Positions 1 through 64,000 of a DNA stretch of 64,000 bases are shown one piece after another. Location of the stretch: the IMG/VR virus record IMGVR_UViG_3300043427_003288; one strand, written 5' to 3'. This DNA is from an uncultured virus (IMG/VR IMGVR_UViG_3300043427_003288) (taxonomy: Duplodnaviria; Heunggongvirae; Uroviricota; Caudoviricetes). The notes beneath the pieces are model-generated. The model was not told the origin of the DNA. It was given only the letters and a program-made list of their open reading frames with translations, and did not search any database. A program made the position numbers and the translations under genes. The first letter of the stretch is position 1. Every line of letters begins with the position of its first letter.

Positions 1-37
1 TTATGTTTTTAACGATTCTGGCAGCATAACATTTTAA
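1..37 (+). CDS. 3' end of a gene truncated by the window edge (likely Gly-rich tail-fibre-type protein)
   Basis: Frame 2 reads YVFNDSGSITF then TAA at 35-37, a typical ending of phage glycine-rich domain proteins. Confidence 0.5.
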   Translation, partial: YVFNDSGSITF

Positions 38-41
38 AATT

Positions 42-278
42 ATGGCTTATTTCGCAGAAATAGATCAAAATAATGTAGTTAAGCGAGTTATCTCGGTTAG
101 CGACAATGAGTGTAAAGATCAATATGGCAACGAAAACGAACAAATCGGATCTTTATTCTGTCATAATTTACTTGGCGGGACATGGATTCAAACCTCGTAC
201 AATTCTAGAATACGGGGAAAATTTGCCGGTATTGGAGACCGATACGATCCAAACACAGACGCTTTTATAGGCGATTAA
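42..278 (+). CDS. small hypothetical phage protein, tail-fibre associated
   Basis: 78-aa ORF, MAYFAEID..W.QTSYN..FAGIG..YD...DAFI pattern, tightly packed in the fibre cluster. Confidence 0.7.
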   Translation: MAYFAEIDQNNVVKRVISVSDNECKDQYGNENEQIGSLFCHNLLGGTWIQTSYNSRIRGKFAGIGDRYDPNTDAFIGD

Positions 279-301
279 AATTTAATTTAAAATAGTTTTA
301 T

Positions 302-1483
302 ATGAACTTAACTTCACTAATTCCAGTTGGCTTGACTGGCGGACAAGGTGCCGCAGGCACCAGTGGAACTAGTGGAGCTTCCACGGGGACACACGGAACA
401 AGCGGAACAACTGGTACTAGCGGCACTACTGGAACATCAGGCACAAGCGGACAAGTTGGAGGGGTGAGATATAATTTTTCTACAGCAGTAAATGACGTTG
501 ATCCTGGTGCTGGAATTTTCCGCTATAACAGCGGAGCAATTGCAAGCGTGGTTTACATATATATTGATAACGTTGATCAATTAGGAAATACGCAAACAGG
601 TTGGTACGATACTTGGGATGATTCAACAACAACGGCGACAAGAGGCACTGTAACAGTATATAGTAGAGATTCAGGATCTGTTGTAAATGTTTTTCAAGTG
701 ACCGGAGCGGTTATCGCGGGCGTAGGATATTATAAAATTCCAGTAAGCTATGTTAGTGGAACTTTGCCCAGTGATGGAGCATTGTTAGCTATTCAATTTA
801 GCCGCACAGGAAATTCAGGCACAAGCGGTACGGCAGGAACAACTGGCACAAGTGGCACCAGTGGTTCTTCTACAGGAACACATGGCACTAGTGGCACCAG
901 TGGTGTTAATGGCACAAGCGGTACTAACGGCGCGACTGGTGCTGCTGGCACTAGCGGAACAACTGGCACTAGCGGCACAAGCGGAGCAAGCGGCGCGGCT
1001 GGTACAAGTGGAACAAGTGGAGCGGGAACTATCTCAGGAACAACTAATACAGTTGCAAAATTTAGTTCAACAACAGCAGTTGGGAATTCTTCAATAACCG
1101 ATACAGGCAGCTTAGTTACAATTGGCGTTAATACAACAGTTAATGGACACTTAGCAGCGCAAACAAAGGCATTCTTAATTGACCACCCCACTAAAGAGGG
1201 AATGAAGTTGCAATACGCCTGCTTGGAAGGTCCAGAAAATGGCGTGTACGTGCGCGGGCGCGCGCGCGGGCGCGAGATCAGATTACCCGATTATTGGGTC
1301 GCGCTAGTTGATTGGAACTCTATTTCAGTTCAGCTAACTCCTATTGGATCATTCAAGGAGCTTTATGTTGAGGCTATAGATAGTGGCAGCGTTTATGTTA
1401 ACAGTAATGGGGGTAATCTGGATTACTTCTATATTGTTTACGGCGAGCGCAAAGACGTAGAGAAATTAACTGTGGAGTTTTAA
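302..1483 (+). CDS. collagen-like (Gly-Thr-Ser) tail fibre protein with C-terminal chaperone-like domain
   Basis: Two G-X-Y tracts of GTS/GTT; C-terminal KAFLIDHP..LQYACLEGPE.GVYVRG domain typical of phage fibre ends. Confidence 0.7.
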   Translation: MNLTSLIPVGLTGGQGAAGTSGTSGASTGTHGTSGTTGTSGTTGTSGTSGQVGGVRYNFSTAVNDVDPGAGIFRYNSGAIASVVYIYIDNVDQLGNTQTGWYDTWDDSTTTATRGTVTVYSRDSGSVVNVFQVTGAVIAGVGYYKIPVSYVSGTLPSDGALLAIQFSRTGNSGTSGTAGTTGTSGTSGSSTGTHGTSGTSGVNGTSGTNGATGAAGTSGTTGTSGTSGASGAAGTSGTSGAGTISGTTNTVAKFSSTTAVGNSSITDTGSLVTIGVNTTVNGHLAAQTKAFLIDHPTKEGMKLQYACLEGPENGVYVRGRARGREIRLPDYWVALVDWNSISVQLTPIGSFKELYVEAIDSGSVYVNSNGGNLDYFYIVYGERKDVEKLTVEF

Positions 1484-1484
1484 T

Positions 1485-2168
1485 ATGCCGAATAATTACG
1501 GGCCAAGAATAGTTACTGATAATCTTGTTTTGTGCTTAGATGCGGCAAATCCAAAAAGCTATCCTGGTTCTGGAACGGTTTGGACAGATTTGAGAAGAAA
1601 CGGAAATGACGCCGTTCTTTATAACGGCCCAACTTATTCAACGGAAAATAAAGGGGTTATAACTACTGATGGCACAGACGATAATATATACATATTAAAC
1701 AATTCGACTATATCGAGTTTCACATCAGATATTACTATTAATTTTTTAGTAAAAATAATTGGCACTACAGATTATATGTCTCTTTTTGGAAAACAAACAG
1801 ACGATAATTGGAATGATGGATTTGGCGCTTTTTTTGAGAATGGTCTTTTTTATTTTTTTGTTAATGATTGGATAGGCTATTTTGTTGGAACTGCTGGCGC
1901 AAATGTAAGTGGATCTTTTATGAATTTAACTTTCGTAAAATCTGGAACCTTTTTGTATATTTATAAAAATGGCGCAGTTTTAGCCAGTCAAAATGCATCT
2001 CCTGGTAACATAACTAACACATCATCTAGTTTAACTTTTGGCAATACCCCATCTAATAATTATCCAATGAGCGCTTCGTTCAGTCATATTAGCTTATACA
2101 ATGTTGCTCTTTCACCAACCCAAATACTTCAAAACTATAACGCCTTAAAAGGAAGATATAAACTATGA
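1485..2168 (+). CDS. LamG/concanavalin A-like lectin-domain virion protein
   Basis: GP.IVTD.LVLCLDAANPKSYPGSG N-terminus and YN.ALS..QI.QNYNA.KGRY C-terminus. Confidence 0.75.
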   Translation: MPNNYGPRIVTDNLVLCLDAANPKSYPGSGTVWTDLRRNGNDAVLYNGPTYSTENKGVITTDGTDDNIYILNNSTISSFTSDITINFLVKIIGTTDYMSLFGKQTDDNWNDGFGAFFENGLFYFFVNDWIGYFVGTAGANVSGSFMNLTFVKSGTFLYIYKNGAVLASQNASPGNITNTSSSLTFGNTPSNNYPMSASFSHISLYNVALSPTQILQNYNALKGRYKL

Positions 2169-2425
2169 GTAATCATTTCGAAAACCGAGAATACTTAATC
2201 CTGCCAGTTTCTGAATTAACTAAGGTTGATTTTGACCTTGTTATGGAAACTAGCGCCGAAACTGTTAGAAAATCAATTGACGAGACAAAAACATTTGTGA
2301 AATGGGAGGGCGCGGAACCCGCTTTTGTCGCCACAATTTCTGGCGCAGAAGGGCCATATACTTACGAAGAGATTTTGGATATATTGACTGGGGTAGAGTG
2401 GACAAATACTGGAATGCGCGCTTAA
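2165..2425 (+). CDS. hypothetical protein
   Basis: 86-aa ORF overlapping the previous stop (ATGA), embedded among LamG genes. Confidence 0.7.
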   Translation: MSNHFENREYLILPVSELTKVDFDLVMETSAETVRKSIDETKTFVKWEGAEPAFVATISGAEGPYTYEEILDILTGVEWTNTGMRA

Positions 2426-2426
2426 T

Positions 2427-3122
2427 ATGGCTTATCAAAACGGTCCAAAGATTGTTACTGATGGATTGGTTTTGTGCTTAGATGCTGGAAACCCAAAAAG
2501 TTATCCAGGTTCTGGGACAGCTTGGACTGATTTGAGCAGAAATAATAACAATGGAACATTGACAAATGGCCCAACTTTCAATAGCGCTAATCTTGGAACT
2601 ATTGTCTTTGATGGCAGTAATGATTATGTGACCCTAGCTAGACCAAGTGCAATAGTCACAGGAGGTTCTATTAGTATTGTTATCTGGGCTAAATGGATAT
2701 CAACAGGGACTACAACTTCAACAATTCAATGCTTATTGGACAACAACCATAGCGGTAATCCCATGCGAGGTTTTTATATACAAGATCGCCCAGATCTTTC
2801 TAAATTTTTAACATTTGGCGTTAGACCTCAAGCGAATTCAGCAATTTCAACGTTTCAAGTTGGAGATGGAAAATGGCGCCATATAGTTGGGACAAACGAC
2901 GGAACTACGAGTAGATTATATATCGATGGCAGATTAGATGGATCTTTCACAGAATCTGGCGGGCTATCTACTGTACAGACAAATATAAATATTGGTCGCT
3001 CAGAAGGATTTGGTAGATATTTAAATGGTAATATTAGTCAGGTTCTTTTGTATAACAGGGCATTAACCGCAACAGAAGTAAATCAAAGTTATACTGCAAC
3101 AAAAGGGAGATTTAAACTATGA
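2427..3122 (+). CDS. LamG/concanavalin A-like lectin-domain virion protein
   Basis: Paralogue of 1485-2168; FDGSNDY, W.HIVGT.DG...RLYIDG, YNRAL motifs. Confidence 0.8.
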   Translation: MAYQNGPKIVTDGLVLCLDAGNPKSYPGSGTAWTDLSRNNNNGTLTNGPTFNSANLGTIVFDGSNDYVTLARPSAIVTGGSISIVIWAKWISTGTTTSTIQCLLDNNHSGNPMRGFYIQDRPDLSKFLTFGVRPQANSAISTFQVGDGKWRHIVGTNDGTTSRLYIDGRLDGSFTESGGLSTVQTNINIGRSEGFGRYLNGNISQVLLYNRALTATEVNQSYTATKGRFKL

Positions 3123-3817
3123 GTGTTGCCGGGGGTCCAGATTTAATCCAAGATGGTTTAGTTTTGTGCTTAGATGCGGCGAACACTAAAAGTTATCCGG
3201 GCAGTGGAACTTCGTGGGTTGATTTGAGCGGAAATGGGAACAATGGGACTTTAACCAATGGGCCAACGTTTAATAGCGCTAATGGGGGGAGTATTGATTT
3301 TGATGGGTCTAATGATTTTATTCAGGGAACAATTCCATCTTCAGTATTTAGTGGCGCGCATACTATTTCTTGTTGGTTTTATAGAAGAAGTTTATCTGGT
3401 TGGTCTGGATTGTTTTCTAATAACGTAGGAACAAATTCTTGCACAATTTTAACTTTTATAGAAAATACAAATACAGTTGGAACAAATCGCGCTGGCTTAA
3501 GCGCAACGTCCATTGCAGTTAATTTAGGGGCAGACCATTTTAATAAATGGATTTATTGTACGATAGTATATTCAAATATAACAAATGGAAGCGCGGTTAA
3601 TGTATATGCGTATAAAGATAAAAATTTATTGACCGCAACTGGTAATTTGTATTGGACTTTGTCTTCTTCAAATTCCTATTATGTTGGAAGACATTGGCAA
3701 GGTGACACTCAAGTTCATAATGGTTTAATATCATCAACTAGTGTATATAACCGTGCATTATCTGCCGCCGAAATCCACCAAAACTACAACGCAACAAAAG
3801 GCCGTTTTCGCTTATAA
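3119..3817 (+). CDS. LamG/concanavalin A-like lectin-domain virion protein
   Basis: Third paralogue with conserved termini and a divergent middle. Confidence 0.8.
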   Translation: MSVAGGPDLIQDGLVLCLDAANTKSYPGSGTSWVDLSGNGNNGTLTNGPTFNSANGGSIDFDGSNDFIQGTIPSSVFSGAHTISCWFYRRSLSGWSGLFSNNVGTNSCTILTFIENTNTVGTNRAGLSATSIAVNLGADHFNKWIYCTIVYSNITNGSAVNVYAYKDKNLLTATGNLYWTLSSSNSYYVGRHWQGDTQVHNGLISSTSVYNRALSAAEIHQNYNATKGRFRL

Positions 3818-3818
3818 A

Positions 3819-3825
3819 GTGTAAA
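3819..3825 (+). promoter_or_regulatory. GTGTAAA motif, putative phage late promoter
   Basis: Intergenic, begins 15 nt before ATG 3834; the motif recurs before several other genes. Confidence 0.55.
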
Positions 3826-3833
3826 ATATAACA

Positions 3834-5291
3834 ATGCCCAACATATTAATACATCCAAATTCTGGCATATTGGAGTTCAATACAGGAACCACCGGGTCTT
3901 CTTCGCTGGATGCGTCAATGAGCGGTGCAGCTAGGTTGACCTTTACAAATAGCGGAACCTTAGGTCTTACTAGTTACTCAACAGGCGTTGTTGACAAGTT
4001 TTTCGTTGAAGGCGTTAACGGCAGATTGTTTGAAGTAGACGACGTTATGACAGGCTCGTTAATGAGCGTCAACGACATTGCTGGCTTGCCAATATTTGAG
4101 GTATTTAGCGACGACAGAGTAGTGATGGGACAGTACAATCAAAGTACTCTTGTTGTATCTGGTCAATTTGTTAATATTAGCGGAAGAGCTAGCGTAGCAG
4201 CTTCTTCAACAGGAAGAGCTAATTTTAATTTGGCTCATGGCGTAGAGCCGACATCTCCAGCAAATGGAGACCTTTGGACAACAAATTCTGGTCTTTATGT
4301 TGAAATAAGTGGTTCAGCTATTGGACCATTAACAAGAAGTACTCAAATTGATACTTACACCACAACTGGAACGGTCCTTACTTGGAGCAAACCTGCGGGA
4401 GCTAAAGCTGTAACAATTATTGCAAACGGTGGTGGTGGCCAAGGTGGCGGTGGATGTTTAGCCACCTTGGCTGCAACTAATCCTAATGGCGGTGGTGGTG
4501 GTGGTGGTGGGGCAATGAATATTAAAACGTTCATTGCCGATAATCTCCCTTCATCACTATATGTTGTTGTTGGAGCGGGTGGTAGAACAGGTGGGCAGGG
4601 TGCGTCTGGGACTGTTCCTGCCATTGGAACGGCGGGACAAGCTGGCGGCAACTCTACAGTAGCAACGAACAACACTAATCCTCCTACGGCTGGTGTGCTT
4701 ATTTTTGCTGGTGGAGGTGGTGGAGGAAAGGGCGGTCAAGACGCTACAACCAGCATTGGGGGCGGCGGCGGCGGAACTGGCAGCGCGGGCACAACCGCAA
4801 CCGGAACTGCAACTGTTGCGGGTGGTGGTGGCATTGGCGGCGCAGGCGCACAGGGGACAGGAAACAACGTCGCTTTCTCCTCGGAATGGGGCGGCGGCGG
4901 CGGTATCGGTTGCGGAGCTACTAATAGTAATAATTTTAATGGTGGTGGTTCTATCCACGGCGGTGGTGGTGGAGGATATGGCGGCGGTGGAAACGCTCGC
5001 CAAGGATCGAGCGGAGGTGGGAGCGGGGTTTGGGGAACTGGTGGTGGTGGAGCCGGTGGTACAAACGCAAACGGAGGCCCAGGAGCTGACGCCAGCACGC
5101 TGTATTCTTCTGGGGCTGGTGGTGGTGGAGCCGGTAGACAAGGTGCTGCTGGCAACGGCTACGTCGGTGGCGCTGGCGGCTTTCCGAGCGGTGGCGGTGG
5201 CGGTGGTGGACATGGACGGGACACCGGATTTGCTGGTGGCGCAGGCGGAAACGGTGGGGATGGTCGCGTAATTATTATTACTTATTTCTAA
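3834..5291 (+). CDS. glycine-rich tail fibre protein
   Basis: W.KPAGAKAV.I...GGGG.GGGG start of a Gly-rich domain, ending GGNGGDGRVIIITYF. Confidence 0.75.
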   Translation: MPNILIHPNSGILEFNTGTTGSSSLDASMSGAARLTFTNSGTLGLTSYSTGVVDKFFVEGVNGRLFEVDDVMTGSLMSVNDIAGLPIFEVFSDDRVVMGQYNQSTLVVSGQFVNISGRASVAASSTGRANFNLAHGVEPTSPANGDLWTTNSGLYVEISGSAIGPLTRSTQIDTYTTTGTVLTWSKPAGAKAVTIIANGGGGQGGGGCLATLAATNPNGGGGGGGGAMNIKTFIADNLPSSLYVVVGAGGRTGGQGASGTVPAIGTAGQAGGNSTVATNNTNPPTAGVLIFAGGGGGGKGGQDATTSIGGGGGGTGSAGTTATGTATVAGGGGIGGAGAQGTGNNVAFSSEWGGGGGIGCGATNSNNFNGGGSIHGGGGGGYGGGGNARQGSSGGGSGVWGTGGGGAGGTNANGGPGADASTLYSSGAGGGGAGRQGAAGNGYVGGAGGFPSGGGGGGGHGRDTGFAGGAGGNGGDGRVIIITYF

Positions 5292-5294
5292 GCC

Positions 5295-5648
5295 ATGCAC
5301 TTTGTAAACCTCACGACAAATCAATTTTCATTTGGCAATTCGCTTCCTCCTGGTGCGGCTTGGGAATTAGTGCCGGTAGAGCAATTTAATGATCTTCGCT
5401 CTTCGGGCTGGAATCCAACAGAATATATTTCTCCTTATCGTGTGTCAAAAGACACTATAACTTATCGGGTAATGGAGGCAGGGAAACTTCCTGATTTGAT
5501 CGCTCTTATTGGACAGCTTCCTGCGGAGCAGCAGTTTTTATGGACAAATTTTGCTTGGTTTTGGAGCGATAACCAAACAATAATAGGAATGTGTCAGCAA
5601 CTTGGATTAGATCCAGCAGTCATTTTGGCACAAGACCCATATATATAA
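5295..5648 (+). CDS. hypothetical protein (possible fibre assembly protein)
   Basis: 117-aa ORF directly after the fibre gene. Confidence 0.6.
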   Translation: MHFVNLTTNQFSFGNSLPPGAAWELVPVEQFNDLRSSGWNPTEYISPYRVSKDTITYRVMEAGKLPDLIALIGQLPAEQQFLWTNFAWFWSDNQTIIGMCQQLGLDPAVILAQDPYI

Positions 5649-5650
5649 CT

Positions 5651-6034
5651 ATGATTCTTTCAGATTTACTTCCAACTGGAGTTGCAGGTCCGGCAGGAAC
5701 TTCTGGCACCAGCGGATCTTCATACTATTTTATTACTGGTTATACAGGAACCAATTTAACTCTTTCCGCTGACCTTGCTGGAGATTATATTAGAACAACT
5801 TCTGCAACAGCAGTGACAATTAATATTCCAACGCAGGCATCTGTATCTTGGCCTGATAATACGGAAATTCTCATTGAGCAAGCTGGCGCAGGACAAATAA
5901 CATTTTCTCCAGCAGTTGGTGTTGTAGTTAACACAAGTGAGACGCTCAAAACTCAAAAACAATACTCTGTAGTAGCTATAAAGCGTGTGTCGTCAGACGT
6001 TTGGACATTCTTTGGAGAAAGAGAATTAGTCTAA
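5651..6034 (+). CDS. short tail-fibre-related protein
   Basis: ATG 5651 preferred over 5591 (no overlap; N-terminus MILSDLLPTGVAGPAGTSGTS resembles that of 302-1483); C-terminal IEQ.GAGQITF..YS....KR...D.W..FG domain. Confidence 0.65.
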   Translation: MILSDLLPTGVAGPAGTSGTSGSSYYFITGYTGTNLTLSADLAGDYIRTTSATAVTINIPTQASVSWPDNTEILIEQAGAGQITFSPAVGVVVNTSETLKTQKQYSVVAIKRVSSDVWTFFGERELV

Positions 6035-6048
6035 TATAATAAATAGAG

Positions 6049-6558
6049 ATGAGAACTTTTCTTTATAATACGAATACGGGCAAAAGAGAAGGCGAGATTA
6101 GAGAAGGTCGCTATCTTGTTGATGGACAGCCCGGTGTGCTTCCAGATTATTTAATTGAGCTTGAAATTGAAAAACGTTCTGACCCGCCTTATGATTCAGC
6201 TACTCAGACGATTGAATATAGAGCTTATGCCGACTTACCTAATTTTAAATGGATAGAAGAAAGTTATGTTAGAAATTTGACTCCAACGGAAATAGCCCAA
6301 AGACAGCCGAAACTGCCAGATACCTGTACTCCAAGACAATTAAGAATAGCGTTGATTCAAAATGGCATATCGCCATCTTTAATAGATTCACAAATAAATG
6401 CAATCACTGATTCAGTAGAAAGAGAAATTGCATATGCGGAGTGGGAATATGCTCTTGAAATTAAAAAAGACCATCCTCTTGTAGAAATGATGGCGATAAA
6501 TTTAAATTTAACTAAGCAGCAGGTTGATAATATTTTTATATTAGCGGTAACTTTGTAA
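6049..6558 (+). CDS. hypothetical protein, tail-fibre assembly-like
   Basis: P.YD..TQ and TPRQLRIAL..EWEYA.....HPLV......L.LT..QVD..F..A patterns. Confidence 0.6.
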   Translation: MRTFLYNTNTGKREGEIREGRYLVDGQPGVLPDYLIELEIEKRSDPPYDSATQTIEYRAYADLPNFKWIEESYVRNLTPTEIAQRQPKLPDTCTPRQLRIALIQNGISPSLIDSQINAITDSVEREIAYAEWEYALEIKKDHPLVEMMAINLNLTKQQVDNIFILAVTL

Positions 6559-6562
6559 ATTT

Positions 6563-8860
6563 ATGAGTTTTACGCTTGCAGCAGGATTAAGGGCAAATAA
6601 GCCGCAAAGAAATGTTGGCGTGATTAGCGCAGGATATTATCATGGCGCAGCTATACAAAGAAACGGTAGGGTATGGACATGGGGAGTTTCTGGGGCTGGA
6701 CTTGGAATTGGTACTAATACAACAAATATTCCAGAAATTCTTGCGCCCGTGCGGATTATTGGAAGTACAGCAACATTTTGTAAAATTGCTTCAGGGGGAG
6801 CTAATATTATCGCATTAGATAAAAATGGAAGAGCTTGGACATGGGGAAGTAATTTATACGGACAACTTGGAGATAATACGAATATTGATAAATGTAGTCC
6901 AGTGTCAGTAATTGGGACAGCTAAAACATTTTGTGAAATTTCGGCTGGCAGTGGATATTTTCTCGCTATTGATAAAAACGGAAGAGCTTGGGCCTGGGGG
7001 GTAAATATCAGCGGACAACTAGGAGACAATACAATTGTTTGTAAATTAACGCCAATTAGTGTCCTTGGTGCTGTAAAAACGTTTTGTAAGATATCTGCTG
7101 GACCGAACGGAGACTATTCCACGGCCATAGATAAAAATGGATTGATTTGGGGATGGGGAAATAATTATTTTGGACAACTTGGAAACAATGCCGGATTTAA
7201 TTCAGTATGTACTCCTGTCTCTGTAGCTGGCGCACTAAAAACATTCTGTCAAATAGCGGCAGGAGCATACCACACTGCCGCGATTGACAAAAATGGCAAA
7301 GCGTGGGGCTGGGGGGCTGGAGGATATGGTCAAAACGGGAATAATACAAATGCAATAGTTTATACTCCAGTAAGTGTTGTCGGCGCATCAAAAACATTTT
7401 GTAAAATATCGGTGGGATTTTCACATACTCTTGCATTAGATAAAAATGGAAGAGCTTGGGCGTGGGGAAGAAATGTAACAGGCGAGTTGGGAGATGGTTC
7501 TTTAATATCGCGGTTTACTCCAGTAAGTGTTGCAGGCGTAATAAAAACATTTTGTGAAATAAGCGCCGGTATTATTAGTAATTTTATTGGACGCTCGCTG
7601 GCAATAGATAAAAATGGACGGGCTTGGGGTTGGGGATATAATTATAGGGGGATATTAGGGATCAACAGCGTTCAAAGATTTACGACACCAGCTAGTATCT
7701 GCGGAGCTAAAAAAACTTTTTGTCAAATAGCTCTTGGAGCTTTTCCCATTAATCCAGATGGAGGAGGATGGGGACTAGCTATAGATAAAAATGGATTGGT
7801 TTGGGGATGGGGTTTAAACCAAAGTGGTCAACTTGGACAAAATATTCCTCCAGATTTTTGCCGTAGTGCCAGAGATGGAGTTGTAACTCCTATCAGTATA
7901 GTTGGCGCATTAAAAACATTTTGTAAAATATCAGTAGGAAACAATTACTCAATGGCGTTGGACAAAAATGGCATGGCATGGGGCTGGGGAACGAATAGTA
8001 TCGGTCAGATTGGAGATAACACTTCAGTAAGTAAGCTTACGCCAGTATCTGTTGCGGGGGCAGTCAAAACATTTTGCAAAATTAGCGCAAGTGTAGAAGC
8101 TGGTCGCTCTGGAAGAATAAATGCAGCGCATACTTTAGCAATAGATAAAAATGGTCGAGCGTGGGCTTGGGGGGCTAATGTTTGGGGAAGACTGGGAGAT
8201 GGCACATTAACCAATAGATTAACTCCAGTCAGTGTTAGTGGTGCGGTTAAAACATTTTGCGAAATTGGTGCGGGAGGTGCCTTTAGCGTTTCTATTGATA
8301 AATATGGTCGCGCATGGGGATGGGGATATAATTATTACGGACAAATAGGAGATAATTCTAATGCATCTGCAATAACACCAGTGTCTGTAGCTGGTGCAGT
8401 TAAGACTTTCTGTAAAATATTTGCTGGAGCGTCGCACTGCCATGCTATTGATAAAAATGGTCAAGCTTGGAGTTGGGGATATAATAATTTTGGAGAGCTT
8501 GGAGACAATAGTACAGTTAGTAAACTTACTCCAGTGTCCGTTGCTGGCGCTATTAAAACATTCTGTGAAATATCTAGTTCAAGACAGCATTCTGTTGCGA
8601 TCGACAAAAATGGTAAAGTTTGGTCGTGGGGTAGAAATGCTGTTGGTGCGCTTGGAGATGGAACATTTGTTGATAAATTGACTCCAGTAAGCCTTGCTGG
8701 AACAAATAAAACTTTTTGTAAAATAGAGGCTGATTGGGGATTTTCCATGGGAATAGATAAATATGGTCAGGTATGGGGATGGGGAGCGGGCGAAAATCAT
8801 AGACTCGGTAATAATTTGAATTTTTGCGTGACAACTCCAGTAAGAATTTGCAATATTTGA
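6563..8860 (+). CDS. RCC1/BLIP-II-like repeat beta-propeller protein (14 repeats)
   Basis: 14 copies of an approximately 50-aa unit TFC.I.AG....AIDKNG.AWGWG.N..GQLGD.....TPVSV.G. Confidence 0.85.
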   Translation: MSFTLAAGLRANKPQRNVGVISAGYYHGAAIQRNGRVWTWGVSGAGLGIGTNTTNIPEILAPVRIIGSTATFCKIASGGANIIALDKNGRAWTWGSNLYGQLGDNTNIDKCSPVSVIGTAKTFCEISAGSGYFLAIDKNGRAWAWGVNISGQLGDNTIVCKLTPISVLGAVKTFCKISAGPNGDYSTAIDKNGLIWGWGNNYFGQLGNNAGFNSVCTPVSVAGALKTFCQIAAGAYHTAAIDKNGKAWGWGAGGYGQNGNNTNAIVYTPVSVVGASKTFCKISVGFSHTLALDKNGRAWAWGRNVTGELGDGSLISRFTPVSVAGVIKTFCEISAGIISNFIGRSLAIDKNGRAWGWGYNYRGILGINSVQRFTTPASICGAKKTFCQIALGAFPINPDGGGWGLAIDKNGLVWGWGLNQSGQLGQNIPPDFCRSARDGVVTPISIVGALKTFCKISVGNNYSMALDKNGMAWGWGTNSIGQIGDNTSVSKLTPVSVAGAVKTFCKISASVEAGRSGRINAAHTLAIDKNGRAWAWGANVWGRLGDGTLTNRLTPVSVSGAVKTFCEIGAGGAFSVSIDKYGRAWGWGYNYYGQIGDNSNASAITPVSVAGAVKTFCKIFAGASHCHAIDKNGQAWSWGYNNFGELGDNSTVSKLTPVSVAGAIKTFCEISSSRQHSVAIDKNGKVWSWGRNAVGALGDGTFVDKLTPVSLAGTNKTFCKIEADWGFSMGIDKYGQVWGWGAGENHRLGNNLNFCVTTPVRICNI

Positions 8861-8863
8861 GTA

Positions 8864-9643
8864 ATGTCTAAACCCATAATTGTCATAACTCATGAGCGCT
8901 CTGGCACTCATTTATTGATTAATTGCATCAACTATGCTAATAATGGACAGTTTTATACAATTGGTTACACGCCAAACGAAAACCTTTTTAATTTAAAGGG
9001 GCATTTTCATGTTACGCATAAAGATGTTATGTCTAATGCGTATGCTACAAACTTAGTCTGTAAGTCCCACCATCAGGTAGATTTTATGACGAGTTATATA
9101 GATTTTTTATTTGCTAAATATAAAGTTATATATGTTAAAAGAAATTTGCCTGATGTTCTAACAAGCTATTACAGATTTATTCCAAAACCGGAAGAAAAAG
9201 ATTTCCCAAACATAGAAGATTGGGTTTTTAGTAAACCGGATGACATTGGGCATAAATATTTACAGCCTTACTCTCCCGACCCTCATATTATAATTGAACC
9301 AGAAAACTATATTCACCGTTGGTATTTGCACACAAGTGGCTGGCTAAAATATGCCAGCAAAATGTTAGTGGTTAATTACGAAGATATGCTACTTGATTAC
9401 CAAAATCAAAAGCAAAGAATTGAAGATTATATTGGCGGGAAAATTGCCGACAAAATTCCAGACATAAACGATAAGTCGCTTCCAAATTTTGGCCCAGTTA
9501 AAGGAATCATTGGCGCGCATAAAGAACTTATGTCAGAAGAGCTTCAGAAAAAAATTGAAGATAAGCTTTCTATCTATACAATTAGAGAGAAGCATGAAAA
9601 AAGAGAACCTAGTTCTAACCATCTCAATTGGGGATTATTATAA
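8864..9643 (+). CDS. sulfotransferase family protein
   Basis: N-terminal PAPS loop THERSGTHLL; IYVKRN..DVLTSYY; V.YEDM. Confidence 0.75.
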   Translation: MSKPIIVITHERSGTHLLINCINYANNGQFYTIGYTPNENLFNLKGHFHVTHKDVMSNAYATNLVCKSHHQVDFMTSYIDFLFAKYKVIYVKRNLPDVLTSYYRFIPKPEEKDFPNIEDWVFSKPDDIGHKYLQPYSPDPHIIIEPENYIHRWYLHTSGWLKYASKMLVVNYEDMLLDYQNQKQRIEDYIGGKIADKIPDINDKSLPNFGPVKGIIGAHKELMSEELQKKIEDKLSIYTIREKHEKREPSSNHLNWGLL

Positions 9644-11192
9644 CGAAGTCGCAAAGATTACTTTGCCGTCGATCAAAAAATACGCCGAAAAAATCGGCGC
9701 CGATTTCTTAAACGTTACAGAGTTCAATAAGTTTTATATTACGCAAAAATGGAATAAGTTCCTGATTGCGGAACTCCTAAATCAATACAAGAGAATCATT
9801 TATCTTGATGTTGATATTTTAATCAGAGATGATTGCCCAAATCTTTTTGAAATTGTGCCCGAAAATAAATTGGGCATGTTCAACGAAGGGCGATACTCGC
9901 CGCGATTTGAATATCTGGAGCAAGCTTCAGAGTATTACAAAGAGCCGCTAAAGAAGTGGGGCGGCAAGTTTTACAACTCTGGCGTGATGGTTATTTCGCG
10001 GGTTCATAAGCAAATTTTCAGACTCCCAAAGGGCGTTGACTTTGTAGAGACTGATCAGCCCTACATTAACCTCCGAATCCTAAATGATAAGGTCGAGATG
10101 CATGACTTGCATTACGACTTTAATCGTATGGATATTCTTGATAAGTTCTGTGGCATTTCTCGCCTAAATTCTTATATTGTCCACTATGCTGGCGCTCCAA
10201 AAGATATTCAAATGGACGTTATGCTTAAGGATATAGACCAATGGGAAAAAGACAAGCAAGAAGGATATAAATATAAGCGTAATATCTTGATTTCTGTTAC
10301 TGCTGGAATGGGCGACCAGCTTTGCTCAGAGCCCGCTATCCGATACACTCAAAAGATGTATCCTGATGCTAACATTACTGTAGTGTCGCATTTCCCGCGA
10401 CTATTTGAGCATCTTAGTTGTCCAGTAGTAAGCTATGATCAATGGAAGGGGATCAAAGACGCTTTAATTACAATGCATACTTGCCCTGATGATGAGCAAT
10501 CAGAGCATAAGATGTCTCACGTTCTTTTCCATCCTACCGATTTCGCTTCAATGTCCATGATTAAGCGAACAATCCCAAACAACGACAAAACAATTCAATT
10601 AAAATTGGACGCCGAGGATGTTTCTTATGTTATTGATTTGTTCAAGGATAAAGATCCTAAGAAGCCTGTTGTTGTAGTTCATGCTGGCAAGTGGTGGCCT
10701 TCAAAGACCCTGCCAATTGAATGGTGGCAGCAGATCGTGAATAAGCTTTCAGAGAAGCTGACTGTTGTTCTCATTGGTAAGACTATTGATGAGAAGCAAG
10801 GTTATCTCCCTGTACAAATTCCACAAGGCGGCTATGATCTGAGAGACCTCACAACTCTTGGTCAGCTTTTTGCCCTTATTTCGCTATCAAGATGCTTGGT
10901 CACTAACGATTCCTCGCCCCTGCATATCGCGGGCGCGTTCGATAACTGGATCGTCACATTCCCAACTTGTAAGCACGAAGACCATATCCTGCCATTCCGC
11001 AATGGAACTCAAGCTTATAAGACCAAGGCTCTACGTAAGAACCTTCTCCTAGACGACCTTGAAATTCGCCATACAGAGTTCAAGCATGACACTATCGACT
11101 TGATTCCAAAAGGGAAAACAGTGCTTGAGTATCTCCCAGAGGTCGATACTGTCGTTAAGGAAGTAATGGACATTTACGATAACAAGCGATGA
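9594..11192 (+). CDS. fused glycosyltransferase (GT8-like N-terminus, GT9/heptosyltransferase-like C-terminus)
   Basis: IIYLDVD, YNSGVMV, DQPYIN, HYAG (GT8); GMGDQL, NDSSPLHIAGA (GT9). ATG 9594 preferred over the upstream TTG. Confidence 0.8.
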   Translation: MKKENLVLTISIGDYYNEVAKITLPSIKKYAEKIGADFLNVTEFNKFYITQKWNKFLIAELLNQYKRIIYLDVDILIRDDCPNLFEIVPENKLGMFNEGRYSPRFEYLEQASEYYKEPLKKWGGKFYNSGVMVISRVHKQIFRLPKGVDFVETDQPYINLRILNDKVEMHDLHYDFNRMDILDKFCGISRLNSYIVHYAGAPKDIQMDVMLKDIDQWEKDKQEGYKYKRNILISVTAGMGDQLCSEPAIRYTQKMYPDANITVVSHFPRLFEHLSCPVVSYDQWKGIKDALITMHTCPDDEQSEHKMSHVLFHPTDFASMSMIKRTIPNNDKTIQLKLDAEDVSYVIDLFKDKDPKKPVVVVHAGKWWPSKTLPIEWWQQIVNKLSEKLTVVLIGKTIDEKQGYLPVQIPQGGYDLRDLTTLGQLFALISLSRCLVTNDSSPLHIAGAFDNWIVTFPTCKHEDHILPFRNGTQAYKTKALRKNLLLDDLEIRHTEFKHDTIDLIPKGKTVLEYLPEVDTVVKEVMDIYDNKR

Positions 11193-11728
11193 ATAAATTC
11201 AGTTCTTTCCGCCCGCTCATGCATGAGCATGAGTATAAATTCATTGAAAAGTTCCTAAATAAAAATGACACTTTGCTTGAGTTTGGTAGTGGCAATAGCA
11301 CTATTTATTTTTCTGGAATTGTAAAAAAAGTAATTTCTATTGAGCATGACATTGATTGGGTAAATAGCCTAAATAAACTAATCAATGCTTATGACATCCA
11401 GAATATTGAGTTACTCTATCAAGCGGCGCATTCTCCAGACCCAAAGCCTTGCAGATACGAGCAATTCAAGGACTACGTGCATCTACCAGCAACCAAGAAC
11501 CTAAAGTTCACCAAGGCTTTGATTGATGGCAGAGCAAGAAAGTATTGCGCCAAATATCTTTGGGATATTATCGATGAAAATGTAGTGGTCTTCATTCATG
11601 ACTTTAACCGCTCTGATTATCAAATGGCGCTAAAGTATTATGACATGATTGAGGTACTGACGGAGGGGCAAGGAATCGCTGCTCTAAAAAAGAAAAAAGA
11701 AGTGCCAAAAGAAGACTTCTATTACTAA
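11189..11728 (+). CDS. class I SAM-dependent methyltransferase
   Basis: LLEFGSGNST, ISIEHD..W, LIDGRAR, FIHDF. Confidence 0.75.
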   Translation: MNKFSSFRPLMHEHEYKFIEKFLNKNDTLLEFGSGNSTIYFSGIVKKVISIEHDIDWVNSLNKLINAYDIQNIELLYQAAHSPDPKPCRYEQFKDYVHLPATKNLKFTKALIDGRARKYCAKYLWDIIDENVVVFIHDFNRSDYQMALKYYDMIEVLTEGQGIAALKKKKEVPKEDFYY

Positions 11729-11730
11729 AT

Positions 11731-11765
11731 AAAAAACCCCCGAATTTCTTCGGGGGTTTTGTTTT
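11731..11765. terminator. bidirectional intrinsic terminator
   Basis: AAAAAACCCCCGAA-TTTC-TTCGGGGGTTTTGTTTT between convergent genes. Confidence 0.9.
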
Positions 11766-11777
11766 GTCAAGCTATCG

Positions 11778-12941
11778 TTATACGATAGCTGGATTATAAG
11801 CGCTGCTCTGCACCCAAACGAATAGGCCGTTTGTAGTGTCTGTTGGACCACCAACTTGGGTAGTGAATGTCAAGTCAACTGATTTATTGTCGCCAATTGT
11901 TGACGAGAAGTTTTCACTTGCAAGTTTAGCGCCTCTAAGCTCATAAACGATTCTAGCTTCGTTGCCTGCTGTACCAGGAAGCTTGAATACGAAAGCAAGA
12001 TTCTTTGTGGTGTCGGCATCAAGAAGGGTTGCAATCGAGCCAGTAGATTTAAGGTCTGCAACAATAGCAGACATATTGCAAGTAATTTCTACTGGGAAGT
12101 CGATTACCTTGGTAAAGCCGAATCTGCTGCCAAGACGCTCCAGAGTGGTACGACCAATTGGAACTTCAATTGACAGGTTCTGGATGTGGGCAGCGGTGTT
12201 TCCAGAATAAGAAATTCCTGTGGGAAGATCGGTAACAACGCCATCGGTTAAGAACAGCGAAATGTCGCCGGGGCGAAGAGCCGAGACACCGACGTTACCA
12301 GTTGCAGGAACTGGAAGAATTCCTGTAGCACTAGATAGAGCGGCTGTACCGCTTTCTACGTTAATACCAGGAACAAGAAAACCAGATGCACCTGTAGAGA
12401 TGTTTACGTTAAGAGCTTCGGCAGTAACGGAAACTGTTGGCAGTCCACCTACGGCAGCTTCAACAGTATAATTTGTAATATATCCGTTACCAATTCCGAT
12501 TACTCTTGAGTTAACGCCGGTATAAGAAGCAAGGCCGTTGGCGTCGTTACCTTCTGGAACAGTTAAAATATGGAAGTTACGACCAGATACAATGCCAATG
12601 TTATTGGTCTCTATGCTACCGTCAATTAGACCGCTAATGAACGGAGCGGTGCCGCTTCCTGTGCCTACGGTAAAGCCAAGAGCAGTTTCGTTGTTACCAG
12701 TTGTGAGGTAATAAGAGAAGTCGAGGTTAACAGTTGGAGCTTCGATTGAGATTTGGTCAATACGGGCAAGGTTGCCAAATTGATTTACGTCTTGACGATT
12801 AACAGTAAAGCCATAGTTGGCTGATTGAACGCGATGGAGTTGATTAATTTTACCGACTCCGGTGTGCGCTGCTGTTGGGACAAGAGAGCCGTCCGCAACG
12901 AAAAGCGCTTCTGATTGATAAATTACTCTGTTACGTGCCAT
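11778..12941 (-). CDS. major tail tube protein (putative)
   Basis: Beta-rich Gly/Thr protein; follows neck genes, has its own terminator, and has paralogues after the tape measure gene. Confidence 0.65.
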   Translation of the reverse strand: MARNRVIYQSEALFVADGSLVPTAAHTGVGKINQLHRVQSANYGFTVNRQDVNQFGNLARIDQISIEAPTVNLDFSYYLTTGNNETALGFTVGTGSGTAPFISGLIDGSIETNNIGIVSGRNFHILTVPEGNDANGLASYTGVNSRVIGIGNGYITNYTVEAAVGGLPTVSVTAEALNVNISTGASGFLVPGINVESGTAALSSATGILPVPATGNVGVSALRPGDISLFLTDGVVTDLPTGISYSGNTAAHIQNLSIEVPIGRTTLERLGSRFGFTKVIDFPVEITCNMSAIVADLKSTGSIATLLDADTTKNLAFVFKLPGTAGNEARIVYELRGAKLASENFSSTIGDNKSVDLTFTTQVGGPTDTTNGLFVWVQSSAYNPAIV

Positions 12942-12994
12942 AAGTTAAAAGAAGGTTTTAAATACTTTACATTTTTTTATATATAAATGGAATA

Positions 12995-13840
12995 TTAAGC
13001 TCTTGGATATCTATACTTTGTAATTTCAAAGTCCATAAAGCCAATGTAAGATCTAGCGGCTCCAGCTTTTGATCTAGAGTCTTTAAATTTAGATACCGTA
13101 ACGTCCTTAATGAAAAGCTCAGAGGTTGGATCAGGGTTGGCATAGTAATCATCAAAAGAATATGGGGAAGACTTAATGTCCCCATATTCGTTAAGAGGGT
13201 AAGAAGTGAAGTTCTTTTCTTTGAATATTTTCTGCTCAGAATCAGCAAAAAGTGACATTACGCCCTCTAAGGAATAAGGGTTTTCGGCAAAGATTACGCA
13301 TTTTATGTAAGCTGTGGTTTCATCTTCACCGCCAAAAGAAAATGGCTCATTATTGATGTTGTCTGGGCATACATAAATAGCAGGAAATACCTGATCATAT
13401 GGATCAACATAAGCACCCGTCCAAGGAAATTTTTTATTAGCCTCGATGTTGTTTTCGAGAATCAAGTCGTCTTCACTGTCATTGGACAAATAAACATTGA
13501 ATTCTTTAACCGCAAAGCTGCCAGTAACAGCAACCCCTGTAGAAACTCCTGAAATTAATGCCCTGCCATTTAAAAAATCAATTTTCACGCCATCGTTCCT
13601 AGACTTGAAAACAGAATTAACATAAAATCCGCTTGGAATTGCGGCTCCAGTAATACTAGAGTCAAATACCCATTGTTTATATTTGCTGCCAAATGTTTTA
13701 TAAGTAGTTGATAGTCTTGGATCTGAGTAATATACAAAGCGACCAGTTTGGTTTGAGTAAGCTTCTCCTTTGTCAAGAAGATAGTGGTCTAACCAAAGAG
13801 CAAAAGATGTCGTGACATTATGTTGATATTGCGGTTTCAT
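12995..13840 (-). CDS. virion structural protein (tail terminator-like, by position)
   Basis: 281-aa ORF between neck genes and tail tube. Confidence 0.5.
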   Translation of the reverse strand: MKPQYQHNVTTSFALWLDHYLLDKGEAYSNQTGRFVYYSDPRLSTTYKTFGSKYKQWVFDSSITGAAIPSGFYVNSVFKSRNDGVKIDFLNGRALISGVSTGVAVTGSFAVKEFNVYLSNDSEDDLILENNIEANKKFPWTGAYVDPYDQVFPAIYVCPDNINNEPFSFGGEDETTAYIKCVIFAENPYSLEGVMSLFADSEQKIFKEKNFTSYPLNEYGDIKSSPYSFDDYYANPDPTSELFIKDVTVSKFKDSRSKAGAARSYIGFMDFEITKYRYPRA

Positions 13841-14420
13841 CTAATTGAGAAAATAGTTTTTCGTACTTAGCTAGAATTGCACTAATGTACCTTGTGTTTT
13901 TAAATCTTGCTTTGGAGCGAAGTTTATTTTTTAATTGAATTGCGGCTTCTGATCTTGATTGAGGAATGTCCTTCTCCAAATAAAGATAGTAGCCAACTCC
14001 TGATATTCCTGTTTCAATGCCTTTGGCCCAGCTACGACCAGGAGCCCAAGGCATTGGAGTAACATCCCAAACGTCTTCTTTTGTTGGCAAGAAGATGTTC
14101 CAAGTAGCACCATCGTCGATGAATCCAGAGAATCTAATTGTCGTTTTTTCTAAAAGTTTTACTACAGGATCAAGCGGCGTATCTCCAGCATAAAATCCAA
14201 TATAAGAGAACAAATTTCCATATCCACCAAGAGTTCCGCTTAAATTTGGCGCATCTGGACCCATTAATATTTCCTGAGAAATTGGGTGGTCTGCAAATTC
14301 AGATATCATCTGCCTTTTTAAGTTGTTGAAAGATAAAAGAATTCTTTTTTCATAAGATTCTTTTATTATTCTGCCAGACTGTTTTCTGAGCAAATTTTCA
14401 ACTTCTCTTGGTAGGGCCAT
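13818..14420 (-). CDS. putative neck/tail-completion protein
   Basis: Position in the operon; GNLFSYIGF and SWAKGIETGISG blocks. Confidence 0.45.
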   Translation of the reverse strand: MALPREVENLLRKQSGRIIKESYEKRILLSFNNLKRQMISEFADHPISQEILMGPDAPNLSGTLGGYGNLFSYIGFYAGDTPLDPVVKLLEKTTIRFSGFIDDGATWNIFLPTKEDVWDVTPMPWAPGRSWAKGIETGISGVGYYLYLEKDIPQSRSEAAIQLKNKLRSKARFKNTRYISAILAKYEKLFSQLDETAIST

Positions 14421-14421
14421 T

Positions 14422-14877
14422 TTATTCGTTAATTGGAGTCAGAATGAATGAATAGTACTTAGGGCCAAACATTCCATATGTTTTTCTATCAGAGGCAATG
14501 CCATATCTTCGACCATCAAACTCAACTTTTCTAGCTTCTTTTAAATAATTATATCCAGTGGCATCTACTTTTATTTTTACGCTACCAACTGGATAAAGAA
14601 CCTTTTGTTGCGAATCTGTGCCAGAAAATAGGTCTTTGTCCTGATTCAAATATTTGATTCTTGCTTTTACGCTATATGTAACAGGCGTGTAGGTTGGTGC
14701 ATTAACGGCGCTATTAGTATCAGCATCATAAAGTGCATTGTAAGTAGCAGAAGTCGAAATAATGGTCACTTCTGGGTTCATGATGATAGATATTGTTCTC
14801 GCAAAGGTCTCATGAATATTATCAAAAGCATCATTGATAAATGACTTTTGATCTGCGGATATATAGGAAGAAGCCAT
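14422..14877 (-). CDS. putative head-closure protein
   Basis: 151 aa, beta-rich with VEFDGRRY; first gene of the neck-tail operon. Confidence 0.45.
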   Translation of the reverse strand: MASSYISADQKSFINDAFDNIHETFARTISIIMNPEVTIISTSATYNALYDADTNSAVNAPTYTPVTYSVKARIKYLNQDKDLFSGTDSQQKVLYPVGSVKIKVDATGYNYLKEARKVEFDGRRYGIASDRKTYGMFGPKYYSFILTPINE

Positions 14878-14884
14878 ATTTTAC

Positions 14885-14891
14885 TTTACAC
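14885..14891 (-). promoter_or_regulatory. GTGTAAA motif, putative late promoter
   Basis: TTTACAC on the + strand, begins 14 nt before ATG 14877. Confidence 0.55.
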
Positions 14892-14930
14892 TTTTTATAT
14901 TAAATATAATATAAGGTAAGGCAAAAGGTT

Positions 14931-15227
14931 ATGACAGGAAAGGAATATCTTAGCGATAGGGTTAAGGCAAACACCTCTGATTTATTCAAGAGGATGCTTG
15001 CTATTTTAGAAGACGTTAAGCATGAGCATGATAGGCAGTTCGAAATGCTACTCGCTTCTTCCCCAGAATCTTTTAAGCCTGTAGTAAAACAAGCGAATTA
15101 TCTCGATGAGGGTAAAATGGCGCTTTACCGCAAGCGCATTTTAGACATGGGCAATGAATCAATCAGAAAAACTGCGTCTGAAATTGATTTTGTCAGAATT
15201 GAATTTCATCACACCTTTAAACAATGA
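14931..15227 (+). CDS. hypothetical protein
   Basis: 98-aa ORF coupled to the next gene by ATGA. Confidence 0.7.
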   Translation: MTGKEYLSDRVKANTSDLFKRMLAILEDVKHEHDRQFEMLLASSPESFKPVVKQANYLDEGKMALYRKRILDMGNESIRKTASEIDFVRIEFHHTFKQ

Positions 15228-15961
15228 AAGAACTATTTAGCTTCAATATTAAAGTTAACAAAGAAGTTGAGAAGACCGAGACAAAAGAGGAGAACGGCAA
15301 GACTATCTCTGTCACTCAAAAGGTAAAAGAAGATGTTCCTGTAAAGATCATCATCAAGAGTCCCTCAAGAAAGAATATTGAAGATGCCGATATGCAGTTA
15401 AGCATCGAAATGTCGAACTGTATTAAAAAAGGTATTCTGACAAAAGGAATGCTTCTCAAGAAATATTCTGACTCTGGCGGTTTTATTCTGGAGGAAGACC
15501 GAAAAGAACTCGCAAGGCTGAATGCTTTTGTTATTTCAAAGCAAGACGAGTATTCAAAAATGATTTCAAGATCAGAGAGGGATAAAGTAGCTGAAGATGA
15601 AATTATTGAAACGATTATGTCCGCTAAGAGAGCAATGCTGGAATATGAATCTGCTTACGCCAATCTTTTCGAAAATACTGCGGATTCGATTGCAGTAAGC
15701 AACGTAATTCGCTGGTTTTGCTTGCATATGGCTCACAAGCAAGAGGGCGATGGTCCAATTCAGCCCTTATTCGAAGGAGAAACTACCGAGGAAAAGCAGG
15801 CTTCTCTTCACAAGATGGATGAGGCCGAAGAGCCTATTTATTCAAAAGCTTATAGAAAACTCGCCACCTTTGTTTCATTCTGGTATTACAGCAAGAACGC
15901 AAAGAAGGAAGATTTTGAAAAGCTAAATTCCGACATTGAAAACGGAACATTTACTACATAA
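15224..15961 (+). CDS. putative tail assembly chaperone
   Basis: Helical, charged protein two genes upstream of the tape measure gene; call is positional. Confidence 0.5.
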   Translation: MKELFSFNIKVNKEVEKTETKEENGKTISVTQKVKEDVPVKIIIKSPSRKNIEDADMQLSIEMSNCIKKGILTKGMLLKKYSDSGGFILEEDRKELARLNAFVISKQDEYSKMISRSERDKVAEDEIIETIMSAKRAMLEYESAYANLFENTADSIAVSNVIRWFCLHMAHKQEGDGPIQPLFEGETTEEKQASLHKMDEAEEPIYSKAYRKLATFVSFWYYSKNAKKEDFEKLNSDIENGTFTT

Positions 15962-16928
15962 TCAGCTTTTTATAAGATTTAACGAAATAATAAAAGGATT
16001 CTCTGAAAGAAGGTTAGAGAAAGAAACTATATATATTAAACACCTCTCCAATGATGAGAGGTGTTTTTTGTATTCAAAGTATCAAGAGTTCTTTGATTAC
16101 GCTGGTAAGTTAGGGCTCCCTTCAGAAAAGGATGCTTTGGAAAAGGCTATCGATGATGATTTTTGGAGCGAAAAAAACGAGAAAGAGATAAAAACAAGTG
16201 AAGACTTCATCGAAAGAATGAAGCTCACTAAAAAAAATCTTTTCAAGCAAAGAGATATAGAGGTTATAGAAAAAGATTTAAAAGCCGAAGAGGAAAAATT
16301 GAGAAATAAGCTTGAAGAAAGAAGAGAAATTTTAGGCAAAACAAAGGAGGATTATGCAGCTAATAGATCGAACGATTATGTACTCTACTTAAGTCTTTAC
16401 AAAAATAGAAGTTTTACAGAAAAATATTTTGATTTGGAATATTTTGAGGAAATGTCTCACTCTGAGTTAGGCAAATACATACTTTTTTATAACGAATTTT
16501 ATAAAGAATTCGATGATCTCTGCACTCAAAGAATAGCGTTAGCTGATTTTTATAAGCCCTATTATATTGTTTTGGATAGTCCAAATGATTTTTTGGGAAA
16601 GCCGCTTTGTGAATTTACTGAGCTTCAAACAAGAGTTTTAATTTACGGAAAAGTTTTTAAGAATATTTTTGAAAATAATGAAAATATTCCAGAAAAGATA
16701 ATGAACGATCCTGAAGAATTATTGAAATATGTCGATAAAACAAAAGCTGAAGAAAAGTTTAACAAAAGCAGAAAAAAGTCTTCAGCCAACTCTAGCGCAG
16801 AAATGGTATTCGGGGCATCAAAAGATGAACTTTCAAAGTCAAAAGACACTAAAATGGTCAATGACGTAATGAAAGAAAAGAAAAATTTAACTATGGAAGA
16901 GTTAATGAAATTACATGGAGAGATGTAA
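15936..16928 (+). CDS. putative tail assembly chaperone
   Basis: Helical protein immediately upstream of the tape measure gene; TTG start uncertain. Confidence 0.5.
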   Translation: MKTEHLLHNQLFIRFNEIIKGFSERRLEKETIYIKHLSNDERCFLYSKYQEFFDYAGKLGLPSEKDALEKAIDDDFWSEKNEKEIKTSEDFIERMKLTKKNLFKQRDIEVIEKDLKAEEEKLRNKLEERREILGKTKEDYAANRSNDYVLYLSLYKNRSFTEKYFDLEYFEEMSHSELGKYILFYNEFYKEFDDLCTQRIALADFYKPYYIVLDSPNDFLGKPLCEFTELQTRVLIYGKVFKNIFENNENIPEKIMNDPEELLKYVDKTKAEEKFNKSRKKSSANSSAEMVFGASKDELSKSKDTKMVNDVMKEKKNLTMEELMKLHGEM

Positions 16929-16935
16929 TTTTTCC

Positions 16936-16942
16936 GTGTAAA
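16936..16942 (+). promoter_or_regulatory. GTGTAAA motif, putative late promoter
   Basis: Intergenic, begins 25 nt before the tape measure ATG. Confidence 0.5.
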
Positions 16943-16960
16943 TAAGCTAAAAGGTAAAGG

Positions 16961-19900
16961 ATGGCAAAAGGAATCACAGTCCCGGTCACTCAAACTGGAT
17001 TATCGCAATCCATTCAAAATGCGGTTAAGCAAGTTGGCGGAATTAGCGTTCCGGTTGACATTGATTCAAGATCATTCAAAAACCTCTCTCAGCCGCTAGG
17101 AAGAATCACTGGTTTGGCGACTGAGTTCGAAAAGTCAATTGCGGCATCGAATGCCCGTGTTATCGCATTCGGCGCTTCAGTTGGAATTATAAATGGTATT
17201 CAAGGTGCTTTTGCTGAACTACTTAGAACGGGTATAGAGGTTCAGAAGATATTGGCGGATATTGCCGCTATCTCAGGTCAATCTGGGGCAGAACTTTCGA
17301 AGTTTGGCGATTCTATTTTTGATGTCGCAAAAAATACTAGTCAAAGTTTTAAAGTAGCCGCTCAAGCTGCTCTTGAATTCTCTCGTCAAGGCTTGAGTAC
17401 TGATGAGACGATCAGAAGAACAAACGATGCTCTTACTCTTGTAAGATTCACTACATTAAATGCCGCAGAGGCAGTTGATGTTTTAACTGCGGCAACAAAC
17501 TCATTTTCAGACACGGGAATTACAACTTCTGAAATTTTGAATAAGCTTGTTGCGGTTGACACTAAATTCGCGGTTTCGGCGGAAGACCTTGCCAACGGTT
17601 TGGCTCGCGCAGGCTCGATTGCTCAAGAGGTTGGCGTTTCATTCGATGAGCTTAATGCGGCTATTACAATTACTCAAGAGAGAACTGCTCGCGGTGGTGC
17701 AGTAATCGGCAACGCATTAAAAACAATTTTCACAAGACTGAGAAGTGATGAAACAGTCAATGCGTTAAGATCTATTGGCGTAGAGTCTTTAAATGCCCAA
17801 GGGGGATTAAAAGGAGCTATTCCTCTTCTTCAAGAAGTAGCCACAAAGATTGAAAATCTTTCTGGAGGCGAAAGAGTTCAAATTTTAGAGGCAATTGCTA
17901 GCAAGTACAATATCAATATTCTTTCTGCTCTTTTAAATGACTTGAACGCCGCTAACGGTAAGTTTGCCGAGGTTGTTCAAATTTCAGGATCAGCGCAAAA
18001 TCAAGCTTACGAAAGACAAATAGAATTAAATAAAACTCTTGCTGCTCAGATAAATCTTACGACTGTTTCTGTTACTCAGTTATTCAATAAGCTTGCTGAA
18101 ATTGGCGTGACAGAGAGCTTAACAAGCATACTGAAATTCGTTAATGATTTATTGGATGGCTTCAATAAGCTTTTAGACTCGGAAACAACTGGCAGCAACA
18201 TCGCAAAAGGTCTGATCAAAGGCATTTCTGATGTTTTCTTTACTGTCGGTTTGCCAATTATTGGAGCTATCTTTATAAAGCTAACAAAAGATATTGCCCA
18301 ATTCGGCGTTGAGTCTTTAAAAACAATTTTAGGCATTAACCAGCAAGTTAGAGAGCGCCAAGCTCTTGAGCAAGCTGTAGTAAATACTTTGATTAAGGAT
18401 AGAGATGTAATGGCGTCAATTCTTGCCTTGAGTGGAGATAGAGCAAAGCAAGAAGAGTATTTGCTAAATGTTTATAATCGCCAAATTTCTGCTCTTGAGA
18501 GAGTTCAGTCTATAGCAACTTCTGTTGCTCCTGCTTTAGTGCAGGGCGGTCTTTCTGCTACTAGCGGAACTGTACAACGCAGAGCAGCAGACGGATATCT
18601 CCCAGCGCAAGAAGCTGCGGATGTAAAGCGAGGCGTTGGTGGTGCGGACAAGAATGCAAAGGTGGTTAAGATCCCTAATTTCTCTTTTGGTGGTGGCAAG
18701 AAGGGTACAATGTACGCAAATACCAGCGAATATATTGTTCCTAATTATAATGGTGGCGATGGGACTGCTATCTTCAACAAAGATATGGTCAGTAAATACG
18801 GAAAGCCAGAAAATGCTAAAAAGATAAATGCGGCAACAGGGTATATTCCAAATTATATAAAAACCCAGCCTAAAAATATTCAAGCTATTCGTCAAGGTAA
18901 AAAATTTGAACAAAGTTTAAATTTAAAACTATTTGGAGAAGCGTCATATGCAGCTAATGCTGTTTTAGATTTTCCAAAGCCAGAAGGTTTTGGTGCAGAC
19001 TCCGAAGTAAAAAAAGAACTTGGAATAAATCCACAATCAGAGTACGGAGATGCAAAAAGAACCCAAAGCAGAAAAAGCGAAAAGAGTTTATTAGATAAAT
19101 ACCTGAGAACTCCAGAAGGAAGCGCTGAGTTTTTAAATGCAAAAGAAACCGCCAGAGGATTTATAAATTTAAATCCAAAAGGTTTGTCGATGCTATTTTT
19201 AGAACAAGGTCAAGACGCAAAAGAAACCGCTTATCTTGGAACAAAGGAGTCTATTTTATCAGAAAAAACAAAAGATTTGATTAAAACAAAATTTGGAGAT
19301 AAAAAAGCTAGCAAAACTATTGCTATGCCTTATATTGCCGATAAAATAAATAAAAGTGAACTGAGTGCTAAAAAAGCTTCGACTGGTTATATTCCAAATT
19401 TTCAGCAGCAGGCGGTTGGCGAAAAGCAGCTTACCGCAAAAGAAAAGGAATTAAAAACAAAGGCAGAGAAAGTAATAAATAATAGGGTTGGCAATACTTT
19501 TGGTACTGCGGCAATGCTGGTCAAGGATCAAGATGATGAGCAAAAAGTCAGAACAGATAAAACTTATCCTTGGGGTTTTGAGCCAAAAGAGCCAGAAAAT
19601 AAAATATTTGGAAGAGTAAAGTTCCCAGTTTATGGCTTAAAGGATAGTGGATTGCAGCAAGCAAAACTTGGCGCTGTTCCAAAGATCAAAGAGCCATTAG
19701 ATAAAATAGCTTTAGATTTCGGCACTTCTGTTTCTTCAGATCTGGCTGGAAGACAGGTCAGCCAAGCTGAGTATCAACAATCATACAAAAAATCTTTTGG
19801 TGCTGCTGGAGCTTTCGGAGGTGTTGTCGGAGGCATCTTTGAATCTGCCGCAAGAGTAGCTTTTAATTTTGAAAGCGACAAAGTTAATACTTTAGACGTT

Positions 19901-22900
19901 CCAAATATTCCTGATCCAATGCGATTGGCTTTCGGAATAACTGGAGGAGAAAGAAGCGCCGATCTTAAAGGTTCTGTTTCTGATGGCGTTTTAAGAGGGT
20001 TTGCAAGTCAGGCAGTAAAAAATAATTTAGTTAAAGAAGAGGTCAGGGAAATGACTAATGCGCCAAAGAAAGTTGCCGCAAAAGGATTTGTTCCAAATTA
20101 TGCCGAAAAACTTACAGAAATGTATGATTGGGATGGCACTATCATTCCAAAAATCTCAGGAAAGCCCGAAGAATATATTCAGTCGATCCAGAAACTTGAA
20201 AAGAAGGATCTTCTTCCCGTGGGCAAAGAGCTTGCCGCTTCAAAAGAAAAGTTTGATATTGCAACTGCTAGACCAATTGCATTTAAAGATCCAATTAAAA
20301 ATGCAGCCCAAAATCTCGGGCTCAATGTTGAAAAAGTATTTCCTCTTGGATCAATGTTTGAAAATCGCAGGGCTCAAGGCAAAAGAGGTCCGAGAAAACT
20401 TTACACTCCAGAAAGAAAAGCATTATTCGCGGAGAAGACTGGTAGATCTATCGTTGATGATGAAGAAGAGAACTTGATGGCTCTTGGATCTCGCGGCATA
20501 AATGCAAATTTAAGAAATCGCGGCGCTTTTGGGTTTATTCCAAATTTTGCTTCTCAAAACGCAATAGACGCAATGAGAAGAATCGTCTCAGACCCTGCCG
20601 CTCCACAAGGAGAAAAAGATGCAGCGTCGTTAAAACTTTCTCAACTTACAAAAGTAAGTTCATTAAATAATCCAAGAGTTGCGGCGCAAAAGACCACAAA
20701 AATAAAGCTTCCAATAACTCAAGAGGACAAGGACTATCTTAATCAGAACAAGGAAAAAATTGTCGCAGGAATGGGCAGAAGTTTTGGAATGTTATTTAAT
20801 TTAGATGCTTTGGAGATGGGGGATTTAGGCTACGTAAAACGTTTGGATCCAATAGTTGCAAAAAAATTGTCGGAAATAGCGCAAAAACAAGGTGGCAGAG
20901 ATTCTATCAGATCTTTGGTTGATTTTGGATCTGCGGCGAAAGGGTATATTCCAAACTTTGCTGATCCACTGAAAGAGGCTGTTAATAGAGAAATCGCCGC
21001 TGGAATTAATCCCTCTCAGGTGCGCGTAACAAGAGATGATCGTTTAATGACAACCCGCAATCCAGAGGGGCTTGCGGTAATAAATACCAGAGATGAGCCA
21101 AACGGCAAAGTTCCTTCTAACAGAATAAACGAAAAGGATGGCAAAATGGCAGCAAAGGGCTTTGTGCCAAACTTTGCTATTGGTACGCCTAAAGGTGGAT
21201 ATAAAGCCGCAGAATCTTCAACTGGTGAAGCTGTAGGCATACCAAAAGATTTGCAGTCAAGTCTGATAGGATCAGCAAATAGACTTCTAAAACAATTTGA
21301 AGAAGGTGCAATTGACCAATCAAAGCTAAATGTAGCCATAAAAGATTTAGCGGCCAAGAATAATTTAACTGCTGAATCGACAAATAAATTGCAAACTCAA
21401 GTCGATGATTCAATAAAAAGATTTGAAAAGAATAAGGCTAAATCTGGCGGTGGAGGGGTTGGGCCAGACCAAGGCGGCGCTAAAGATGGAAGGTTTTCAT
21501 TAGATAAAACATTTTACGCTTTTTCTGGTCTAACTCTTGCCGCAAATGCGCTTGAGCAAGCTTTTGGAAAATCAGAAAGTGGGCTAGCAAAATTTGCAGT
21601 TGGTCTTGCAAGTGCTACTCAAGCAGCATCTCAAGGAGCGCTTCTGGGTCAATCGTTTGGAGATTTGACAAAAGGCTTGGTTGGAAAAGGCGGCGTTTTG
21701 GGGGCTTTAGGAAAAATTGGTAGCTTTGCTGGCCCTGCTGGTGCGGCTATAGGCTTGGGAGTTGGAATTTTTTCAGAAATTAATGATGTTATCAATGCTC
21801 CTCAAAGAAAAAGGGAAACAGATGCTGAAAAAAGAATAAATGAATTATCTTCTACTGCTTTAGATAAAGCAGATGAATTAAAAATATTTGAGGAGGAAAT
21901 AAGTAAAATACAAGCGCGGCAAAGAGAATTACAGCCTGGTGGGGAGGCCAGAGCACAAACTGCGGCCAATGTAGCTCAACAAAATCCTTTTGCCACTATG
22001 GGATTGGCAATGTCTATGCCAGAGCAGGACAAAAAGGATGATGAAGAAATTTTAAAACTTAGAGTTGATTTAGCGGCTACCGAGAAAAAAAGAAAAGAAA
22101 TTTTAGCAGAAATTGCGGTAAATAAGAAAAAAGAAGAAAGGGCAGTTCAAAGAGAGGCGCAAGAATTAATTAAAAGAGTTGCTTTAACTACACAAATAAC
22201 AGCCTTAAATGAAGCTAATGCCAGAGGGGAAAATGCGGCCTTGGAACTAAGGGCAAAAAGGCAGTCCGATTTAATTAAAAATTCTATTTTTCTTACAGAC
22301 ACCCAAAAACAAAGCCTACAAGACGCTGAAACTTTAACTCAGTTAGACGAAAAAAGAGATGATTTAAAAAAATCAATTCTTTTAAGCACTGTCAAAGAGT
22401 TGGGTCAAGGCAAGCTTACTACTGTTGAGGAGCAAAAATTAAATATCTTAAGAAAAAGGCTAGAAGCAGGAGAAAAAATAACCGATATTGAAAAAGAGTT
22501 AAATGCATTAGGCATTCAGGGAAATAGTGAAGCTGGAATTAAAATTACGAATGCTCTTTCTGAGTTCAGAATAAAAGATGGTCAATTGGTTGTAGAAAAA
22601 AATATCACAAGAGAAAGACAAGCCGCAAACAAAGAGGCAAAAACAGCTTTAGAGATAGAAAAAATAAGATTGAGTTATTTAGAACAGAGTTTTAAAGCGC
22701 AAAAAGAAATTGAAGATATTATGATTGCTGGAGATAGAGCTATACAAGAAGCGCAGTTAAGAACTCCTGTAGCTCAACTAGAAAACCAAATTGCAACTCA
22801 GCCATTCGCTACAAGAGGGCAGGAGGCTCAACTGGCAAAATTGAGAGAAGAATTTGCCAAATTATCCGCTCAAAGAAAAATCGATAATGATTTTGCGGAC

Positions 22901-24703
22901 ATTCAAAGAAGAAATTTTGACGAATTAAAAAATTCGATTATTTCTAATGTTGAAGCCGCAAATGAGCTTAACGGAGAGTTCGTAAAAGGTTTAGTTTCTG
23001 ACGCTAGAAAAGCACAAAGCCTTCAAGATTTAATTAATGTAATATCTGAATTAGAAGAGGCAGAAAAAACTTTGTCTGAAACGGAATCTAATTCAATAGC
23101 TAGGGAGCAAGCTACAAAGACTTTAAATGCAGCTACAGAGGCATTAAGAAAGAATAATTTAAATGTTGCTCAGGCAAAGGTTTTACTTGAAGAATATAAT
23201 AAACAACAGCAAAGGCAGATTGAATTTCGAACAAAGCTAGCTCAGTTAAGAGACGAATCTCCAGCCAAAGCTGGAATGTTCGCAGCATTTAACGAAATTG
23301 AACAAGAGTCTTATAACTTCCAAGAGACATTTGCCAAAAATACCACTCTTGCATTTAGAGACGGAATGAGAGACGCTTTGTCAGCAGCAATCTCTCAAAC
23401 TGATGATCTTGGTGCTGCTTTGCAAGATGTTGCAATGAACTTTTTGAAGACTATGCAGAATGCGTTCTTGCAGCAGGCTTCTAATCAGGCAATGATTGGT
23501 TTGCAGAATGCTTTCCCAACTGTATTTCCAAAAGGTCCGGCTCAAGGAGCTACTGGTGGTTTTGTTAGTGGCGGAAAAATTATAAAAGGGTACGCAACTG
23601 GCGGATTGGTTACTGGGGGTAGCGGATACAAAGACGATGTGCCAGCGATGCTTAGTCAAGGCGAGTATGTTATTCGCAAATCTTCTGTGGAAAAATATGG
23701 CGCCGCAAATCTTGAAAAAATGAACTCTGGGGGAATGCCCAGATTTGCTGCTGGCGGTGATATTTTCCTTCCTGGTGTTCGCGGACAAACCGCAATTTCT
23801 GGCTACAAGGATCTAACTAGATTCGCAAATCAAACTACAACTAGTGGCTCAACAGATGTAATGAAAGGCAGTGGATCTTCTGCGTTCATTAATCTTGAAG
23901 ACCAGAGCATGAGACTTTCAAGGTTCGCCCTTCTTAACGAAGATGATATAGTTAATCAAGAAATTAAATCGGCGCAACAGCAAGGGCTAGATCTAATAAA
24001 ACAAAGAGAAGCTTATAGAACGCAGCAAAGAAAAGCGTTCCAAAAGCAATTGAAGCAAACAGTGATTTCAGCAGCATTGAATGCTGGACTTGGAGCATTA
24101 AGCGCTCCTAGCCCAACAGGTACATACTCTGGAAAAGGAATTGGTTCCGAATTATATTCTCAGAGCAAAATGGCTCCTGGGACTTCTCCATTAAGTACGG
24201 GACCATCATTTTTTAGTTCATCTGGACCAGCTTCTTTTGGTGGATATTCCACTCTAACGCCAAGAGCACCATTTAAGGCTTATGGTGGGTCGATTTCCAA
24301 ATATGCAGATGGCGGTCCAGTTGATAAAATTCCCGCTCTTCTTATGGACGGCGAATATGTAATGAGCAACAAAGCCGTAAAGAAGCACGGAAAGCAGTTT
24401 TTTGATTCATTGAATCAAGGTCGCGCTCCAAGATTTGCCAACGGCGGCGAAGTTGGAGGCGGCGGTGAAATGCTGGGCGAAAAGTTTGATAATCTTTCCA
24501 GCAAGCTAGAAACGAGGGGAGCACCAGAAGTTAATATCACCGTCAACGTAACAAGCTCTGGATCTTCAGAAACTAAAGCTCAAGGTGAATCAGCCCAAGG
24601 CGGCATAGACTATAAGAAAATGTCAGAAAAGATTAAAGCTGTAGTTCTCGAAACCATTAACGAGGAAAAGCGCTTGGGCGGATCGCTGAGATCAGGTAGA
24701 TAA
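16961..24703 (+). CDS. tail tape measure protein (TP901-type core) with inserted globular domains
   Basis: N-terminal core (AALEFSRQG, AVSAEDLANGLARAGS, GAVIGNALKTIFTRL), long coiled coil, C-terminal xAxGG and D.VPA.L..GEYV repeats. Confidence 0.9.
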   Translation: MAKGITVPVTQTGLSQSIQNAVKQVGGISVPVDIDSRSFKNLSQPLGRITGLATEFEKSIAASNARVIAFGASVGIINGIQGAFAELLRTGIEVQKILADIAAISGQSGAELSKFGDSIFDVAKNTSQSFKVAAQAALEFSRQGLSTDETIRRTNDALTLVRFTTLNAAEAVDVLTAATNSFSDTGITTSEILNKLVAVDTKFAVSAEDLANGLARAGSIAQEVGVSFDELNAAITITQERTARGGAVIGNALKTIFTRLRSDETVNALRSIGVESLNAQGGLKGAIPLLQEVATKIENLSGGERVQILEAIASKYNINILSALLNDLNAANGKFAEVVQISGSAQNQAYERQIELNKTLAAQINLTTVSVTQLFNKLAEIGVTESLTSILKFVNDLLDGFNKLLDSETTGSNIAKGLIKGISDVFFTVGLPIIGAIFIKLTKDIAQFGVESLKTILGINQQVRERQALEQAVVNTLIKDRDVMASILALSGDRAKQEEYLLNVYNRQISALERVQSIATSVAPALVQGGLSATSGTVQRRAADGYLPAQEAADVKRGVGGADKNAKVVKIPNFSFGGGKKGTMYANTSEYIVPNYNGGDGTAIFNKDMVSKYGKPENAKKINAATGYIPNYIKTQPKNIQAIRQGKKFEQSLNLKLFGEASYAANAVLDFPKPEGFGADSEVKKELGINPQSEYGDAKRTQSRKSEKSLLDKYLRTPEGSAEFLNAKETARGFINLNPKGLSMLFLEQGQDAKETAYLGTKESILSEKTKDLIKTKFGDKKASKTIAMPYIADKINKSELSAKKASTGYIPNFQQQAVGEKQLTAKEKELKTKAEKVINNRVGNTFGTAAMLVKDQDDEQKVRTDKTYPWGFEPKEPENKIFGRVKFPVYGLKDSGLQQAKLGAVPKIKEPLDKIALDFGTSVSSDLAGRQVSQAEYQQSYKKSFGAAGAFGGVVGGIFESAARVAFNFESDKVNTLDVPNIPDPMRLAFGITGGERSADLKGSVSDGVLRGFASQAVKNNLVKEEVREMTNAPKKVAAKGFVPNYAEKLTEMYDWDGTIIPKISGKPEEYIQSIQKLEKKDLLPVGKELAASKEKFDIATARPIAFKDPIKNAAQNLGLNVEKVFPLGSMFENRRAQGKRGPRKLYTPERKALFAEKTGRSIVDDEEENLMALGSRGINANLRNRGAFGFIPNFASQNAIDAMRRIVSDPAAPQGEKDAASLKLSQLTKVSSLNNPRVAAQKTTKIKLPITQEDKDYLNQNKEKIVAGMGRSFGMLFNLDALEMGDLGYVKRLDPIVAKKLSEIAQKQGGRDSIRSLVDFGSAAKGYIPNFADPLKEAVNREIAAGINPSQVRVTRDDRLMTTRNPEGLAVINTRDEPNGKVPSNRINEKDGKMAAKGFVPNFAIGTPKGGYKAAESSTGEAVGIPKDLQSSLIGSANRLLKQFEEGAIDQSKLNVAIKDLAAKNNLTAESTNKLQTQVDDSIKRFEKNKAKSGGGGVGPDQGGAKDGRFSLDKTFYAFSGLTLAANALEQAFGKSESGLAKFAVGLASATQAASQGALLGQSFGDLTKGLVGKGGVLGALGKIGSFAGPAGAAIGLGVGIFSEINDVINAPQRKRETDAEKRINELSSTALDKADELKIFEEEISKIQARQRELQPGGEARAQTAANVAQQNPFATMGLAMSMPEQDKKDDEEILKLRVDLAATEKKRKEILAEIAVNKKKEERAVQREAQELIKRVALTTQITALNEANARGENAALELRAKRQSDLIKNSIFLTDTQKQSLQDAETLTQLDEKRDDLKKSILLSTVKELGQGKLTTVEEQKLNILRKRLEAGEKITDIEKELNALGIQGNSEAGIKITNALSEFRIKDGQLVVEKNITRERQAANKEAKTALEIEKIRLSYLEQSFKAQKEIEDIMIAGDRAIQEAQLRTPVAQLENQIATQPFATRGQEAQLAKLREEFAKLSAQRKIDNDFADIQRRNFDELKNSIISNVEAANELNGEFVKGLVSDARKAQSLQDLINVISELEEAEKTLSETESNSIAREQATKTLNAATEALRKNNLNVAQAKVLLEEYNKQQQRQIEFRTKLAQLRDESPAKAGMFAAFNEIEQESYNFQETFAKNTTLAFRDGMRDALSAAISQTDDLGAALQDVAMNFLKTMQNAFLQQASNQAMIGLQNAFPTVFPKGPAQGATGGFVSGGKIIKGYATGGLVTGGSGYKDDVPAMLSQGEYVIRKSSVEKYGAANLEKMNSGGMPRFAAGGDIFLPGVRGQTAISGYKDLTRFANQTTTSGSTDVMKGSGSSAFINLEDQSMRLSRFALLNEDDIVNQEIKSAQQQGLDLIKQREAYRTQQRKAFQKQLKQTVISAALNAGLGALSAPSPTGTYSGKGIGSELYSQSKMAPGTSPLSTGPSFFSSSGPASFGGYSTLTPRAPFKAYGGSISKYADGGPVDKIPALLMDGEYVMSNKAVKKHGKQFFDSLNQGRAPRFANGGEVGGGGEMLGEKFDNLSSKLETRGAPEVNITVNVTSSGSSETKAQGESAQGGIDYKKMSEKIKAVVLETINEEKRLGGSLRSGR

Positions 24704-25473
24704 TGAAATCTTCCGTATCAAATTATGAGAGCAATTTTTACCTCAGTGGCGTCAAAATACTTGGCGTTTCTGATGTAAATTTTGGCTATTCAGTTCCTGT
24801 TGAGCATTTAAGCGTCATTGGCTATAGAAAGTTTAATACTTTTATAAGCGGTCCGCCTCAAGGGAATTTGAGCGTTCAAAAATACTTGTGCCAAAATGAT
24901 CATATTTTAAATTATACTGGAGCAATACAGGCGAGCGGCGGCTTATTCTATAATAATAAAAATTTTACTTTTCAATCCGCTTATTTAAATTCTTTTAATG
25001 TTTCCTGCGCGGTGGGCAACTTTCCTCAGTTATCTGCCGATTTCTCAATATTTGGCAACGTGGGAACTGGACTTGGATTTACGACTAGTTCTACAAGTAA
25101 TCCTTTATCAGTTGTTAGACCGGGCGATATTTTAATTCGATGCGATGGTACAGGAACAAATAGAGTAGAAGCCTTCACTTATACTGTGGAGTGTCCGCGC
25201 ATGCCCATTTACCACCCAACTGGATCAACTCCAATGGAAGTGGAAACGATTAGACCATATAGAGTTAGCGCCCAATTTACTCTTGGCGTATACGATTACG
25301 AATCAAAAAGAGCTTTTGATTATATTGTAGACTCAAATAAGCAAAATATTAATATAGCTATAGGGTCATTAGCCACCTTTACTGTTAATAATATGGAATT
25401 CATAGGAGAATCAATCAATAGCTCCGCTACGGACGAGGTCTCCATGACGCTTAATTATCAGGGATTTATCTAA
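24703..25473 (+). CDS. tail-tube-like tail tip protein
   Basis: Immediately after the tape measure gene; strand pattern resembles the tail tube protein. Confidence 0.55.
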   Translation: MKSSVSNYESNFYLSGVKILGVSDVNFGYSVPVEHLSVIGYRKFNTFISGPPQGNLSVQKYLCQNDHILNYTGAIQASGGLFYNNKNFTFQSAYLNSFNVSCAVGNFPQLSADFSIFGNVGTGLGFTTSSTSNPLSVVRPGDILIRCDGTGTNRVEAFTYTVECPRMPIYHPTGSTPMEVETIRPYRVSAQFTLGVYDYESKRAFDYIVDSNKQNINIAIGSLATFTVNNMEFIGESINSSATDEVSMTLNYQGFI

Positions 25474-27134
25474 TGTCTTTCTTTTACGACAGAGACCAAA
25501 ATGTAACTGGGACAATTCCTTCGTCCTTTACTTTTGTGCCTTCGTATGGAATGCAAGTCTCATTCTCTTCTGAGCTTGCAGAATACACGACAGTTGACAA
25601 TTATCTTTATACAATCCCAAAGGCAGTTAATCATTTGCAAATGCAAATTGCTATGCCTTTTGAAAACAGAAAACAAGAAGAAGCAAGAAAGCTTGCTGGA
25701 TTTTTCGAAGGCTTAAACGGCACAGGGTATTTTTTATATACAGATCCAGCGCAGATATATAAGCCTCTTAATTTATTTTTAAATAGTATAGATAATTCTT
25801 TTGTTGAAAATGATCTATATACATTAGGTGCGACTTTATCTACAGATCAAATTTCAACCGTTTTAAATTGGAATCAGCCACTGATAACAGGCTCAAATAT
25901 AAAAGGTAATTGGGCAACTTCAACAAGCTATCAGAAGTATGATGTTGTAAGATATACAGGGAATGCTACATTTCCAAGCAATACAGGTAATCTATACGAT
26001 TCATTTTATTACTGCAAAGAGGCTCATACTTCTCAATCGTCAATTACTCCAGCTTCGGTTGATACGGTAAAATGGTCAAAGGATTTTTTCTTTCAGCCAA
26101 CTTATTCCACACCGCTTTCGAAAGAAAGCGCCGTGATAAAAACTGAACTGCCTTATTCGTTTACAAAAAGAACAAATTTTGGTTTGCACGCAAACGCATT
26201 AAAGTCTTTTAAACTAGATTTTAAGGGGGTAAGTGATGCCGAGGCTAGATGCATTCTTCACTTTTTAATAGGTAGGCAAGGGTACAAAAGGTTCCAGTAT
26301 AAAATACCAAAAATATATAACCAATTCAAGATATTTTATGCGCCGCAATGGAGTCATACTTTTGTTTATAAAAATGTAAATGATATATCGGTGACTTTGA
26401 TTGAAGATCCTCTTGGCAGGGTCAGCGAAGATATTACTAGTATATCTACTAATGGATTAATGTGTTATCTAGATCCATCTAATAGGGCTTCATATAGAAG
26501 TGGAGTCACTGTTTATGATTTGAGTGGGTCTGTCAACTCTGGAACACTGTATAATGGAGCAACGTTTGCTTCTAGAAATAGAGGTGTTTTTTCTTTTGAC
26601 GGGACTGATGATTATGTATCCGTAGCCTCCCCAAGTAATAAATTTGCTTGGAATCCAACTTCTACTTCAACTTTAAATAGCATAAGTATAGAGATATGGG
26701 TAAAGACGAGCGATACTGTTGGAAGAATAGTCTCTAAGCCTTGGAATGCAAATGGGGGATACAATTATTGGGTAGATGGTAGCGGCTTTGGCATAACTCC
26801 TGGCACTTCTTCTTATGTTCTTCCATGCACTTCTTTTGCTACAGGAAATTGGGAGCATTTTGTATATATTGCGACACCAACTCAGCTTTCTGTTTATAGA
26901 CGAGGAGTTTTAGACGCAGGTCCAGTGAATCATGGATTAAATGAAAACCCTCCAGCGAACAATAGTAATTTAAATCTCGCAATAATGACTTTATTTCCGT
27001 ATGAAGGGTCATTTGATTTTCCGAGCCATGCTATAGCTGGAGAACTTGGCGCTTTTAGATTCTACAATCGCGCTTTAACCCAAGAAGAAATAATTACCAA
27101 CTTTAACGCAGGAAGAGATAGGTTTAAAATTTAA
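25473..27134 (+). CDS. minor/distal tail protein with a carbohydrate-binding-like insert and C-terminal LamG domain
   Basis: Duplicated F.F.P.Y...L.F......EAR....F unit; W.....Y...DVV.Y...YYC..AHTS insert; LamG from about 26440. Confidence 0.6.
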   Translation: MSFFYDRDQNVTGTIPSSFTFVPSYGMQVSFSSELAEYTTVDNYLYTIPKAVNHLQMQIAMPFENRKQEEARKLAGFFEGLNGTGYFLYTDPAQIYKPLNLFLNSIDNSFVENDLYTLGATLSTDQISTVLNWNQPLITGSNIKGNWATSTSYQKYDVVRYTGNATFPSNTGNLYDSFYYCKEAHTSQSSITPASVDTVKWSKDFFFQPTYSTPLSKESAVIKTELPYSFTKRTNFGLHANALKSFKLDFKGVSDAEARCILHFLIGRQGYKRFQYKIPKIYNQFKIFYAPQWSHTFVYKNVNDISVTLIEDPLGRVSEDITSISTNGLMCYLDPSNRASYRSGVTVYDLSGSVNSGTLYNGATFASRNRGVFSFDGTDDYVSVASPSNKFAWNPTSTSTLNSISIEIWVKTSDTVGRIVSKPWNANGGYNYWVDGSGFGITPGTSSYVLPCTSFATGNWEHFVYIATPTQLSVYRRGVLDAGPVNHGLNENPPANNSNLNLAIMTLFPYEGSFDFPSHAIAGELGAFRFYNRALTQEEIITNFNAGRDRFKI

Positions 27135-27135
27135 T

Positions 27136-30100
27136 ATGGGCAGACCAATTTCATACGAAATGCAGATGATGTTTGTGGGCTCTGTTGGAGCTTTTGAAGA
27201 GGCCATGAACACAGGCAGCGGAATTAGCCGCCTTGATTTTATTCAAGGCTATGATTTTTCTTTTAATATAGACAGACCTGCGCTGAAACAAATTGGCTCC
27301 GATTCTTTTGCAACAAGACAAACTCAGTTCGCTCCAGATGTTAATTTTAACATTCAATATCTTTTGAACGATGGCTGGAATGAGAAATATATTGGATTGG
27401 ATATACCACAAGGAAGCTTGTCTAACCCATTTGATACAATTCTTTCTTCAACTGGAGATCGAAACTTTTATGTAAGCGTGGCAAAAAATGATGGCAAAGA
27501 CCAGAATTTGCAAAGCGAAATTGTTAATAGTAATATTTTATCGATAGGCAATGCTTATATCAGCAGTTATGAAATTAGCGTAGCTGTAAATCAGCTAGCA
27601 ACAGTCTCCTGCTCTTTTGTCGGCTCAAATGCCAGTGTTCAAGATTATGAAACTTCTAAGTATTTGCCATCTGTAAATAGTGCCGTTACTGGTCAAAACG
27701 CCGAAGATGCTAATAAAAAATTTGCTCTTAAATTCTTAAATAATAATAGAAATCAAGCCTATATTCCAAAAGCTACTGAAACTTTTGCAGGAGGTTGTCC
27801 GTATAGCAAATGTAAAATAACTCCAGATTTCCAATCTGATGGAGTGAAGTCTCCAATTACTTTTGGGTTTTTTGACGCTGTTGCAAATAACTTTCAAAGT
27901 ATGCAGTTTGCTGTTCAGTTTGAACGGAAATCTCTTTATGGGTTTGGGAACAATCATCCATACGGTAGAAAAATTCAAAGGCCAATAGTTGCAACTTTAG
28001 CATTGTCGGCGCTGATTGATGATTTTCAGGCCGAAAATTTAAGCAAAGTTTTTCATAACGAAGGTTGGTCAAAAAGTTCTATCTTGATAGAATTCTTTAA
28101 TTTGTCTGATGTTAAGAAGTTTACAATATCTTTAAATAATTTAACTTTAGAGTCTTATTCGCTAGGAGCAAGGATTGGGGATAGGGTTTTGGTAGACACT
28201 AATTGGACAGTTGAAGTTAATAATGGGGGTGGGTCAAATGTAGAGATGGGCGGCTCTTATAGATATGGGACTCTTGATGTCACGCTTGTTAACGAGTCTT
28301 TTTCCATGCCTCAATTTCTTTCACAAATTGTTAGTGTTGCCGGATTGCCTTATGCGATAACTAAAGATGGCAATTTATTTTCTTGGGGTTTTTTCGCACA
28401 AACGCCTGCTTCAGACGCTGGAATAATTCCAAGAAAAGTTTTTAATAGAAGTGGCGTATCGTTGCTTGCAGATAGCTCTGGTTATTCTAGAATGTTTTTA
28501 GATAAAAACGGAAAAGCTTGGGCATGGGGAGATAATTACTATGGGTCGATTGGAGACGGAACAGTAATTTCTAGAAGTTCTCCTGTTTCAGTAATTGGAA
28601 ATAAAACATTTTGTCAAATAGCGACCAATTCATTTACTTCTTTTGGGGTTGATAAAAATGGAACAGCTTGGGGATGGGGAAGGACGCCTTTTGTTGGAAT
28701 AAACGTTACTACTGAAGGTTGTACGATTTCTCCAGTTCAAATTCTTAATTATGCGCCTTATGTTCCTTATACAGTTTGTTTTTGTAAAATATCTGTGGGC
28801 GATAGGTTTGCTTTGTGCATAGATCAAAATGGTAAAGCTTGGGGCTGGGGGGCGAATGACAATGCTCAATTAGGGATTGGTAGCATTAATGCTGGATGGG
28901 CACTCTTAAAACCAGTTTGTGGCAACAAAACGTTTTGTAAAATATCCGCTGGGTATGATCACTCGCTAGCCATTGATAAAAATGGAAAAGCGTGGGCTTG
29001 GGGCAGGGGAGACATAGGATCAGTTGGTGGTGGTGTATTAAAATGCACTCCAGTTGCAGTTTCTGGAAATATAACATTTTGTCGCATTAGCGGTGGATTT
29101 TTGAATTCTGGAGGTATTGATAAAAATGGAGAAGCTTGGCAGTGGGGAGGCGCAGTATCTCAGTATCCACTTAAAGTATCTGGTAGTAAAAAAACATTTT
29201 GTCAAATAAAAGCCGCAGGGTCTGTCTATTATGCTATAGATAACAATAATAGAGCTTGGGGCTGGGGAGATCCAAGAAATGGAAAGTTTGGCAATCCTAT
29301 ATTCGCAAATCGTAGAACGCCAACGGCCATAGGCGGCTCAACTAAAACTTTTTGTAAAGTATCAGCGCTTGTAGCTATTGATAAAAAAGGAAAAGCTTGG
29401 GCGTGGGGATATAATGAATACGGGTCGGTTGGGGATGGTTCTACGTCAATAAGATGTACGCCAGTTTCAGTTTACGGAAATAAAACATTTTGTGAAATAG
29501 CGAGCCTAGCAAACAGTGTATTAGCAATAGATAAAAATGGTAAAGCTTGGGGCTGGGGAAATAATTCACTTGGACAGTTGGGAGATGGGACATCAATTAA
29601 TAACTTGACCCCAGTTTCAGTTTATGGAAACAGAACATTTTGCAAAATAGCTAGTGGAGGCTCTACATCTATCGCTATTGACAAAAATGGTAAAGCTTGG
29701 GGCTGGGGGTTTAATTACTATGGGCAGGCTGGTATTGGTCAAGGAATTGAAGTTTCCTTAACTCCAATGTCAATAGTTGGAAATAAAACTTTTTGTCAAA
29801 TATATAATCTAAACATTGGGACTTTTGGAATTGATAAAAATGGCAAGGCGTGGGGTTGGGGATATAATTATGGAGGAGAGCTTGGAGTAGGAGCAGGATC
29901 TTATTCGAATAATTATTCTCCATTAGAAGTACTGGGAGGCAAAACTTTTTGTCAAATATTTTATGGAGGATCAAGCTCTATCGGTCTTGATAAAAATGGA
30001 AAAGTTTGGTCATGGGGTCCATATCCTACAAATATAGGTACTAATGAATATGGAGATCCTTTAGAGTTTGTTGGTTCTCCAATGGCTGTTTGCACAAACA

Positions 30101-30396
30101 AAACATTTTGTAAAATAGCTTGGGACGGAGGTTCAGTTTTAGCCACTGATAAAAACGGCAGAACTTGGGCTTGGGGATCAGATTATTATAATACTTTGTC
30201 AATTGGCGGCGGTTATTCCGCAACTCCAAAATCAATTAATGGAGATAAAACATTCAATTACATAAATATGAACGGTGCCACTTCTGCTGGCATAGATATA
30301 AAAGGAAGATTATGGACATGGGGAGATTTTTATAGAGCCCAATTAGGACAAGGAATCCCAATGACAGATACTCCTGTTAGGATATATAATTTCTAA
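27136..30396 (+). CDS. tail-tube paralogue fused to a 14-repeat RCC1-like propeller
   Basis: First ~390 aa align by eye with 11778-12941; 14 DKNG-type repeats from about 28306. Confidence 0.75.
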   Translation: MGRPISYEMQMMFVGSVGAFEEAMNTGSGISRLDFIQGYDFSFNIDRPALKQIGSDSFATRQTQFAPDVNFNIQYLLNDGWNEKYIGLDIPQGSLSNPFDTILSSTGDRNFYVSVAKNDGKDQNLQSEIVNSNILSIGNAYISSYEISVAVNQLATVSCSFVGSNASVQDYETSKYLPSVNSAVTGQNAEDANKKFALKFLNNNRNQAYIPKATETFAGGCPYSKCKITPDFQSDGVKSPITFGFFDAVANNFQSMQFAVQFERKSLYGFGNNHPYGRKIQRPIVATLALSALIDDFQAENLSKVFHNEGWSKSSILIEFFNLSDVKKFTISLNNLTLESYSLGARIGDRVLVDTNWTVEVNNGGGSNVEMGGSYRYGTLDVTLVNESFSMPQFLSQIVSVAGLPYAITKDGNLFSWGFFAQTPASDAGIIPRKVFNRSGVSLLADSSGYSRMFLDKNGKAWAWGDNYYGSIGDGTVISRSSPVSVIGNKTFCQIATNSFTSFGVDKNGTAWGWGRTPFVGINVTTEGCTISPVQILNYAPYVPYTVCFCKISVGDRFALCIDQNGKAWGWGANDNAQLGIGSINAGWALLKPVCGNKTFCKISAGYDHSLAIDKNGKAWAWGRGDIGSVGGGVLKCTPVAVSGNITFCRISGGFLNSGGIDKNGEAWQWGGAVSQYPLKVSGSKKTFCQIKAAGSVYYAIDNNNRAWGWGDPRNGKFGNPIFANRRTPTAIGGSTKTFCKVSALVAIDKKGKAWAWGYNEYGSVGDGSTSIRCTPVSVYGNKTFCEIASLANSVLAIDKNGKAWGWGNNSLGQLGDGTSINNLTPVSVYGNRTFCKIASGGSTSIAIDKNGKAWGWGFNYYGQAGIGQGIEVSLTPMSIVGNKTFCQIYNLNIGTFGIDKNGKAWGWGYNYGGELGVGAGSYSNNYSPLEVLGGKTFCQIFYGGSSSIGLDKNGKVWSWGPYPTNIGTNEYGDPLEFVGSPMAVCTNKTFCKIAWDGGSVLATDKNGRTWAWGSDYYNTLSIGGGYSATPKSINGDKTFNYINMNGATSAGIDIKGRLWTWGDFYRAQLGQGIPMTDTPVRIYNF

Positions 30397-30428
30397 TTCA
30401 CATATTTAAACTAATAAGGAATAATTAG

Positions 30429-30435
30429 CTGTAAA
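30429..30435 (+). promoter_or_regulatory. CTGTAAA variant of the putative late promoter
   Basis: Intergenic, begins 14 nt before ATG 30443. Confidence 0.45.
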
Positions 30436-30442
30436 TATACTT

Positions 30443-33400
30443 ATGAGCAGAAGAATCGTAGACCTAGAAGAGTCGCTGATCATTGATGATCAGGATGAGA
30501 TTTTGTTTTTTCAAAACTCGACCAAAAGGTCAAAAAAGGTCAAAAGAGGGAATTTTTTTAGTAGCCGAGGGATTGTTGTTACAGGTAGATTTATAACTCC
30601 AGAGGGAAATGATGTTGGAGCTACTGCGGTGGCAGCGCAAATTGCCGCTTTAGCTGCGCAAGCAAATGCTCAAGGAGCGCAAGCCAGCGCAACTGGGAAG
30701 AATAAAATCTTCTATCAAAATGAGGCTCCAATAAATGGCACATTCATAGGAGCGATAAATGGGACTTCACTAACCGTAAACTCGCCCGGTATTACTAACT
30801 CTGCTTCTGGTGGAGCAGAAATAAGATTAGGTTCAGTTTTGAGCGGAGGAACAGTAACAGCAGGAACAAAAGTAATATCTTTTGTGAGTGGAACTATGGG
30901 GCAAGCGGGAACCTATACAGTAAGCCCAAGCCAAACTGTAGCTCAAACAACGATTACTGTTGACGCAGGATTGATAGATGGAGATATCTGGTATGACACT
31001 AACGATGATTATAAAACTAGATTTTATGATAACGGAAGTTGGGTTGAGGGATTCGCATCTCGCTTTAGACTTGACGCAAATAATAATATAACAGGGCTGC
31101 AAAGAGTTGGAGCTAGTTCAAATTTTGTTTTAGTTGCTGATAATTTTGCGATTACAAATGGATCAAGCAGCGTTGCAGAAGCAGATAGATATCCGTTTCA
31201 AGTTGTAACAGTTGGGGGCGCCCAAAAGGTCTTCATAAAAGAGGCTAATATTCAATTTTTAGATGCTGGCAAATTGACTGCTGGATTTATTGGAGCCCAA
31301 ACAATTGAACTTGGCAATAATGCGGCATTCCTCCAATCAAGATCTTTCGTACCTACTTGGGTAAGCGGATCTTACATAGTTAGAGCTTATAGCACTAGTG
31401 GTGTGAATTTAGGCAAAGTTCTTCCAAGTGACGCTGTACAAGTAAAAGTTTTACAGGATAATGGATCTTATAAATTGTTTAGATCTTTATTGCTGCAAAA
31501 TGGAGGAACAAGCGCGGCTACAATTGCGCCGCCATTAACTGGTGGATCAAATGACAACTGGGCAGAAGTAACTCCAATTCCAACTATATCTATTGATGCG
31601 GGTTACGGCACAACTGCAATTCCAGACTTTGGTTTTAGAATTGTTGGCAATGGCGCTGCGGAATTTACTGGAGCTTTATTCAGAGGCGCAATTGTGGCTC
31701 AAGAAGGATTTTTTGGCTCAACCAAAAATGGTGTTAGAGTCGATACTAGTGGCCTTATAGTAAATAATTTTGGCAGAATAAAATCTGCTGGAATTGGATA
31801 CAATGGAACTGACTTTACAACCAGTGGCACAAATGGAACAAGCGGTGGGTTTTTCTTAGGCAATACTCAATCAGAAGGTCAGGCAGAGCTTTATCAATTT
31901 TTTATTGGTAAACCAGAAGGCAATTATTTACGCTGGAATGGAACGGATTTAAGAGTAAACGGAAGAACCATTTCAACTGGGGCAGCAAATGGAACGGACA
32001 ATAATTACGGAATAACCATTGGCTCTAATTACGGAATTAGATATTATACAGATACTGGCGTATTAACAATGACAGGTGCGAACGCGAATGGTTCTACAAG
32101 CGGCGCACAAATAGATTTAGCTGGCAATAATTGGCAAAATGTAAATAGGGGCGCTTTGGTATTAAGCGCGGGCAAACCAACAACTCCAAATGCAGTATTT
32201 ACTGGTTCAATTAGCGGGACAACGCTAAATGTAACATCAGTGGCAAGCGGAACTATTTTAGTAGGAATGTCTTTAAGTGGTGGTGGAATAACCGCTGGAA
32301 CTGTTATAATAGCAAATGGAAATGGTTCTGGCAGCACTGGAACTTATACTGTTTCTGCATCTCAAGCAGTGGCTTCAACTACTATAACTGGAAGTGCAGG
32401 CATAGCTCCAGGAGCAATACACTTTAGAATCAATGATGAACTTGTTGGTCTTTGGCAGGCTAATAAAAATTTTGAAATTTATAGCACTTTGTGGGTTGGA
32501 GGGAATTTGTTTGCTGGAACGGATTTAAATAATCCAAAATTTAGTGTCAATGGAACTACGGGAGTAGTAACGATAAACGGAGCTACGATAGATGGAGTTT
32601 CAACAATTGGTGGAAGATCTGGCTCAACAATAGCTGGCGCCATAAATTCTTCTGGAGATATTATTACTGATCTTATTAATGCTAGATTTGATACGGAAAC
32701 GAAACAGATTCTTTCTGATTTTTCTTTTGGTACAAGCGGGGCAATTCAGATTGGTTCATATGTAAACGGCGTTTCTGGTGATATTAAAATATCACCGGCT
32801 GGAATAGTTGGAAGAAATTCTTCTGGCGCTACTACTTTTTCATTAAATGGTTCGAATGGGTCGGCAACTTTTGCAGGAACAATTACGGCTTCTACGGGCG
32901 CTATTGCTGGATGGGATATTACTGCATCGTCTCTTTCGAAAAATAATGCAACCATTTCAAGCGCAGGAAGTATATCTTTAGGAGCTGGCGGCGAAAGCGT
33001 AAACTTAAGTTCAGTAGATGGAACTTATAGAATTTGGGTTGGCTCGACAAGCGGGGCAACCGCTGCATTTAGCGTTACTAAAGCTGGAGTTGTAACGGCA
33101 AACGGAGCAATTTTAGATTCTAATTCTACAATTGGAGGACGTTCTGGATCGATAATAGCAGGGGCAATAAATTCAACAGGAGCAATTTCTGGTGTTGTTA
33201 TAAGTAATGTTATAAATAGCGCCTTAAATACACAAGCGTCTCAAATATTATCTAATTTTTCTTTTAGCACAAGTGGTGCGATTCAGATTGGTGCGGTTAA
33301 TGGAACTGTTGGCGAAATAAAAATCAGCCCAAGCGGCATTGTTGCTAAAAATCCTTCTGGAGTTTCAACATTCACTCTAGATGGCATTTCTGGTTCTGCA

Positions 33401-35263
33401 ACTTTTGCTGGACAACTTTCTGCTGCCACTGGGACTTTTGCTGGACAGTTGTCTGCCGCTACAGGAAGTTTTTCAGGTTCAATTACTGCTTCTTCTGGTT
33501 TGGTTGGTGGTTGGACAATTGGCGCTTCGGCTTTAACAGGAGGCAGCGGAAACTCTTCAGTTGGCCTTGCCGTTGATGCGTCAACAGGAGGTGTATCTAT
33601 ATACGCAGGAAATGCCACAAAGAACGATGCTCCATTTAAGGTAACAAATACTGGCGTACTGACTGCTCAAAGTGGAACTGTTGGCGGATGGACGCTTGGA
33701 GCAACTTCTTTAAGCGGCGGTTCAGGTGCAACTAAAGTTGGATTAGAGGTTGATGGGGTATCTGGTGGTGTGTCTATATATGCTGGAAGCGCAACAAAGA
33801 ACGACGCTCCATTTAAGGTAACAAATACTGGAGTTTTAACTTCTATCTCTGGCTCTATAGGCGCTTGGACCATTGATAGCTCATCACTACAAACAACTTC
33901 GGGCGCTTACATACAAGCAGGTCCAAGCGCTAGCAGTTATGTTAAAATTTCTTCAGCAGGAATTACGGGAATATCGGGCACGCTGGGAACCGTATTTAAT
34001 TTACCAACAGATGGAACAAGGCCAACATTTTCTAGTGGAGACATCACTCTAACTAAGTTTGTAATTTCTACTTCAGGAATTATTGAAACATCGACAAGCG
34101 CTGGTAATGGTGGAGCAAATGGTCAAGGTGTAAGAATAAATGATACAGGAATAAAAGGATTTGCTGCAAATAATGCAAATCCAACTTTCCACTTAGATGC
34201 GTCTAACGGAAATCTATCATTAGGATCTACTTCTGGCTCTAATTATTTAAATTGGACTGGATCTTCATTAGAAATGAAGTCAGATGCGGTTTATATTGGA
34301 ATGTCCAAAGAAACAACTCTTGGCACAGGAATATTAAATCAAATAAAGGGGCCAATTGAGCTTTTTGGTTTTGATGGCGATTCTGGCAGTGGATTTGGTA
34401 GTGCAAATGTTTTTTGCAGGTTATTCAATGGAACGCAAGCAACCAAATATTCAGCCCTTGCTGATTCTAACTTTGGAATGAATGGAAGGGCTTGGAAAGC
34501 CTCAACAAGTAGTTGGGAGGATTTTGGAAGAATATCTATAACATTAAAAAACTCCATAGAGACTAATGCTGATTCTTATTTCAGCATGTATGTAAAAAAC
34601 ACAAGCGGAACAAATAAATATCTACAGTTTTATAATGGCAAGCTTATTGTTGACGGTTTACATACATCAGTAAATGCTTTAGGAAAAATAAACGTTCCTG
34701 ACGCTGGAACTTCATCTTCTGACGGAATCTTTTTTAACGCTGATACTAATTTATATAGATGTGGAGCAGATAAAATTGGCACTGATGATGATGTAGTAGT
34801 TGGAGTTGCCACTACTAGATATATTTATTTCAATAATCCTGCTGGAAAAATTGTATGGGCAAATACCACTGGAGATTTGAACGAAAACACTAATGGAGCA
34901 GTAAATTTATATAGAAGCGCCGCGAATTCGTTAAAAACCGATGATGATTTTATTGCGTTATCTGTGACTACAACTTCTGCAAGAAGAACAAAGAAAAATA
35001 TTAAAAAATACAAAGGCGGGATGGATGTCGTTGAAAAATTAAAGCCGGTTTCTTTTGATAGAAAAGTTGATAATAAAAATGATATCGGTTTTATTGCTGA
35101 AGATGTAGAAAAAGCGCTTTCGATGATTGTGACTAGAAACGAAAAAAATGAAATAGAAGGTTTAGACTATTCTAAATTAACTGTTGTTCTAGTAAATGCA
35201 GTCAAAGAGCTTTCAGCAAAAATTAATGAACTAGAATTGAAGTTGAATGCCAACACAAACTAA
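30443..35263 (+). CDS. long tail fibre with C-terminal peptidase S74-type autocleaving chaperone
   Basis: Gly/Ser/Thr-rich repeats; [35 protein letters not shown]. Confidence 0.85.
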
Positions 35264-37727
35264 ATTTTTAATTACAAGTGGGGTGGCGCTTGTTGATTTA
35301 AGCGGCGTTTTTGAACCGCTTAATGGCGGAACATCTTATACATCAGCGGCGACCAAATATAAAGTTGGGGGCACTGATTTAACTGGAATATTTCATGCAT
35401 CAACTTCTGTTGATGATAGAGTAGACTATGATACTGGATATAAAATAACAGTAGGAGGAACCCCAGTTGACTTAAAAACAATCTTTCGTAAATACGGTTT
35501 TGTTGGAATAACAATAACATCTCAACCAACAAATCAATTTATTGATAATAATACAGCAGCTACCTTTTCGATAACTGCAACAGCGGCAGGAACTCCAACA
35601 TATCAATGGTATAAAAATGGTTCAATAATATCTGGAGCTACATCTACTAGTTACACAACAGGAGCTTTAACTACTGCAAACGACAATGATACTTACTTTT
35701 GTAGAGTTAGTTATAGCGGGTCTTACGTAGATAGCAATTCAGTTGGTGTTAAAATAAAATCATATATAATTTCTCATCCATCAAACTTAACTGTTCATGA
35801 TGGAGATCCAGGTTATTTCGAAGTACAGGGTGGCGGCAGTCAAACATTAAATTTTAAATGGCTTATTGTCAACAGCCCAACATTTGATCCAGAAGGAGCT
35901 GGAAATGTAAATTCAAATACGGATAGGTATAATTTATCAGAAGCTGCTAGTGATTATAATCAGAATGGAGCATTATTTAGATGTCTTGTAAAAAATAGCC
36001 ATTATGGTCAAAATAATGACGTTTCATCAAATTTTGCTACTTTAACTATAATATCGCCTTTAGCTACAATAAGTAGTTACCTAGGGCAAACTCAATTTAA
36101 TCAAGGAGATTTTGTACAGCTTTCATCAACAATAACAAATGGCGCCAAAAATGTTTCTTATCAATGGTATAAAAATGGAAATATAATTTCAGGAGCTACT
36201 AGCTCTACATATAATTTTCAAATCAATGGATCTGGAGATACTGGATCTTATACACTAGTAGTAAGCAACAGGGGAGGATCATACACTACGAATGCAATAT
36301 CTGTTTCTATTATAGCTCCAGAGGTTACAGTTGGAATAACAGGATATACACCTCCATTTGTATTTAATAATGGAACCGTCGTTACTTTAACAGCTACTCT
36401 TTCTCAGGGTCAAAACGTGACATATCAATGGTACGGACCAAATGGAATTATAAGTGGAGCTACGTCTGCAAGTTACATATTTGCTCTGTCTGCTGCAAAT
36501 GATGGAAACTATTATGTTGTAGCTACAAATGCAGGTGGCTCAGACACATCTAATACAGTTTCGATTTATCTTAACCCATATATAATTACAAATCCAAGTT
36601 CAATTACTGTTAATGCTGGAGGTAACGCAAGCTTTACAGTAAGTGCAGAAGGATCTGGGACACTAAATTATCAATGGTATAGATCAACCAGTGGAGGGGC
36701 TTCTTATTCTGCTATAGGAGCTTCAAATTCAACCTTTGTTGATATAGGAGTAACGTCAGCCTATGACGGATACAAGTATTACTGTGTAGTTTCAAGCTCA
36801 GTAAGCGGATCTAGCCCAGTTCAATCTACGGTCGCAACATTAACTGTAAATTATGCTCCGTCAAACCCATCCATCACGGGACAAGAAATTTACAATAATG
36901 GAAATGCGGTTGCGTTTACGGCTTCAGTTACATTAGGTAAGCCAACAAGTACTACTTATACTTGGCAAAGGTCCATAGATGGGGGCTTTAATTGGAGTCA
37001 AGTAGCTCAGACAACTACGACAGCTAGTTCAGACGAACTATCTGTTGGCACGGCTGGAATGGGGATATCTGGATATAAGTATAGATGCGTAATAAGTAAT
37101 AGTGTTGGATCTGTAACGACGGCGGTCAAAACAGTTTATATTAATCCATATATAACGGCAAACCCATCAAGTACAACTGTAAATTCTGGAAGCAATGCGA
37201 CGTTTACAGTAAGCGCTCAAGGTTCTGGAACCTTAACTTACACATGGTATAGAAATGGGGCTACGTTTGGAGCAGCAAATAGCCCTTCGTTTACAGAAGT
37301 AGGAACAGCTCCATCTCAAAATGGTAATACTTATTATTGCGTTGTTTCAAGCTCCATATCTGGAACAAGTCCAGCGACTTCATCTACAGCGACACTAACT
37401 GTAGAGTATGCCCCAATAATAGGCTCTGTTCGATTCAATGGAACAACAGTTACATCAAACTTGCAGGCTTTTACAATTGCTAATGGTCTTACATTTACAT
37501 TGCAAGCTGTTTCAGTTGATGATGGTCAACCAAATGCTACATCAAGAGGCTGGTATAGATACGACGGAACTACATCTCCAGATCCAGAAGGCTACAATGA
37601 ATTGCTTGGGACTAGCGATAGCGTAACTACAGACCAAGGCGATAACGAAACTCAATACTATAGATATAGAATAGCGAATACAGAGGGAACGACTCAATCG
37701 TTTGAAATAGAAGTTAATACAATATAA
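35247..37727 (+). CDS. immunoglobulin-like repeat virion protein
   Basis: Tandem units I...P........A.F.V.A.G...L.YQWY.NG..ISGAT......Y.C.VS. Confidence 0.85.
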
Positions 37728-37762
37728 TATTTAAAAAATAATAAGTTTTTTTAAAATACAGT

Positions 37763-38692
37763 GTGAAAGTCCTTTATGTTTCGCCTCACTTATCGACAGG
37801 TGGACTGCCTCAATACTTATTCAAAAAGATAGAGACGCTAAACCCTTTGTTTGAAATTCACTGTGTAGAATATAAATATCTTGGAAATGTTTATGTTGTC
37901 CAAAGAAATAGAATTATTGATCTGTTAGGCAACAGGTTTTATTCTATGGTTGGGGCTGAAGAGTCTTACTTATTAAAAATTATCGAAGATGTGTCTCCAG
38001 ATGTTATTCATTTTGAAGAATTCCCAGAAACATTTTTAGACCAAGCGATTTGCAGAAAAATTTATTCAAATAATAGAAAATATTTAATATTTGAAACTGG
38101 GCACGGCATTTACTTTGATGCCCAAAATAAAAAATTTATACCAGATAAGTTCATCTTCGTTTCTGAGTATCAGACAAAACTGTATGGTAATTTGGGCGCT
38201 CCATATGAAATAGTTGAGTATCCAATTGAGCATAAAAAGCCACAAAAGAAAACTGCTCAAGAAAAGCTTGGATTCGATCCAAGCAAAAAACACGTTATTA
38301 ATGTTGGCCTTTTTACTAAAGGCAAAAATCAAGGAGAGCTTATTGAGCTAGCTAGAAAACTACCTCAGTTTCAATTTCATTTTATTGGCAATTTAGCTAT
38401 TAATTTTAAAGATTATTGGGAGCCAGTAACAAAAGATTTGCCTAGTAACTGCAAGTTATGGCAAGAAAGATCTGATGTCGATTTGTTTTATCAAGCGGCA
38501 GACCTAATGGTTTTTACTTCAAAAATGGAATGTTCGCCAATTGTGATTAGAGAAGCTATTGGCTGGGGATTAAAAAGCTTGATATATAATTTAAATTCAT
38601 ATTGCAATATGTACGATAAGTTTGCGAATATAGAGTACTTGAAAGAAGGGGATCAAGAGTATAATATAAATTTGATTAAGGACTGTTTATGA
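37763..38692 (+). CDS. glycosyltransferase family 4 (GT-B)
   Basis: PHLSTGG, NVGLFTKGKNQ, FYQAADLMVFTSKMECSPIVIREA. Confidence 0.8.
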   Translation: MKVLYVSPHLSTGGLPQYLFKKIETLNPLFEIHCVEYKYLGNVYVVQRNRIIDLLGNRFYSMVGAEESYLLKIIEDVSPDVIHFEEFPETFLDQAICRKIYSNNRKYLIFETGHGIYFDAQNKKFIPDKFIFVSEYQTKLYGNLGAPYEIVEYPIEHKKPQKKTAQEKLGFDPSKKHVINVGLFTKGKNQGELIELARKLPQFQFHFIGNLAINFKDYWEPVTKDLPSNCKLWQERSDVDLFYQAADLMVFTSKMECSPIVIREAIGWGLKSLIYNLNSYCNMYDKFANIEYLKEGDQEYNINLIKDCL

Positions 38693-39840
38693 AGTATCAA
38701 TTGGCCTACAGCTATCAGAATACGAAAAAAAATATAAATGATTTTAACTTTATATTTAGTTTTATTGACGGAGCGAAGTTGACGATCACTGGCAATTCAG
38801 AGCAGTCTTTCGATGTAAAATTTATAGATTTAGACTCGTCTGCCGTTGTCTATGAAACTGTTTTGAAAACAAATATGTGGGCTTCGCCAACTGCAAAATA
38901 TTTTGTTAATTGGTCGATACAGGTTTTTAAAGAAGGCCACTTGATCAAAAGACATGATTTGTCACTAGCTGGGAAACAGGTAAAGATAGTTTTTGACACT
39001 GGAAGTATTGGAGATTCTGTAGCTTATATAGAAAGCGCGGAAGAGTTCAGGAAAAAGCATGGCTGCAACCTGACTTGCGTTGTCTTTAATAAGGACATGT
39101 GCAAATTATTCAAAGAAAAATATAAAAATATTTCTTTTTATAATTTGGACAAGCAGGATGATTTTCATGCAATTTATAAGATTCAATACCCGATAAAGAA
39201 CTGGCAGGGCATAATAAAAAAAGATCCAAGAACAATTTCTCTGACAGAAGTAGCGCCGCTAACTCTTGGTCTTGAGTTAAAGGAGAGAAGGCCAACCTTT
39301 GGAGAAAAAAAGCCTTCTGATAAAAAGTATGTGTGCATTGCTACTCAAAGCACATCGCAGTGCAAATATTGGAATAATAAAAAAGGCTGGGAGGGGGTAA
39401 TAAAGTATTTAAATGATGCTGGTTACGAAGTTTGGTGCATAGATAGACATTCGTCTTTTGGAAATTCAGGAAACTTTAATCGTATACCAAAAGGGGCGAT
39501 TGATAAAACGGGAGAATTTTTCCTAGCGACCAGAATAGATCAGATATGTGGCGCTGAGTTTTTCATTGGCTTGGGATCTGGACTGTCTTGGTTGGCTTGG
39601 GCTTGTGGAGTTCCGGTAGTTCTTGTGAGCGGGTTTAGCAAAGCTTTTGCAGAGTTCTACACCCCTTATAGAGTTATAAATGAAAACGTATGCAATGGTT
39701 GCTGGAACGACCCATCTTTAGCCTTTGATAAAGGCGATTGGAATTGGTGCCCAAGAAATAAAGACTTTGAATGCACCAAGCAAATAACGCCAGAAGACGT
39801 TATAAAGCACATCAATAAGATTATTAATACTCAACCTTAA
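38689..39840 (+). CDS. autotransporter O-heptosyltransferase-like protein (TibC/Aah family)
   Basis: YVCIATQST.QCKYWNN..GW; FFIGLGSGLSWLAWA..VPVVLVSGFS; four-Cys finger CNGCW..WCPR..FECT. Confidence 0.85.
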   Translation: MKYQLAYSYQNTKKNINDFNFIFSFIDGAKLTITGNSEQSFDVKFIDLDSSAVVYETVLKTNMWASPTAKYFVNWSIQVFKEGHLIKRHDLSLAGKQVKIVFDTGSIGDSVAYIESAEEFRKKHGCNLTCVVFNKDMCKLFKEKYKNISFYNLDKQDDFHAIYKIQYPIKNWQGIIKKDPRTISLTEVAPLTLGLELKERRPTFGEKKPSDKKYVCIATQSTSQCKYWNNKKGWEGVIKYLNDAGYEVWCIDRHSSFGNSGNFNRIPKGAIDKTGEFFLATRIDQICGAEFFIGLGSGLSWLAWACGVPVVLVSGFSKAFAEFYTPYRVINENVCNGCWNDPSLAFDKGDWNWCPRNKDFECTKQITPEDVIKHINKIINTQP

Positions 39841-40204
39841 CTCTGGTTGATTCGTAAGTCTTCTTTTCGCTTGGGTGCTTTGCGCCGTTTCTTCTTTTGG
39901 AATAATCTTTTAAAAACTTATTTTTAACTGGATCTACGCCGCCATTTTGTTTTGCGCGCTTTTCGCTAAGTTCAGCGCTTTTATCGAGCAAGTCTCCATA
40001 CGTGCCTTTCTTATTCTTTGTGGCGTCAACGAATGAGGTGTTGCTGTACGGGTCAATTTGGGCGTCCACTGAGGCATTAGGCACCTGATATACCCTCTTC
40101 CAAATAAGTCCTTCCTGGTCGATGTATGAGTGCTCCTCGTTCATTCCTTGGAATACGTCAATCGTCTCGCCGGTCTTTGGGTTCTCGTAGGTGTACAGTG
40201 GCAT
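39824..40204 (-). CDS. FmdB-like small protein (zinc-ribbon Cys absent)
   Basis: MPLYTYENPKTGETIDVFQGM; ATG 40204 preferred because the longer ORF starts inside a terminator. Confidence 0.6.
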   Translation of the reverse strand: MPLYTYENPKTGETIDVFQGMNEEHSYIDQEGLIWKRVYQVPNASVDAQIDPYSNTSFVDATKNKKGTYGDLLDKSAELSEKRAKQNGGVDPVKNKFLKDYSKRRNGAKHPSEKKTYESTRVKVEY

Positions 40205-40218
40205 ATAAATATGGTAAT

Positions 40219-40244
40219 AAAAAAGCCGCTTTTTCAAGCGGCTT
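40219..40244 (-). terminator. intrinsic terminator after the Hsp20 gene
   Basis: AAGCCGCTT-TTTC-AAGCGGCTT stem with a T tract on the minus strand. Confidence 0.75.
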
Positions 40245-40250
40245 GGGATT

Positions 40251-40592
40251 TTAGTTAATGTCTACCTTCTTTTCTTGTTTTTTCTTCTTTGGAATTTTAA
40301 TTATCAAGACTCCATTTTTCACAGAGCATTGAACCGCAGAGAGATCGAGAGACTCTCTGCAAACCAGAAATGATCTATTGTAATCAGTGTACTCACTCTT
40401 GGCTCTAACAGAGAGCTTATAAGAATCTTCGCAATAAGTGACTGAAACATCATCTTTTCCGCATCCTGTAACGCGAAATACATAAGAGGTCGAATCTTTA
40501 TCGGAAGACTGATTAATATACGCGCAGTCATTCCAAATAGTGCCAGTTCCAGTTGTAGTAGTGTCGTAGTTTACTGAGTAGTAGTATGTCAT
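40251..40592 (-). CDS. small heat-shock protein (Hsp20/alpha-crystallin)
   Basis: V.G..KDDVSV...L.V.A....RSF......V..SVKNGVLIIKIPK and C-terminal VDI motif. Confidence 0.8.
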   Translation of the reverse strand: MTYYYSVNYDTTTTGTGTIWNDCAYINQSSDKDSTSYVFRVTGCGKDDVSVTYCEDSYKLSVRAKSEYTDYNRSFLVCRESLDLSAVQCSVKNGVLIIKIPKKKKQEKKVDIN

Positions 40593-40606
40593 AGTGATTA
40601 CTATTT

Positions 40607-40623
40607 AGCTAACGGCATGCCAA
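40607..40623 (-). promoter_or_regulatory. sigma54-type (-24/-12) promoter candidate
   Basis: Minus strand TTGGCATGCCGTTAGCT, GG-N10-GC spacing, just upstream of hsp20. Confidence 0.55.
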
Positions 40624-40646
40624 GGCTGTTCCAGAGGAGAACGCAA

Positions 40647-41744
40647 TTAAATGGTACGCAAAGTGTTACAAATTTTCTCAACTGTATTTTCGTAAGTGAA
40701 ATTCTGTCCCAATTTAATACCAGCTTGATTAAGTACTTTATTTTCAGCAAGGGCTACCGCTTTTTGAATAGCTTGAATAGCTTCATCTTCATTAAAATCA
40801 TAAATATTACCTTGATTGAACTCAGAGCCTTTCTTAAAGAAAGCCCCATCATAAGCTTCAATTTTGCCGCTTGGCTCAACAAGTATAGCATTGTCTCTAG
40901 TGGCCCAATCTTTGTGACTTGTTGCGTTAAGCACAACGCTCCACTTGCCGAGGCAAGTCGCGTTGAAAGCTGGTAAGCCCCAACCCTCTGCCCCACTTAA
41001 GCCGCTAAGATCAATATCGGCTGAGTTTAAAATATCATTAACTTCTGAATTAGTGGTCACAAACGGAAGCACGTTAATATTGCTAGCCATTTGTTTGTAT
41101 GAAGCTATGACCTTTTGAGTAAAGTCTTTTGGAAGAAATGGGTTAATGATAGAACAAGTAAGCTGAAACTTTGGATTGTTTCCATAAAGCTTTGCCCACA
41201 TTTTAACAATCTTATCTGTGTGTTTTCGTTTTTCGAACTTGCCCATTAGCAAAAAGTTAATCTTTCCATCTAAATACTTTTTGCCAGTAACGTGAAAGTC
41301 TGGGTCAAATCCAAGTGGCACGCTTTGCACGTTCTGATTGCCAGCGCCAATAAAAGAATTTGCTGCGTAAGAGCTTGAAAATAAAGTTACATCTTGAAGA
41401 CCAACTATTGCTTTTTCTGCAACAGTTGGCTGATCAAGTTCGTAAAAAGTCAGTAACGCCTGACGAGAAGTCATTCTCTTCTCGGCTCCATTGATATGCC
41501 AAAGTTTTAGGGTAATAGCGTCTTTTGATAGATTGGTGAATCTGCTATCAATTAAGCTTTTTACCCAAAGGGTAAAATCCTTTGGCATTTTGTCGAAAGC
41601 GGACAATTCAACATTTCCAATTGGAAAGTACGAAACCTTAAAACTAGGATCTTGCTGTACCTTCTTAAAGAGAACCTTTAAGATGTTATAGGTTACGTTT
41701 CCAAAGGAAACTTGATTCAATGGAGCTTCGAAGAGAATATTCAT
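40647..41744 (-). CDS. GT-B glycosyltransferase (GT4-like)
   Basis: GKFEKRK, SGAEGWGLPAFNA..LGK. Confidence 0.75.
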   Translation of the reverse strand: MNILFEAPLNQVSFGNVTYNILKVLFKKVQQDPSFKVSYFPIGNVELSAFDKMPKDFTLWVKSLIDSRFTNLSKDAITLKLWHINGAEKRMTSRQALLTFYELDQPTVAEKAIVGLQDVTLFSSSYAANSFIGAGNQNVQSVPLGFDPDFHVTGKKYLDGKINFLLMGKFEKRKHTDKIVKMWAKLYGNNPKFQLTCSIINPFLPKDFTQKVIASYKQMASNINVLPFVTTNSEVNDILNSADIDLSGLSGAEGWGLPAFNATCLGKWSVVLNATSHKDWATRDNAILVEPSGKIEAYDGAFFKKGSEFNQGNIYDFNEDEAIQAIQKAVALAENKVLNQAGIKLGQNFTYENTVEKICNTLRTI

Positions 41745-42169
41745 CAGATTGGAACTTCGTCTTCGTCAGCTTCTACAGGAGCAGGCTTTGCTGGCGCCTT
41801 TGCTACTGTTCTCGCGGCTGCTCTTGGGGCGGGAGCGGCATCTTCAGTCTCAGCTCCGTCCTTCTTCTTGCCTCCAACAAAGTTTACTCTATCTGCGACA
41901 ACGAGAATTTTAGTCTTTTTCTCTCCGTTCTTTTCCCAAGAGTCTTGCTTAAGGCGACCAATGACTGATACGCTGCTGCCCTTCTTTACGTGAGTTGTGA
42001 CAAACTCAGCTTGCTTCTCCCACACATCGACATCGATGAACACCGTATCCTTGTCGTTGATTGGGTTGTTGACTGCCAGACGGAAAGAAGCGATACTCTT
42101 TCCAGTTGAGGTGCTGCGGGCCATTGGCTCCGCAACAACGTTTCCTGCGAGGACTACTGAATTAATCAT
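41744..42169 (-). CDS. ssb: single-stranded DNA-binding protein
   Basis: NSVVLAGN, FRLAVN, KKGSSVSVIGRL..DSWE, acidic tail DEDEVPI. Confidence 0.95.
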   Translation of the reverse strand: MINSVVLAGNVVAEPMARSTSTGKSIASFRLAVNNPINDKDTVFIDVDVWEKQAEFVTTHVKKGSSVSVIGRLKQDSWEKNGEKKTKILVVADRVNFVGGKKKDGAETEDAAPAPRAAARTVAKAPAKPAPVEADEDEVPI

Positions 42170-42743
42170 TTTTTTTAACGTAGGTTTTTTTAAGCTTTTT
42201 GAAGGCTAGGTTGTGAATATTGATACAGCCTTGAATCGATAAGTCAAGCTCTTTTGCAATTTTTCTCCAAGGAGTTAGCTTTTTCTTTTCTGAAAAATAT
42301 CTCATTTTAAATATTTTTTCAATTCTTTTGTCTTCTAAAGTCGAAAGTTGAGCAAGGATATCGCGCAACATTTCTTGCTCTGCTAATTCCTTCGGCTCTG
42401 AACTCTCAAACTCGCAATCAAAATTTTCTTCCATTGGTAAGTGGCGACGCTTATTTGATGAGTTTAAACAAAGCCATCTTGTGTGATTTCCAAGATAAGT
42501 CGAAAACTTGATATTGCGTTTTTCATCGAAGGTTTTCACGGCATCAAAAATATTTGATTCCTTATTCGACATTAAATCATAAAAATTATCAATAGCAGTT
42601 TCTCTTGGAGCATAACTGTGAACCATCTGCAAATAAATGCCAGAATGTCTGTTGACGATCTCCATGAAGCAATCGCTATCGCCACTCTTTTTAACCTTTT
42701 GGATCAGGTCAAGATCGTCCATTTTTTCTGGAATTAATCTCAT
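42162..42743 (-). CDS. phage RNA polymerase sigma-70 family factor
   Basis: Region 2 AVKTFDEKRNIKFSTY; region 4 HTH IFKMRYF..WRKIAKELDLS..I.N.AFKKLK; start may be a few codons downstream. Confidence 0.8.
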   Translation of the reverse strand: MRLIPEKMDDLDLIQKVKKSGDSDCFMEIVNRHSGIYLQMVHSYAPRETAIDNFYDLMSNKESNIFDAVKTFDEKRNIKFSTYLGNHTRWLCLNSSNKRRHLPMEENFDCEFESSEPKELAEQEMLRDILAQLSTLEDKRIEKIFKMRYFSEKKKLTPWRKIAKELDLSIQGCINIHNLAFKKLKKTYVKKND

Positions 42744-43210
42744 TTTCCTGTGCTTCCAAAGCCGCCAAGACCTCTTTCGGAATCATCCAATGATTCGGTT
42801 TGATGAGCCACAAAATTAAAAATTGGCATGAACATCAACTGCCCAATCTTATCTCCTTTTTTATAAATCAAGGAATTCTTGGTTGGCTTGCCTTTGCCGA
42901 GGTAGCGGAAGCGGAGCTTGATCGAGGCGCGATACCCATTGTCGATTACGCCAACAGAATTGCAAAGCGCCAAATGATATTTACTTACGCTAGATCTTGG
43001 AAACAAAAGAGTGAAAAAGCCATCTGGTGGTTGAATTGCAACTCCCGTGTCGTACTCGATATACAAAATTTTCTTACCTGCTTCGTCCAAGTAAACAAAA
43101 GTTGGATCTTCTGCCGCTACGAGATCCCATCCCGCATCGCCCTTTGCTGGGGGAATCACGTTATTTTCGAAACCATTTTTGAGAACTTTGAACGATAGGT
43201 TTGTCTGCAT
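42740..43210 (-). CDS. dut: trimeric dUTPase
   Basis: AGWDL, PRSS, GVIDNGYR, GDKIGQL, RGLGGFGSTG motifs. Confidence 0.95.
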   Translation of the reverse strand: MQTNLSFKVLKNGFENNVIPPAKGDAGWDLVAAEDPTFVYLDEAGKKILYIEYDTGVAIQPPDGFFTLLFPRSSVSKYHLALCNSVGVIDNGYRASIKLRFRYLGKGKPTKNSLIYKKGDKIGQLMFMPIFNFVAHQTESLDDSERGLGGFGSTGK

Positions 43211-43245
43211 GTTCGTACTTTGCCTGAGATTCTAAACTTTGTCAA
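43211..43245 (-). promoter_or_regulatory. sigma70-like promoter, leaderless geometry
   Basis: TTGACA-N17-CAAAGT-N6-ATG on the minus strand. Confidence 0.5.
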
Positions 43246-43302
43246 GAGGTTTTCAACCAATCACGGCTCGGCGTAATTTAAAAAACGAAGTTTTTTAAAT
43301 TT

Positions 43303-43416
43303 AAAGAAAAGGGGGGTACGGGGGTCAAGGGTGGGGCGGGGGATAATAGGGGGGAGAGTATGAGAGGGGGGAAAGAAGGGGGCGGGGAGGGATAGGGGGA
43401 AGGGGGGAAAAACAAA
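43303..43416. repeat. G-rich polypurine mirror repeat (12 G-runs)
   Basis: G-run lengths 6,5,3,4,5,6|6,5,4,3,5,6 around AGAGTATGAGA, centre 43360. Confidence 0.9.
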
Positions 43417-43420
43417 AAAG

Positions 43421-43427
43421 GTGTAAA
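43421..43427 (+). promoter_or_regulatory. GTGTAAA motif, putative late promoter
   Basis: Begins 24 nt before ATG 43445. Confidence 0.5.
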
Positions 43428-43444
43428 TAAAAAATAGCCCCAAG

Positions 43445-44122
43445 ATGAGAATCTTCAGATTTAAAATTAGCATTTTCGCCGCAATTCTTTGCACGATTGT
43501 AACAATTGGGGCCAATTTTGTCTTCAAATTTCTGGATAAAAATTATTTTTATAAACACTACTTACCGCAAAACGAAGTTCGGCCATTAGAACCAAAGATA
43601 GAAACAAACAAAAAAGATTACTTTTATTTATCGATTGAGCCGCCAGAAAAGAAAACTTTCTTTATTCAGTCTTATGACTCTGAGTATTTAAAGCAGTCTT
43701 TAATAAAAAATGGCCTATCTCCAGAAACTGCAATCATACTAAGAGATGAAAAATATTCATTGGTTGATGCTGAATGGTTCGATAGTTATGCAGATTGGTG
43801 GGCAAATTTCTTAGAAAAAAACTACATATCATTCGAAAATGATACGTTCGATTGTGACAACTTTTCTGATCTTTTCATGGTTATATTTGGCCTATCAAAT
43901 ACAACTTCTATATACAAATCTAACGCTCAATTAGCCTGCGCTACAATCATTGTAAACAACGTATATTCTTTCGCGGGCATACCCGCGCAGGAGGACTCTT
44001 GGCACTCTCTTAACCTAGTTTGGACAAACTCTTCTTGGTTTGTTATAGAGCCGCAGAATGGAGTGTATATAAGCCTAGATTCATATCCTAACAAAAAGCA
44101 TATAAAGGCAGTCATATTTTAG
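43445..44122 (+). CDS. membrane-anchored papain/transglutaminase-like protein
   Basis: N-terminal hydrophobic helix; FDCDNFS, HSLN, IEPQN suggest a Cys-His-Glu triad. Confidence 0.6.
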   Translation: MRIFRFKISIFAAILCTIVTIGANFVFKFLDKNYFYKHYLPQNEVRPLEPKIETNKKDYFYLSIEPPEKKTFFIQSYDSEYLKQSLIKNGLSPETAIILRDEKYSLVDAEWFDSYADWWANFLEKNYISFENDTFDCDNFSDLFMVIFGLSNTTSIYKSNAQLACATIIVNNVYSFAGIPAQEDSWHSLNLVWTNSSWFVIEPQNGVYISLDSYPNKKHIKAVIF

Positions 44123-44128
44123 TGTAAA
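44122..44128 (+). promoter_or_regulatory. GTGTAAA motif, putative late promoter
   Basis: Begins 15 nt before ATG 44137. Confidence 0.55.
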
Positions 44129-44136
44129 TATGCTAT

Positions 44137-44913
44137 ATGGAAATTGATTTTTCGAAACAAATAGCCGAGGCCGGAAAAACTGGGCTTTGGGAAAACATCA
44201 GAAAAAAGAAGCAAAGAATGGGCAAAAACTATCGCCCAGCAAAGCCCGGTTCTCCCGACCGTCCAAGCAAAAAGGCTTGGGAGAAAGCTCAGGCTGCTAT
44301 TGAACTTACATACACCGAGGCAGAGAAGAAGACTCTCAATAAGCCGTTCAGACTTCCCTCTGGTTCTAAAAAGAAGTTTGGCGTTTACGTTAAGAATCCA
44401 AAAGGCAATGTTGTTATGGTTAAGTTTGGAGATCCAAATATGGAGATCAAACGCGACGATCCAGATAGACGTAAAAACTTCCGCGCCCGCCATCAATGCG
44501 ATAGCAATCCTGGTCCAAAGTGGAAAGCTCGTTACTGGAGTTGCAGAATGTGGGAAGGCGGTAAGTCTGTGACTCAGGTCACAAAGGGATCAATCGCTGA
44601 GACTAGCGAAGCCGCCGAAGAGCTTTTTGATTTAGCTGATCTTTTGAATCAAAACCCAAATCTTTCCACAGCCGCAGAAATAGAGACTGAAAACGAAGAA
44701 ATGATTGACTATCAAGAAGAGGCTGTTGATATGACTTATCAAAATCTATCAACGATCAAAAGAAAAGCTGAACAGTTGATGGCAATGATAGACGCTAATC
44801 CAGAAGCCGCTATGGAAATTACTGAGCCTTGGGTTGCGGCTAAAATTACAGTAATTGACGACTACATTGGTGCAGTTTATGATTATTTAGCTTCGGAATC
44901 TACAGAAAATTAA
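44137..44913 (+). CDS. conserved large-phage hypothetical protein (basic domain, possible internal head protein)
   Basis: KKFGVYVKN..V.FGDPNM..RRKNFRARHQC..ARYWSC..W basic module plus acidic tail. Confidence 0.6.
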   Translation: MEIDFSKQIAEAGKTGLWENIRKKKQRMGKNYRPAKPGSPDRPSKKAWEKAQAAIELTYTEAEKKTLNKPFRLPSGSKKKFGVYVKNPKGNVVMVKFGDPNMEIKRDDPDRRKNFRARHQCDSNPGPKWKARYWSCRMWEGGKSVTQVTKGSIAETSEAAEELFDLADLLNQNPNLSTAAEIETENEEMIDYQEEAVDMTYQNLSTIKRKAEQLMAMIDANPEAAMEITEPWVAAKITVIDDYIGAVYDYLASESTEN

Positions 44914-44936
44914 AAGTTGTTATTGTCAGTTTCGTA

Positions 44937-44964
44937 TTGACAAATTATCGATACGCCTTAGCAT
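44937..44964 (+). promoter_or_regulatory. sigma70-like promoter
   Basis: TTGACA-N16-TAGCAT upstream of the glycan island. Confidence 0.5.
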
Positions 44965-44985
44965 TGACTAAGGCGTATTTCTTTT
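44951..44985 (+). terminator. intrinsic terminator-like hairpin
   Basis: ATACGCCTTAG-CATTGA-CTAAGGCGTAT followed by TTCTTTT. Confidence 0.7.
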
Positions 44986-44999
44986 AATGTTCAAAAACA

Positions 45000-45650
45000 A
45001 TGCCTGAAGTAACTTTAAATGATAATTTTGGATCTTCTATATCTCAGATCATCAAAAACTTTAACTGCTATAAAGTTTTAGAAATAGGATCATGGGACGG
45101 AACTGGATCGACTAGATGCATTATCAATGGAATGCTACAGTTCGACCAAAAGTCTTTAACATGCCTTGAGGTAGACGAAACTAAGTTCGCTGATTTAATT
45201 TTTAATGTCTCTCATTTGCCTTGGGTAAAATGCCATAACGAATCTTCTATATGTTACGAATCTTTAGTTTATAAAAATTTTGACGAAATCTGGAACTCGC
45301 CTTTTAATGGGCTTCCAAGACAGTGGAATCCAAAAGAAATAGTCCAAGGATGGTTTGATAGAGATGTAGAGGCTATGAAAAAAATCAAAATTGGATTTTT
45401 GGAAAAAGACACTAATAGATATGACGCTGCCCTTATTGATGGAGGAGAATTTACTGGTTATAGCGAATTTTCTTTACTTAAAGATAAAGTTAATTTCTTT
45501 TTTCTAGACGACGCATTTCATGCATTTAAGACTAGACAAGTTTTTTTTGAGCTTTATCAAGACTCAAGCTGGGAATGTTTATGCTACGACGAAAACACCA
45601 GAAATGGATTTGCCATATTTAAAAGAAGAAATTTATTGTGTACGACATAA
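45000..45650 (+). CDS. class I SAM-dependent methyltransferase
   Basis: VLEIGSWDGTGST, CLEVD, LIDGGEFTG, LDD. Confidence 0.7.
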   Translation: MPEVTLNDNFGSSISQIIKNFNCYKVLEIGSWDGTGSTRCIINGMLQFDQKSLTCLEVDETKFADLIFNVSHLPWVKCHNESSICYESLVYKNFDEIWNSPFNGLPRQWNPKEIVQGWFDRDVEAMKKIKIGFLEKDTNRYDAALIDGGEFTGYSEFSLLKDKVNFFFLDDAFHAFKTRQVFFELYQDSSWECLCYDENTRNGFAIFKRRNLLCTT

Positions 45651-46570
45651 AAGATATTTTAGTAAAGTTTTATTCTTCTAAGGAGTCTACTCGTCAAAAA
45701 ATAGACTGTTCTTTTTTGCAGGAAAATTGTGGTCTTTCAATATATACCCTCAACCCTGGTTTTGGCGATGCGATAGTGTTAACCTCTTTATCTAAAAATA
45801 AAAAAAATCATGTTCTATATTGTCCAAACAAGCATTGGGAAACGCTAGTAAAATTTAATAAAAATTTAAGTAAGCAGCCTATCGGAGATAGGTTTATAAG
45901 AACGGAGCTGTTAGAGTTATTTGACTTGGGCAACGGGCATCTTTATCAAAGACTTCAAAGAGCATTTGGGATAGAACAAGATCTCATTCCAAAAGGTTAT
46001 CTTTATCCAACACAAGAAATACAGAAAAATAAAAAAAAGATAGCAGTATGCTTCTCAACTGGACCTAGCGGTCTAGATTTACTTTCTGTTGGTTTTAAAA
46101 ATCCAAGAAGACTCGATCAAACAGCGGAAGTTGAGGTCAGAAAATTTATAGAAGACTCTAGTTATGAATTTGTAGAACTAGGCTCCGAAAGAATGTTTGA
46201 TTATGAAAACGTAAAAGATTTTACGAAAAAAACAATAGAGGATTCTCTTAATGAACTAGATTCATGCGAGTACTTTATTGGTCTTAATAGTGGATTTATG
46301 AGTGCAGCAGCCGCTCTTTCTATAAAATCTATAATACTTCTTAATGTACCAAGGATTGAAGATTTGTATTTGCCTGTTATAAAAGACTTTTATGATGAAA
46401 AATCTAGAAGCGGTCAGGATATCCAATGGCTTTTCCCTCAAAACGTATTTTTGCATCAGCATGAAGAAAACGAATTAGTTCCAATTGTGTCTTGCGATAA
46501 TATTAAAAAGGCTCTAAATGGCGAAGTGTATCCATTTTGGAAAACCGATTATCTAGATTTAATATTTTAG
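45638..46570 (+). CDS. GT9-like glycosyltransferase
   Basis: GFGDAI, CEYFIGLNSGFMSAAAAL. Confidence 0.65.
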   Translation: MYDIKDILVKFYSSKESTRQKIDCSFLQENCGLSIYTLNPGFGDAIVLTSLSKNKKNHVLYCPNKHWETLVKFNKNLSKQPIGDRFIRTELLELFDLGNGHLYQRLQRAFGIEQDLIPKGYLYPTQEIQKNKKKIAVCFSTGPSGLDLLSVGFKNPRRLDQTAEVEVRKFIEDSSYEFVELGSERMFDYENVKDFTKKTIEDSLNELDSCEYFIGLNSGFMSAAAALSIKSIILLNVPRIEDLYLPVIKDFYDEKSRSGQDIQWLFPQNVFLHQHEENELVPIVSCDNIKKALNGEVYPFWKTDYLDLIF

Positions 46571-46598
46571 AAAATCAAATATTTAAATATTTAACACA

Positions 46599-47210
46599 AT
46601 GTATTCTCAGGTATATCAAGATGAAGTAGCTTATAAGCTTTGCAAAAATGGTTTTTTTGTAGATATCGGAGCTGGAGATGGATTCTTTGATCCAAACGGC
46701 GGAAATTCTTTATATTTAGAAGAGATGGGCTGGAGTGGACTTCTTATAGAAGGAGATCAGAATAGACATTTGATTTCAAAGGCAAATAGAAAATCAACTT
46801 CTATTTTAGCTATGATACCAGACCACCCTTTAGAAGAAATATTCAAAAACAATAATTGCCCAAATGTAATAGACTATTTGTCAATAGACATAGAGCCGTC
46901 TAGCCTTATTGCTTTGGAAAATTTTCCGTTCTCTAATTTTAGATTTAAATTTCTTACTTTTGAGCATGATTTTTACGCCAAGAGAGATAATGGAAAATGC
47001 AAAGATAAATCTTTTGAAATTTTAAGTAAAATGGGTTATCATTGTTTTGCAGAAAATGTTTTGATACCCGAACCCGATGTATATTCTAAAGAAGAATGTT
47101 TTTTTGAAGATTGGTGGGTTAATCCAGATTTTTTTAGCTCTGACTTTTTAACCGCTAATAATTTTAAACAAAAGTCTGGAAAGTTTATTTTAAATAATAT
47201 TAAGCTTTAA
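46599..47210 (+). CDS. FkbM-family methyltransferase
   Basis: YSQ..QD, GFFVDIGAGDG, GWSGLLIE, IDYLSIDIE. Confidence 0.8.
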   Translation: MYSQVYQDEVAYKLCKNGFFVDIGAGDGFFDPNGGNSLYLEEMGWSGLLIEGDQNRHLISKANRKSTSILAMIPDHPLEEIFKNNNCPNVIDYLSIDIEPSSLIALENFPFSNFRFKFLTFEHDFYAKRDNGKCKDKSFEILSKMGYHCFAENVLIPEPDVYSKEECFFEDWWVNPDFFSSDFLTANNFKQKSGKFILNNIKL

Positions 47211-48490
47211 TGCATATTAAGCACCATAACTTTTGCAGAGGATGCGGAAATCCTAATTTGCAAGAAATTTTAAATCTTGGAGAAATGCACTTTCAAGGTT
47301 GCTTTAAGAAAGACGGGGTTTCAAGCCCACCAAAAAGAAAAATGCCAAATGTTATTTTGAGATGCGATACATCAAAAAATGAAAATGCATGTGGGCTAAT
47401 TCAAACAAAACACTCGGTATCTCCAGAAATTCTTTATCGAAATTATTGGTATGAGTCTGGGATTAGCTTTACAATGAGAAGCCACCTGCAAAATATTGTA
47501 AAGCAGGCGGTAGAAATAAAATCTTCCGAAAAAATTAAATATGTTTTAGATATAGCCAGTAATGACAATACGCTTTTGCGCTCATATAGAAACCATGAAG
47601 ACTCTTCCAACGCTTCAATAAAAAAATATGGAGTAGACCCATCCAATGTAGCTTCAAAACAAAACGACAAAGATATTTTCGTTATAAACGAAACATTTCC
47701 AACAAAAAAACTCACTTCTGAGTTTTATGAAAAATTTGATATTATTACATCTATAGCTTGTTTTTATGATGTTAATGAGCCGGACAACTTTATTGATCAA
47801 GTTAAAAGACTTCTTTCATGCAATGGAATTTGGATTTTTGAAGTTGCTTATTGGCCGACAATGCTAGAAAAAATCGCCTACGATTCTTGCGTAAATGAGC
47901 ATGTAATACATTATCATTTAGCCCCATTAGAATTTATTCTAAAAAAGAACGGAATGAAGATTTTTAAAGCCGAAAAGACCCCAACAAATGGAGGATCAAT
48001 TCTTTGTTTTGTTTGTAAAGCCGAATGCGAAGACTTTAACAAAGAGCCTTGGCAAAATAATCTTAAAGAGCTTAGGCTTGAAGAATTTGACGCATGCCTA
48101 GACGAACAAGAGACCTATTATAAGTTTAATCAAAAAATAGAATCAAACAAGTCTAAGCTTGTATCTTTATTGAAGGAAATTGTAAAATCAGGAAATACAA
48201 TTCATATTTACGGATCTTCTACAAAACTAAATACGATATTAGGATATTGTGATATTGGCCCAAACATAACTCCTTATGCAGCCGAAAGAAGTCCAAATAA
48301 AATTGGTGCCGAAACATTATCTGGAATAAAAATAATTTCAGAAGAGCAATCTAGATCTATGAAGCCAGATTATTATTTAGTTGGCCCATATCATTTCAAA
48401 AACGAAATATTGCTGAGAGAATCAGAAGCTATTAAAAATGGAGTAAAGTTTATTTTCCCACTCCCTGATGTAGAGGTTTATCCATGTTAA
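47210..48490 (+). CDS. NDP-sugar C-methyltransferase
   Basis: CRGCG zinc motif, VLDIASND.TLL, EH..HY, NGGSI, IHIYGSSTK.NTIL, FIFPLP. Confidence 0.85.
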   Translation: MHIKHHNFCRGCGNPNLQEILNLGEMHFQGCFKKDGVSSPPKRKMPNVILRCDTSKNENACGLIQTKHSVSPEILYRNYWYESGISFTMRSHLQNIVKQAVEIKSSEKIKYVLDIASNDNTLLRSYRNHEDSSNASIKKYGVDPSNVASKQNDKDIFVINETFPTKKLTSEFYEKFDIITSIACFYDVNEPDNFIDQVKRLLSCNGIWIFEVAYWPTMLEKIAYDSCVNEHVIHYHLAPLEFILKKNGMKIFKAEKTPTNGGSILCFVCKAECEDFNKEPWQNNLKELRLEEFDACLDEQETYYKFNQKIESNKSKLVSLLKEIVKSGNTIHIYGSSTKLNTILGYCDIGPNITPYAAERSPNKIGAETLSGIKIISEEQSRSMKPDYYLVGPYHFKNEILLRESEAIKNGVKFIFPLPDVEVYPC

Positions 48491-48828
48491 AATTAACGGT
48501 TGAGGAAGGGTACGCTTACGATTATCTTTCTATTCTTCAAATTAAGTTTGATAAATTAAAAACAGAAAACTCAAAAACTCTTTTTTTAAATTGCTCTATT
48601 GATTTGAAAAATCAAATTGGAGAAGAGGCTCATAATAAAATAATTAACTCTATCGAGTATAAAGATTTATGCACATCTAACGAAAATACTTTTTATTGCG
48701 TAGAGCAAGCTAGATACGGCAATATCTCCTCCAAGGAGGTTGACGAAGCAAACATGCAGAGATATATAAACAAAACAAAATTACAAAAAAAATTCTTCAA
48801 CACAACTTCGCTTGAAGAAAAATCATAA
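48484..48828 (+). CDS. hypothetical protein
   Basis: 114 aa, D.LSILQIK..N.QR..K..L..EEK pattern seen in glycan clusters. Confidence 0.6.
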   Translation: MLKLTVEEGYAYDYLSILQIKFDKLKTENSKTLFLNCSIDLKNQIGEEAHNKIINSIEYKDLCTSNENTFYCVEQARYGNISSKEVDEANMQRYINKTKLQKKFFNTTSLEEKS

Positions 48829-48851
48829 TTATAAACTTAATTTTTAAATTA

Positions 48852-49889
48852 ATGAAAAAAGTAATAGTTACAGGCGTAACAGGGCAAGACGGAAGCCATA
48901 TGGTAGATTTTCTTCTTGCCAATACAGATTATTTTATTTTTGGTGGAGCAAGGCGCGTTAGCGTGCCAAATCATTCAAATATATCTCATGTTAAATCTGA
49001 TAGGTTTAAAATGATAGACTTAGACTCCACTGATCCAGAAAATATTAATAGTGCAATATCTTCAATAAAGCCTGATTATTTTATTAATTTTGCGGCTAAT
49101 TCTTTTGTTGGAAGCAGTTGGGAATTACCAGTAAACCATGTTGAGACCAATACAATGTCTGTTCTTTATCAACTTGAAGCTATAAGAAAATTTGCCCCAA
49201 CTTGCCGTTATTATAACGCTGGATCTTCTGAAGAATTTGGAGATGTTATGTATATGCCGCAGGACGAAAACCATCCACTTCGTCCACGCAGTCCATATGG
49301 AGCATCAAAAGCCGCAGCTAGGCATATAGTTAAAGTTTGGAGAGAGTCTTATGGCGTATATGCTGTACAGGGATGGCTTTTTAATCACGAAGGCACCCGT
49401 AGAGGAAAAGACTTTGTTACTAGAAAAATTACAATTAATGTTGCAAAAATTAAAAAAGCTTTAGATTTAGATATTAAATTTGAGCCTATCGAACTTGGCA
49501 ATTTGATGTCTAAGCGGGACTGGAGTGATGCAGAAGATTTTGTAGAAGGTGTCTGGTTAATGCTTAACCAAAATACGCCAAAAGATTATGTTTTGGCTTC
49601 AAATGAAACTCATACGGTTAGAGAGTTCGTTGAGCTTGCATTTTCAAGAGCAGGTATCGAGGGGCAATGGCTTGGAAACAAAGGAACAATTGAGGAAACT
49701 TATATTCATAAGGACTCTAAGAAAATACTAGTAAAAATTAATCCTATATTTTTTAGACCGGCAGAAGTAGATATTTTGCTTGGAGACTCTTCTTTGGCTA
49801 GAAAAGAACTTAACTGGACGCCCAAAACTTCATTCTCTGATTTAGTTAAAAAAATGGTAGATAACGATATCGCTCTTCAAAGCAAATGA
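48852..49889 (+). CDS. gmd: GDP-mannose 4,6-dehydratase
   Basis: TGVTGQDGS, SSEEFG, PRSPYGASK, FNHE, FVTRKIT, LGNL.SKRDW, FRPAEVDILLGD. Confidence 0.95.
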   Translation: MKKVIVTGVTGQDGSHMVDFLLANTDYFIFGGARRVSVPNHSNISHVKSDRFKMIDLDSTDPENINSAISSIKPDYFINFAANSFVGSSWELPVNHVETNTMSVLYQLEAIRKFAPTCRYYNAGSSEEFGDVMYMPQDENHPLRPRSPYGASKAAARHIVKVWRESYGVYAVQGWLFNHEGTRRGKDFVTRKITINVAKIKKALDLDIKFEPIELGNLMSKRDWSDAEDFVEGVWLMLNQNTPKDYVLASNETHTVREFVELAFSRAGIEGQWLGNKGTIEETYIHKDSKKILVKINPIFFRPAEVDILLGDSSLARKELNWTPKTSFSDLVKKMVDNDIALQSK

Positions 49890-50830
49890 TTAATGAATAT
49901 GTAGAATATTGTCTCTTCAATGAGTTTGACACAAGAAGAGTCAATTTGCCAAAAGACCCATCAAACTGCCATTTATTTAAAAACGAAGTTCAGTTTAAAA
50001 TCGAAAATAATACTCTCTCAATAGAAAGAAAAAGCGATTTTATTGATGGCTTTAGACTTTGGTTTTTTGAGAACTTTACTTCTCAAGTATTAAATTCAAA
50101 AGCTTTACCAAATCTTAATTTCAAAGCAATAGTTTCTTTAGGCGATGGGCCAGAAAATGACTCTACAGAAACCAGACTCTGCTTTGCAAGAGAGCGGCAA
50201 AGCCCGCATGTTTGTATTCCAGACGCTCATCTAGAAAGGCTTTTGTCTATCTGCAATGATTTTTTGCCTAAATGGGATATTCCTTTCTCAGAAAAAATAA
50301 ACAAAGCATGTTTTTTTGGATCAGATACTGGAAGAAAGGCTAAAGACGGATCTATCCAAAGAATTAGATTTTGCGAACTTCACAAAGACAGCGAGCTTGT
50401 GGATGCAAAAATCACAGCTTTTGTTCAAGGTTCGATTCAGCCTTCTGTTCACGCAAGCCCAGTCAACATCCAAGAACAACTTAAATATAAGTTTATATTT
50501 AATATTAACGGCAACACAACATCTTGGGAGAGGTTGATTTGGGCCATGAATTCAAATTCAATTTGTATTTTTATTAAGCCTCCACGCTATCAAGATGAGC
50601 TATCTTGGTATTATCATATTTTCGATATCTTCCGTCCGTTTCCAGAAGTTGATGAGTTTGGCGCCGAAAACTTTCTTACCAGCCTCGCCAAGAATAAATA
50701 TTTGCTAGAAGATATTAAAAATCAGCAAAAAATCTTTGGGAAAACTCTTGCCAACGTCAATTTGCATGCTCAATACTACTCCTCAGTACTGTTAAACTAT
50801 CATTACCTGTACAATGGATTACTCAAATAA
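49886..50830 (+). CDS. glycosyltransferase family 90 (CAP10-like)
   Basis: W..K..KACFFGSDTG, QLKYKFIFNINGNTTSWERL.W.M.SNS. Confidence 0.7.
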   Translation: MINEYVEYCLFNEFDTRRVNLPKDPSNCHLFKNEVQFKIENNTLSIERKSDFIDGFRLWFFENFTSQVLNSKALPNLNFKAIVSLGDGPENDSTETRLCFARERQSPHVCIPDAHLERLLSICNDFLPKWDIPFSEKINKACFFGSDTGRKAKDGSIQRIRFCELHKDSELVDAKITAFVQGSIQPSVHASPVNIQEQLKYKFIFNINGNTTSWERLIWAMNSNSICIFIKPPRYQDELSWYYHIFDIFRPFPEVDEFGAENFLTSLAKNKYLLEDIKNQQKIFGKTLANVNLHAQYYSSVLLNYHYLYNGLLK

Positions 50831-51443
50831 AGTTCAATTAATAGGTGTTTATGGAGATGATATGACCCATGCATGCTCTGCTTGGACATCGACCAGCAGA
50901 GAAGTGACCGAAGAAAAGAAGGGTCGAGTCGAAAATCTTCTAAAGATGCTGGCTGACAACGGCCACCATACGCCTTTCGAAAAGTCCTCTCTTCACTTTC
51001 TCGTCGATACTGATATCGCATCTCATATTCATTTGATTAAGCATAGAGTTGGAGTCTCGGTAAATGGAGAGTCCGCAAGATACAAAGAGCTTAAAGAGGA
51101 TAAGTTTTTAATTCCAAACGATTGGCCTGATAGCTGGAAAGAGATTTTGCAGACGCATACAGAAAGAGGGCTGGATCTTTATCACAAATGCATTGATGAC
51201 TTGGTTCAAAACCATGGCTTTAATCGCAAAAGAGCCAAAGAGTCAGCAAGATTTTTTAGAGGCTACAATACGCAAATTACTGCTGATGTGATGTTTAACT
51301 GGCGCTCTTTTTATCACTTTCTAAATCTTAGAAACAAGCCAGATGCCCAGAAAGAGATCCGAGAGCTTGCCGCCGAGATGCTTGTGCTTGTCGCTAATAC
51401 CAATAAGTTTCCACTTACCATCAAGGCTTTTGGCCTAGCTTGA
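50814..51443 (+). CDS. thyX: FAD-dependent thymidylate synthase
   Basis: GHHTPFE, KHR..S.NGESARY, ESAR, NWRS..HFL.LR....AQ.EIR. Confidence 0.92.
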   Translation: MDYSNKVQLIGVYGDDMTHACSAWTSTSREVTEEKKGRVENLLKMLADNGHHTPFEKSSLHFLVDTDIASHIHLIKHRVGVSVNGESARYKELKEDKFLIPNDWPDSWKEILQTHTERGLDLYHKCIDDLVQNHGFNRKRAKESARFFRGYNTQITADVMFNWRSFYHFLNLRNKPDAQKEIRELAAEMLVLVANTNKFPLTIKAFGLA

Positions 51444-51451
51444 TCATAATA

Positions 51452-51458
51452 GTGTAAA
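51452..51458 (+). promoter_or_regulatory. GTGTAAA motif, putative late promoter
   Basis: Begins 14 nt before GTG 51466. Confidence 0.55.
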
Positions 51459-51465
51459 CTATTAT

Positions 51466-51900
51466 GTGATAACTCCCGAATTAATCAGCCTGTTTGGTGG
51501 CGCCATAACAGGCTTTATATTTAGAATTATTGCGTTAAAAGCAGAGGAAAGCAAGAATCGCTTTGATCGCATGATGAGTGCGATTGATAAGCATGACAAA
51601 TCTGCTGACAAAGCGGCAAATAGAGATGCTGATTTTGGCAAGGTTATCAGACGGATGATTGTGATGTCTGTCATATTCTCTATTGTAATATCACCATTTG
51701 TGATGGCGTTACTCGGAATCCCAACTTACTTAGAGGTAAGTTATCAAGATGGCGGCGGAATGTTTGGCCTACTTGCCGATAAAACCAAAACTGCTTTCGT
51801 TGAAATTTCTGGTAATTTAATTACCACTGAGATAAGGCAGTGCCTAATCGCAATTACTGGATTTTATTTCGGTTCTGCCGCAGCAGCAAATAAGTCATAA
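51466..51900 (+). CDS. holin-like membrane protein
   Basis: Three hydrophobic segments and a terminal GFYFGS motif typical of 3-TM holins. Confidence 0.55.
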   Translation: MITPELISLFGGAITGFIFRIIALKAEESKNRFDRMMSAIDKHDKSADKAANRDADFGKVIRRMIVMSVIFSIVISPFVMALLGIPTYLEVSYQDGGGMFGLLADKTKTAFVEISGNLITTEIRQCLIAITGFYFGSAAAANKS

Positions 51901-51904
51901 CCTC

Positions 51905-51933
51905 TTGACAAGGTTAGCCTGATTCGCTAGGAG
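51905..51933 (+). promoter_or_regulatory. sigma70-like promoter, leaderless geometry
   Basis: TTGACA-N17-TAGGAG-N6-GTG. Confidence 0.5.
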
Positions 51934-51939
51934 TAGTTT

Positions 51940-52269
51940 GTGAAAGAGAAAATCAATCGACACAAGATTATTAAAAATCTAGTGGATGTTCCAGATCAGG
52001 CTCCAAAAGCCTTTTGGCAAAAGGAGATGGTCTTGCTCAAGAAGCTGGAAAAGCGTTTTGGTATTGACTTTTTAAATCAGTTAAAAGTCGAATCAAAGGT
52101 TCCAACAGTCGCGTTTTATTTTGCGCCTTGGAAGCTTAAACTGCTTGAAATCGAGTTCAAGGAGTATTACTATAATCGCCTTCACAAAGAAGATCTTGCC
52201 AGCGAGCAAAAGATTGGCAAAGATGCAAAGGTATCCCGAAAGAAAACAATCAAAGAATTTTTAACATGA
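51940..52269 (+). CDS. hypothetical protein
   Basis: 109-aa ORF coupled to recA by ATGA. Confidence 0.7.
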   Translation: MKEKINRHKIIKNLVDVPDQAPKAFWQKEMVLLKKLEKRFGIDFLNQLKVESKVPTVAFYFAPWKLKLLEIEFKEYYYNRLHKEDLASEQKIGKDAKVSRKKTIKEFLT

Positions 52270-53426
52270 GCCGTAAACCAAAAGAAGAAGAAAAGCAAGA
52301 CGCCGTATCATCCAAGAGTGTTCTTGGCTCCTTTCTAAAGGAAAAGAAGGAAGATCATTATAATTTTGAAGAGGCTGTAAACTATCGAGTTTCTACGGGC
52401 TCTTTGAATATGGACATGCAAACTGGTGGCGGTCTTGGACCGGGTTTGCATAGATTCGTAGGCTTTACCGAAGGCGGTAAAACGTCCGCATCTCTTGAGG
52501 TAATGAAGAACTTCCTCAACACAGTGCCAAACTCAAAAGGCTTTTATATCAAAGCCGAAGGACGACTGTCAGACGAGATGAGAACTCGCTCTGGCGTAAA
52601 GTTCGTGTTTGATGCTGACGAATGGGAGGCTGGAACTTGCTTTGTTTTTGAGTCTAATATCTATGAGACCGTAGTAGATGCGATGCGAAAGCTGGTCATG
52701 TACAATGAGGAAAAGAATAAGTACATGTTTATTATTGATTCTGTAGATGGACTTATCGCTAAAAATGATCTAGATAAGACCTTTGAGGAATCGACGAAGG
52801 TTGCTGGTGGAGCAGTTATCGCTGCTAACCTTATGAAAAAGATTTCCATCGCCCTGACAAAGAGGGGCCATATGGCGATATTTATCTCTCAAGTAAGAAG
52901 CGATATCAAGCTTGACCCGTATAGTTCCGCGCCAATTCGTCAAACTTCTGCAACTGGCGGTAACGCCCTACTACACTTCGCCAACTTCATCTTTGAGTTT
53001 GAGCCTCGATTTGAAGGAGACATCATCCTAAAAGATCCTGCAATTAAAAAAGCAGACCCAGTAAAGAATCCAATCATTGGTCACTACTGCAAGATTTATA
53101 TCAAGAAGAGTCCAAATGAAAAGAGTAAAAATCGCGTTTCTTATCCTATCAAATATGGAAGAAAAGACGGTCGCTCTGTTTGGCTAGAAAAAGAAATCGT
53201 TGATATGCTAATGACTTGGGAGCTTATTTCCCGTTCTGGAGCTTGGTACTATACGTCTGACGAACTGCGAGAGCTTGCCAAAAAGTCAGGAACAGAGCTT
53301 CCAGAGAAGTTCCAAGGCGAAAATGCCGTTTTCCAATTCATCGAAAACGACGAAAAGCTCACAAAGATACTTCACAAATACTTTGTGGATATGATCGTTG
53401 GCAAAGATGAAATTCAAAACGCTTAA
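52266..53426 (+). CDS. recA: RecA/UvsX-like recombinase
   Basis: VSTGSL.MD...GGG, Walker A GFTEGGKT, IIDSV, IFISQVR, TGGNAL.HFA, SGAWY. Confidence 0.9.
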   Translation: MSRKPKEEEKQDAVSSKSVLGSFLKEKKEDHYNFEEAVNYRVSTGSLNMDMQTGGGLGPGLHRFVGFTEGGKTSASLEVMKNFLNTVPNSKGFYIKAEGRLSDEMRTRSGVKFVFDADEWEAGTCFVFESNIYETVVDAMRKLVMYNEEKNKYMFIIDSVDGLIAKNDLDKTFEESTKVAGGAVIAANLMKKISIALTKRGHMAIFISQVRSDIKLDPYSSAPIRQTSATGGNALLHFANFIFEFEPRFEGDIILKDPAIKKADPVKNPIIGHYCKIYIKKSPNEKSKNRVSYPIKYGRKDGRSVWLEKEIVDMLMTWELISRSGAWYYTSDELRELAKKSGTELPEKFQGENAVFQFIENDEKLTKILHKYFVDMIVGKDEIQNA

Positions 53427-53817
53427 TGGCAAAGAGCGCTTCCTGCGAAACGCAAGCAAGTATGCTATAAATTGGGAAGGCAAGTCTAAAAGTAACATAC
53501 AGAGAGCGGTAAAGGAATTTCTTTACCGCTACTGGCATAGAGATATCGTCTTTGAGGAGCTTAGAATTGTTGGAACAAGACTATCCTTGGATATTTATAA
53601 TGCAAATAAAAAGATTGCCGTGGAAGTTCAAGGCAGGCAGCACCAGACGTACAACCCATACTTTCATGGCAATGACCGCAGAAACTGGCTTTCTCAGCTA
53701 AAAAGGGACGACTTAAAGCTGAATTTCTGCTTGACAAATGGGATAACTCTGGTAGAAATCTACGAGACAGATCCTATCTGTAAAGAAACGTTCGAAAAAC
53801 AAGGCATCATCCTCTGA
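53407..53817 (+). CDS. PD-(D/E)xK endonuclease (Vsr/DUF559-like)
   Basis: LDIY.....IAVEVQGRQH..FH......KRD..K...C..NGITLVEI. Confidence 0.75.
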   Translation: MKFKTLNGKERFLRNASKYAINWEGKSKSNIQRAVKEFLYRYWHRDIVFEELRIVGTRLSLDIYNANKKIAVEVQGRQHQTYNPYFHGNDRRNWLSQLKRDDLKLNFCLTNGITLVEIYETDPICKETFEKQGIIL

Positions 53818-54074
53818 TGAAAAAATCTAATAAGGAGCTTCCACAAGAAGAGAAAGACTTTCTTTTCCCAACGGAACTAGTAGAACAAATCTATGAGCTT
53901 TCTGGAAACGCGGAAAGCCACAAAGGAGTTATTCTTTGTGTTCTTTCCCCTAAAGGCGTACCTCAAATTTATTCACGATACGACTCTATTGTTACTTCTC
54001 TTGGTATGCAAAAAGCCCTCGACAAATGGCTTGATCAAGAAGAAGAAAAGCTTGACACAAGCGACGAAGAATAA
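53817..54074 (+). CDS. hypothetical protein
   Basis: 85-aa ORF abutting the helicase gene. Confidence 0.65.
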   Translation: MKKSNKELPQEEKDFLFPTELVEQIYELSGNAESHKGVILCVLSPKGVPQIYSRYDSIVTSLGMQKALDKWLDQEEEKLDTSDEE

Positions 54075-54076
54075 AA

Positions 54077-55597
54077 ATGCTTTATTCACTAGAAGTAGAG
54101 CGGCAGTTCTTGGCTGGACTTATCCAGCATCCAGACGCCTATGCTGAAATCTGCGACTTCGTTTCCGAAGCCGACTTTTATTCTGATGATACCGTTGTTC
54201 ATAAAACGATTTACCATATCATTAGAAAATGTATCGAGGCTAATGAAAAAGTCGATGAGATAATTATTGCTCAAAGAATCAAAGAGATAGGAATCTCTTT
54301 CAAAGACAATATCGATATCTTTGATTATCTTAGGTCTCTCGCTATTAGAAAGACCAATAAGAATACTGCGGTTTCTGCTGCAAAAGAAATCAAAAGGTAT
54401 TCTATCAGAAGAGCGATTCACTCTTCTGCTTTAGATGTAGCAGATAAGATGAAGAAGATCGCGCCAGATTCTTCTTATCAAAAGATTATTGAAGAAGCTG
54501 ATGGAGCTTTTAATAAAATAATTAATATTTACGAAAACAATGAAGAAAAACCTATCAATATCTTTGATGAGATGGAGAGCGTCATCGAAGAGCGCGGAAA
54601 CAATCCAATTACTGAGTTTGGATTTATGGGTCCGTTTCCAACCGTTAATAAGATTTACGGCTCACTTCTCCGACCAGGTAATATTACCGTCATTGTCGCT
54701 AGGTCTGGCGTAGGCAAGACTCTTCTTGCTCTTAATTACACTACAAAGGTTTCAGCGCAGTACGATGTGCCGGTTCTTCATTTTGATAATGGAGAAATGA
54801 GTAAAGAAGAAGTCATTATGCGCCAATGCGCTGCATTGAGCCATGTTCCCATGCACTTGCTGGAAACAGGACTTTGGCGCAAGGCTGGTGAGGATGTAGT
54901 TCAAAGAGTTCGCTCTACTTGGGCCAAGATTAAGAATCTTAAGTTTTATTATTATAATGTTGGTGGCATGACCACTGACCAAATGATGAATAATCTTAAG
55001 CGTTTTTATTATTCAAAGATTGGTCGAGGCAATCCTTTAATTTTTAGTTTTGATTACATTAAGCCTTCAGCGGACGCAGAAAGCGGAAAGCCTGAATGGC
55101 AAGTAATTGGCGATATGCTTAATAGATTTAAAAAGACTATTCAGCGGGATATCGTACAAGATCAAAAGCCAATGATCACAATGTTCACTTCTATCCAGTC
55201 AAATAGAAGCGGCATTACAACAAACCGTAATTCTGACGCAATCAACGACGATGAGGGCATTGTATCTATGTCAGATAGAATTACGCATTATTGCTCGCAT
55301 ATGGCTATCTTACGGCCCAAGACAGCAGATGAGCGACAAGAGGAAGGCGTGATGTTCGGCTCCCATAAGCTTATCTTCGTAAAGAATCGCTTTCTAGGAT
55401 CGGATGTAGCTGGGGCTGTCGAACTTGTCAGAATGCAAGATGGCACTCTAAAGAAAAACTTCATCAACCTTCAATTTGAAAACTTTGACATTAAAGAACG
55501 CGGAGATTTAAGAGATATCGTTAATCAGGCAGATACCGGAGACACAACATTACAACGCGCAAATGAGCAGGATGATGTCCCAGACTTCAACAATTGA
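54077..55597 (+). CDS. dnaB: replicative DNA helicase
   Basis: N-domain SLEVERQFLAGL..DFY...H..IY; Walker A ARSGVGKT; EMS; FDYI; Q.NR; KNR. Confidence 0.92.
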   Translation: MLYSLEVERQFLAGLIQHPDAYAEICDFVSEADFYSDDTVVHKTIYHIIRKCIEANEKVDEIIIAQRIKEIGISFKDNIDIFDYLRSLAIRKTNKNTAVSAAKEIKRYSIRRAIHSSALDVADKMKKIAPDSSYQKIIEEADGAFNKIINIYENNEEKPINIFDEMESVIEERGNNPITEFGFMGPFPTVNKIYGSLLRPGNITVIVARSGVGKTLLALNYTTKVSAQYDVPVLHFDNGEMSKEEVIMRQCAALSHVPMHLLETGLWRKAGEDVVQRVRSTWAKIKNLKFYYYNVGGMTTDQMMNNLKRFYYSKIGRGNPLIFSFDYIKPSADAESGKPEWQVIGDMLNRFKKTIQRDIVQDQKPMITMFTSIQSNRSGITTNRNSDAINDDEGIVSMSDRITHYCSHMAILRPKTADERQEEGVMFGSHKLIFVKNRFLGSDVAGAVELVRMQDGTLKKNFINLQFENFDIKERGDLRDIVNQADTGDTTLQRANEQDDVPDFNN

Positions 55598-56657
55598 TCC
55601 GACTATCCTAAAGTCCTCTCTTGAGTCTTTAGGCTATCAATTGAAAGACTATGGCAGCTACTGGAGAACCAGAGCTATTTATCGCGGAGGAGATAATTCT
55701 ACCGCTTTAAAGATATATAAAAATAGTGGGGTGTGGACAGACTTTGCAGAGACGAGTTCAAGGAGCTATCCTTTTCAGAGGCTTGTTGAGCTTACTCTTG
55801 ACACCAAGGATTCACACATTGTAAATAAATATGTAAAATTTGACCCACAGAATATCATTCATGTAGAGGTCAGAGAAAAGATCGAAATGGAAAAGATATA
55901 CCCAGAAGAGTTATTAAATAATCTTTTGCCCGAGCTTTCTTTTTACAAGAAGAAGGGAATCAGCGATGATACCCTAAATTTTTATAAGTGTGGATATGCT
56001 ACTTCTGGACAGCTTTTCCGCCGCATAGTTTTTCCGATCTATAATCAGTTTGGTCAGATTCACGGCTTTTCTGGGAGAGCGGTCTTTTGGGATAAGAGTT
56101 CAGAGTATCCCAAATGGAAGCACGTAGGCAAGCGCGCCGATTGGGTTTATCCATTATACATCAAAAGAAATGGGCATGAAGAAATCAGAGAAGGAATAGA
56201 GAAAACAAAGACTGTCATTATCGTAGAAAGCGTTGGTGATAGTATGGCGCTTTTTGAGCGCGGCTTCAAAAACACAATTGTCACTTTTGGCCTTGGAGTT
56301 TCATCAAAGATTTGTTCTGCTCTTGTTGCCCTTGACCCAGATAAGATTATTATCGCTTCAAATAATGACCACGAAGGCGATATTAACCATGGGTTAATTT
56401 CTGCTTGCAAAAGCTATCTTCAATTACGGTCTATTTTTGATCCAGTTAAGCTTGAAATTAGACTTCCCGTTAAGAATGATTTTTTTGATATGCATGCTTC
56501 TGAGCTTGAAGGCGAAACTGGTCTTTTTGCCGAATGGGTGGACAAGCGAGTAAACCCAAAGCTTCAAGCTGAAAGCATCTACAAAATCGCAGTAGAAAAC
56601 AAGTTCTCTGAAACTCTGATTCAGAGGGCTTCTAAACTCCTAGAAGAATTTGTCTGA
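55563..56657 (+). CDS. dnaG: DNA primase (Toprim)
   Basis: RIVFPIYN..GQIHGFSGR, PKWKH, IIVESVGD.MAL, IIASNND; start may be 55572 or 55575. Confidence 0.85.
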   Translation: MSRMMSQTSTIDPTILKSSLESLGYQLKDYGSYWRTRAIYRGGDNSTALKIYKNSGVWTDFAETSSRSYPFQRLVELTLDTKDSHIVNKYVKFDPQNIIHVEVREKIEMEKIYPEELLNNLLPELSFYKKKGISDDTLNFYKCGYATSGQLFRRIVFPIYNQFGQIHGFSGRAVFWDKSSEYPKWKHVGKRADWVYPLYIKRNGHEEIREGIEKTKTVIIVESVGDSMALFERGFKNTIVTFGLGVSSKICSALVALDPDKIIIASNNDHEGDINHGLISACKSYLQLRSIFDPVKLEIRLPVKNDFFDMHASELEGETGLFAEWVDKRVNPKLQAESIYKIAVENKFSETLIQRASKLLEEFV

Positions 56658-57681
56658 CGTTAAACACACCGCTCTTTCTGCCAGTAGAATAAAGACCTTG
56701 GAAAAATGTAGTTGGTCTTACTGGTGCAATTATGTTTTAAAACTTCCTGAGAAGAGTAATGATGGAGCCAATAGAGGCAACGTCGTTCACTTTGTTTTAG
56801 ATGTTTTAGCGAAAGCTAAAAGAAAGGCTTATGTAAAGACTATCTTAAAAGAAAAAGATGTCTTTGTGATTCCTTCCGTTCGAAAGCTTATGCTTAGACA
56901 CGCTAGAGATCACGGTGTTTCAGATCCAGAGAATCTTGATCTGATTAAGCAGATGACCCTTACTGCTTTGGAGTATGACTTTTGGGGAGACTCAAAGCTA
57001 AAGCCTTTAAAGGATATCGGGGAAAGAGATTTCGACATTACGGTCAATAAGGGTAAAAAGAAATATAGAATCAAGGGATTCATCGACAGACAATTCATTT
57101 ACGAGGACTTTACTTCTGTTGTCCGAGACTACAAAACTAGCAAAGCTGTTTTTGCTGGAAAGGACGCCGAGGATAATTTGCAGCACTTGATGTATACCCT
57201 TGCAGCCAAAAAGCTAGACCCAGAACATGAAGTCTCGATGGAGTTCTTGTTTTTAAAGTTCTCTTTAAAAGACAAAACAAAGTCTGGGGGGCTTTTAAAG
57301 ATGGGCTCTTTGTCAAAGAAAGATTTGAGTGACTTTGAAAATCATCTTACAGAAGTGCAAAAAGTTGTGGATAATTTTACCGAAGCGGATGCATATTCAA
57401 ATTTTGCTGCTGATAAGCCAATGCCCTCAGATGGCTCATTCAGCGGCAAGCTTTCTTGTGGCTTTGCCAAGTATAAAGGCCAACTGAAAAAAGACGGCAA
57501 TCCAATGTGGCATTGTCCTTATAAGTTCGGTTTTAATTACTATGCCTTAAGAGACAAGGATAATAAAATAATTAAAACCTTTCTTGAAGAAGACAAAGAC
57601 GAAGCTTTTAAGTTAGCTAAGGAAGAAGAAAAAGTTACCAAAGAAACGTATCTTGGGTGTCCAAAGCACTTGACATCCTAG
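56650..57681 (+). CDS. PD-(D/E)xK exonuclease (RecB/AddB/Cas4-like)
   Basis: LSASRI...EKC, GFIDR, VRDYKTS, Q..MY, C-terminal cysteines. Confidence 0.85.
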   Translation: MSDVKHTALSASRIKTLEKCSWSYWCNYVLKLPEKSNDGANRGNVVHFVLDVLAKAKRKAYVKTILKEKDVFVIPSVRKLMLRHARDHGVSDPENLDLIKQMTLTALEYDFWGDSKLKPLKDIGERDFDITVNKGKKKYRIKGFIDRQFIYEDFTSVVRDYKTSKAVFAGKDAEDNLQHLMYTLAAKKLDPEHEVSMEFLFLKFSLKDKTKSGGLLKMGSLSKKDLSDFENHLTEVQKVVDNFTEADAYSNFAADKPMPSDGSFSGKLSCGFAKYKGQLKKDGNPMWHCPYKFGFNYYALRDKDNKIIKTFLEEDKDEAFKLAKEEEKVTKETYLGCPKHLTS

Positions 57682-57697
57682 CCATCCTTGGTAGGAT
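57670..57697 (+). promoter_or_regulatory. sigma70-like promoter with extended -10, leaderless geometry
   Basis: TTGACA-N16-TAGGAT (preceded by TGG)-N6-ATG 57704. Confidence 0.55.
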
Positions 57698-57703
57698 AGT
57701 GGT

Positions 57704-58438
57704 ATGATCCCACTATTCAAGTCCCACTTTTCCATAGGGAAAAGCATTCTGACTCTTGCGGAACCAGAGAAGCAAAAGAAAGATGGGCCAGACAGTATCA
57801 TATCAATAGCCTTAGACAATGGTCTAAAAGACCTCTACCTTGTAGAAGACTCTTTGACTGGATTCTTGACTGCTTTTAAAATTTGCCAAAAGCACAATTT
57901 AAATCTAAGGTTTGGCCTTAGAGTAAGTATTTGTAATGACTACCAATCGATTGAGACCTCTAAAAGCAAACTAGTACTTTTTGCCTTGAATGACCAAGGT
58001 TTTAAGGAGATCAATAAAATCTATACATTCGCCCATACAAAAAATGACGGGGTCATTTCAAATGATGATCTAGTTTCCAAACTCACCCAGAATATTTTTG
58101 TTTGCGTGCCATTTTACGATTCTTATGTTTGGAATAATTACCATTATTTTAATAATTGCACTCCCTTTTTTCTGGATAATATTGACCATGCTTATCTGTC
58201 GGAAAACAATAAACTTCCTTTTGACGAAATTATTTCGAAAGTAATCAAGTCTAAGGGCAAGCAAGTTATAGAAGCTAAATCAATCTACTATAAGAATAGA
58301 GAAGATTATGAGGCTTGGATCACATATAAAATTGCTTGTAGTGGAACAATGGGACGAAGCCGCACCTTATCAGCCCCAGACTTATCTGATTGCGGCAGCA
58401 AAGAGTTTTCATTCCAATCTTGGAAGGAGGCATCATGA
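57704..58438 (+). CDS. stand-alone PHP domain of DNA polymerase III alpha
   Basis: SHFS..SI..IALDNG..GF..F.....NL...FG..LVLFALNDQGFKEINKI matches the DnaE N-terminus; metal-binding His largely replaced. Confidence 0.75.
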   Translation: MIPLFKSHFSIGKSILTLAEPEKQKKDGPDSIISIALDNGLKDLYLVEDSLTGFLTAFKICQKHNLNLRFGLRVSICNDYQSIETSKSKLVLFALNDQGFKEINKIYTFAHTKNDGVISNDDLVSKLTQNIFVCVPFYDSYVWNNYHYFNNCTPFFLDNIDHAYLSENNKLPFDEIISKVIKSKGKQVIEAKSIYYKNREDYEAWITYKIACSGTMGRSRTLSAPDLSDCGSKEFSFQSWKEAS

Positions 58439-59061
58439 ACGATCTTTTAAGGCAGAAAATTAATCAGAAGTACGTTGTATTTGATACTGAAACCGAGGGG
58501 CTGTCTCTAACCGATTCTCGCCCTTGGCAGCTTTCTTGGATTGTATGCAAAGGAGAAGACATCATTGAACAATACGATGAGTTTGTTCACTACCCCGATC
58601 TAAATGTTTCTGCTGACGCAGCAAGAATTACAGGCTTTAACCATGTCAGTTATCTAGCCAAAGCCAAGCCTCCGCTGGATGTTTGGAAGATGTTTTCTAA
58701 GTTTCTGTACGATGAGAACTATATTCTTGTTGGTCAGAATATCTTGAATTACGATATTTATATTCTGAACACGATGATGCGGACTATTGGAATTCAGAAC
58801 AATTGGAGTTTCTTGCCGAGAATGCTGGACACAAGAGCATTGGCTACCGCAATGTTTAAAGATATTAAATATTCTGGAGATAGGCTTTCATGGCAAATGA
58901 AGCTTATGCACTTTAGAGAAAAGGGGTTAAAGACTAACCAAGCATTCCTTTTGAAACATTTTGGTATTGACCATGATCCTTCAAAGCTTCACAATGCCCT
59001 GTACGATATCACAATGAATTATAAGATTTTCCGCAAGCTTATTATGGGGGTAGAAGTATGA
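58435..59061 (+). CDS. dnaQ: DnaQ/DEDDh 3'-5' exonuclease (epsilon-like)
   Basis: VFDTETEGL, VGQNILNYD, LDT, HNALYD; AAGGAGG before ATG 58435. Confidence 0.88.
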   Translation: MNDLLRQKINQKYVVFDTETEGLSLTDSRPWQLSWIVCKGEDIIEQYDEFVHYPDLNVSADAARITGFNHVSYLAKAKPPLDVWKMFSKFLYDENYILVGQNILNYDIYILNTMMRTIGIQNNWSFLPRMLDTRALATAMFKDIKYSGDRLSWQMKLMHFREKGLKTNQAFLLKHFGIDHDPSKLHNALYDITMNYKIFRKLIMGVEV

Positions 59062-61625
59062 AGATTTTCCAAGAGTCATTTGAGAAGTATAAGAATCCAG
59101 TACCTCCTGGCGTTCGTCTTCCAGAAATCAAGATTGATCAGAGATATTATGCGTCTCTTGGTATCGATCCAACAGTTTCAAATTTTGAATTTCTACGGCA
59201 GCTTTGCCTCAAGGCTGTCAAAACAAAAGGTATAGATAAACTACAAAATAAGAAAGATTATTATGAAAGAGCCAAATATGAACTGGCGATCTTTGAAGAG
59301 CTTGGTTTCGTCGATTATGTTCTGCTTAATTGGGACATTCTTAATTATGCTCATGAGCACAATATTCCTACTGGTTATGGTCGTGGGTCTGCGGCTGGCT
59401 CTTTGGTTCTTTTTTTGATTGGCGTTACCAATGTAGATCCAATCAAGAACGGACTGTTCTTTGAGCGGTTCGTTTCAAAAAGCCGTGCCAAAAAAATTGT
59501 CGTCGAGGGAATCACCTACCTCGACGGCTCTTTGATGCCTGACGTTGATAATGATATCGAGTTCTCGAAACGTCAGGAAGTTATTAATTATATTAAAACA
59601 AAGTACCAAGGTAAGACTTGCAAAATTCTTACCATGAATACTTTAACTGGCAAACTCTGCATTAAAGAATGCGGCAAGATCGTTGCGGAAATGACAGAGG
59701 ATGAAGTCAATGCTGTAAGCGACGTTATCCCAAAACAATTCGGCAAGGTCTTCGCGTTGAAAGATGCTTATGATGAAAGCGAGCAGTTCAAAGCTTTCTG
59801 CGACAAGAATCCAAAAGTATTTAAAATAGCAAAAAAGATTGAGGCTCTAAATAAAAATACCGGAGTTCACCCATCAGGCATCTCTATCTCTTACTATGAC
59901 AATGAAGAGATTATGCCCCTGCAAAAGACTGGCGACGGAGAAATCGTATCGGCTTATGATATGAATAACGTCTCCGAAATTACTGTTAAGTTTGATATTC
60001 TTGGACTTAGAACGCTGACAGTAGTTTTCGATACTTGCCAGCGTCTTGGTCTAGACTTTAAGAATCTGGATTTCGACAACTCTTCTACGTACAAGTTTCT
60101 TCAAGACTTGTCTAATCCAAAAGGGCTATTTCAGATTGAAGCCAACACCAACTTTCACGTTTGCAAAAAGGTAAAACCTCGGAATATGCTTGAGCTTGCC
60201 TGCGTACTTTCACTTGCTCGCCCCGGTGCTTTGGACTTCTTAGATCAGTATGCCACATACGTTAGAACAGGAGAGTTCCAATCAGTACATCCATTTTTTG
60301 ATGATATCCTTAGTGTGACTGGCGGAATCCCTATCTTCCAAGAGCAGTTGATGAAGATGATTGTTAAGGTAGGATTTACGCTAGATGAGGCGGAAACAGT
60401 TCGCCGTATCGTTGGCAAAAAGAAAGTGAGCGAAATGCCAGCTTGGCAGCAAAAGATTAGGGAAAAGATTGCAGAGAATAATCTTGATCCAGTCATCGCT
60501 GACGTTCTTTGGAAAGTGGCGGAAGATAGTGCAAATTACTCCTTCAACGCTTCTCACGCATTTAGCTATGCAACCCTAAGCGCACTAACTACTTACCTCA
60601 AGTTTAATCATCCCAAAGAGTTCTTTTTAGCTCTACTTAGATCATCTAGACACGAACCAAATCCGCACGAAGAGATCGAGTCAATTTCTCAAGAGCTTAG
60701 TTTTTTTGACATTCGTCTTCTTCCTCCCGATTTGTCTAAATCTAAGGCTGATTTTGAAATTCAAGGAAATGATATTCGATTTGGACTTAATGCCATCAAG
60801 GGCGTATCGGACAAAGTTCTTTGCAATCTGCTTGAGTTTAGAGATGTTGAGTTCTCAAATAAAATTGATTGTTTCGATGCCGCTAAAGAAGCAGGGGTAA
60901 ATATCGGCGTCCTATCATCCTTGATTCAAGCTGGAACGCTTTCGAGCTTCAGCGAAAGACGGTGCAGGCTCGTCCTTGAGGCTCAGACATACAATATTCT
61001 TACCGATAGAGAAAAGAGAAACGTAAAGCTTTTGGCTCCAAAGTACAACTTCGACGTTCTTAACACGATAGCAGAAACTGTAAAAAGCAAAACCGCTGGA
61101 GATGATGGAAAGATTTTTATGAAAGATTCTCGCTACGAGACTTTCAAAAATAAATATCAGTCGTATAAAAAAATCTACGACATGAATAAGCAGTATGAGA
61201 AGTTTGCTAATTGGTTTTTTGAACGTCAGCTTCTTGGGTATAGCTATACCCATAAACTCAAGGAAGTTTTTTCAGAAGATGATTCTGAGCGGCTTTCTAC
61301 AACATACGAAGTCTCTCAGGTAGACATTCGCCAGAATGTCAAAATGGTTGGGGTCGTCAAAGAAGCTCGGAAGAAAGTTAGCCGTGCCGGTCGCCCATAT
61401 TTATTTGTTAAAATATCAGATGAATATGGGGAAATGGTTTGCCGACTAACAGACGGAGGAAGAGACGACAAGTTCACAATGTATTATGAAGGCGGCGGCA
61501 AAACCCCCAAAGAGGACGATATTGTTATCGTTTATGGCTCAAAAGCAGAGGATTCTATTTTCCTAAATGGCTTGACAATCCTGAGCGAAAAGATTTACAC
61601 AAGGATGTCACAAGTAGAATCTTAA
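59058..61625 (+). CDS. dnaE: DNA polymerase III alpha catalytic core lacking PHP
   Basis: GRGSAAGS, LFFERF, PDVDND, HPSG, KFDILGL, FQIE, YSFNASH, IRFGLNAIKGV, C-terminal OB fold. Confidence 0.95.
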   Translation: MKIFQESFEKYKNPVPPGVRLPEIKIDQRYYASLGIDPTVSNFEFLRQLCLKAVKTKGIDKLQNKKDYYERAKYELAIFEELGFVDYVLLNWDILNYAHEHNIPTGYGRGSAAGSLVLFLIGVTNVDPIKNGLFFERFVSKSRAKKIVVEGITYLDGSLMPDVDNDIEFSKRQEVINYIKTKYQGKTCKILTMNTLTGKLCIKECGKIVAEMTEDEVNAVSDVIPKQFGKVFALKDAYDESEQFKAFCDKNPKVFKIAKKIEALNKNTGVHPSGISISYYDNEEIMPLQKTGDGEIVSAYDMNNVSEITVKFDILGLRTLTVVFDTCQRLGLDFKNLDFDNSSTYKFLQDLSNPKGLFQIEANTNFHVCKKVKPRNMLELACVLSLARPGALDFLDQYATYVRTGEFQSVHPFFDDILSVTGGIPIFQEQLMKMIVKVGFTLDEAETVRRIVGKKKVSEMPAWQQKIREKIAENNLDPVIADVLWKVAEDSANYSFNASHAFSYATLSALTTYLKFNHPKEFFLALLRSSRHEPNPHEEIESISQELSFFDIRLLPPDLSKSKADFEIQGNDIRFGLNAIKGVSDKVLCNLLEFRDVEFSNKIDCFDAAKEAGVNIGVLSSLIQAGTLSSFSERRCRLVLEAQTYNILTDREKRNVKLLAPKYNFDVLNTIAETVKSKTAGDDGKIFMKDSRYETFKNKYQSYKKIYDMNKQYEKFANWFFERQLLGYSYTHKLKEVFSEDDSERLSTTYEVSQVDIRQNVKMVGVVKEARKKVSRAGRPYLFVKISDEYGEMVCRLTDGGRDDKFTMYYEGGGKTPKEDDIVIVYGSKAEDSIFLNGLTILSEKIYTRMSQVES

Positions 61626-61632
61626 GTGTAAA
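61626..61632 (+). promoter_or_regulatory. GTGTAAA motif, putative late promoter
   Basis: Directly after the dnaE stop; begins 16 nt before in-frame GTG 61642. Confidence 0.5.
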
Positions 61633-64000
61633 ATGAATAAAGTGCAAGACATTAACTTTACTCCTAGAGTTAAGAGAGCATTGGATGTAGCCAAGCAGAG
61701 ATGCTTGGAGAACAACTGGCATGAAATTACTGATGAATTTTTATTGCATGCTATTCTCTTTTCGGAGTCAATGATAGTAAATCTTGCCTTTCAAAGCGTT
61801 AAAATTGAAATCAAAGATGTAGTACTTGCTCTTTCCAAGACTTTGCCCACTGGAAAGAAGAAAGTTAGCGAAAAAAATGTTAACTTTAGCTCGTCCGCTA
61901 AATCAATTATTGATAATTCGTATAAAATTTCTCAAGGCTTTAAGCAAAATTATACTGGAGTAGAGCATTTATTCTTATCGATCCTTAGACATTCGCCTAG
62001 CGTTGCCAAATTCTTTAAGAAGCATGGTCTTGATATCGCATTTTTTGCTGATAAAGTAGAGAAGGAGTGCAAGCATTTATCCAATCCAGTAAAAAAGCCC
62101 ATTGAATCCCAGTCTTCTAAATCTCAAGATTCGCTATCAGAGTTTTGTGAAGACTTTAATGAAAAAGCTTTGGCTGGAGAATTTGACCATATCTCTTTTA
62201 GAGAAAAAGAAGTAGACCAACTTTCAGAAGTTCTGTGCCGTAAACAGAAAAGAAATCCAATTCTCATTGGTCATCCAGGCGTTGGCAAGAGCGCCGTTGT
62301 TGGACTTATCGCTAAAAAGATTATTAGCTGTCAATGCACAGAGTTTCTTCTCGACAAGAAGATTATCAGCGTTAATCTAAGCGCGCTTATTGCTGGAACA
62401 AAACTGAGAGGAGAATTTGAAGAGCGTTTGACTAAAGTAATGGAGCAAATAAAAAAAATTGGTAATGTTATTGTATTTATCGACGAGGTTCATAACTTAA
62501 TAGGTCTTGGTAATGATGCTGGTTCAATGGATGGCGCCAATATCTTAAAGTCTTATCTTACTTGCGAAGATATGTCTTTTATTGGAGCTACTACTGAAAA
62601 AGAATATGAGGCTTATTTTGCTAAAGATGCTGCGATGAATCGCCGCTTTGAACCCGTATTTATCAAAGAGCCCAATAAAGAACAGACTCTCGATATCCTT
62701 AAGAACTTAAAGGGCTACTATGAATCATTTCATATGATTCTTTATCCAGATAGCGTTCTTGTAGATATTGTTAATGTATGTGACAAATATATCACAAGCA
62801 AATATTTTCCTGATAAGGCTATTGATCTAATGGATCAGGTTGGTGCGAAAGTTAAAATTAAAGCTTTCGCCCGCCCTCAAGAGATTAAAAACATGGAAAA
62901 GCTAATCTTGGAGTTTGAGAAGATTGCTCCAGACGATATCAAAGAAGAGCATCTCGATGACATCATCGAAGATTATCAAAAGAAATACGATGCTTGGGCA
63001 GAAGTAATAAAGAATAAAAAAGAAAAAGCGAAGACAAAAGACGTTTACCAAGCATTGTCTGACAAGATTGGTAAGGTCATTGATATGGAGTCTGAGAACT
63101 CTGGCATCAAGAACATTTACTCTAATCTTAAAAAGCATGTCTTTGGTCAAGATGATGCAGTAAAAAAGATATCAGACTGCATCCTTCGTAGCTCTTTTGG
63201 TCTGGCAAAGAACTCGCGCCCACTTGGAAACTTCATGTTTATCGGACCAACAGGTTCTGGTAAAACACATTTAGCTAAGACGCTAGCAAAAGAAGCGTTT
63301 GGCTCAGACTCTAATCTCTGCATTATCGATATGTCAGAGTTTATGGAAAGCCATGCGGTCTCTAAATTGATTGGCGCGCCTCCAGGTTATGTCGGCCATA
63401 AAGAGCCCAGCATATTCTTTACTCAGCTACAAAAGCACCCATCTACAGTTTTCCTATTCGACGAAATAGAAAAGGCTCATCCAGATGTAGTAAATATTTT
63501 GCTCCAAATCATGGACCGTGGAGAGCTTACTGACTCAGTAGGTAATAAGCTAAACTTTAAAAACTCTATTGTGATCATGACTGGTAATGTTGGCTTTCAG
63601 ATTAACGATAATAAAAGAATGGGTTTTGGAGCAGTATCTAACCCAAAGCCAACAAAGGATAGTATCATGGATAGCTTAAAGAAATTCTTTAGGCCAGAAT
63701 TTTTAGCCAGACTAAATGAAGTCGTTATTTTTCAAGAACTTTCAACAGACAGTCTTGTCAAGGTAATCGAAACAGAACTAGATTTTATTAAGACATCTTT
63801 AGCGAACAACGGAACAACGATTTCTTTCTCTTCAGAAATTATTGATTATGTTATACATAAGACAAAAGACTCTAATTCTGGGGCTAGAAAAGTAGTATTT
63901 TTTATAGAGAACGAACTAAAGACTAAAATAGTTGATGTTTTATCCACTGCTAAGTATAATCAAATTAAGGTCTCTATCAAAGATGGAGAAATACAAGTAG
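61633..64000 (+). CDS. clpC: ClpA/ClpC-type AAA+ unfoldase, truncated at the window end (absent from the ORF track)
   Basis: NFTPRVKRAL N-domain; Walker A GHPGVGKS and GPTGSGKT; LRGEFEERL; LIGAPPGYVG; DEIEKAHP; MGF loop; frame appears open to the edge; start 61633 or 61642. Confidence 0.9.
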   Translation, partial: MNKVQDINFTPRVKRALDVAKQRCLENNWHEITDEFLLHAILFSESMIVNLAFQSVKIEIKDVVLALSKTLPTGKKKVSEKNVNFSSSAKSIIDNSYKISQGFKQNYTGVEHLFLSILRHSPSVAKFFKKHGLDIAFFADKVEKECKHLSNPVKKPIESQSSKSQDSLSEFCEDFNEKALAGEFDHISFREKEVDQLSEVLCRKQKRNPILIGHPGVGKSAVVGLIAKKIISCQCTEFLLDKKIISVNLSALIAGTKLRGEFEERLTKVMEQIKKIGNVIVFIDEVHNLIGLGNDAGSMDGANILKSYLTCEDMSFIGATTEKEYEAYFAKDAAMNRRFEPVFIKEPNKEQTLDILKNLKGYYESFHMILYPDSVLVDIVNVCDKYITSKYFPDKAIDLMDQVGAKVKIKAFARPQEIKNMEKLILEFEKIAPDDIKEEHLDDIIEDYQKKYDAWAEVIKNKKEKAKTKDVYQALSDKIGKVIDMESENSGIKNIYSNLKKHVFGQDDAVKKISDCILRSSFGLAKNSRPLGNFMFIGPTGSGKTHLAKTLAKEAFGSDSNLCIIDMSEFMESHAVSKLIGAPPGYVGHKEPSIFFTQLQKHPSTVFLFDEIEKAHPDVVNILLQIMDRGELTDSVGNKLNFKNSIVIMTGNVGFQINDNKRMGFGAVSNPKPTKDSIMDSLKKFFRPEFLARLNEVVIFQELSTDSLVKVIETELDFIKTSLANNGTTISFSSEIIDYVIHKTKDSNSGARKVVFFIENELKTKIVDVLSTAKYNQIKVSIKDGEIQV

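Follow-up and report, generated by a model that had tools for sequence, protein, structure and literature searches.

The tape measure protein (TMP) encoded in the window, the 64,000-nucleotide stretch of an uncultured virus (IMG/VR IMGVR_UViG_3300043427_003288) analysed here, probably serves as the scaffold for an array of protein cassettes in an aquatic siphophage, in which accessory modules are exchanged at the codons of a repeated junction peptide and would be delivered to the host. The array occupies aa 542–1405, about one third of the TMP, and in this apparently large uncultured phage would sit between a constant N-terminal part and a C-terminal ruler (Table 1). That the gene encodes a tape measure, as an earlier note on this DNA had proposed, was borne out by a match to PF10145 (TP901-type TMP; 87.9 bits against a cut-off of 33.2, aa 122–312, nt 17324–17896), the only family matched in the Pfam search, and by 12 PHROG matches, every one to a tape measure family. 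The ORF is the longest gene of the tail module and is followed by distal tail genes, with PF05939 (Phage_min_tail) found in the second gene downstream (25473–27134); tail fibre-like genes flank it upstream and downstream, and chaperone genes upstream were without a family match. The N-terminal part is 544–554 aa long in most relatives, and the C-terminal part contains two copies of a unit consisting of D.[VI]PA[ML]L..GE[YF]V followed by PRFA.GG.

Table 1. Features of the tape measure gene and its module array (positions in the window)
Feature	Position	Strand	Remarks
TMP gene, 2580 aa + stop	16961..24703	+	ORF list and translation; PF10145; tape measure PHROGs
Constant N-terminal part, aa 1–541	16961..18583	+	PF10145 domain; hydrophobic stretch aa 418–443
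Junction motif copy 1, AADGYLPAQ	18584..18610	+	degenerate leading copy
Module A, conserved opening module	18611..18829	+	two extra [IV]PN[FY] half-motifs, aa 571 and 593
Junction motif copy 2, AATGYIPNY	18830..18856	+	
Module B, accessory	18857..19375	+	conserved G..FE / DF / GDxK core
Junction motif copy 3, ASTGYIPNF	19376..19402	+	breakpoint of 501-nt insertion in L002
Module C, near-universal	19403..20074	+	core homologous to B
Junction motif copy 4, AAKGFVPNY	20075..20101	+	
Module D, capless HAD phosphatase, Pnkp 3'-phosphatase type (predicted)	20102..20521	+	motif I DWDGT, aa 1056–1060 (nt 20126–20140)
Junction motif copy 5, GAFGFIPNF	20522..20548	+	
Module E, accessory	20549..20932	+	predicted helical at low confidence
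Junction motif copy 6, AAKGYIPNF	20933..20959	+	breakpoint of 471-nt insertion in L002
Module F, conserved closing module	20960..21148	+	invariant R, E, NP.G, V.N..DEP.G
Junction motif copy 7, AAKGFVPNF	21149..21175	+	
C-terminal part, aa 1406–2580	21176..24700	+	long ruler region; hydrophobic stretch aa 1586–1604
PRFAAGG, aa 2260–2266	23738..23758	+	likeness to T5 pb2 cut site VPR/AEGG (cut at the slash)
PRFANGG, second PRFA.GG copy	24428..24448	+	likeness to T5 pb2 cut site

The pattern G[YF][ILV]P occurs seven times in the TMP (aa 545, 627, 809, 1042, 1191, 1328 and 1400; nt 18593–21158), compared to a mean of 0.078 and a maximum of two in 5000 residue shuffles, while G[YF][IV]PN[FY] occurs six times and was not produced by any of 5000 shuffles. 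The nine-residue strings and start coordinates recovered from the translation are the same as those of the seven motifs reported earlier; two half-motifs within module A, KIPNF (aa 571) and IVPNY (aa 593), had been overlooked. Across 864 copies from 181 distinct TMPs the consensus of the junction peptide is [A/G][A/S]xG[Y/F][I/V]PNFA, with N in 80%, F in 72% and A at position −2 in 78% of copies, G and P standing at 100% because the search pattern imposes them. The variant seen at copy 1 (GYLPAQ) is systematically degenerate and accounts for 13% of the 864 copies.

The 166 complete distinct relatives, all of them metagenomic, display 48 module orders of 2–11 modules each; the number, identity and order of the segments between motifs vary widely, the outcome expected from the earlier note's idea of exchangeable cargo. 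These relatives were gathered by similarity to the window TMP and the module frequencies given below are therefore biased. As to the host, the only pointers are MAG bins of mixed aquatic taxa, four being of Flavobacteria type. No relatives of the array were found among cultured phages using megablast and tblastn, and the similarity of the whole TMP to cultured phages is limited to the PF10145 part, at < 28% identity. Six pairs of related genes were compared, and each of the ten breakpoints of their indels or replacements lies on the motif or at most 17 aa away from it. In the L001–L002 comparison the overlaps between HSPs, of 33 and 14 nt, coincide with motif codons, and between L036 and L004 two modules have been swapped for three within flanks that are 96% and 95% identical. 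Module-by-module identities are discordant: compared to L004, modules D and E display 95% and 92% identity, yet the N-terminal part only 70% and the C-terminal end 56%, while compared to L005 the N-terminal part and E are 98% and 99% identical, yet D only 79%.

The coincidence of breakpoints with the motif, together with a core of 14–17 nt common to its copies (e.g. TAT ATT CCA AAT TT), could be taken to indicate that the motif is solely a recombination hotspot acting at the DNA level, or else what serial duplication has left behind, with no role in the protein. We consider this very improbable. Copies 2–7 are identical at only 17–23 of 27 nt and include synonymous variants (GGG/GGT/GGA/GGC, AAT/AAC, ATT/GTT/GTG), which argues that conservation acts at the protein level, and the 864 copies retain N, F and the flanking Ala at rates of 67–80% although TMP backbones fall to ~41% identity with the window. 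The proposal that the motif is a recombination anchor thus holds as far as the position of breakpoints is concerned, but it is the peptide rather than the DNA that appears to be conserved. Programmed −1 frameshifting at CCA AAT TTT was rejected as an explanation of the motif, the slippery heptamer being present in only two of seven copies; a role as a general delimiter of polyvalent proteins was likewise rejected, as the motif is absent from InPase-type proteins carrying D homologues. In the structural model pLDDT is < 50 at all four motif copies included, a linker-like state, and the junction peptide may be a flexible linker under selection at the protein level. Clusters 16 and 17 contain fused modules with no junction motif between them, so that the peptide is not obligatory between domains.

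Each cassette would be a separate module of 72–233 aa including its leading motif (82, 182, 233, 149, 137 and 72 aa for modules A–F), joined to the next by the junction peptide. The description of these segments as Lys-rich needs tempering, as their Lys content of 7–15% is only mildly raised relative to the N-terminal (5%) and C-terminal (9%) parts. Of the 166 relatives, 160 open with an A-like module and 148 contain module C, thus A and C are core parts and not optional cargo; module F, which would often belong to the same core, closes the array in 58 of the 59 relatives in which it is present. The term cargo domain, applied earlier to all segments, does not suit A and C; modules B (29/166 relatives), D and E (22/166) are accessory. 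A paralogous relationship between A and F was considered and is unsupported (hhalign, 3.8%).

At least one accessory module has the features of an enzyme: sequence motifs and the structural model predict an intact HAD phosphatase of Pnkp type in module D, and polyvalent proteins have domains related to it. HAD enzymes are recognised by motifs I–IV, namely DxDx(T/V), T/S, K, and DD or D..D. The corresponding motifs in the window are DWDGT, ATAR, RK and VDDEEEN, and in the 16 rows covering D these are retained as DxD..T (16/16), T/S (16/16), K (15/16) and D(D/N) (15/16). The predicted model is confidently folded as a Rossmannoid HAD domain and is closest to nucleic-acid end-healing phosphatases, with 9–13% identity to Pnkp structures (PDB 5uj0, 1ltq, 2ia5, 4xrp). 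The window module itself had no Pfam HAD match at E values up to 1, and searched alone by sequence against solved structures its best E value was 1.3; a free-standing homologue, P0125, matched PF18143 (HAD_SAK_2) with E 3e-4 and 21.5 bits, under the cut-off of 27.5. Homologues of D sit in proteins with InPase, DUF192, R2K ATP-grasp, 2H/Acb1-like, SNF2 and LigD_N domains.

The cores of modules B and C are homologous (hhalign, 91.9%, E 7e-7) and have an E..D..DxK pattern in common. Residues F146, D165 and K189 of module C are invariant and G143 and E147 nearly so (module numbering), while in six rows of module B F23, D44, D71 and K73 are invariant and E24 is replaced by D in one. A PD-(D/E)xK nuclease fold was considered for both modules; in its signature, E ... 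D ... (D/E)xK residues lie on an alpha-beta-beta-beta-alpha core. The AF2 model of B+C is poor (mean pLDDT 44.9) with no strands at the E/D/DxK core, and neither module matched PDB or Pfam (best E 0.41 for B and 0.08 for C in profile searches of PDB). A metagenome scan for module B detected three loci, and near-length searches for free-standing homologues returned only one probable fragment. The model of module E has pLDDT mostly < 50, that of module F comprises a helix and two strands at pLDDT 76–86, and neither E nor B had a usable match in the ESM Atlas. At the E limits used, the window modules gave only weak sub-threshold Pfam matches and no PHROG matches, and the window TMP is without an HExxH peptidase. 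The segments that fold with confidence in the models are D and part of F, and the impression that several segments are enzymatic narrows to D, one of the six, with B and C offering just a conserved E/D/DxK pattern and E and F having no assignment.

The accessory modules found elsewhere would extend this repertoire to P-loop, GNAT and HExxH types, along with many lacking an assignment. A Walker A (P-loop) module is present in 74 of the 166 relatives, its match to solved structures being limited to the Walker A motif; GNAT modules reach the Pfam cut-off in two relatives, and HExxH modules are found in only six segments, without Pfam support. It is conceivable, though in our view unlikely, that the modules are not effectors at all but structural or assembly parts (lumen fillers, chaperone- or tube-docking units, or tail-length modifiers), with the peptide as a repeated docking or oligomerisation site. 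This would suit the conserved core of A, C and F, for which there is no enzyme assignment, the lack of confident folds for B, C and E, and the retention of the motif even in the minimal A–C form. However D keeps its HAD catalytic motifs in 15–16 of 16 rows and is kin to domains of polyvalent proteins, and near-identical phages gain and lose accessory modules relative to one another, as structural parts seldom do.

Less probable still is a site of action outside the cytoplasm, with the enzymes working at the envelope or within the periplasm as muralytic TMP domains do. The known TMP-borne activities are cell-wall hydrolases, according to the available text on T5 pb2 (PMC10038345), and the TMPs of relatives include a lysozyme as well as an NlpC/P60 match of 20.8 bits, under the cut-off of 23. 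However in these relatives the muralytic domains belong to the C-terminal part and not to the motif array, and the nearest counterparts of D act on nucleic-acid ends. P-loop and GNAT modules moreover require ATP and acetyl-CoA respectively, which are cytoplasmic cofactors, and this tells against a structural as well as an envelope-directed role.

We favour a cassette array whose accessory modules would be gained, lost, replaced and reordered through recombination with breakpoints in the junction codons. The array would ride in the tail lumen and exit with the TMP before the DNA, so that its enzymes may reach the host early, where their targets for repair or destruction could be nucleic-acid ends or nucleotide signals arising from host defences. 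We count against this scheme that folded domains of 15–25 kDa, in three copies, must fit the narrow tail lumen, and that the near-universality of A and C suits a structural or assembly role equally. The junction peptide would most likely serve for processing or docking and be akin to the T5 pb2 cut site. Cleavage may be hinted at by its likeness to the T5 site and by the low-confidence, linker-like motif copies in the model. A more specific version, which we regard as possible but doubtful, is that it is a T5 pb2-like processing signal at which the TMP is cut into free enzymes, stored in the lumen and expelled before the DNA, with HAD, P-loop and E/D/DxK modules that would heal or forestall damage done by host defence nucleases. 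The candidate cutter would be a host or tail-assembly protease, or Asn-driven self-cleavage between PN and F, a reaction that occurs in some insect-virus capsids. Such a TMP would be to siphophages what lumen-loaded cargo is to contractile injection systems, with an arsenal reshuffled between phages by recombination at the junction codons. The motif has Asn where T5 has its P1 Arg, which we count against processing.

Should the array be delivered, the tail lumen of long-tailed phages would be a compartment for protein delivery, and the polyvalent-protein idea would reach as far as the best-conserved gene of the tail. Domain boundaries in hundreds of metagenomic proteins are flagged by the junction peptide, which therefore provides a catalogue of candidate early-acting or anti-defence modules, mostly without a known family, and hints at a natural principle for loading protein cargo on phage tails. 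The rule linking the length of a tail to that of its TMP becomes more complicated, as about one third of the TMP here is probably not ruler.

We found no paper in the literature describing a motif-fenced module array in a TMP. The array is a real variant of polyvalent or enzyme-bearing TMPs, for which we infer delivery and processing. Mycobacteriophage TMPs carry embedded host-like peptidoglycan-hydrolase motifs, small functional motifs or domains inserted in the ruler, but these inserts are single and envelope-directed, and neither a recurring junction peptide nor an exchange of cassettes accompanies them. T4 Pnkp mends tRNA that a host anticodon nuclease has cleaved; it and the bacterial Pnkp1/Rnl/Hen1 RNA repair systems share only 9–13% identity with module D, and here kinase and phosphatase are separate cassettes, the kinase-like module being absent from the window. 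Polyvalent proteins, which occur in phages and conjugative elements and are proposed to enter the host together with the DNA, resemble the window TMP in being very large polypeptides with variable combinations of effector-type domains, as far as the available text describes them (Iyer, Burroughs, Anand, de Souza, Aravind 2017, PMC5512222). They contain D homologues beside InPase, DUF192, R2K, 2H/Acb1-like, SNF2 and LigD_N domains, and GNAT domains occur in both systems. However the scaffold here is the TMP itself, a term with no mention in the available text of PMC5512222; the junction peptide fences modules here and is lacking from D-bearing polyvalent proteins; and polyvalent proteins are described as having a processing peptidase (MPTase) of their own in the polypeptide (PMC5512222, available text), whereas the window TMP has no HExxH. 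In T5, the available account (Linares et al. 2023, PMC10038345) describes a TMP that is ejected at infection, and from which an enzyme domain is cut off after R1127 of pb2 during tail morphogenesis and remains in the tail. The cut site, SFVPR/AEGGMMYPGV (cut at the slash), resembles both GFVPNFA in the array and MPRFAAGGDIFLPGV in the C-terminal part, although the match is short. T5 pb2 has one cut, one muralytic domain and Arg at P1, whereas the window TMP has seven junctions, Asn in the place of that Arg, and modules of cytoplasmic-enzyme type.

The tape measure protein (TMP) of the window carries seven copies of a short junction peptide, which fence off six segments (modules A–F) between its N and C parts. 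The earlier note had described seven related motifs in this region, and all were recovered where it placed them, with G[YF][ILV]P at aa 545, 627, 809, 1042, 1191, 1328 and 1400. In 5000 shuffles this pattern occurred 0.078 times on average and at most twice, while the six-residue form, of which the TMP has six, never occurred; the first copy, GYLPAQ, is a degenerate variant. Including the leading motif, modules A–F measure 82, 182, 233, 149, 137 and 72 aa, respectively. Module A also holds two additional [IV]PN[FY] half-motifs, KIPNF and IVPNY, which have no leading G[YF] and are kept in the family consensus.

Across 864 copies from 181 distinct TMPs the junction reads [A67/G18][A78/S18]xG[Y67/F31][I51/V29/L16]P[N80][F72][A67] (numbers are percentages; G and P are fixed by the search pattern). 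Within the window, copies 2–7 have 17–23 of 27 nt in common and vary at synonymous sites, and the peptide appears to be selected at the protein level. The copies are predicted to behave as linkers, because pLDDT is < 50 for all four of those in the AF2 model of modules D-E-F. The junction peptide is usual but not obligatory, since two module families each join two others directly, lacking the motif at the join: a P-loop module with C, and family 10 with D (loci L006 and L007, proteins P0016–P0018).

When 121 proteins, together with the TMP ORFs from 82 loci, were split at the motif, the resulting 753 internal segments clustered into 49 families. Among 166 complete distinct TMPs we found 48 module orders of 2–11 modules each, so that segments vary in both number and identity between homologues, as the modular system proposed in the earlier note would have it. 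Most frequent are the orders A-C, seen in 46 TMPs, and A-[P-loop]-C, seen in 45. Of the 166, 160 open with an A-like module and 148 contain module C; F occurs in 59 (last in 58 of these) and B, D and E in 29, 23 and 22, frequencies that are biased because the relatives were collected by similarity to the window protein. On these presence counts the core of the TMP family consists of A and C, and the other modules are accessory.

Six pairs of related genes were compared by blastn in order to locate breakpoints. Locus L002 is ~91–98% identical to the window across the N part and module array, yet has modules of 501 nt and 471 nt that are absent from the window copy, and the HSPs on either side overlap, by 33 and 14 nt, precisely at motif codons. 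L036 and L004 differ by a swap of two modules for three, between flanks that are 96% and 95% identical, the swap being bounded by the motif at aa 628–634 and the motif at aa 1016/1226. All 10 breakpoints lie on or ≤ 17 aa from a motif, and nine of them within ~6 aa. Modules move between TMP backbones, because identities are discordant at module resolution: the window and L004 share 70% identity in the N part and 56% at the C end, compared to 95% in D and 92% in E, while for L005 the values are 98% (N), 99% (E), 79% (D) and 30% (C).

Module D (aa 1048–1187) is assigned as a putative HAD phosphatase of the Pnkp 3'-phosphatase type. Its alignment, built from fragments and short homologues, was used for the AF2 model, in which pLDDT is 94–98 across residues 12–150 of D-E-F. 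A structural search against representatives placed D nearest to phosphatases that heal nucleic-acid ends, and Foldseek agreed, its E-values being weak because the query holds several domains. HAD motifs I–IV are retained in 15–16 of the 16 rows that cover D. Two results speak against it: Pfam gives no HAD match for window D, and P0125, a free-standing D homologue, is sub-threshold for HAD_SAK_2. A search with D+E over 1.84 billion representatives matched only 32 proteins at E ≤ 1e-3; apart from TMPs, these are classical polyvalent proteins bearing InPase, DUF192, R2K ATP-grasp, 2H/Acb1-like, SNF2, LigD_N or RNAP domains, and the junction motif is absent from these D homologues. BFVD matches also include several 'prohead protease' proteins of 436–553 aa from uncultured phages with a HAD-like domain similar to D, a hint that a head protein may carry the same cargo.

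Modules B and C have a ~75-residue core in common (hhalign 91.9%, E 6.9e-7), in which conserved Glu, Asp and DxK are reminiscent of the PD-(D/E)xK signature and provide a possible lead; the AF2 model of B/C is poor, and we found no sequence or structure match. Module E is rare and predicted, at low confidence, to be helical, while F is a small conserved unit. Among the module families of relatives, one has a Walker A motif, one is a GNAT (reaching the Pfam cut-off in two proteins) and two contain HExxH (P0020, P0025, P0036, P0037, P0083 and P0103). The HExxH families have no Pfam support; they are candidate metallopeptidases that could possibly process the array. Relatives also have a lysozyme and, below threshold, an NlpC/P60 match (20.8 bits against a cut-off of 23), both in the C-terminal part and outside the array.

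The sole Pfam match of the window TMP is PF10145 (phage minor tail protein; aa 122–312, 87.9 bits, cut-off 33.2), and its annotated PHROG matches are all tape measure families. Around it lie tail-fibre-like genes, genes for RCC1-repeat proteins and one that has PF05939 (Phage_min_tail), and a replication module lies further along (Pol III alpha, DnaB, primase, a RecA-like protein and a ClpB-like ATPase). Together these identify the source as a large tailed phage. The overlapping ORFs directly upstream of the TMP, for which no family matches were found, occupy the usual position of a frameshift-made tail assembly chaperone pair. The phage also has sugar-modification genes, namely a sulfotransferase, GT8/GT9/GT4/GT90-like glycosyltransferases, C-methyltransferases and a GDP-mannose 4,6-dehydratase (346 bits).

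Features of the window, with coordinates in nt
Feature	Coordinates	Strand	Remarks
TMP gene	16961-24703	+	longest ORF, 2580 aa (ORF list and translation)
Upstream ORF pair	15224-15961, 15936-16928		26-nt overlap, second in +1 frame
KIPNF half-motif	18671-18685		
IVPNY half-motif	18737-18751		
C-part repeats	23642-23758, 24332-24448		two copies of D.[VI]PA[ML]L..GE[YF]V, then PRFA.GG ~30 aa on
RCC1-type repeats	6563-8860, 27136-30396		two large tail-region proteins; PHROGs 4219, 7220, 16766
Sugar-modification genes	8864-11192, 38689-39840, 40647-41744, 46599-50830		
Hsp20 gene	40251-40592	-	
Replication/nucleotide set	41744-64000		also SSB, dUTPase, ThyX, PD-(D/E)xK nuclease, PHP domain, RNase T-like exonuclease; ClpB-like protein is a double AAA+ ATPase continuing past the window end

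A word-seeded HMMER search with TMP aa 540–1410 scored 7998 candidates and matched 1085 proteins at E ≤ 1e-3; among the 120 matches listed, lengths are 1453–4358 aa and nearly all have PF10145. IMG/VR holds at least 630 related stretches, from which 74 loci were kept. Neither megablast nor tblastn of the array found a cultured phage carrying it. The whole TMP matched 252 phage records, and the 25 matches listed cover only aa 31–440 at < 28% identity. The species-genome collection yielded 24 matching loci. All of the closer relatives among them come from MAG bins assigned to mixed aquatic taxa; isolate matches were few, distant and confined to the PF10145 part.

A lead on processing comes from T5 pb2, which is cleaved after R1127 during tail assembly, both pieces remaining in the tail as a trimer (PMC10038345). 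The T5 sequence across the cut is ..NANSFVPR|AEGGMMYPGV; the window TMP has MPRFAAGGDIFLPGV and APRFANGG close to its C-terminus, and GFVPNFA within the array. PRFA.GG and the array motif both resemble the T5 cut site; the match is short and the array motif has Asn at the place of the T5 Arg, so we treat the likeness as a lead rather than as evidence of cutting. We infer that modules are delivered and that cutting occurs at the junction peptide. Searches of the literature, in the text available, for TMPs with polyvalent, enzymatic, mosaic or anti-defence domains, and for the motif strings, returned no description of motif-fenced cassette arrays in TMPs. The polyvalent-protein paper (PMC5512222) does not mention 'tape measure', whereas the scaffold in the window is a TMP. 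A TMP that serves as scaffold for cassettes joined by a conserved junction peptide is real, widespread and, in the literature searched, undescribed.

Follow-up and report, generated by a model that had tools for sequence, protein, structure and literature searches.

The 64,000-nucleotide stretch of DNA analysed here (the window) is part of the genome of a large tailed phage; the CheckV completeness of two relatives (30% for a 43-kb and 46% for a 67-kb record) suggests a genome of ~145 kb. Tail genes, including one for a 2580-aa tape measure protein, occupy the plus strand up to 39840 and are followed by a short minus-strand block that codes for a glycosyltransferase, SSB, a 193-aa ORF and dUTPase. 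On the other side, a rightward block starts with a 225-aa ORF and continues to UvsX, DnaB, primase, exonuclease and DNA polymerase. The 234-bp gap between these divergent operons (dUTPase/SSB to the left, replication genes to the right) is occupied by a G-run mirror element, which is the subject of this work (Table 1). The UvsX, DnaB, primase and polymerase genes lie 9–16 kb to the right of it. An initiator gene was not recognised within the window.

Table 1. Positions of the genes, flanking motifs and parts of the mirror element at the divergent junction (window coordinates)
Feature	Position	Strand	Remarks
SSB	41744-42169	-	Leftward operon; 1.1 kb left of the element
Sigma-like 193-aa ORF	42162-42743	-	After dUTPase; sigma-factor-like matches weak
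dUTPase	42740..43210	-	First gene of the leftward operon
Promoter-like TTGAAA-16-TAGAAT	43229..43256	-	Faces the dUTPase operon; 10 of 12 matches
GC inverted repeat ACG..CGT	43263..43274		Short
Perfect AT-rich palindrome AATTTAAAAAAC-GAA-GTTTTTTAAATT	43275..43301		Directly left of the element
5' (left) arm	43311..43358	+	G6 TAC G5 TCAA G3 T G4 C G5 ATAATA G6 AGAG; proposed third (reverse-Hoogsteen) strand
Left-arm G-runs	G6 43311-16, G5 43320-24, G3 43329-31, G4 43333-36, G5 43338-42, G6 43349-54	+
ATAATA spacer (TATTAT on the C-rich strand)	43343..43348	+	Mirror partner AAAGAA 43372-77
23-nt core GGGGGGAGAG-TAT-GAGAGGGGGG	43349..43371	+
Loop TAT	43359..43361	+	Centred on 43360
3' (right) arm	43362..43407	+	GAGA G6 AAAGAA G5 C G4 A G3 ATA G5 AA G6; proposed acceptor duplex
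Right-arm G-runs	G6 43366-71, G5 43378-82, G4 43384-87, G3 43389-91, G5 43395-99, G6 43402-07	+
GTGTAAAT promoter-like motif	43421..43428	+	17 nt before ATG 43445
225-aa ORF	43445..44122	+	First gene of the rightward block; no family match

From left to right, the gap contains a minus-strand promoter-like site, a GC inverted repeat, an AT palindrome, the G element, an A-rich stretch, the GTGTAAAT motif and the ATG of the right-hand ORF. A preliminary description of this DNA had placed the element between a TTGACA promoter on the left and a GTGTAAA motif on the right. The TTGACA hexamer exists at 43240-45 but lies on the minus strand, where the promoter-like TTGAAA-16-TAGAAT overlaps it; the TTGAAA and TAGAAT hexamers, as read by eye, are kept in other lineages of related phages (see below). 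GTGTAAA is likewise present, yet as a recurrent gene-proximal motif rather than a site-specific one: 7 of its 10 copies in the window sit 7–25 nt ahead of start codons, and in lineages A, B, C, E and F a motif of this type still precedes the right-hand gene. Genes in the window are without Shine-Dalgarno sequences, and a reading of the GGTG of GTGTAAA as such a sequence is ruled out by its spacing and by the existence of AGTG variants. The combination of hexamer and G6 was also considered as a general plus-strand promoter and rejected, since no common -10 is seen before G6 elsewhere and gene orientation varies.

In lineages B, C, E and F, the GC repeat takes the form of a stem of 4–5 bp closed by a GGA, GAA or AAA loop (GCGAAGC type). 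A perfect 10–12 bp AT-rich palindrome is found to the left of the element in all six lineages, with a different sequence in each; the palindromes were counted per sequence, the RNAalifold alignment being shifted by one column there. No Rfam family reached the gathering threshold in the window, and matches around the site were at chance level only. Comparison with GenBank phages gave one weak match, away from the site, and none for two other motif-bearing loci. The second divergent gap of the window (14878-15223) has an ordinary composition, and the element is thus present at one of its two divergent junctions. The element is found in one copy per genome: no further G5-N1-8-G5 pair was detected in the 43-kb record that matches the left part of the window, nor in 67 kb rightward of the element in lineage B.

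The twelve G-runs of the element span 43311-43407 (97 bases), and the rest of the range first assigned to it (43303-43416) consists of A-rich flanks. Run lengths are 6,5,3,4,5,6 to the left and 6,5,4,3,5,6 to the right of the mirror centre at 43360. A recount confirmed the pattern of runs and spacers given in the preliminary description, as well as the 28 matches that it had reported among the first 32 positions outward from the centre; over the whole element, 36 of 49 positions match without gaps. The best ungapped mirror has 32 matches in 40 positions, compared with 22.6 on average and 30 at most in 500 shuffles, and the gapped mirror score of 30 exceeds the maximum of 23 obtained in 300 shuffles that preserved runs and spacers. 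The observation is therefore confirmed and far from chance. Eight of the 36 G-runs of five or more in the window fall within the element. It also holds the only canonical G-quadruplex (G4) motifs of the 64 kb (at least four runs of G3 or more, loops of 1–7 nt), with starts at 43311-29 and 43366-85, and its mean G4Hunter value is 2.34. Minus-strand ORFs that run across the tract are broken by indels of 1–2 nt among close strains, and for this reason the coding reading is rejected. The element is non-coding and without a second such tract in the 64 kb, as had been proposed.

We collected relatives via dUTPase, the right-hand ORF and the element centre, and grouped them as lineages A–F. All six lineages carry the element at the same divergent junction; dUTPase is ~72–100% identical in lineages A–D, where measured. 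Counted outward from the centre (left arm / right arm), the run lengths are 6,5,4,3,5,6 / 6,5,4,3,5,6 in lineage A, 7,5,3,3,5,3 / 7,5,3,3,5,3 in lineage B, 6,5,3,4,4 / 6,5,3,4,4 in lineage C and 6,5,3,3 / 6,5,3,3 in lineage F, where the right arm continues with one further run. Three members of lineage E have 8,6,3,4,5 / 9,6,3,4,5 (L042), 8,6,3,4,6 / 8,6,3,4,7 (L044) and 7,5,3,4,6 / 7,5,3,4,6 (L101). In lineage D, the contig ends before the element is complete. When six variants were pooled, 30 of 31 run pairs were equal between left and right (r = 0.993), and in only 0.6–8% of within-element permutations was the real run order no better than the permuted one. Close variants show matched changes in the two arms, such as 8,6 to 7,5 in each arm between L044 and L101. 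The loop varies by lineage (TAT, TCT, CAC, TCC) while the arms are kept, the inner spacer is ATAATA in lineages A, B, E and F and ATTATA (complement TATAAT) in C, and every lineage keeps 8–12 runs of G3 or more. In G004, a record of 127 kb, the element is located at 37 kb, at one of five divergent junctions and 78 kb from TerL.

Because the arms of a mirror repeat are not complementary to each other, their likeness cannot be maintained by templated correction. The simplest account of the matched arms is selection on the symmetry itself. A selected non-B DNA structure, as suggested in the preliminary description, is strongly supported by this comparison, in which mirror symmetry is kept in six related lineages and through changes that involve the two arms.

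The two arms have different compositions. There are 9 pyrimidines in the 49 nt of the 5' arm (43311-43359; 8–11 across lineages, mostly T) and 3 in the 47 nt of the 3' arm (43361-43407; 1–3 across lineages). Where the arms differ, T is found in the 5' arm and A in the 3' arm: the ratio of T:A to A:T is 8:1 in the window with direction-neutral scoring, and 8:1, 7:2, 9:0, 8:1 and 7:0 in five lineages. Such a rule fits an intramolecular purine-motif triplex (H-r DNA, with G·GC, A·AT and T·AT triads) in which the 5' arm would be the third strand. At 41 of 47 aligned positions in the window the pairs are G·G, A·A or T·A; canonical triads number 41–44 of 47–48 with the 5' arm as the third strand and 36–39 in the reverse model. 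The element has mirror order around a 3-nt loop, a purine-rich acceptor arm and a third strand of triad-forming bases, all of which are features of an H-r motif. It does not conform to the strict H-y, or classical H, motif, the 5' arm containing 9 pyrimidines in 49 nt; from the triad rules, T residues of this arm should be mismatches in either H-y isomer.

H-r DNA is described as being built of CG*G and TA*A triads, with TA*T 'also well-tolerated'; it is Mg2+ dependent, has been seen in E. coli plasmids upon raised supercoiling or transcription, and is said to prevail as the H-r3 isoform at physiological supercoiling (PMC11667243). The T/A rule implies a 5'-arm donor (H-r5) and is thus at odds with H-r3 as the usual isoform. 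The purine motif does not form in RNA according to PMC4666352, which argues for an element acting at the DNA level. Cellular K+ favours G-quadruplexes in a strand of this kind, and this counts against the triplex. Selection for a triplex-compatible pseudo-mirror repeat is, in our estimate, well supported by the sequences compared and probable.

The central part of the element was also detected outside the window's clade. The exact 23-mer core is present in at least eight IMG/VR contigs, with unrelated flanks in six of eight. The mirror arrangement GGGGGGAGAG-NNN-GAGAGGGGGG was found at no fewer than 65 IMG/VR loci, and the same arms arranged as a direct repeat, which served as a control, at none among the matches listed. 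Arms with a loop not starting in A are present at 19 or more IMG/VR loci, those with the loop AGG make up a family of at least 46 loci, and those with a free 3-nt loop were seen at 120 or more loci in bacterial and archaeal genomes; these counts come from collection scans and are lower bounds, not unbiased samples. The short core is located just upstream of terS in the family of at least 46 loci and in L002, L005, L006 and L007; in this family it lies between an extended -10-like element and terS. In Oscillospiraceae-type elements, the short form is found beside ParB genes or 90 nt before a gene for actin-like ParM. Chromosomal copies of the core often have its pyrimidine complement on the same strand, and copies with such a block in cis look like members of the BoxC/PIT/TMECO class. 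Some other chromosomal copies are plain purine microsatellites. The origin role considered below does not explain the short forms at terS, at ParB/ParM and in chromosomal repeats.

Larger look-alikes exist in unrelated phages. In a complete 61.8-kb genome (G006) and its relative G008, with a GC content of about 0.6, the arms are extended to 28–29 nt and consist of G and T on the 5' side and of G and A on the 3' side; their scores are 25 and 22 with the 5' arm as the third strand, versus 11 and 14 in the reverse model. In G006, iterons follow the 3' arm, and at a divergent junction the gene for a DnaB-like helicase begins 420 nt from the element. A scan with the inner 17-mer GGGGGATWATAGGGGGG returned at least 112 IMG/VR loci. 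Among the matches listed, 20 distinct mirror elements score 18 or more: 4 in the window's clade and 16 in other phages (GC 0.37–0.66), nearly all of the latter with equal run lengths in the two arms. A similar scan of metagenomes, with 114 loci analysed, added about 11 elements of this kind; approximately 100 of the loci look like chance matches or belong to other contexts.

Ten of the 16 elements in other phages overlap an ORF. Eight of these ORFs were tested (the other two run off contigs), and four match replication-initiation or primosomal PHROGs (L518, L485, L509, L482); for the remaining four, no family match was obtained. DnaB is encoded next door in L519 and L506 and a primase-helicase 1.1 kb away in L491, while L444 yielded no match. 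Erf, RecT, RusA, RuvC and an exonuclease are also found among the neighbours. In all six iteron-bearing elements (L518, L509, L482, L183, L190, L526), iterons are located directly 3' of the purine arm; those of L518 are four 11-bp units.

The T/A rule extends to these phages as well. All 18 of 18 elements scoring at least 18 lean towards T in the 5' arm and A in the 3' arm, including the unrelated L190 (4:0) and L183 (5:0), which were not picked by a T-containing pattern; for loci picked with the 17-mer, the search pattern already holds 2–3 T in the 5' arm, so unbiased support for the rule comes from the window's clade, G006/G008 and L144.

These data bear on the functions offered in the preliminary description: replication origin or R-loop site, packaging signal and early-late switch. 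An origin gains most support, by analogy with other phages, because elements of the same build lie there with iterons in initiator genes or beside DnaB. As far as the present analysis goes, an origin role is the best-supported function, and we rate its chances as slightly better than even. Near the window's own copy there is an easily unwound tract, the AT-rich palindrome at 43275-43301, together with replication genes. Iterons are absent from 42900-43900. The GC-skew inflection expected at an origin was not seen either: cumulative skew rises through the site without a turn both in the window and in G004. Phage skew largely follows transcription, however, and the missing turn is therefore weak evidence. 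What is observed are the sequence, the co-variation of its arms, the T/A rule and the location of look-alikes at the origins of other phages. We infer from sequence comparison that the window's copy may be an origin, that the fold forms and that the 5'-arm isomer is the one adopted.

More specifically, a supercoil-driven H-r triplex may be the unwinding, helicase-entry part of a phage replication origin, a model to which we give an even chance. Negative supercoils would build up from the two divergent promoters here, and upon binding of an initiator to iterons in lambda-like phages. The 5' arm would then unpair, at a cost that the TA-rich spacers should lower, and its G/A/T strand would fold back onto the 3'-arm duplex to give a Mg2+-stabilised triplex. 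About 45 nt of the C-rich strand would be left unpaired beside the AT-rich palindrome and could be the loading place for helicase and primase.

A bolder version, which we consider unlikely, is that many unrelated tailed phages use a triplex-locked origin whose unpaired C-rich strand offers a pre-melted -10 hexamer. Initiator binding or divergent transcription would drive the T-bearing 5' arm onto the 3' arm, and the exposed hexamer (TATAAT, complementary to the ATTATA spacer common to many elements; TATTAT in the window) would let host RNA polymerase or helicase/primase load without a separate melting step; conservation of the ATTATA spacer is partly built into the search pattern. If true, H-DNA would have its first example with a defined physiological role under selection, and phage origins could be sought by a sequence rule.

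The same triplex could instead have a transcriptional job, as a supercoil sink or sensor between divergent promoters, where it would couple or time the activity of the early leftward operon and of the rightward promoter of the GTGTAAA type, in an early-to-middle switch. The element is 55 nt from the sigma-70-like minus-strand promoter and 13 nt from the recurrent promoter-like motif, the leftward operon includes the weak sigma-factor-like ORF, and transcription is reported to induce H-r DNA in E. coli plasmids (PMC11667243). The position of the short core between an extended -10-like element and terS, in the family of at least 46 loci, points in the same direction. Yet only a single divergent junction out of several per genome bears the element, its distance to the right-hand motif ranges from about 6 to 57 nt among lineages, and lambda-like phages place it inside initiator genes with iterons, not at promoters. 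We consider a transcriptional role unlikely; the early-late switch and the packaging signal of the preliminary description are both weaker rivals than an origin.

Alternatively, one or several G-quadruplexes, perhaps opposite an i-motif, might act as an origin, R-loop anchor or block, the symmetry being incidental. The canonical motifs anticipated in the preliminary description are indeed there: 12 runs of G3 or more, the only such motifs in the window and the high G4Hunter value agree with this reading, as do the 8–12 runs in all lineages and the frequent breaks of assemblies inside the tract. They are not the reason for the symmetry, though, since a G-quadruplex needs none. Mirror order, equal runs, a purine-only 3' arm and the T-for-A rule are all conserved without being needed, and arms like GGGGGGAGAG-N3-GAGAGGGGGG recur with just two runs. 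Quadruplexes as the whole explanation thus seem improbable to us.

We find it equally improbable that a protein reading the shape of G-tracts (initiator, nucleoid protein or phage factor) binds the G-runs as an array of sites, with symmetry arising from the geometry of the complex. Origins usually act through bound proteins, and the spacers ATAATA and AAAGAA are more conserved than the fold alone demands. But a two-fold symmetric protein predicts inverted rather than mirror repeats, and here every G-run is on one strand. Neither does such an array explain the T/A asymmetry, and the same build is shared among phages with unrelated initiators and iterons.

Contigs of relatives, at least 13 of them, terminate inside the tract. 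This could mark a signal for packaging, for a terminus or for an injection stop, or else a polar barrier to replication forks; the short core just upstream of terS/TerL in several phages and the reported ability of H-r motifs to stall polymerases (PMC11667243) would be in keeping with this. The ends are at scattered positions, and we attribute them to a sequence that is hard to assemble rather than to the end of a genome. Other contigs pass through the tract, and TerL is about 78 kb away in G004, making a signal or barrier of this sort very improbable. Contigs of X6 stop at 43317 and resume at 43389, and the tract was not covered in an RNA run (X20); neither observation is used as evidence here.

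That the tract itself is an assembly or sequencing artefact can be practically dismissed: G-rich tracts are error-prone and break assemblies, but this one recurs across many IMG/VR assemblies made independently, close relatives have contigs with the complete element, differing by 1–2 nt, Logan contigs from two freshwater runs of different, further studies bridge it (X1 record 7, X2 record 13), and its evolutionary variation is orderly.

Knowledge of H-DNA goes back to the 1980s, and it is seen chiefly as a hazard that causes polymerase stalling and instability. Whether it has a selected function is a long-open question, above all in prokaryotes, and in a review of 2026 triplex DNA is termed 'far less characterized in prokaryotes'. 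The evidence presented here resembles the covariation of RNA helices, in that run lengths shift together and T opposite A is allowed in one arm only. If both the fold and the origin role are true, the element would be a natural, experimentally tractable case of functional H-DNA and a new type of origin unwinding element, and its simple motif could be used to locate origins in uncultured phages. In the literature on mirror repeats, H-DNA and triplexes in phages and phage origins, we found no description of an element of this kind.

Several known systems share some of its properties. In an origin of the lambda type, the initiator gene contains iterons next to a tract that unwinds easily, and the gene for a helicase or loader follows downstream. 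The elements of L518, L509, L482, L485 and G006, which lie next to iterons and inside or beside initiator-like ORFs and DnaB genes, take the position of the unwinding tract in this arrangement. In contrast to lambda-type origins, the tract of the look-alikes is G/C-rich and mirror-symmetric, not merely A/T-rich, and the window's copy is intergenic and without iterons, in a ~145-kb phage with T4-like replication genes. With G-quadruplex motifs at regulatory regions and origins the element shares dense one-strand runs of G3 or more and a very high G4Hunter value; it departs from them in its mirror order, equal runs, purine-only 3' arm and T-for-A rule, which are not G4 requirements.

Among bacterial repeats, the intrastrand triplex motifs BoxC, PIT and TMECO (Holder et al. 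2015, PMC4666352) are close in design. As described there, they too are built of purine-motif G-run blocks with AG/GA; a loop of 3 nt separates two such purine blocks, and T of the reverse-Hoogsteen block faces A (GGGGAGAGGG TTA GGGTGAGGGG). They differ in having three same-strand blocks (Y-R-R or R-R-Y), 9-nt stems and many copies per genome, and the authors report having seen no connection of TMECO with phages or plasmids (PMC4666352). The element studied here is phage-borne and single-copy and has arms of ~47 nt and no pyrimidine block: its region contains no C-run of five or more, the flanks being A/T-rich, and in the window such C-runs occur only at 11737 and 61504.

The proposed fold itself corresponds to H-r DNA (*H-DNA), in which a mirror repeat within supercoiled duplex DNA folds into an intramolecular triplex of the purine motif (PMC11667243). 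Mirror order, a purine-rich strand and the CG*G, TA*A and tolerated TA*T triads are common to both, and H-r DNA is described as driven by Mg2+ and supercoiling, with half of the pyrimidine strand left unpaired, as we propose for the element. The H-r cases described in that source are simple repeats, Gn, (GA)n and (GAA)n, studied for instability and polymerase stalling. Unlike these, the phage element is a complex single-copy pattern of 97 bp, with symmetric co-variation of its arms and an asymmetry that would imply the 5' arm as the donor.

At least 13 IMG/VR contigs from relatives of the phage end within the G element (the mirror-symmetric tract of G-runs), and their stop positions differ; the end of one of them, L013, consists of unrelated letters. 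Large phage genomes are systematically broken by assemblers at this element.

The 23-nt core of the element, two arms around a 3-nt loop, was also encountered in other settings. With the loop TGT, it was observed in Oscillospiraceae-type contigs: L212, L222, L244, L249 and, among the matches listed, some 33 comparable loci in genome_contigs. There, this version is embedded in a conserved frame of ~100 nt and either adjoins ParB-like genes or lies upstream of an actin-like ParM gene; this region could act as a centromere or origin for a mobile element. Separately, GGGGGGAGAGAGGGAGAGGGGGG recurs in a locus family with 46 or more members (L055–L173 in IMG/VR, L211, L262 and L320), where it is flanked by an extended –10-like TGnTAnnnn, itself preceded by GTGACG..CGTCAC palindromes, and the terS ribosome site. 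In L211, the site is a divergent junction. Five metagenome contigs (L327, L387, L414, L366 and L369) carry at their ends a head-to-tail 33-bp tandem unit containing CCCCTTGGGGGGATTATAGGGGGGTTGCC, which is unrelated to the phage G element.

Among large proteins, several from the virion region of the window and of G004, a 127-kb relative, match RCC1-like repeats (phrog_4219, 7220 and 16766), and a single 6038-aa ORF is present in G006, the complete 61.8-kb phage with a look-alike mirror element.

Positions of the features discussed
Feature	Record	Position	Strand	Remark
193-aa ORF, sigma-like	window	42162–42743	–	between SSB and dUTPase
(G)TGTAAA(T/A), examples	window	3819, 14885(–), 16936, 30426 region, 44122, 51452, 61626
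CTTGACA-N16/17-hexamer-N6-start	window	upstream of 42740–43210(–), 51940, 57704
6038-aa ORF	G006 (L200–L201)	10059–28175	–	61.8-kb phage record
RCC1-like matches	window	6563–8860, 27136–30396
RCC1-like matches	G004	5225–9938
Contigs ending in G element	L009, L011, L013–L016, L022, L023, L039, L045–L047, L053

Three genes of the window have in common the layout CTTGACA-N16/17-hexamer-N6-start codon, a spacing from which leaderless mRNAs would result, and two of the three share the 13-mer AACCTCTTGACAA. The 193-aa ORF of the leftward operon gave weak PHROG matches to sigma factors and transcription regulators (E-values 2.8e-5 to 3.6e-4) and no match in a Pfam search; its product may be the reader of the recurrent TGTAAATA-like motif. 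About nine start codons in the window are preceded, at 7–25 nt, by a (G)TGTAAA(T/A) motif, and genes here have no Shine-Dalgarno sequences. The motif is similar to the T4 late promoter TATAAATA.
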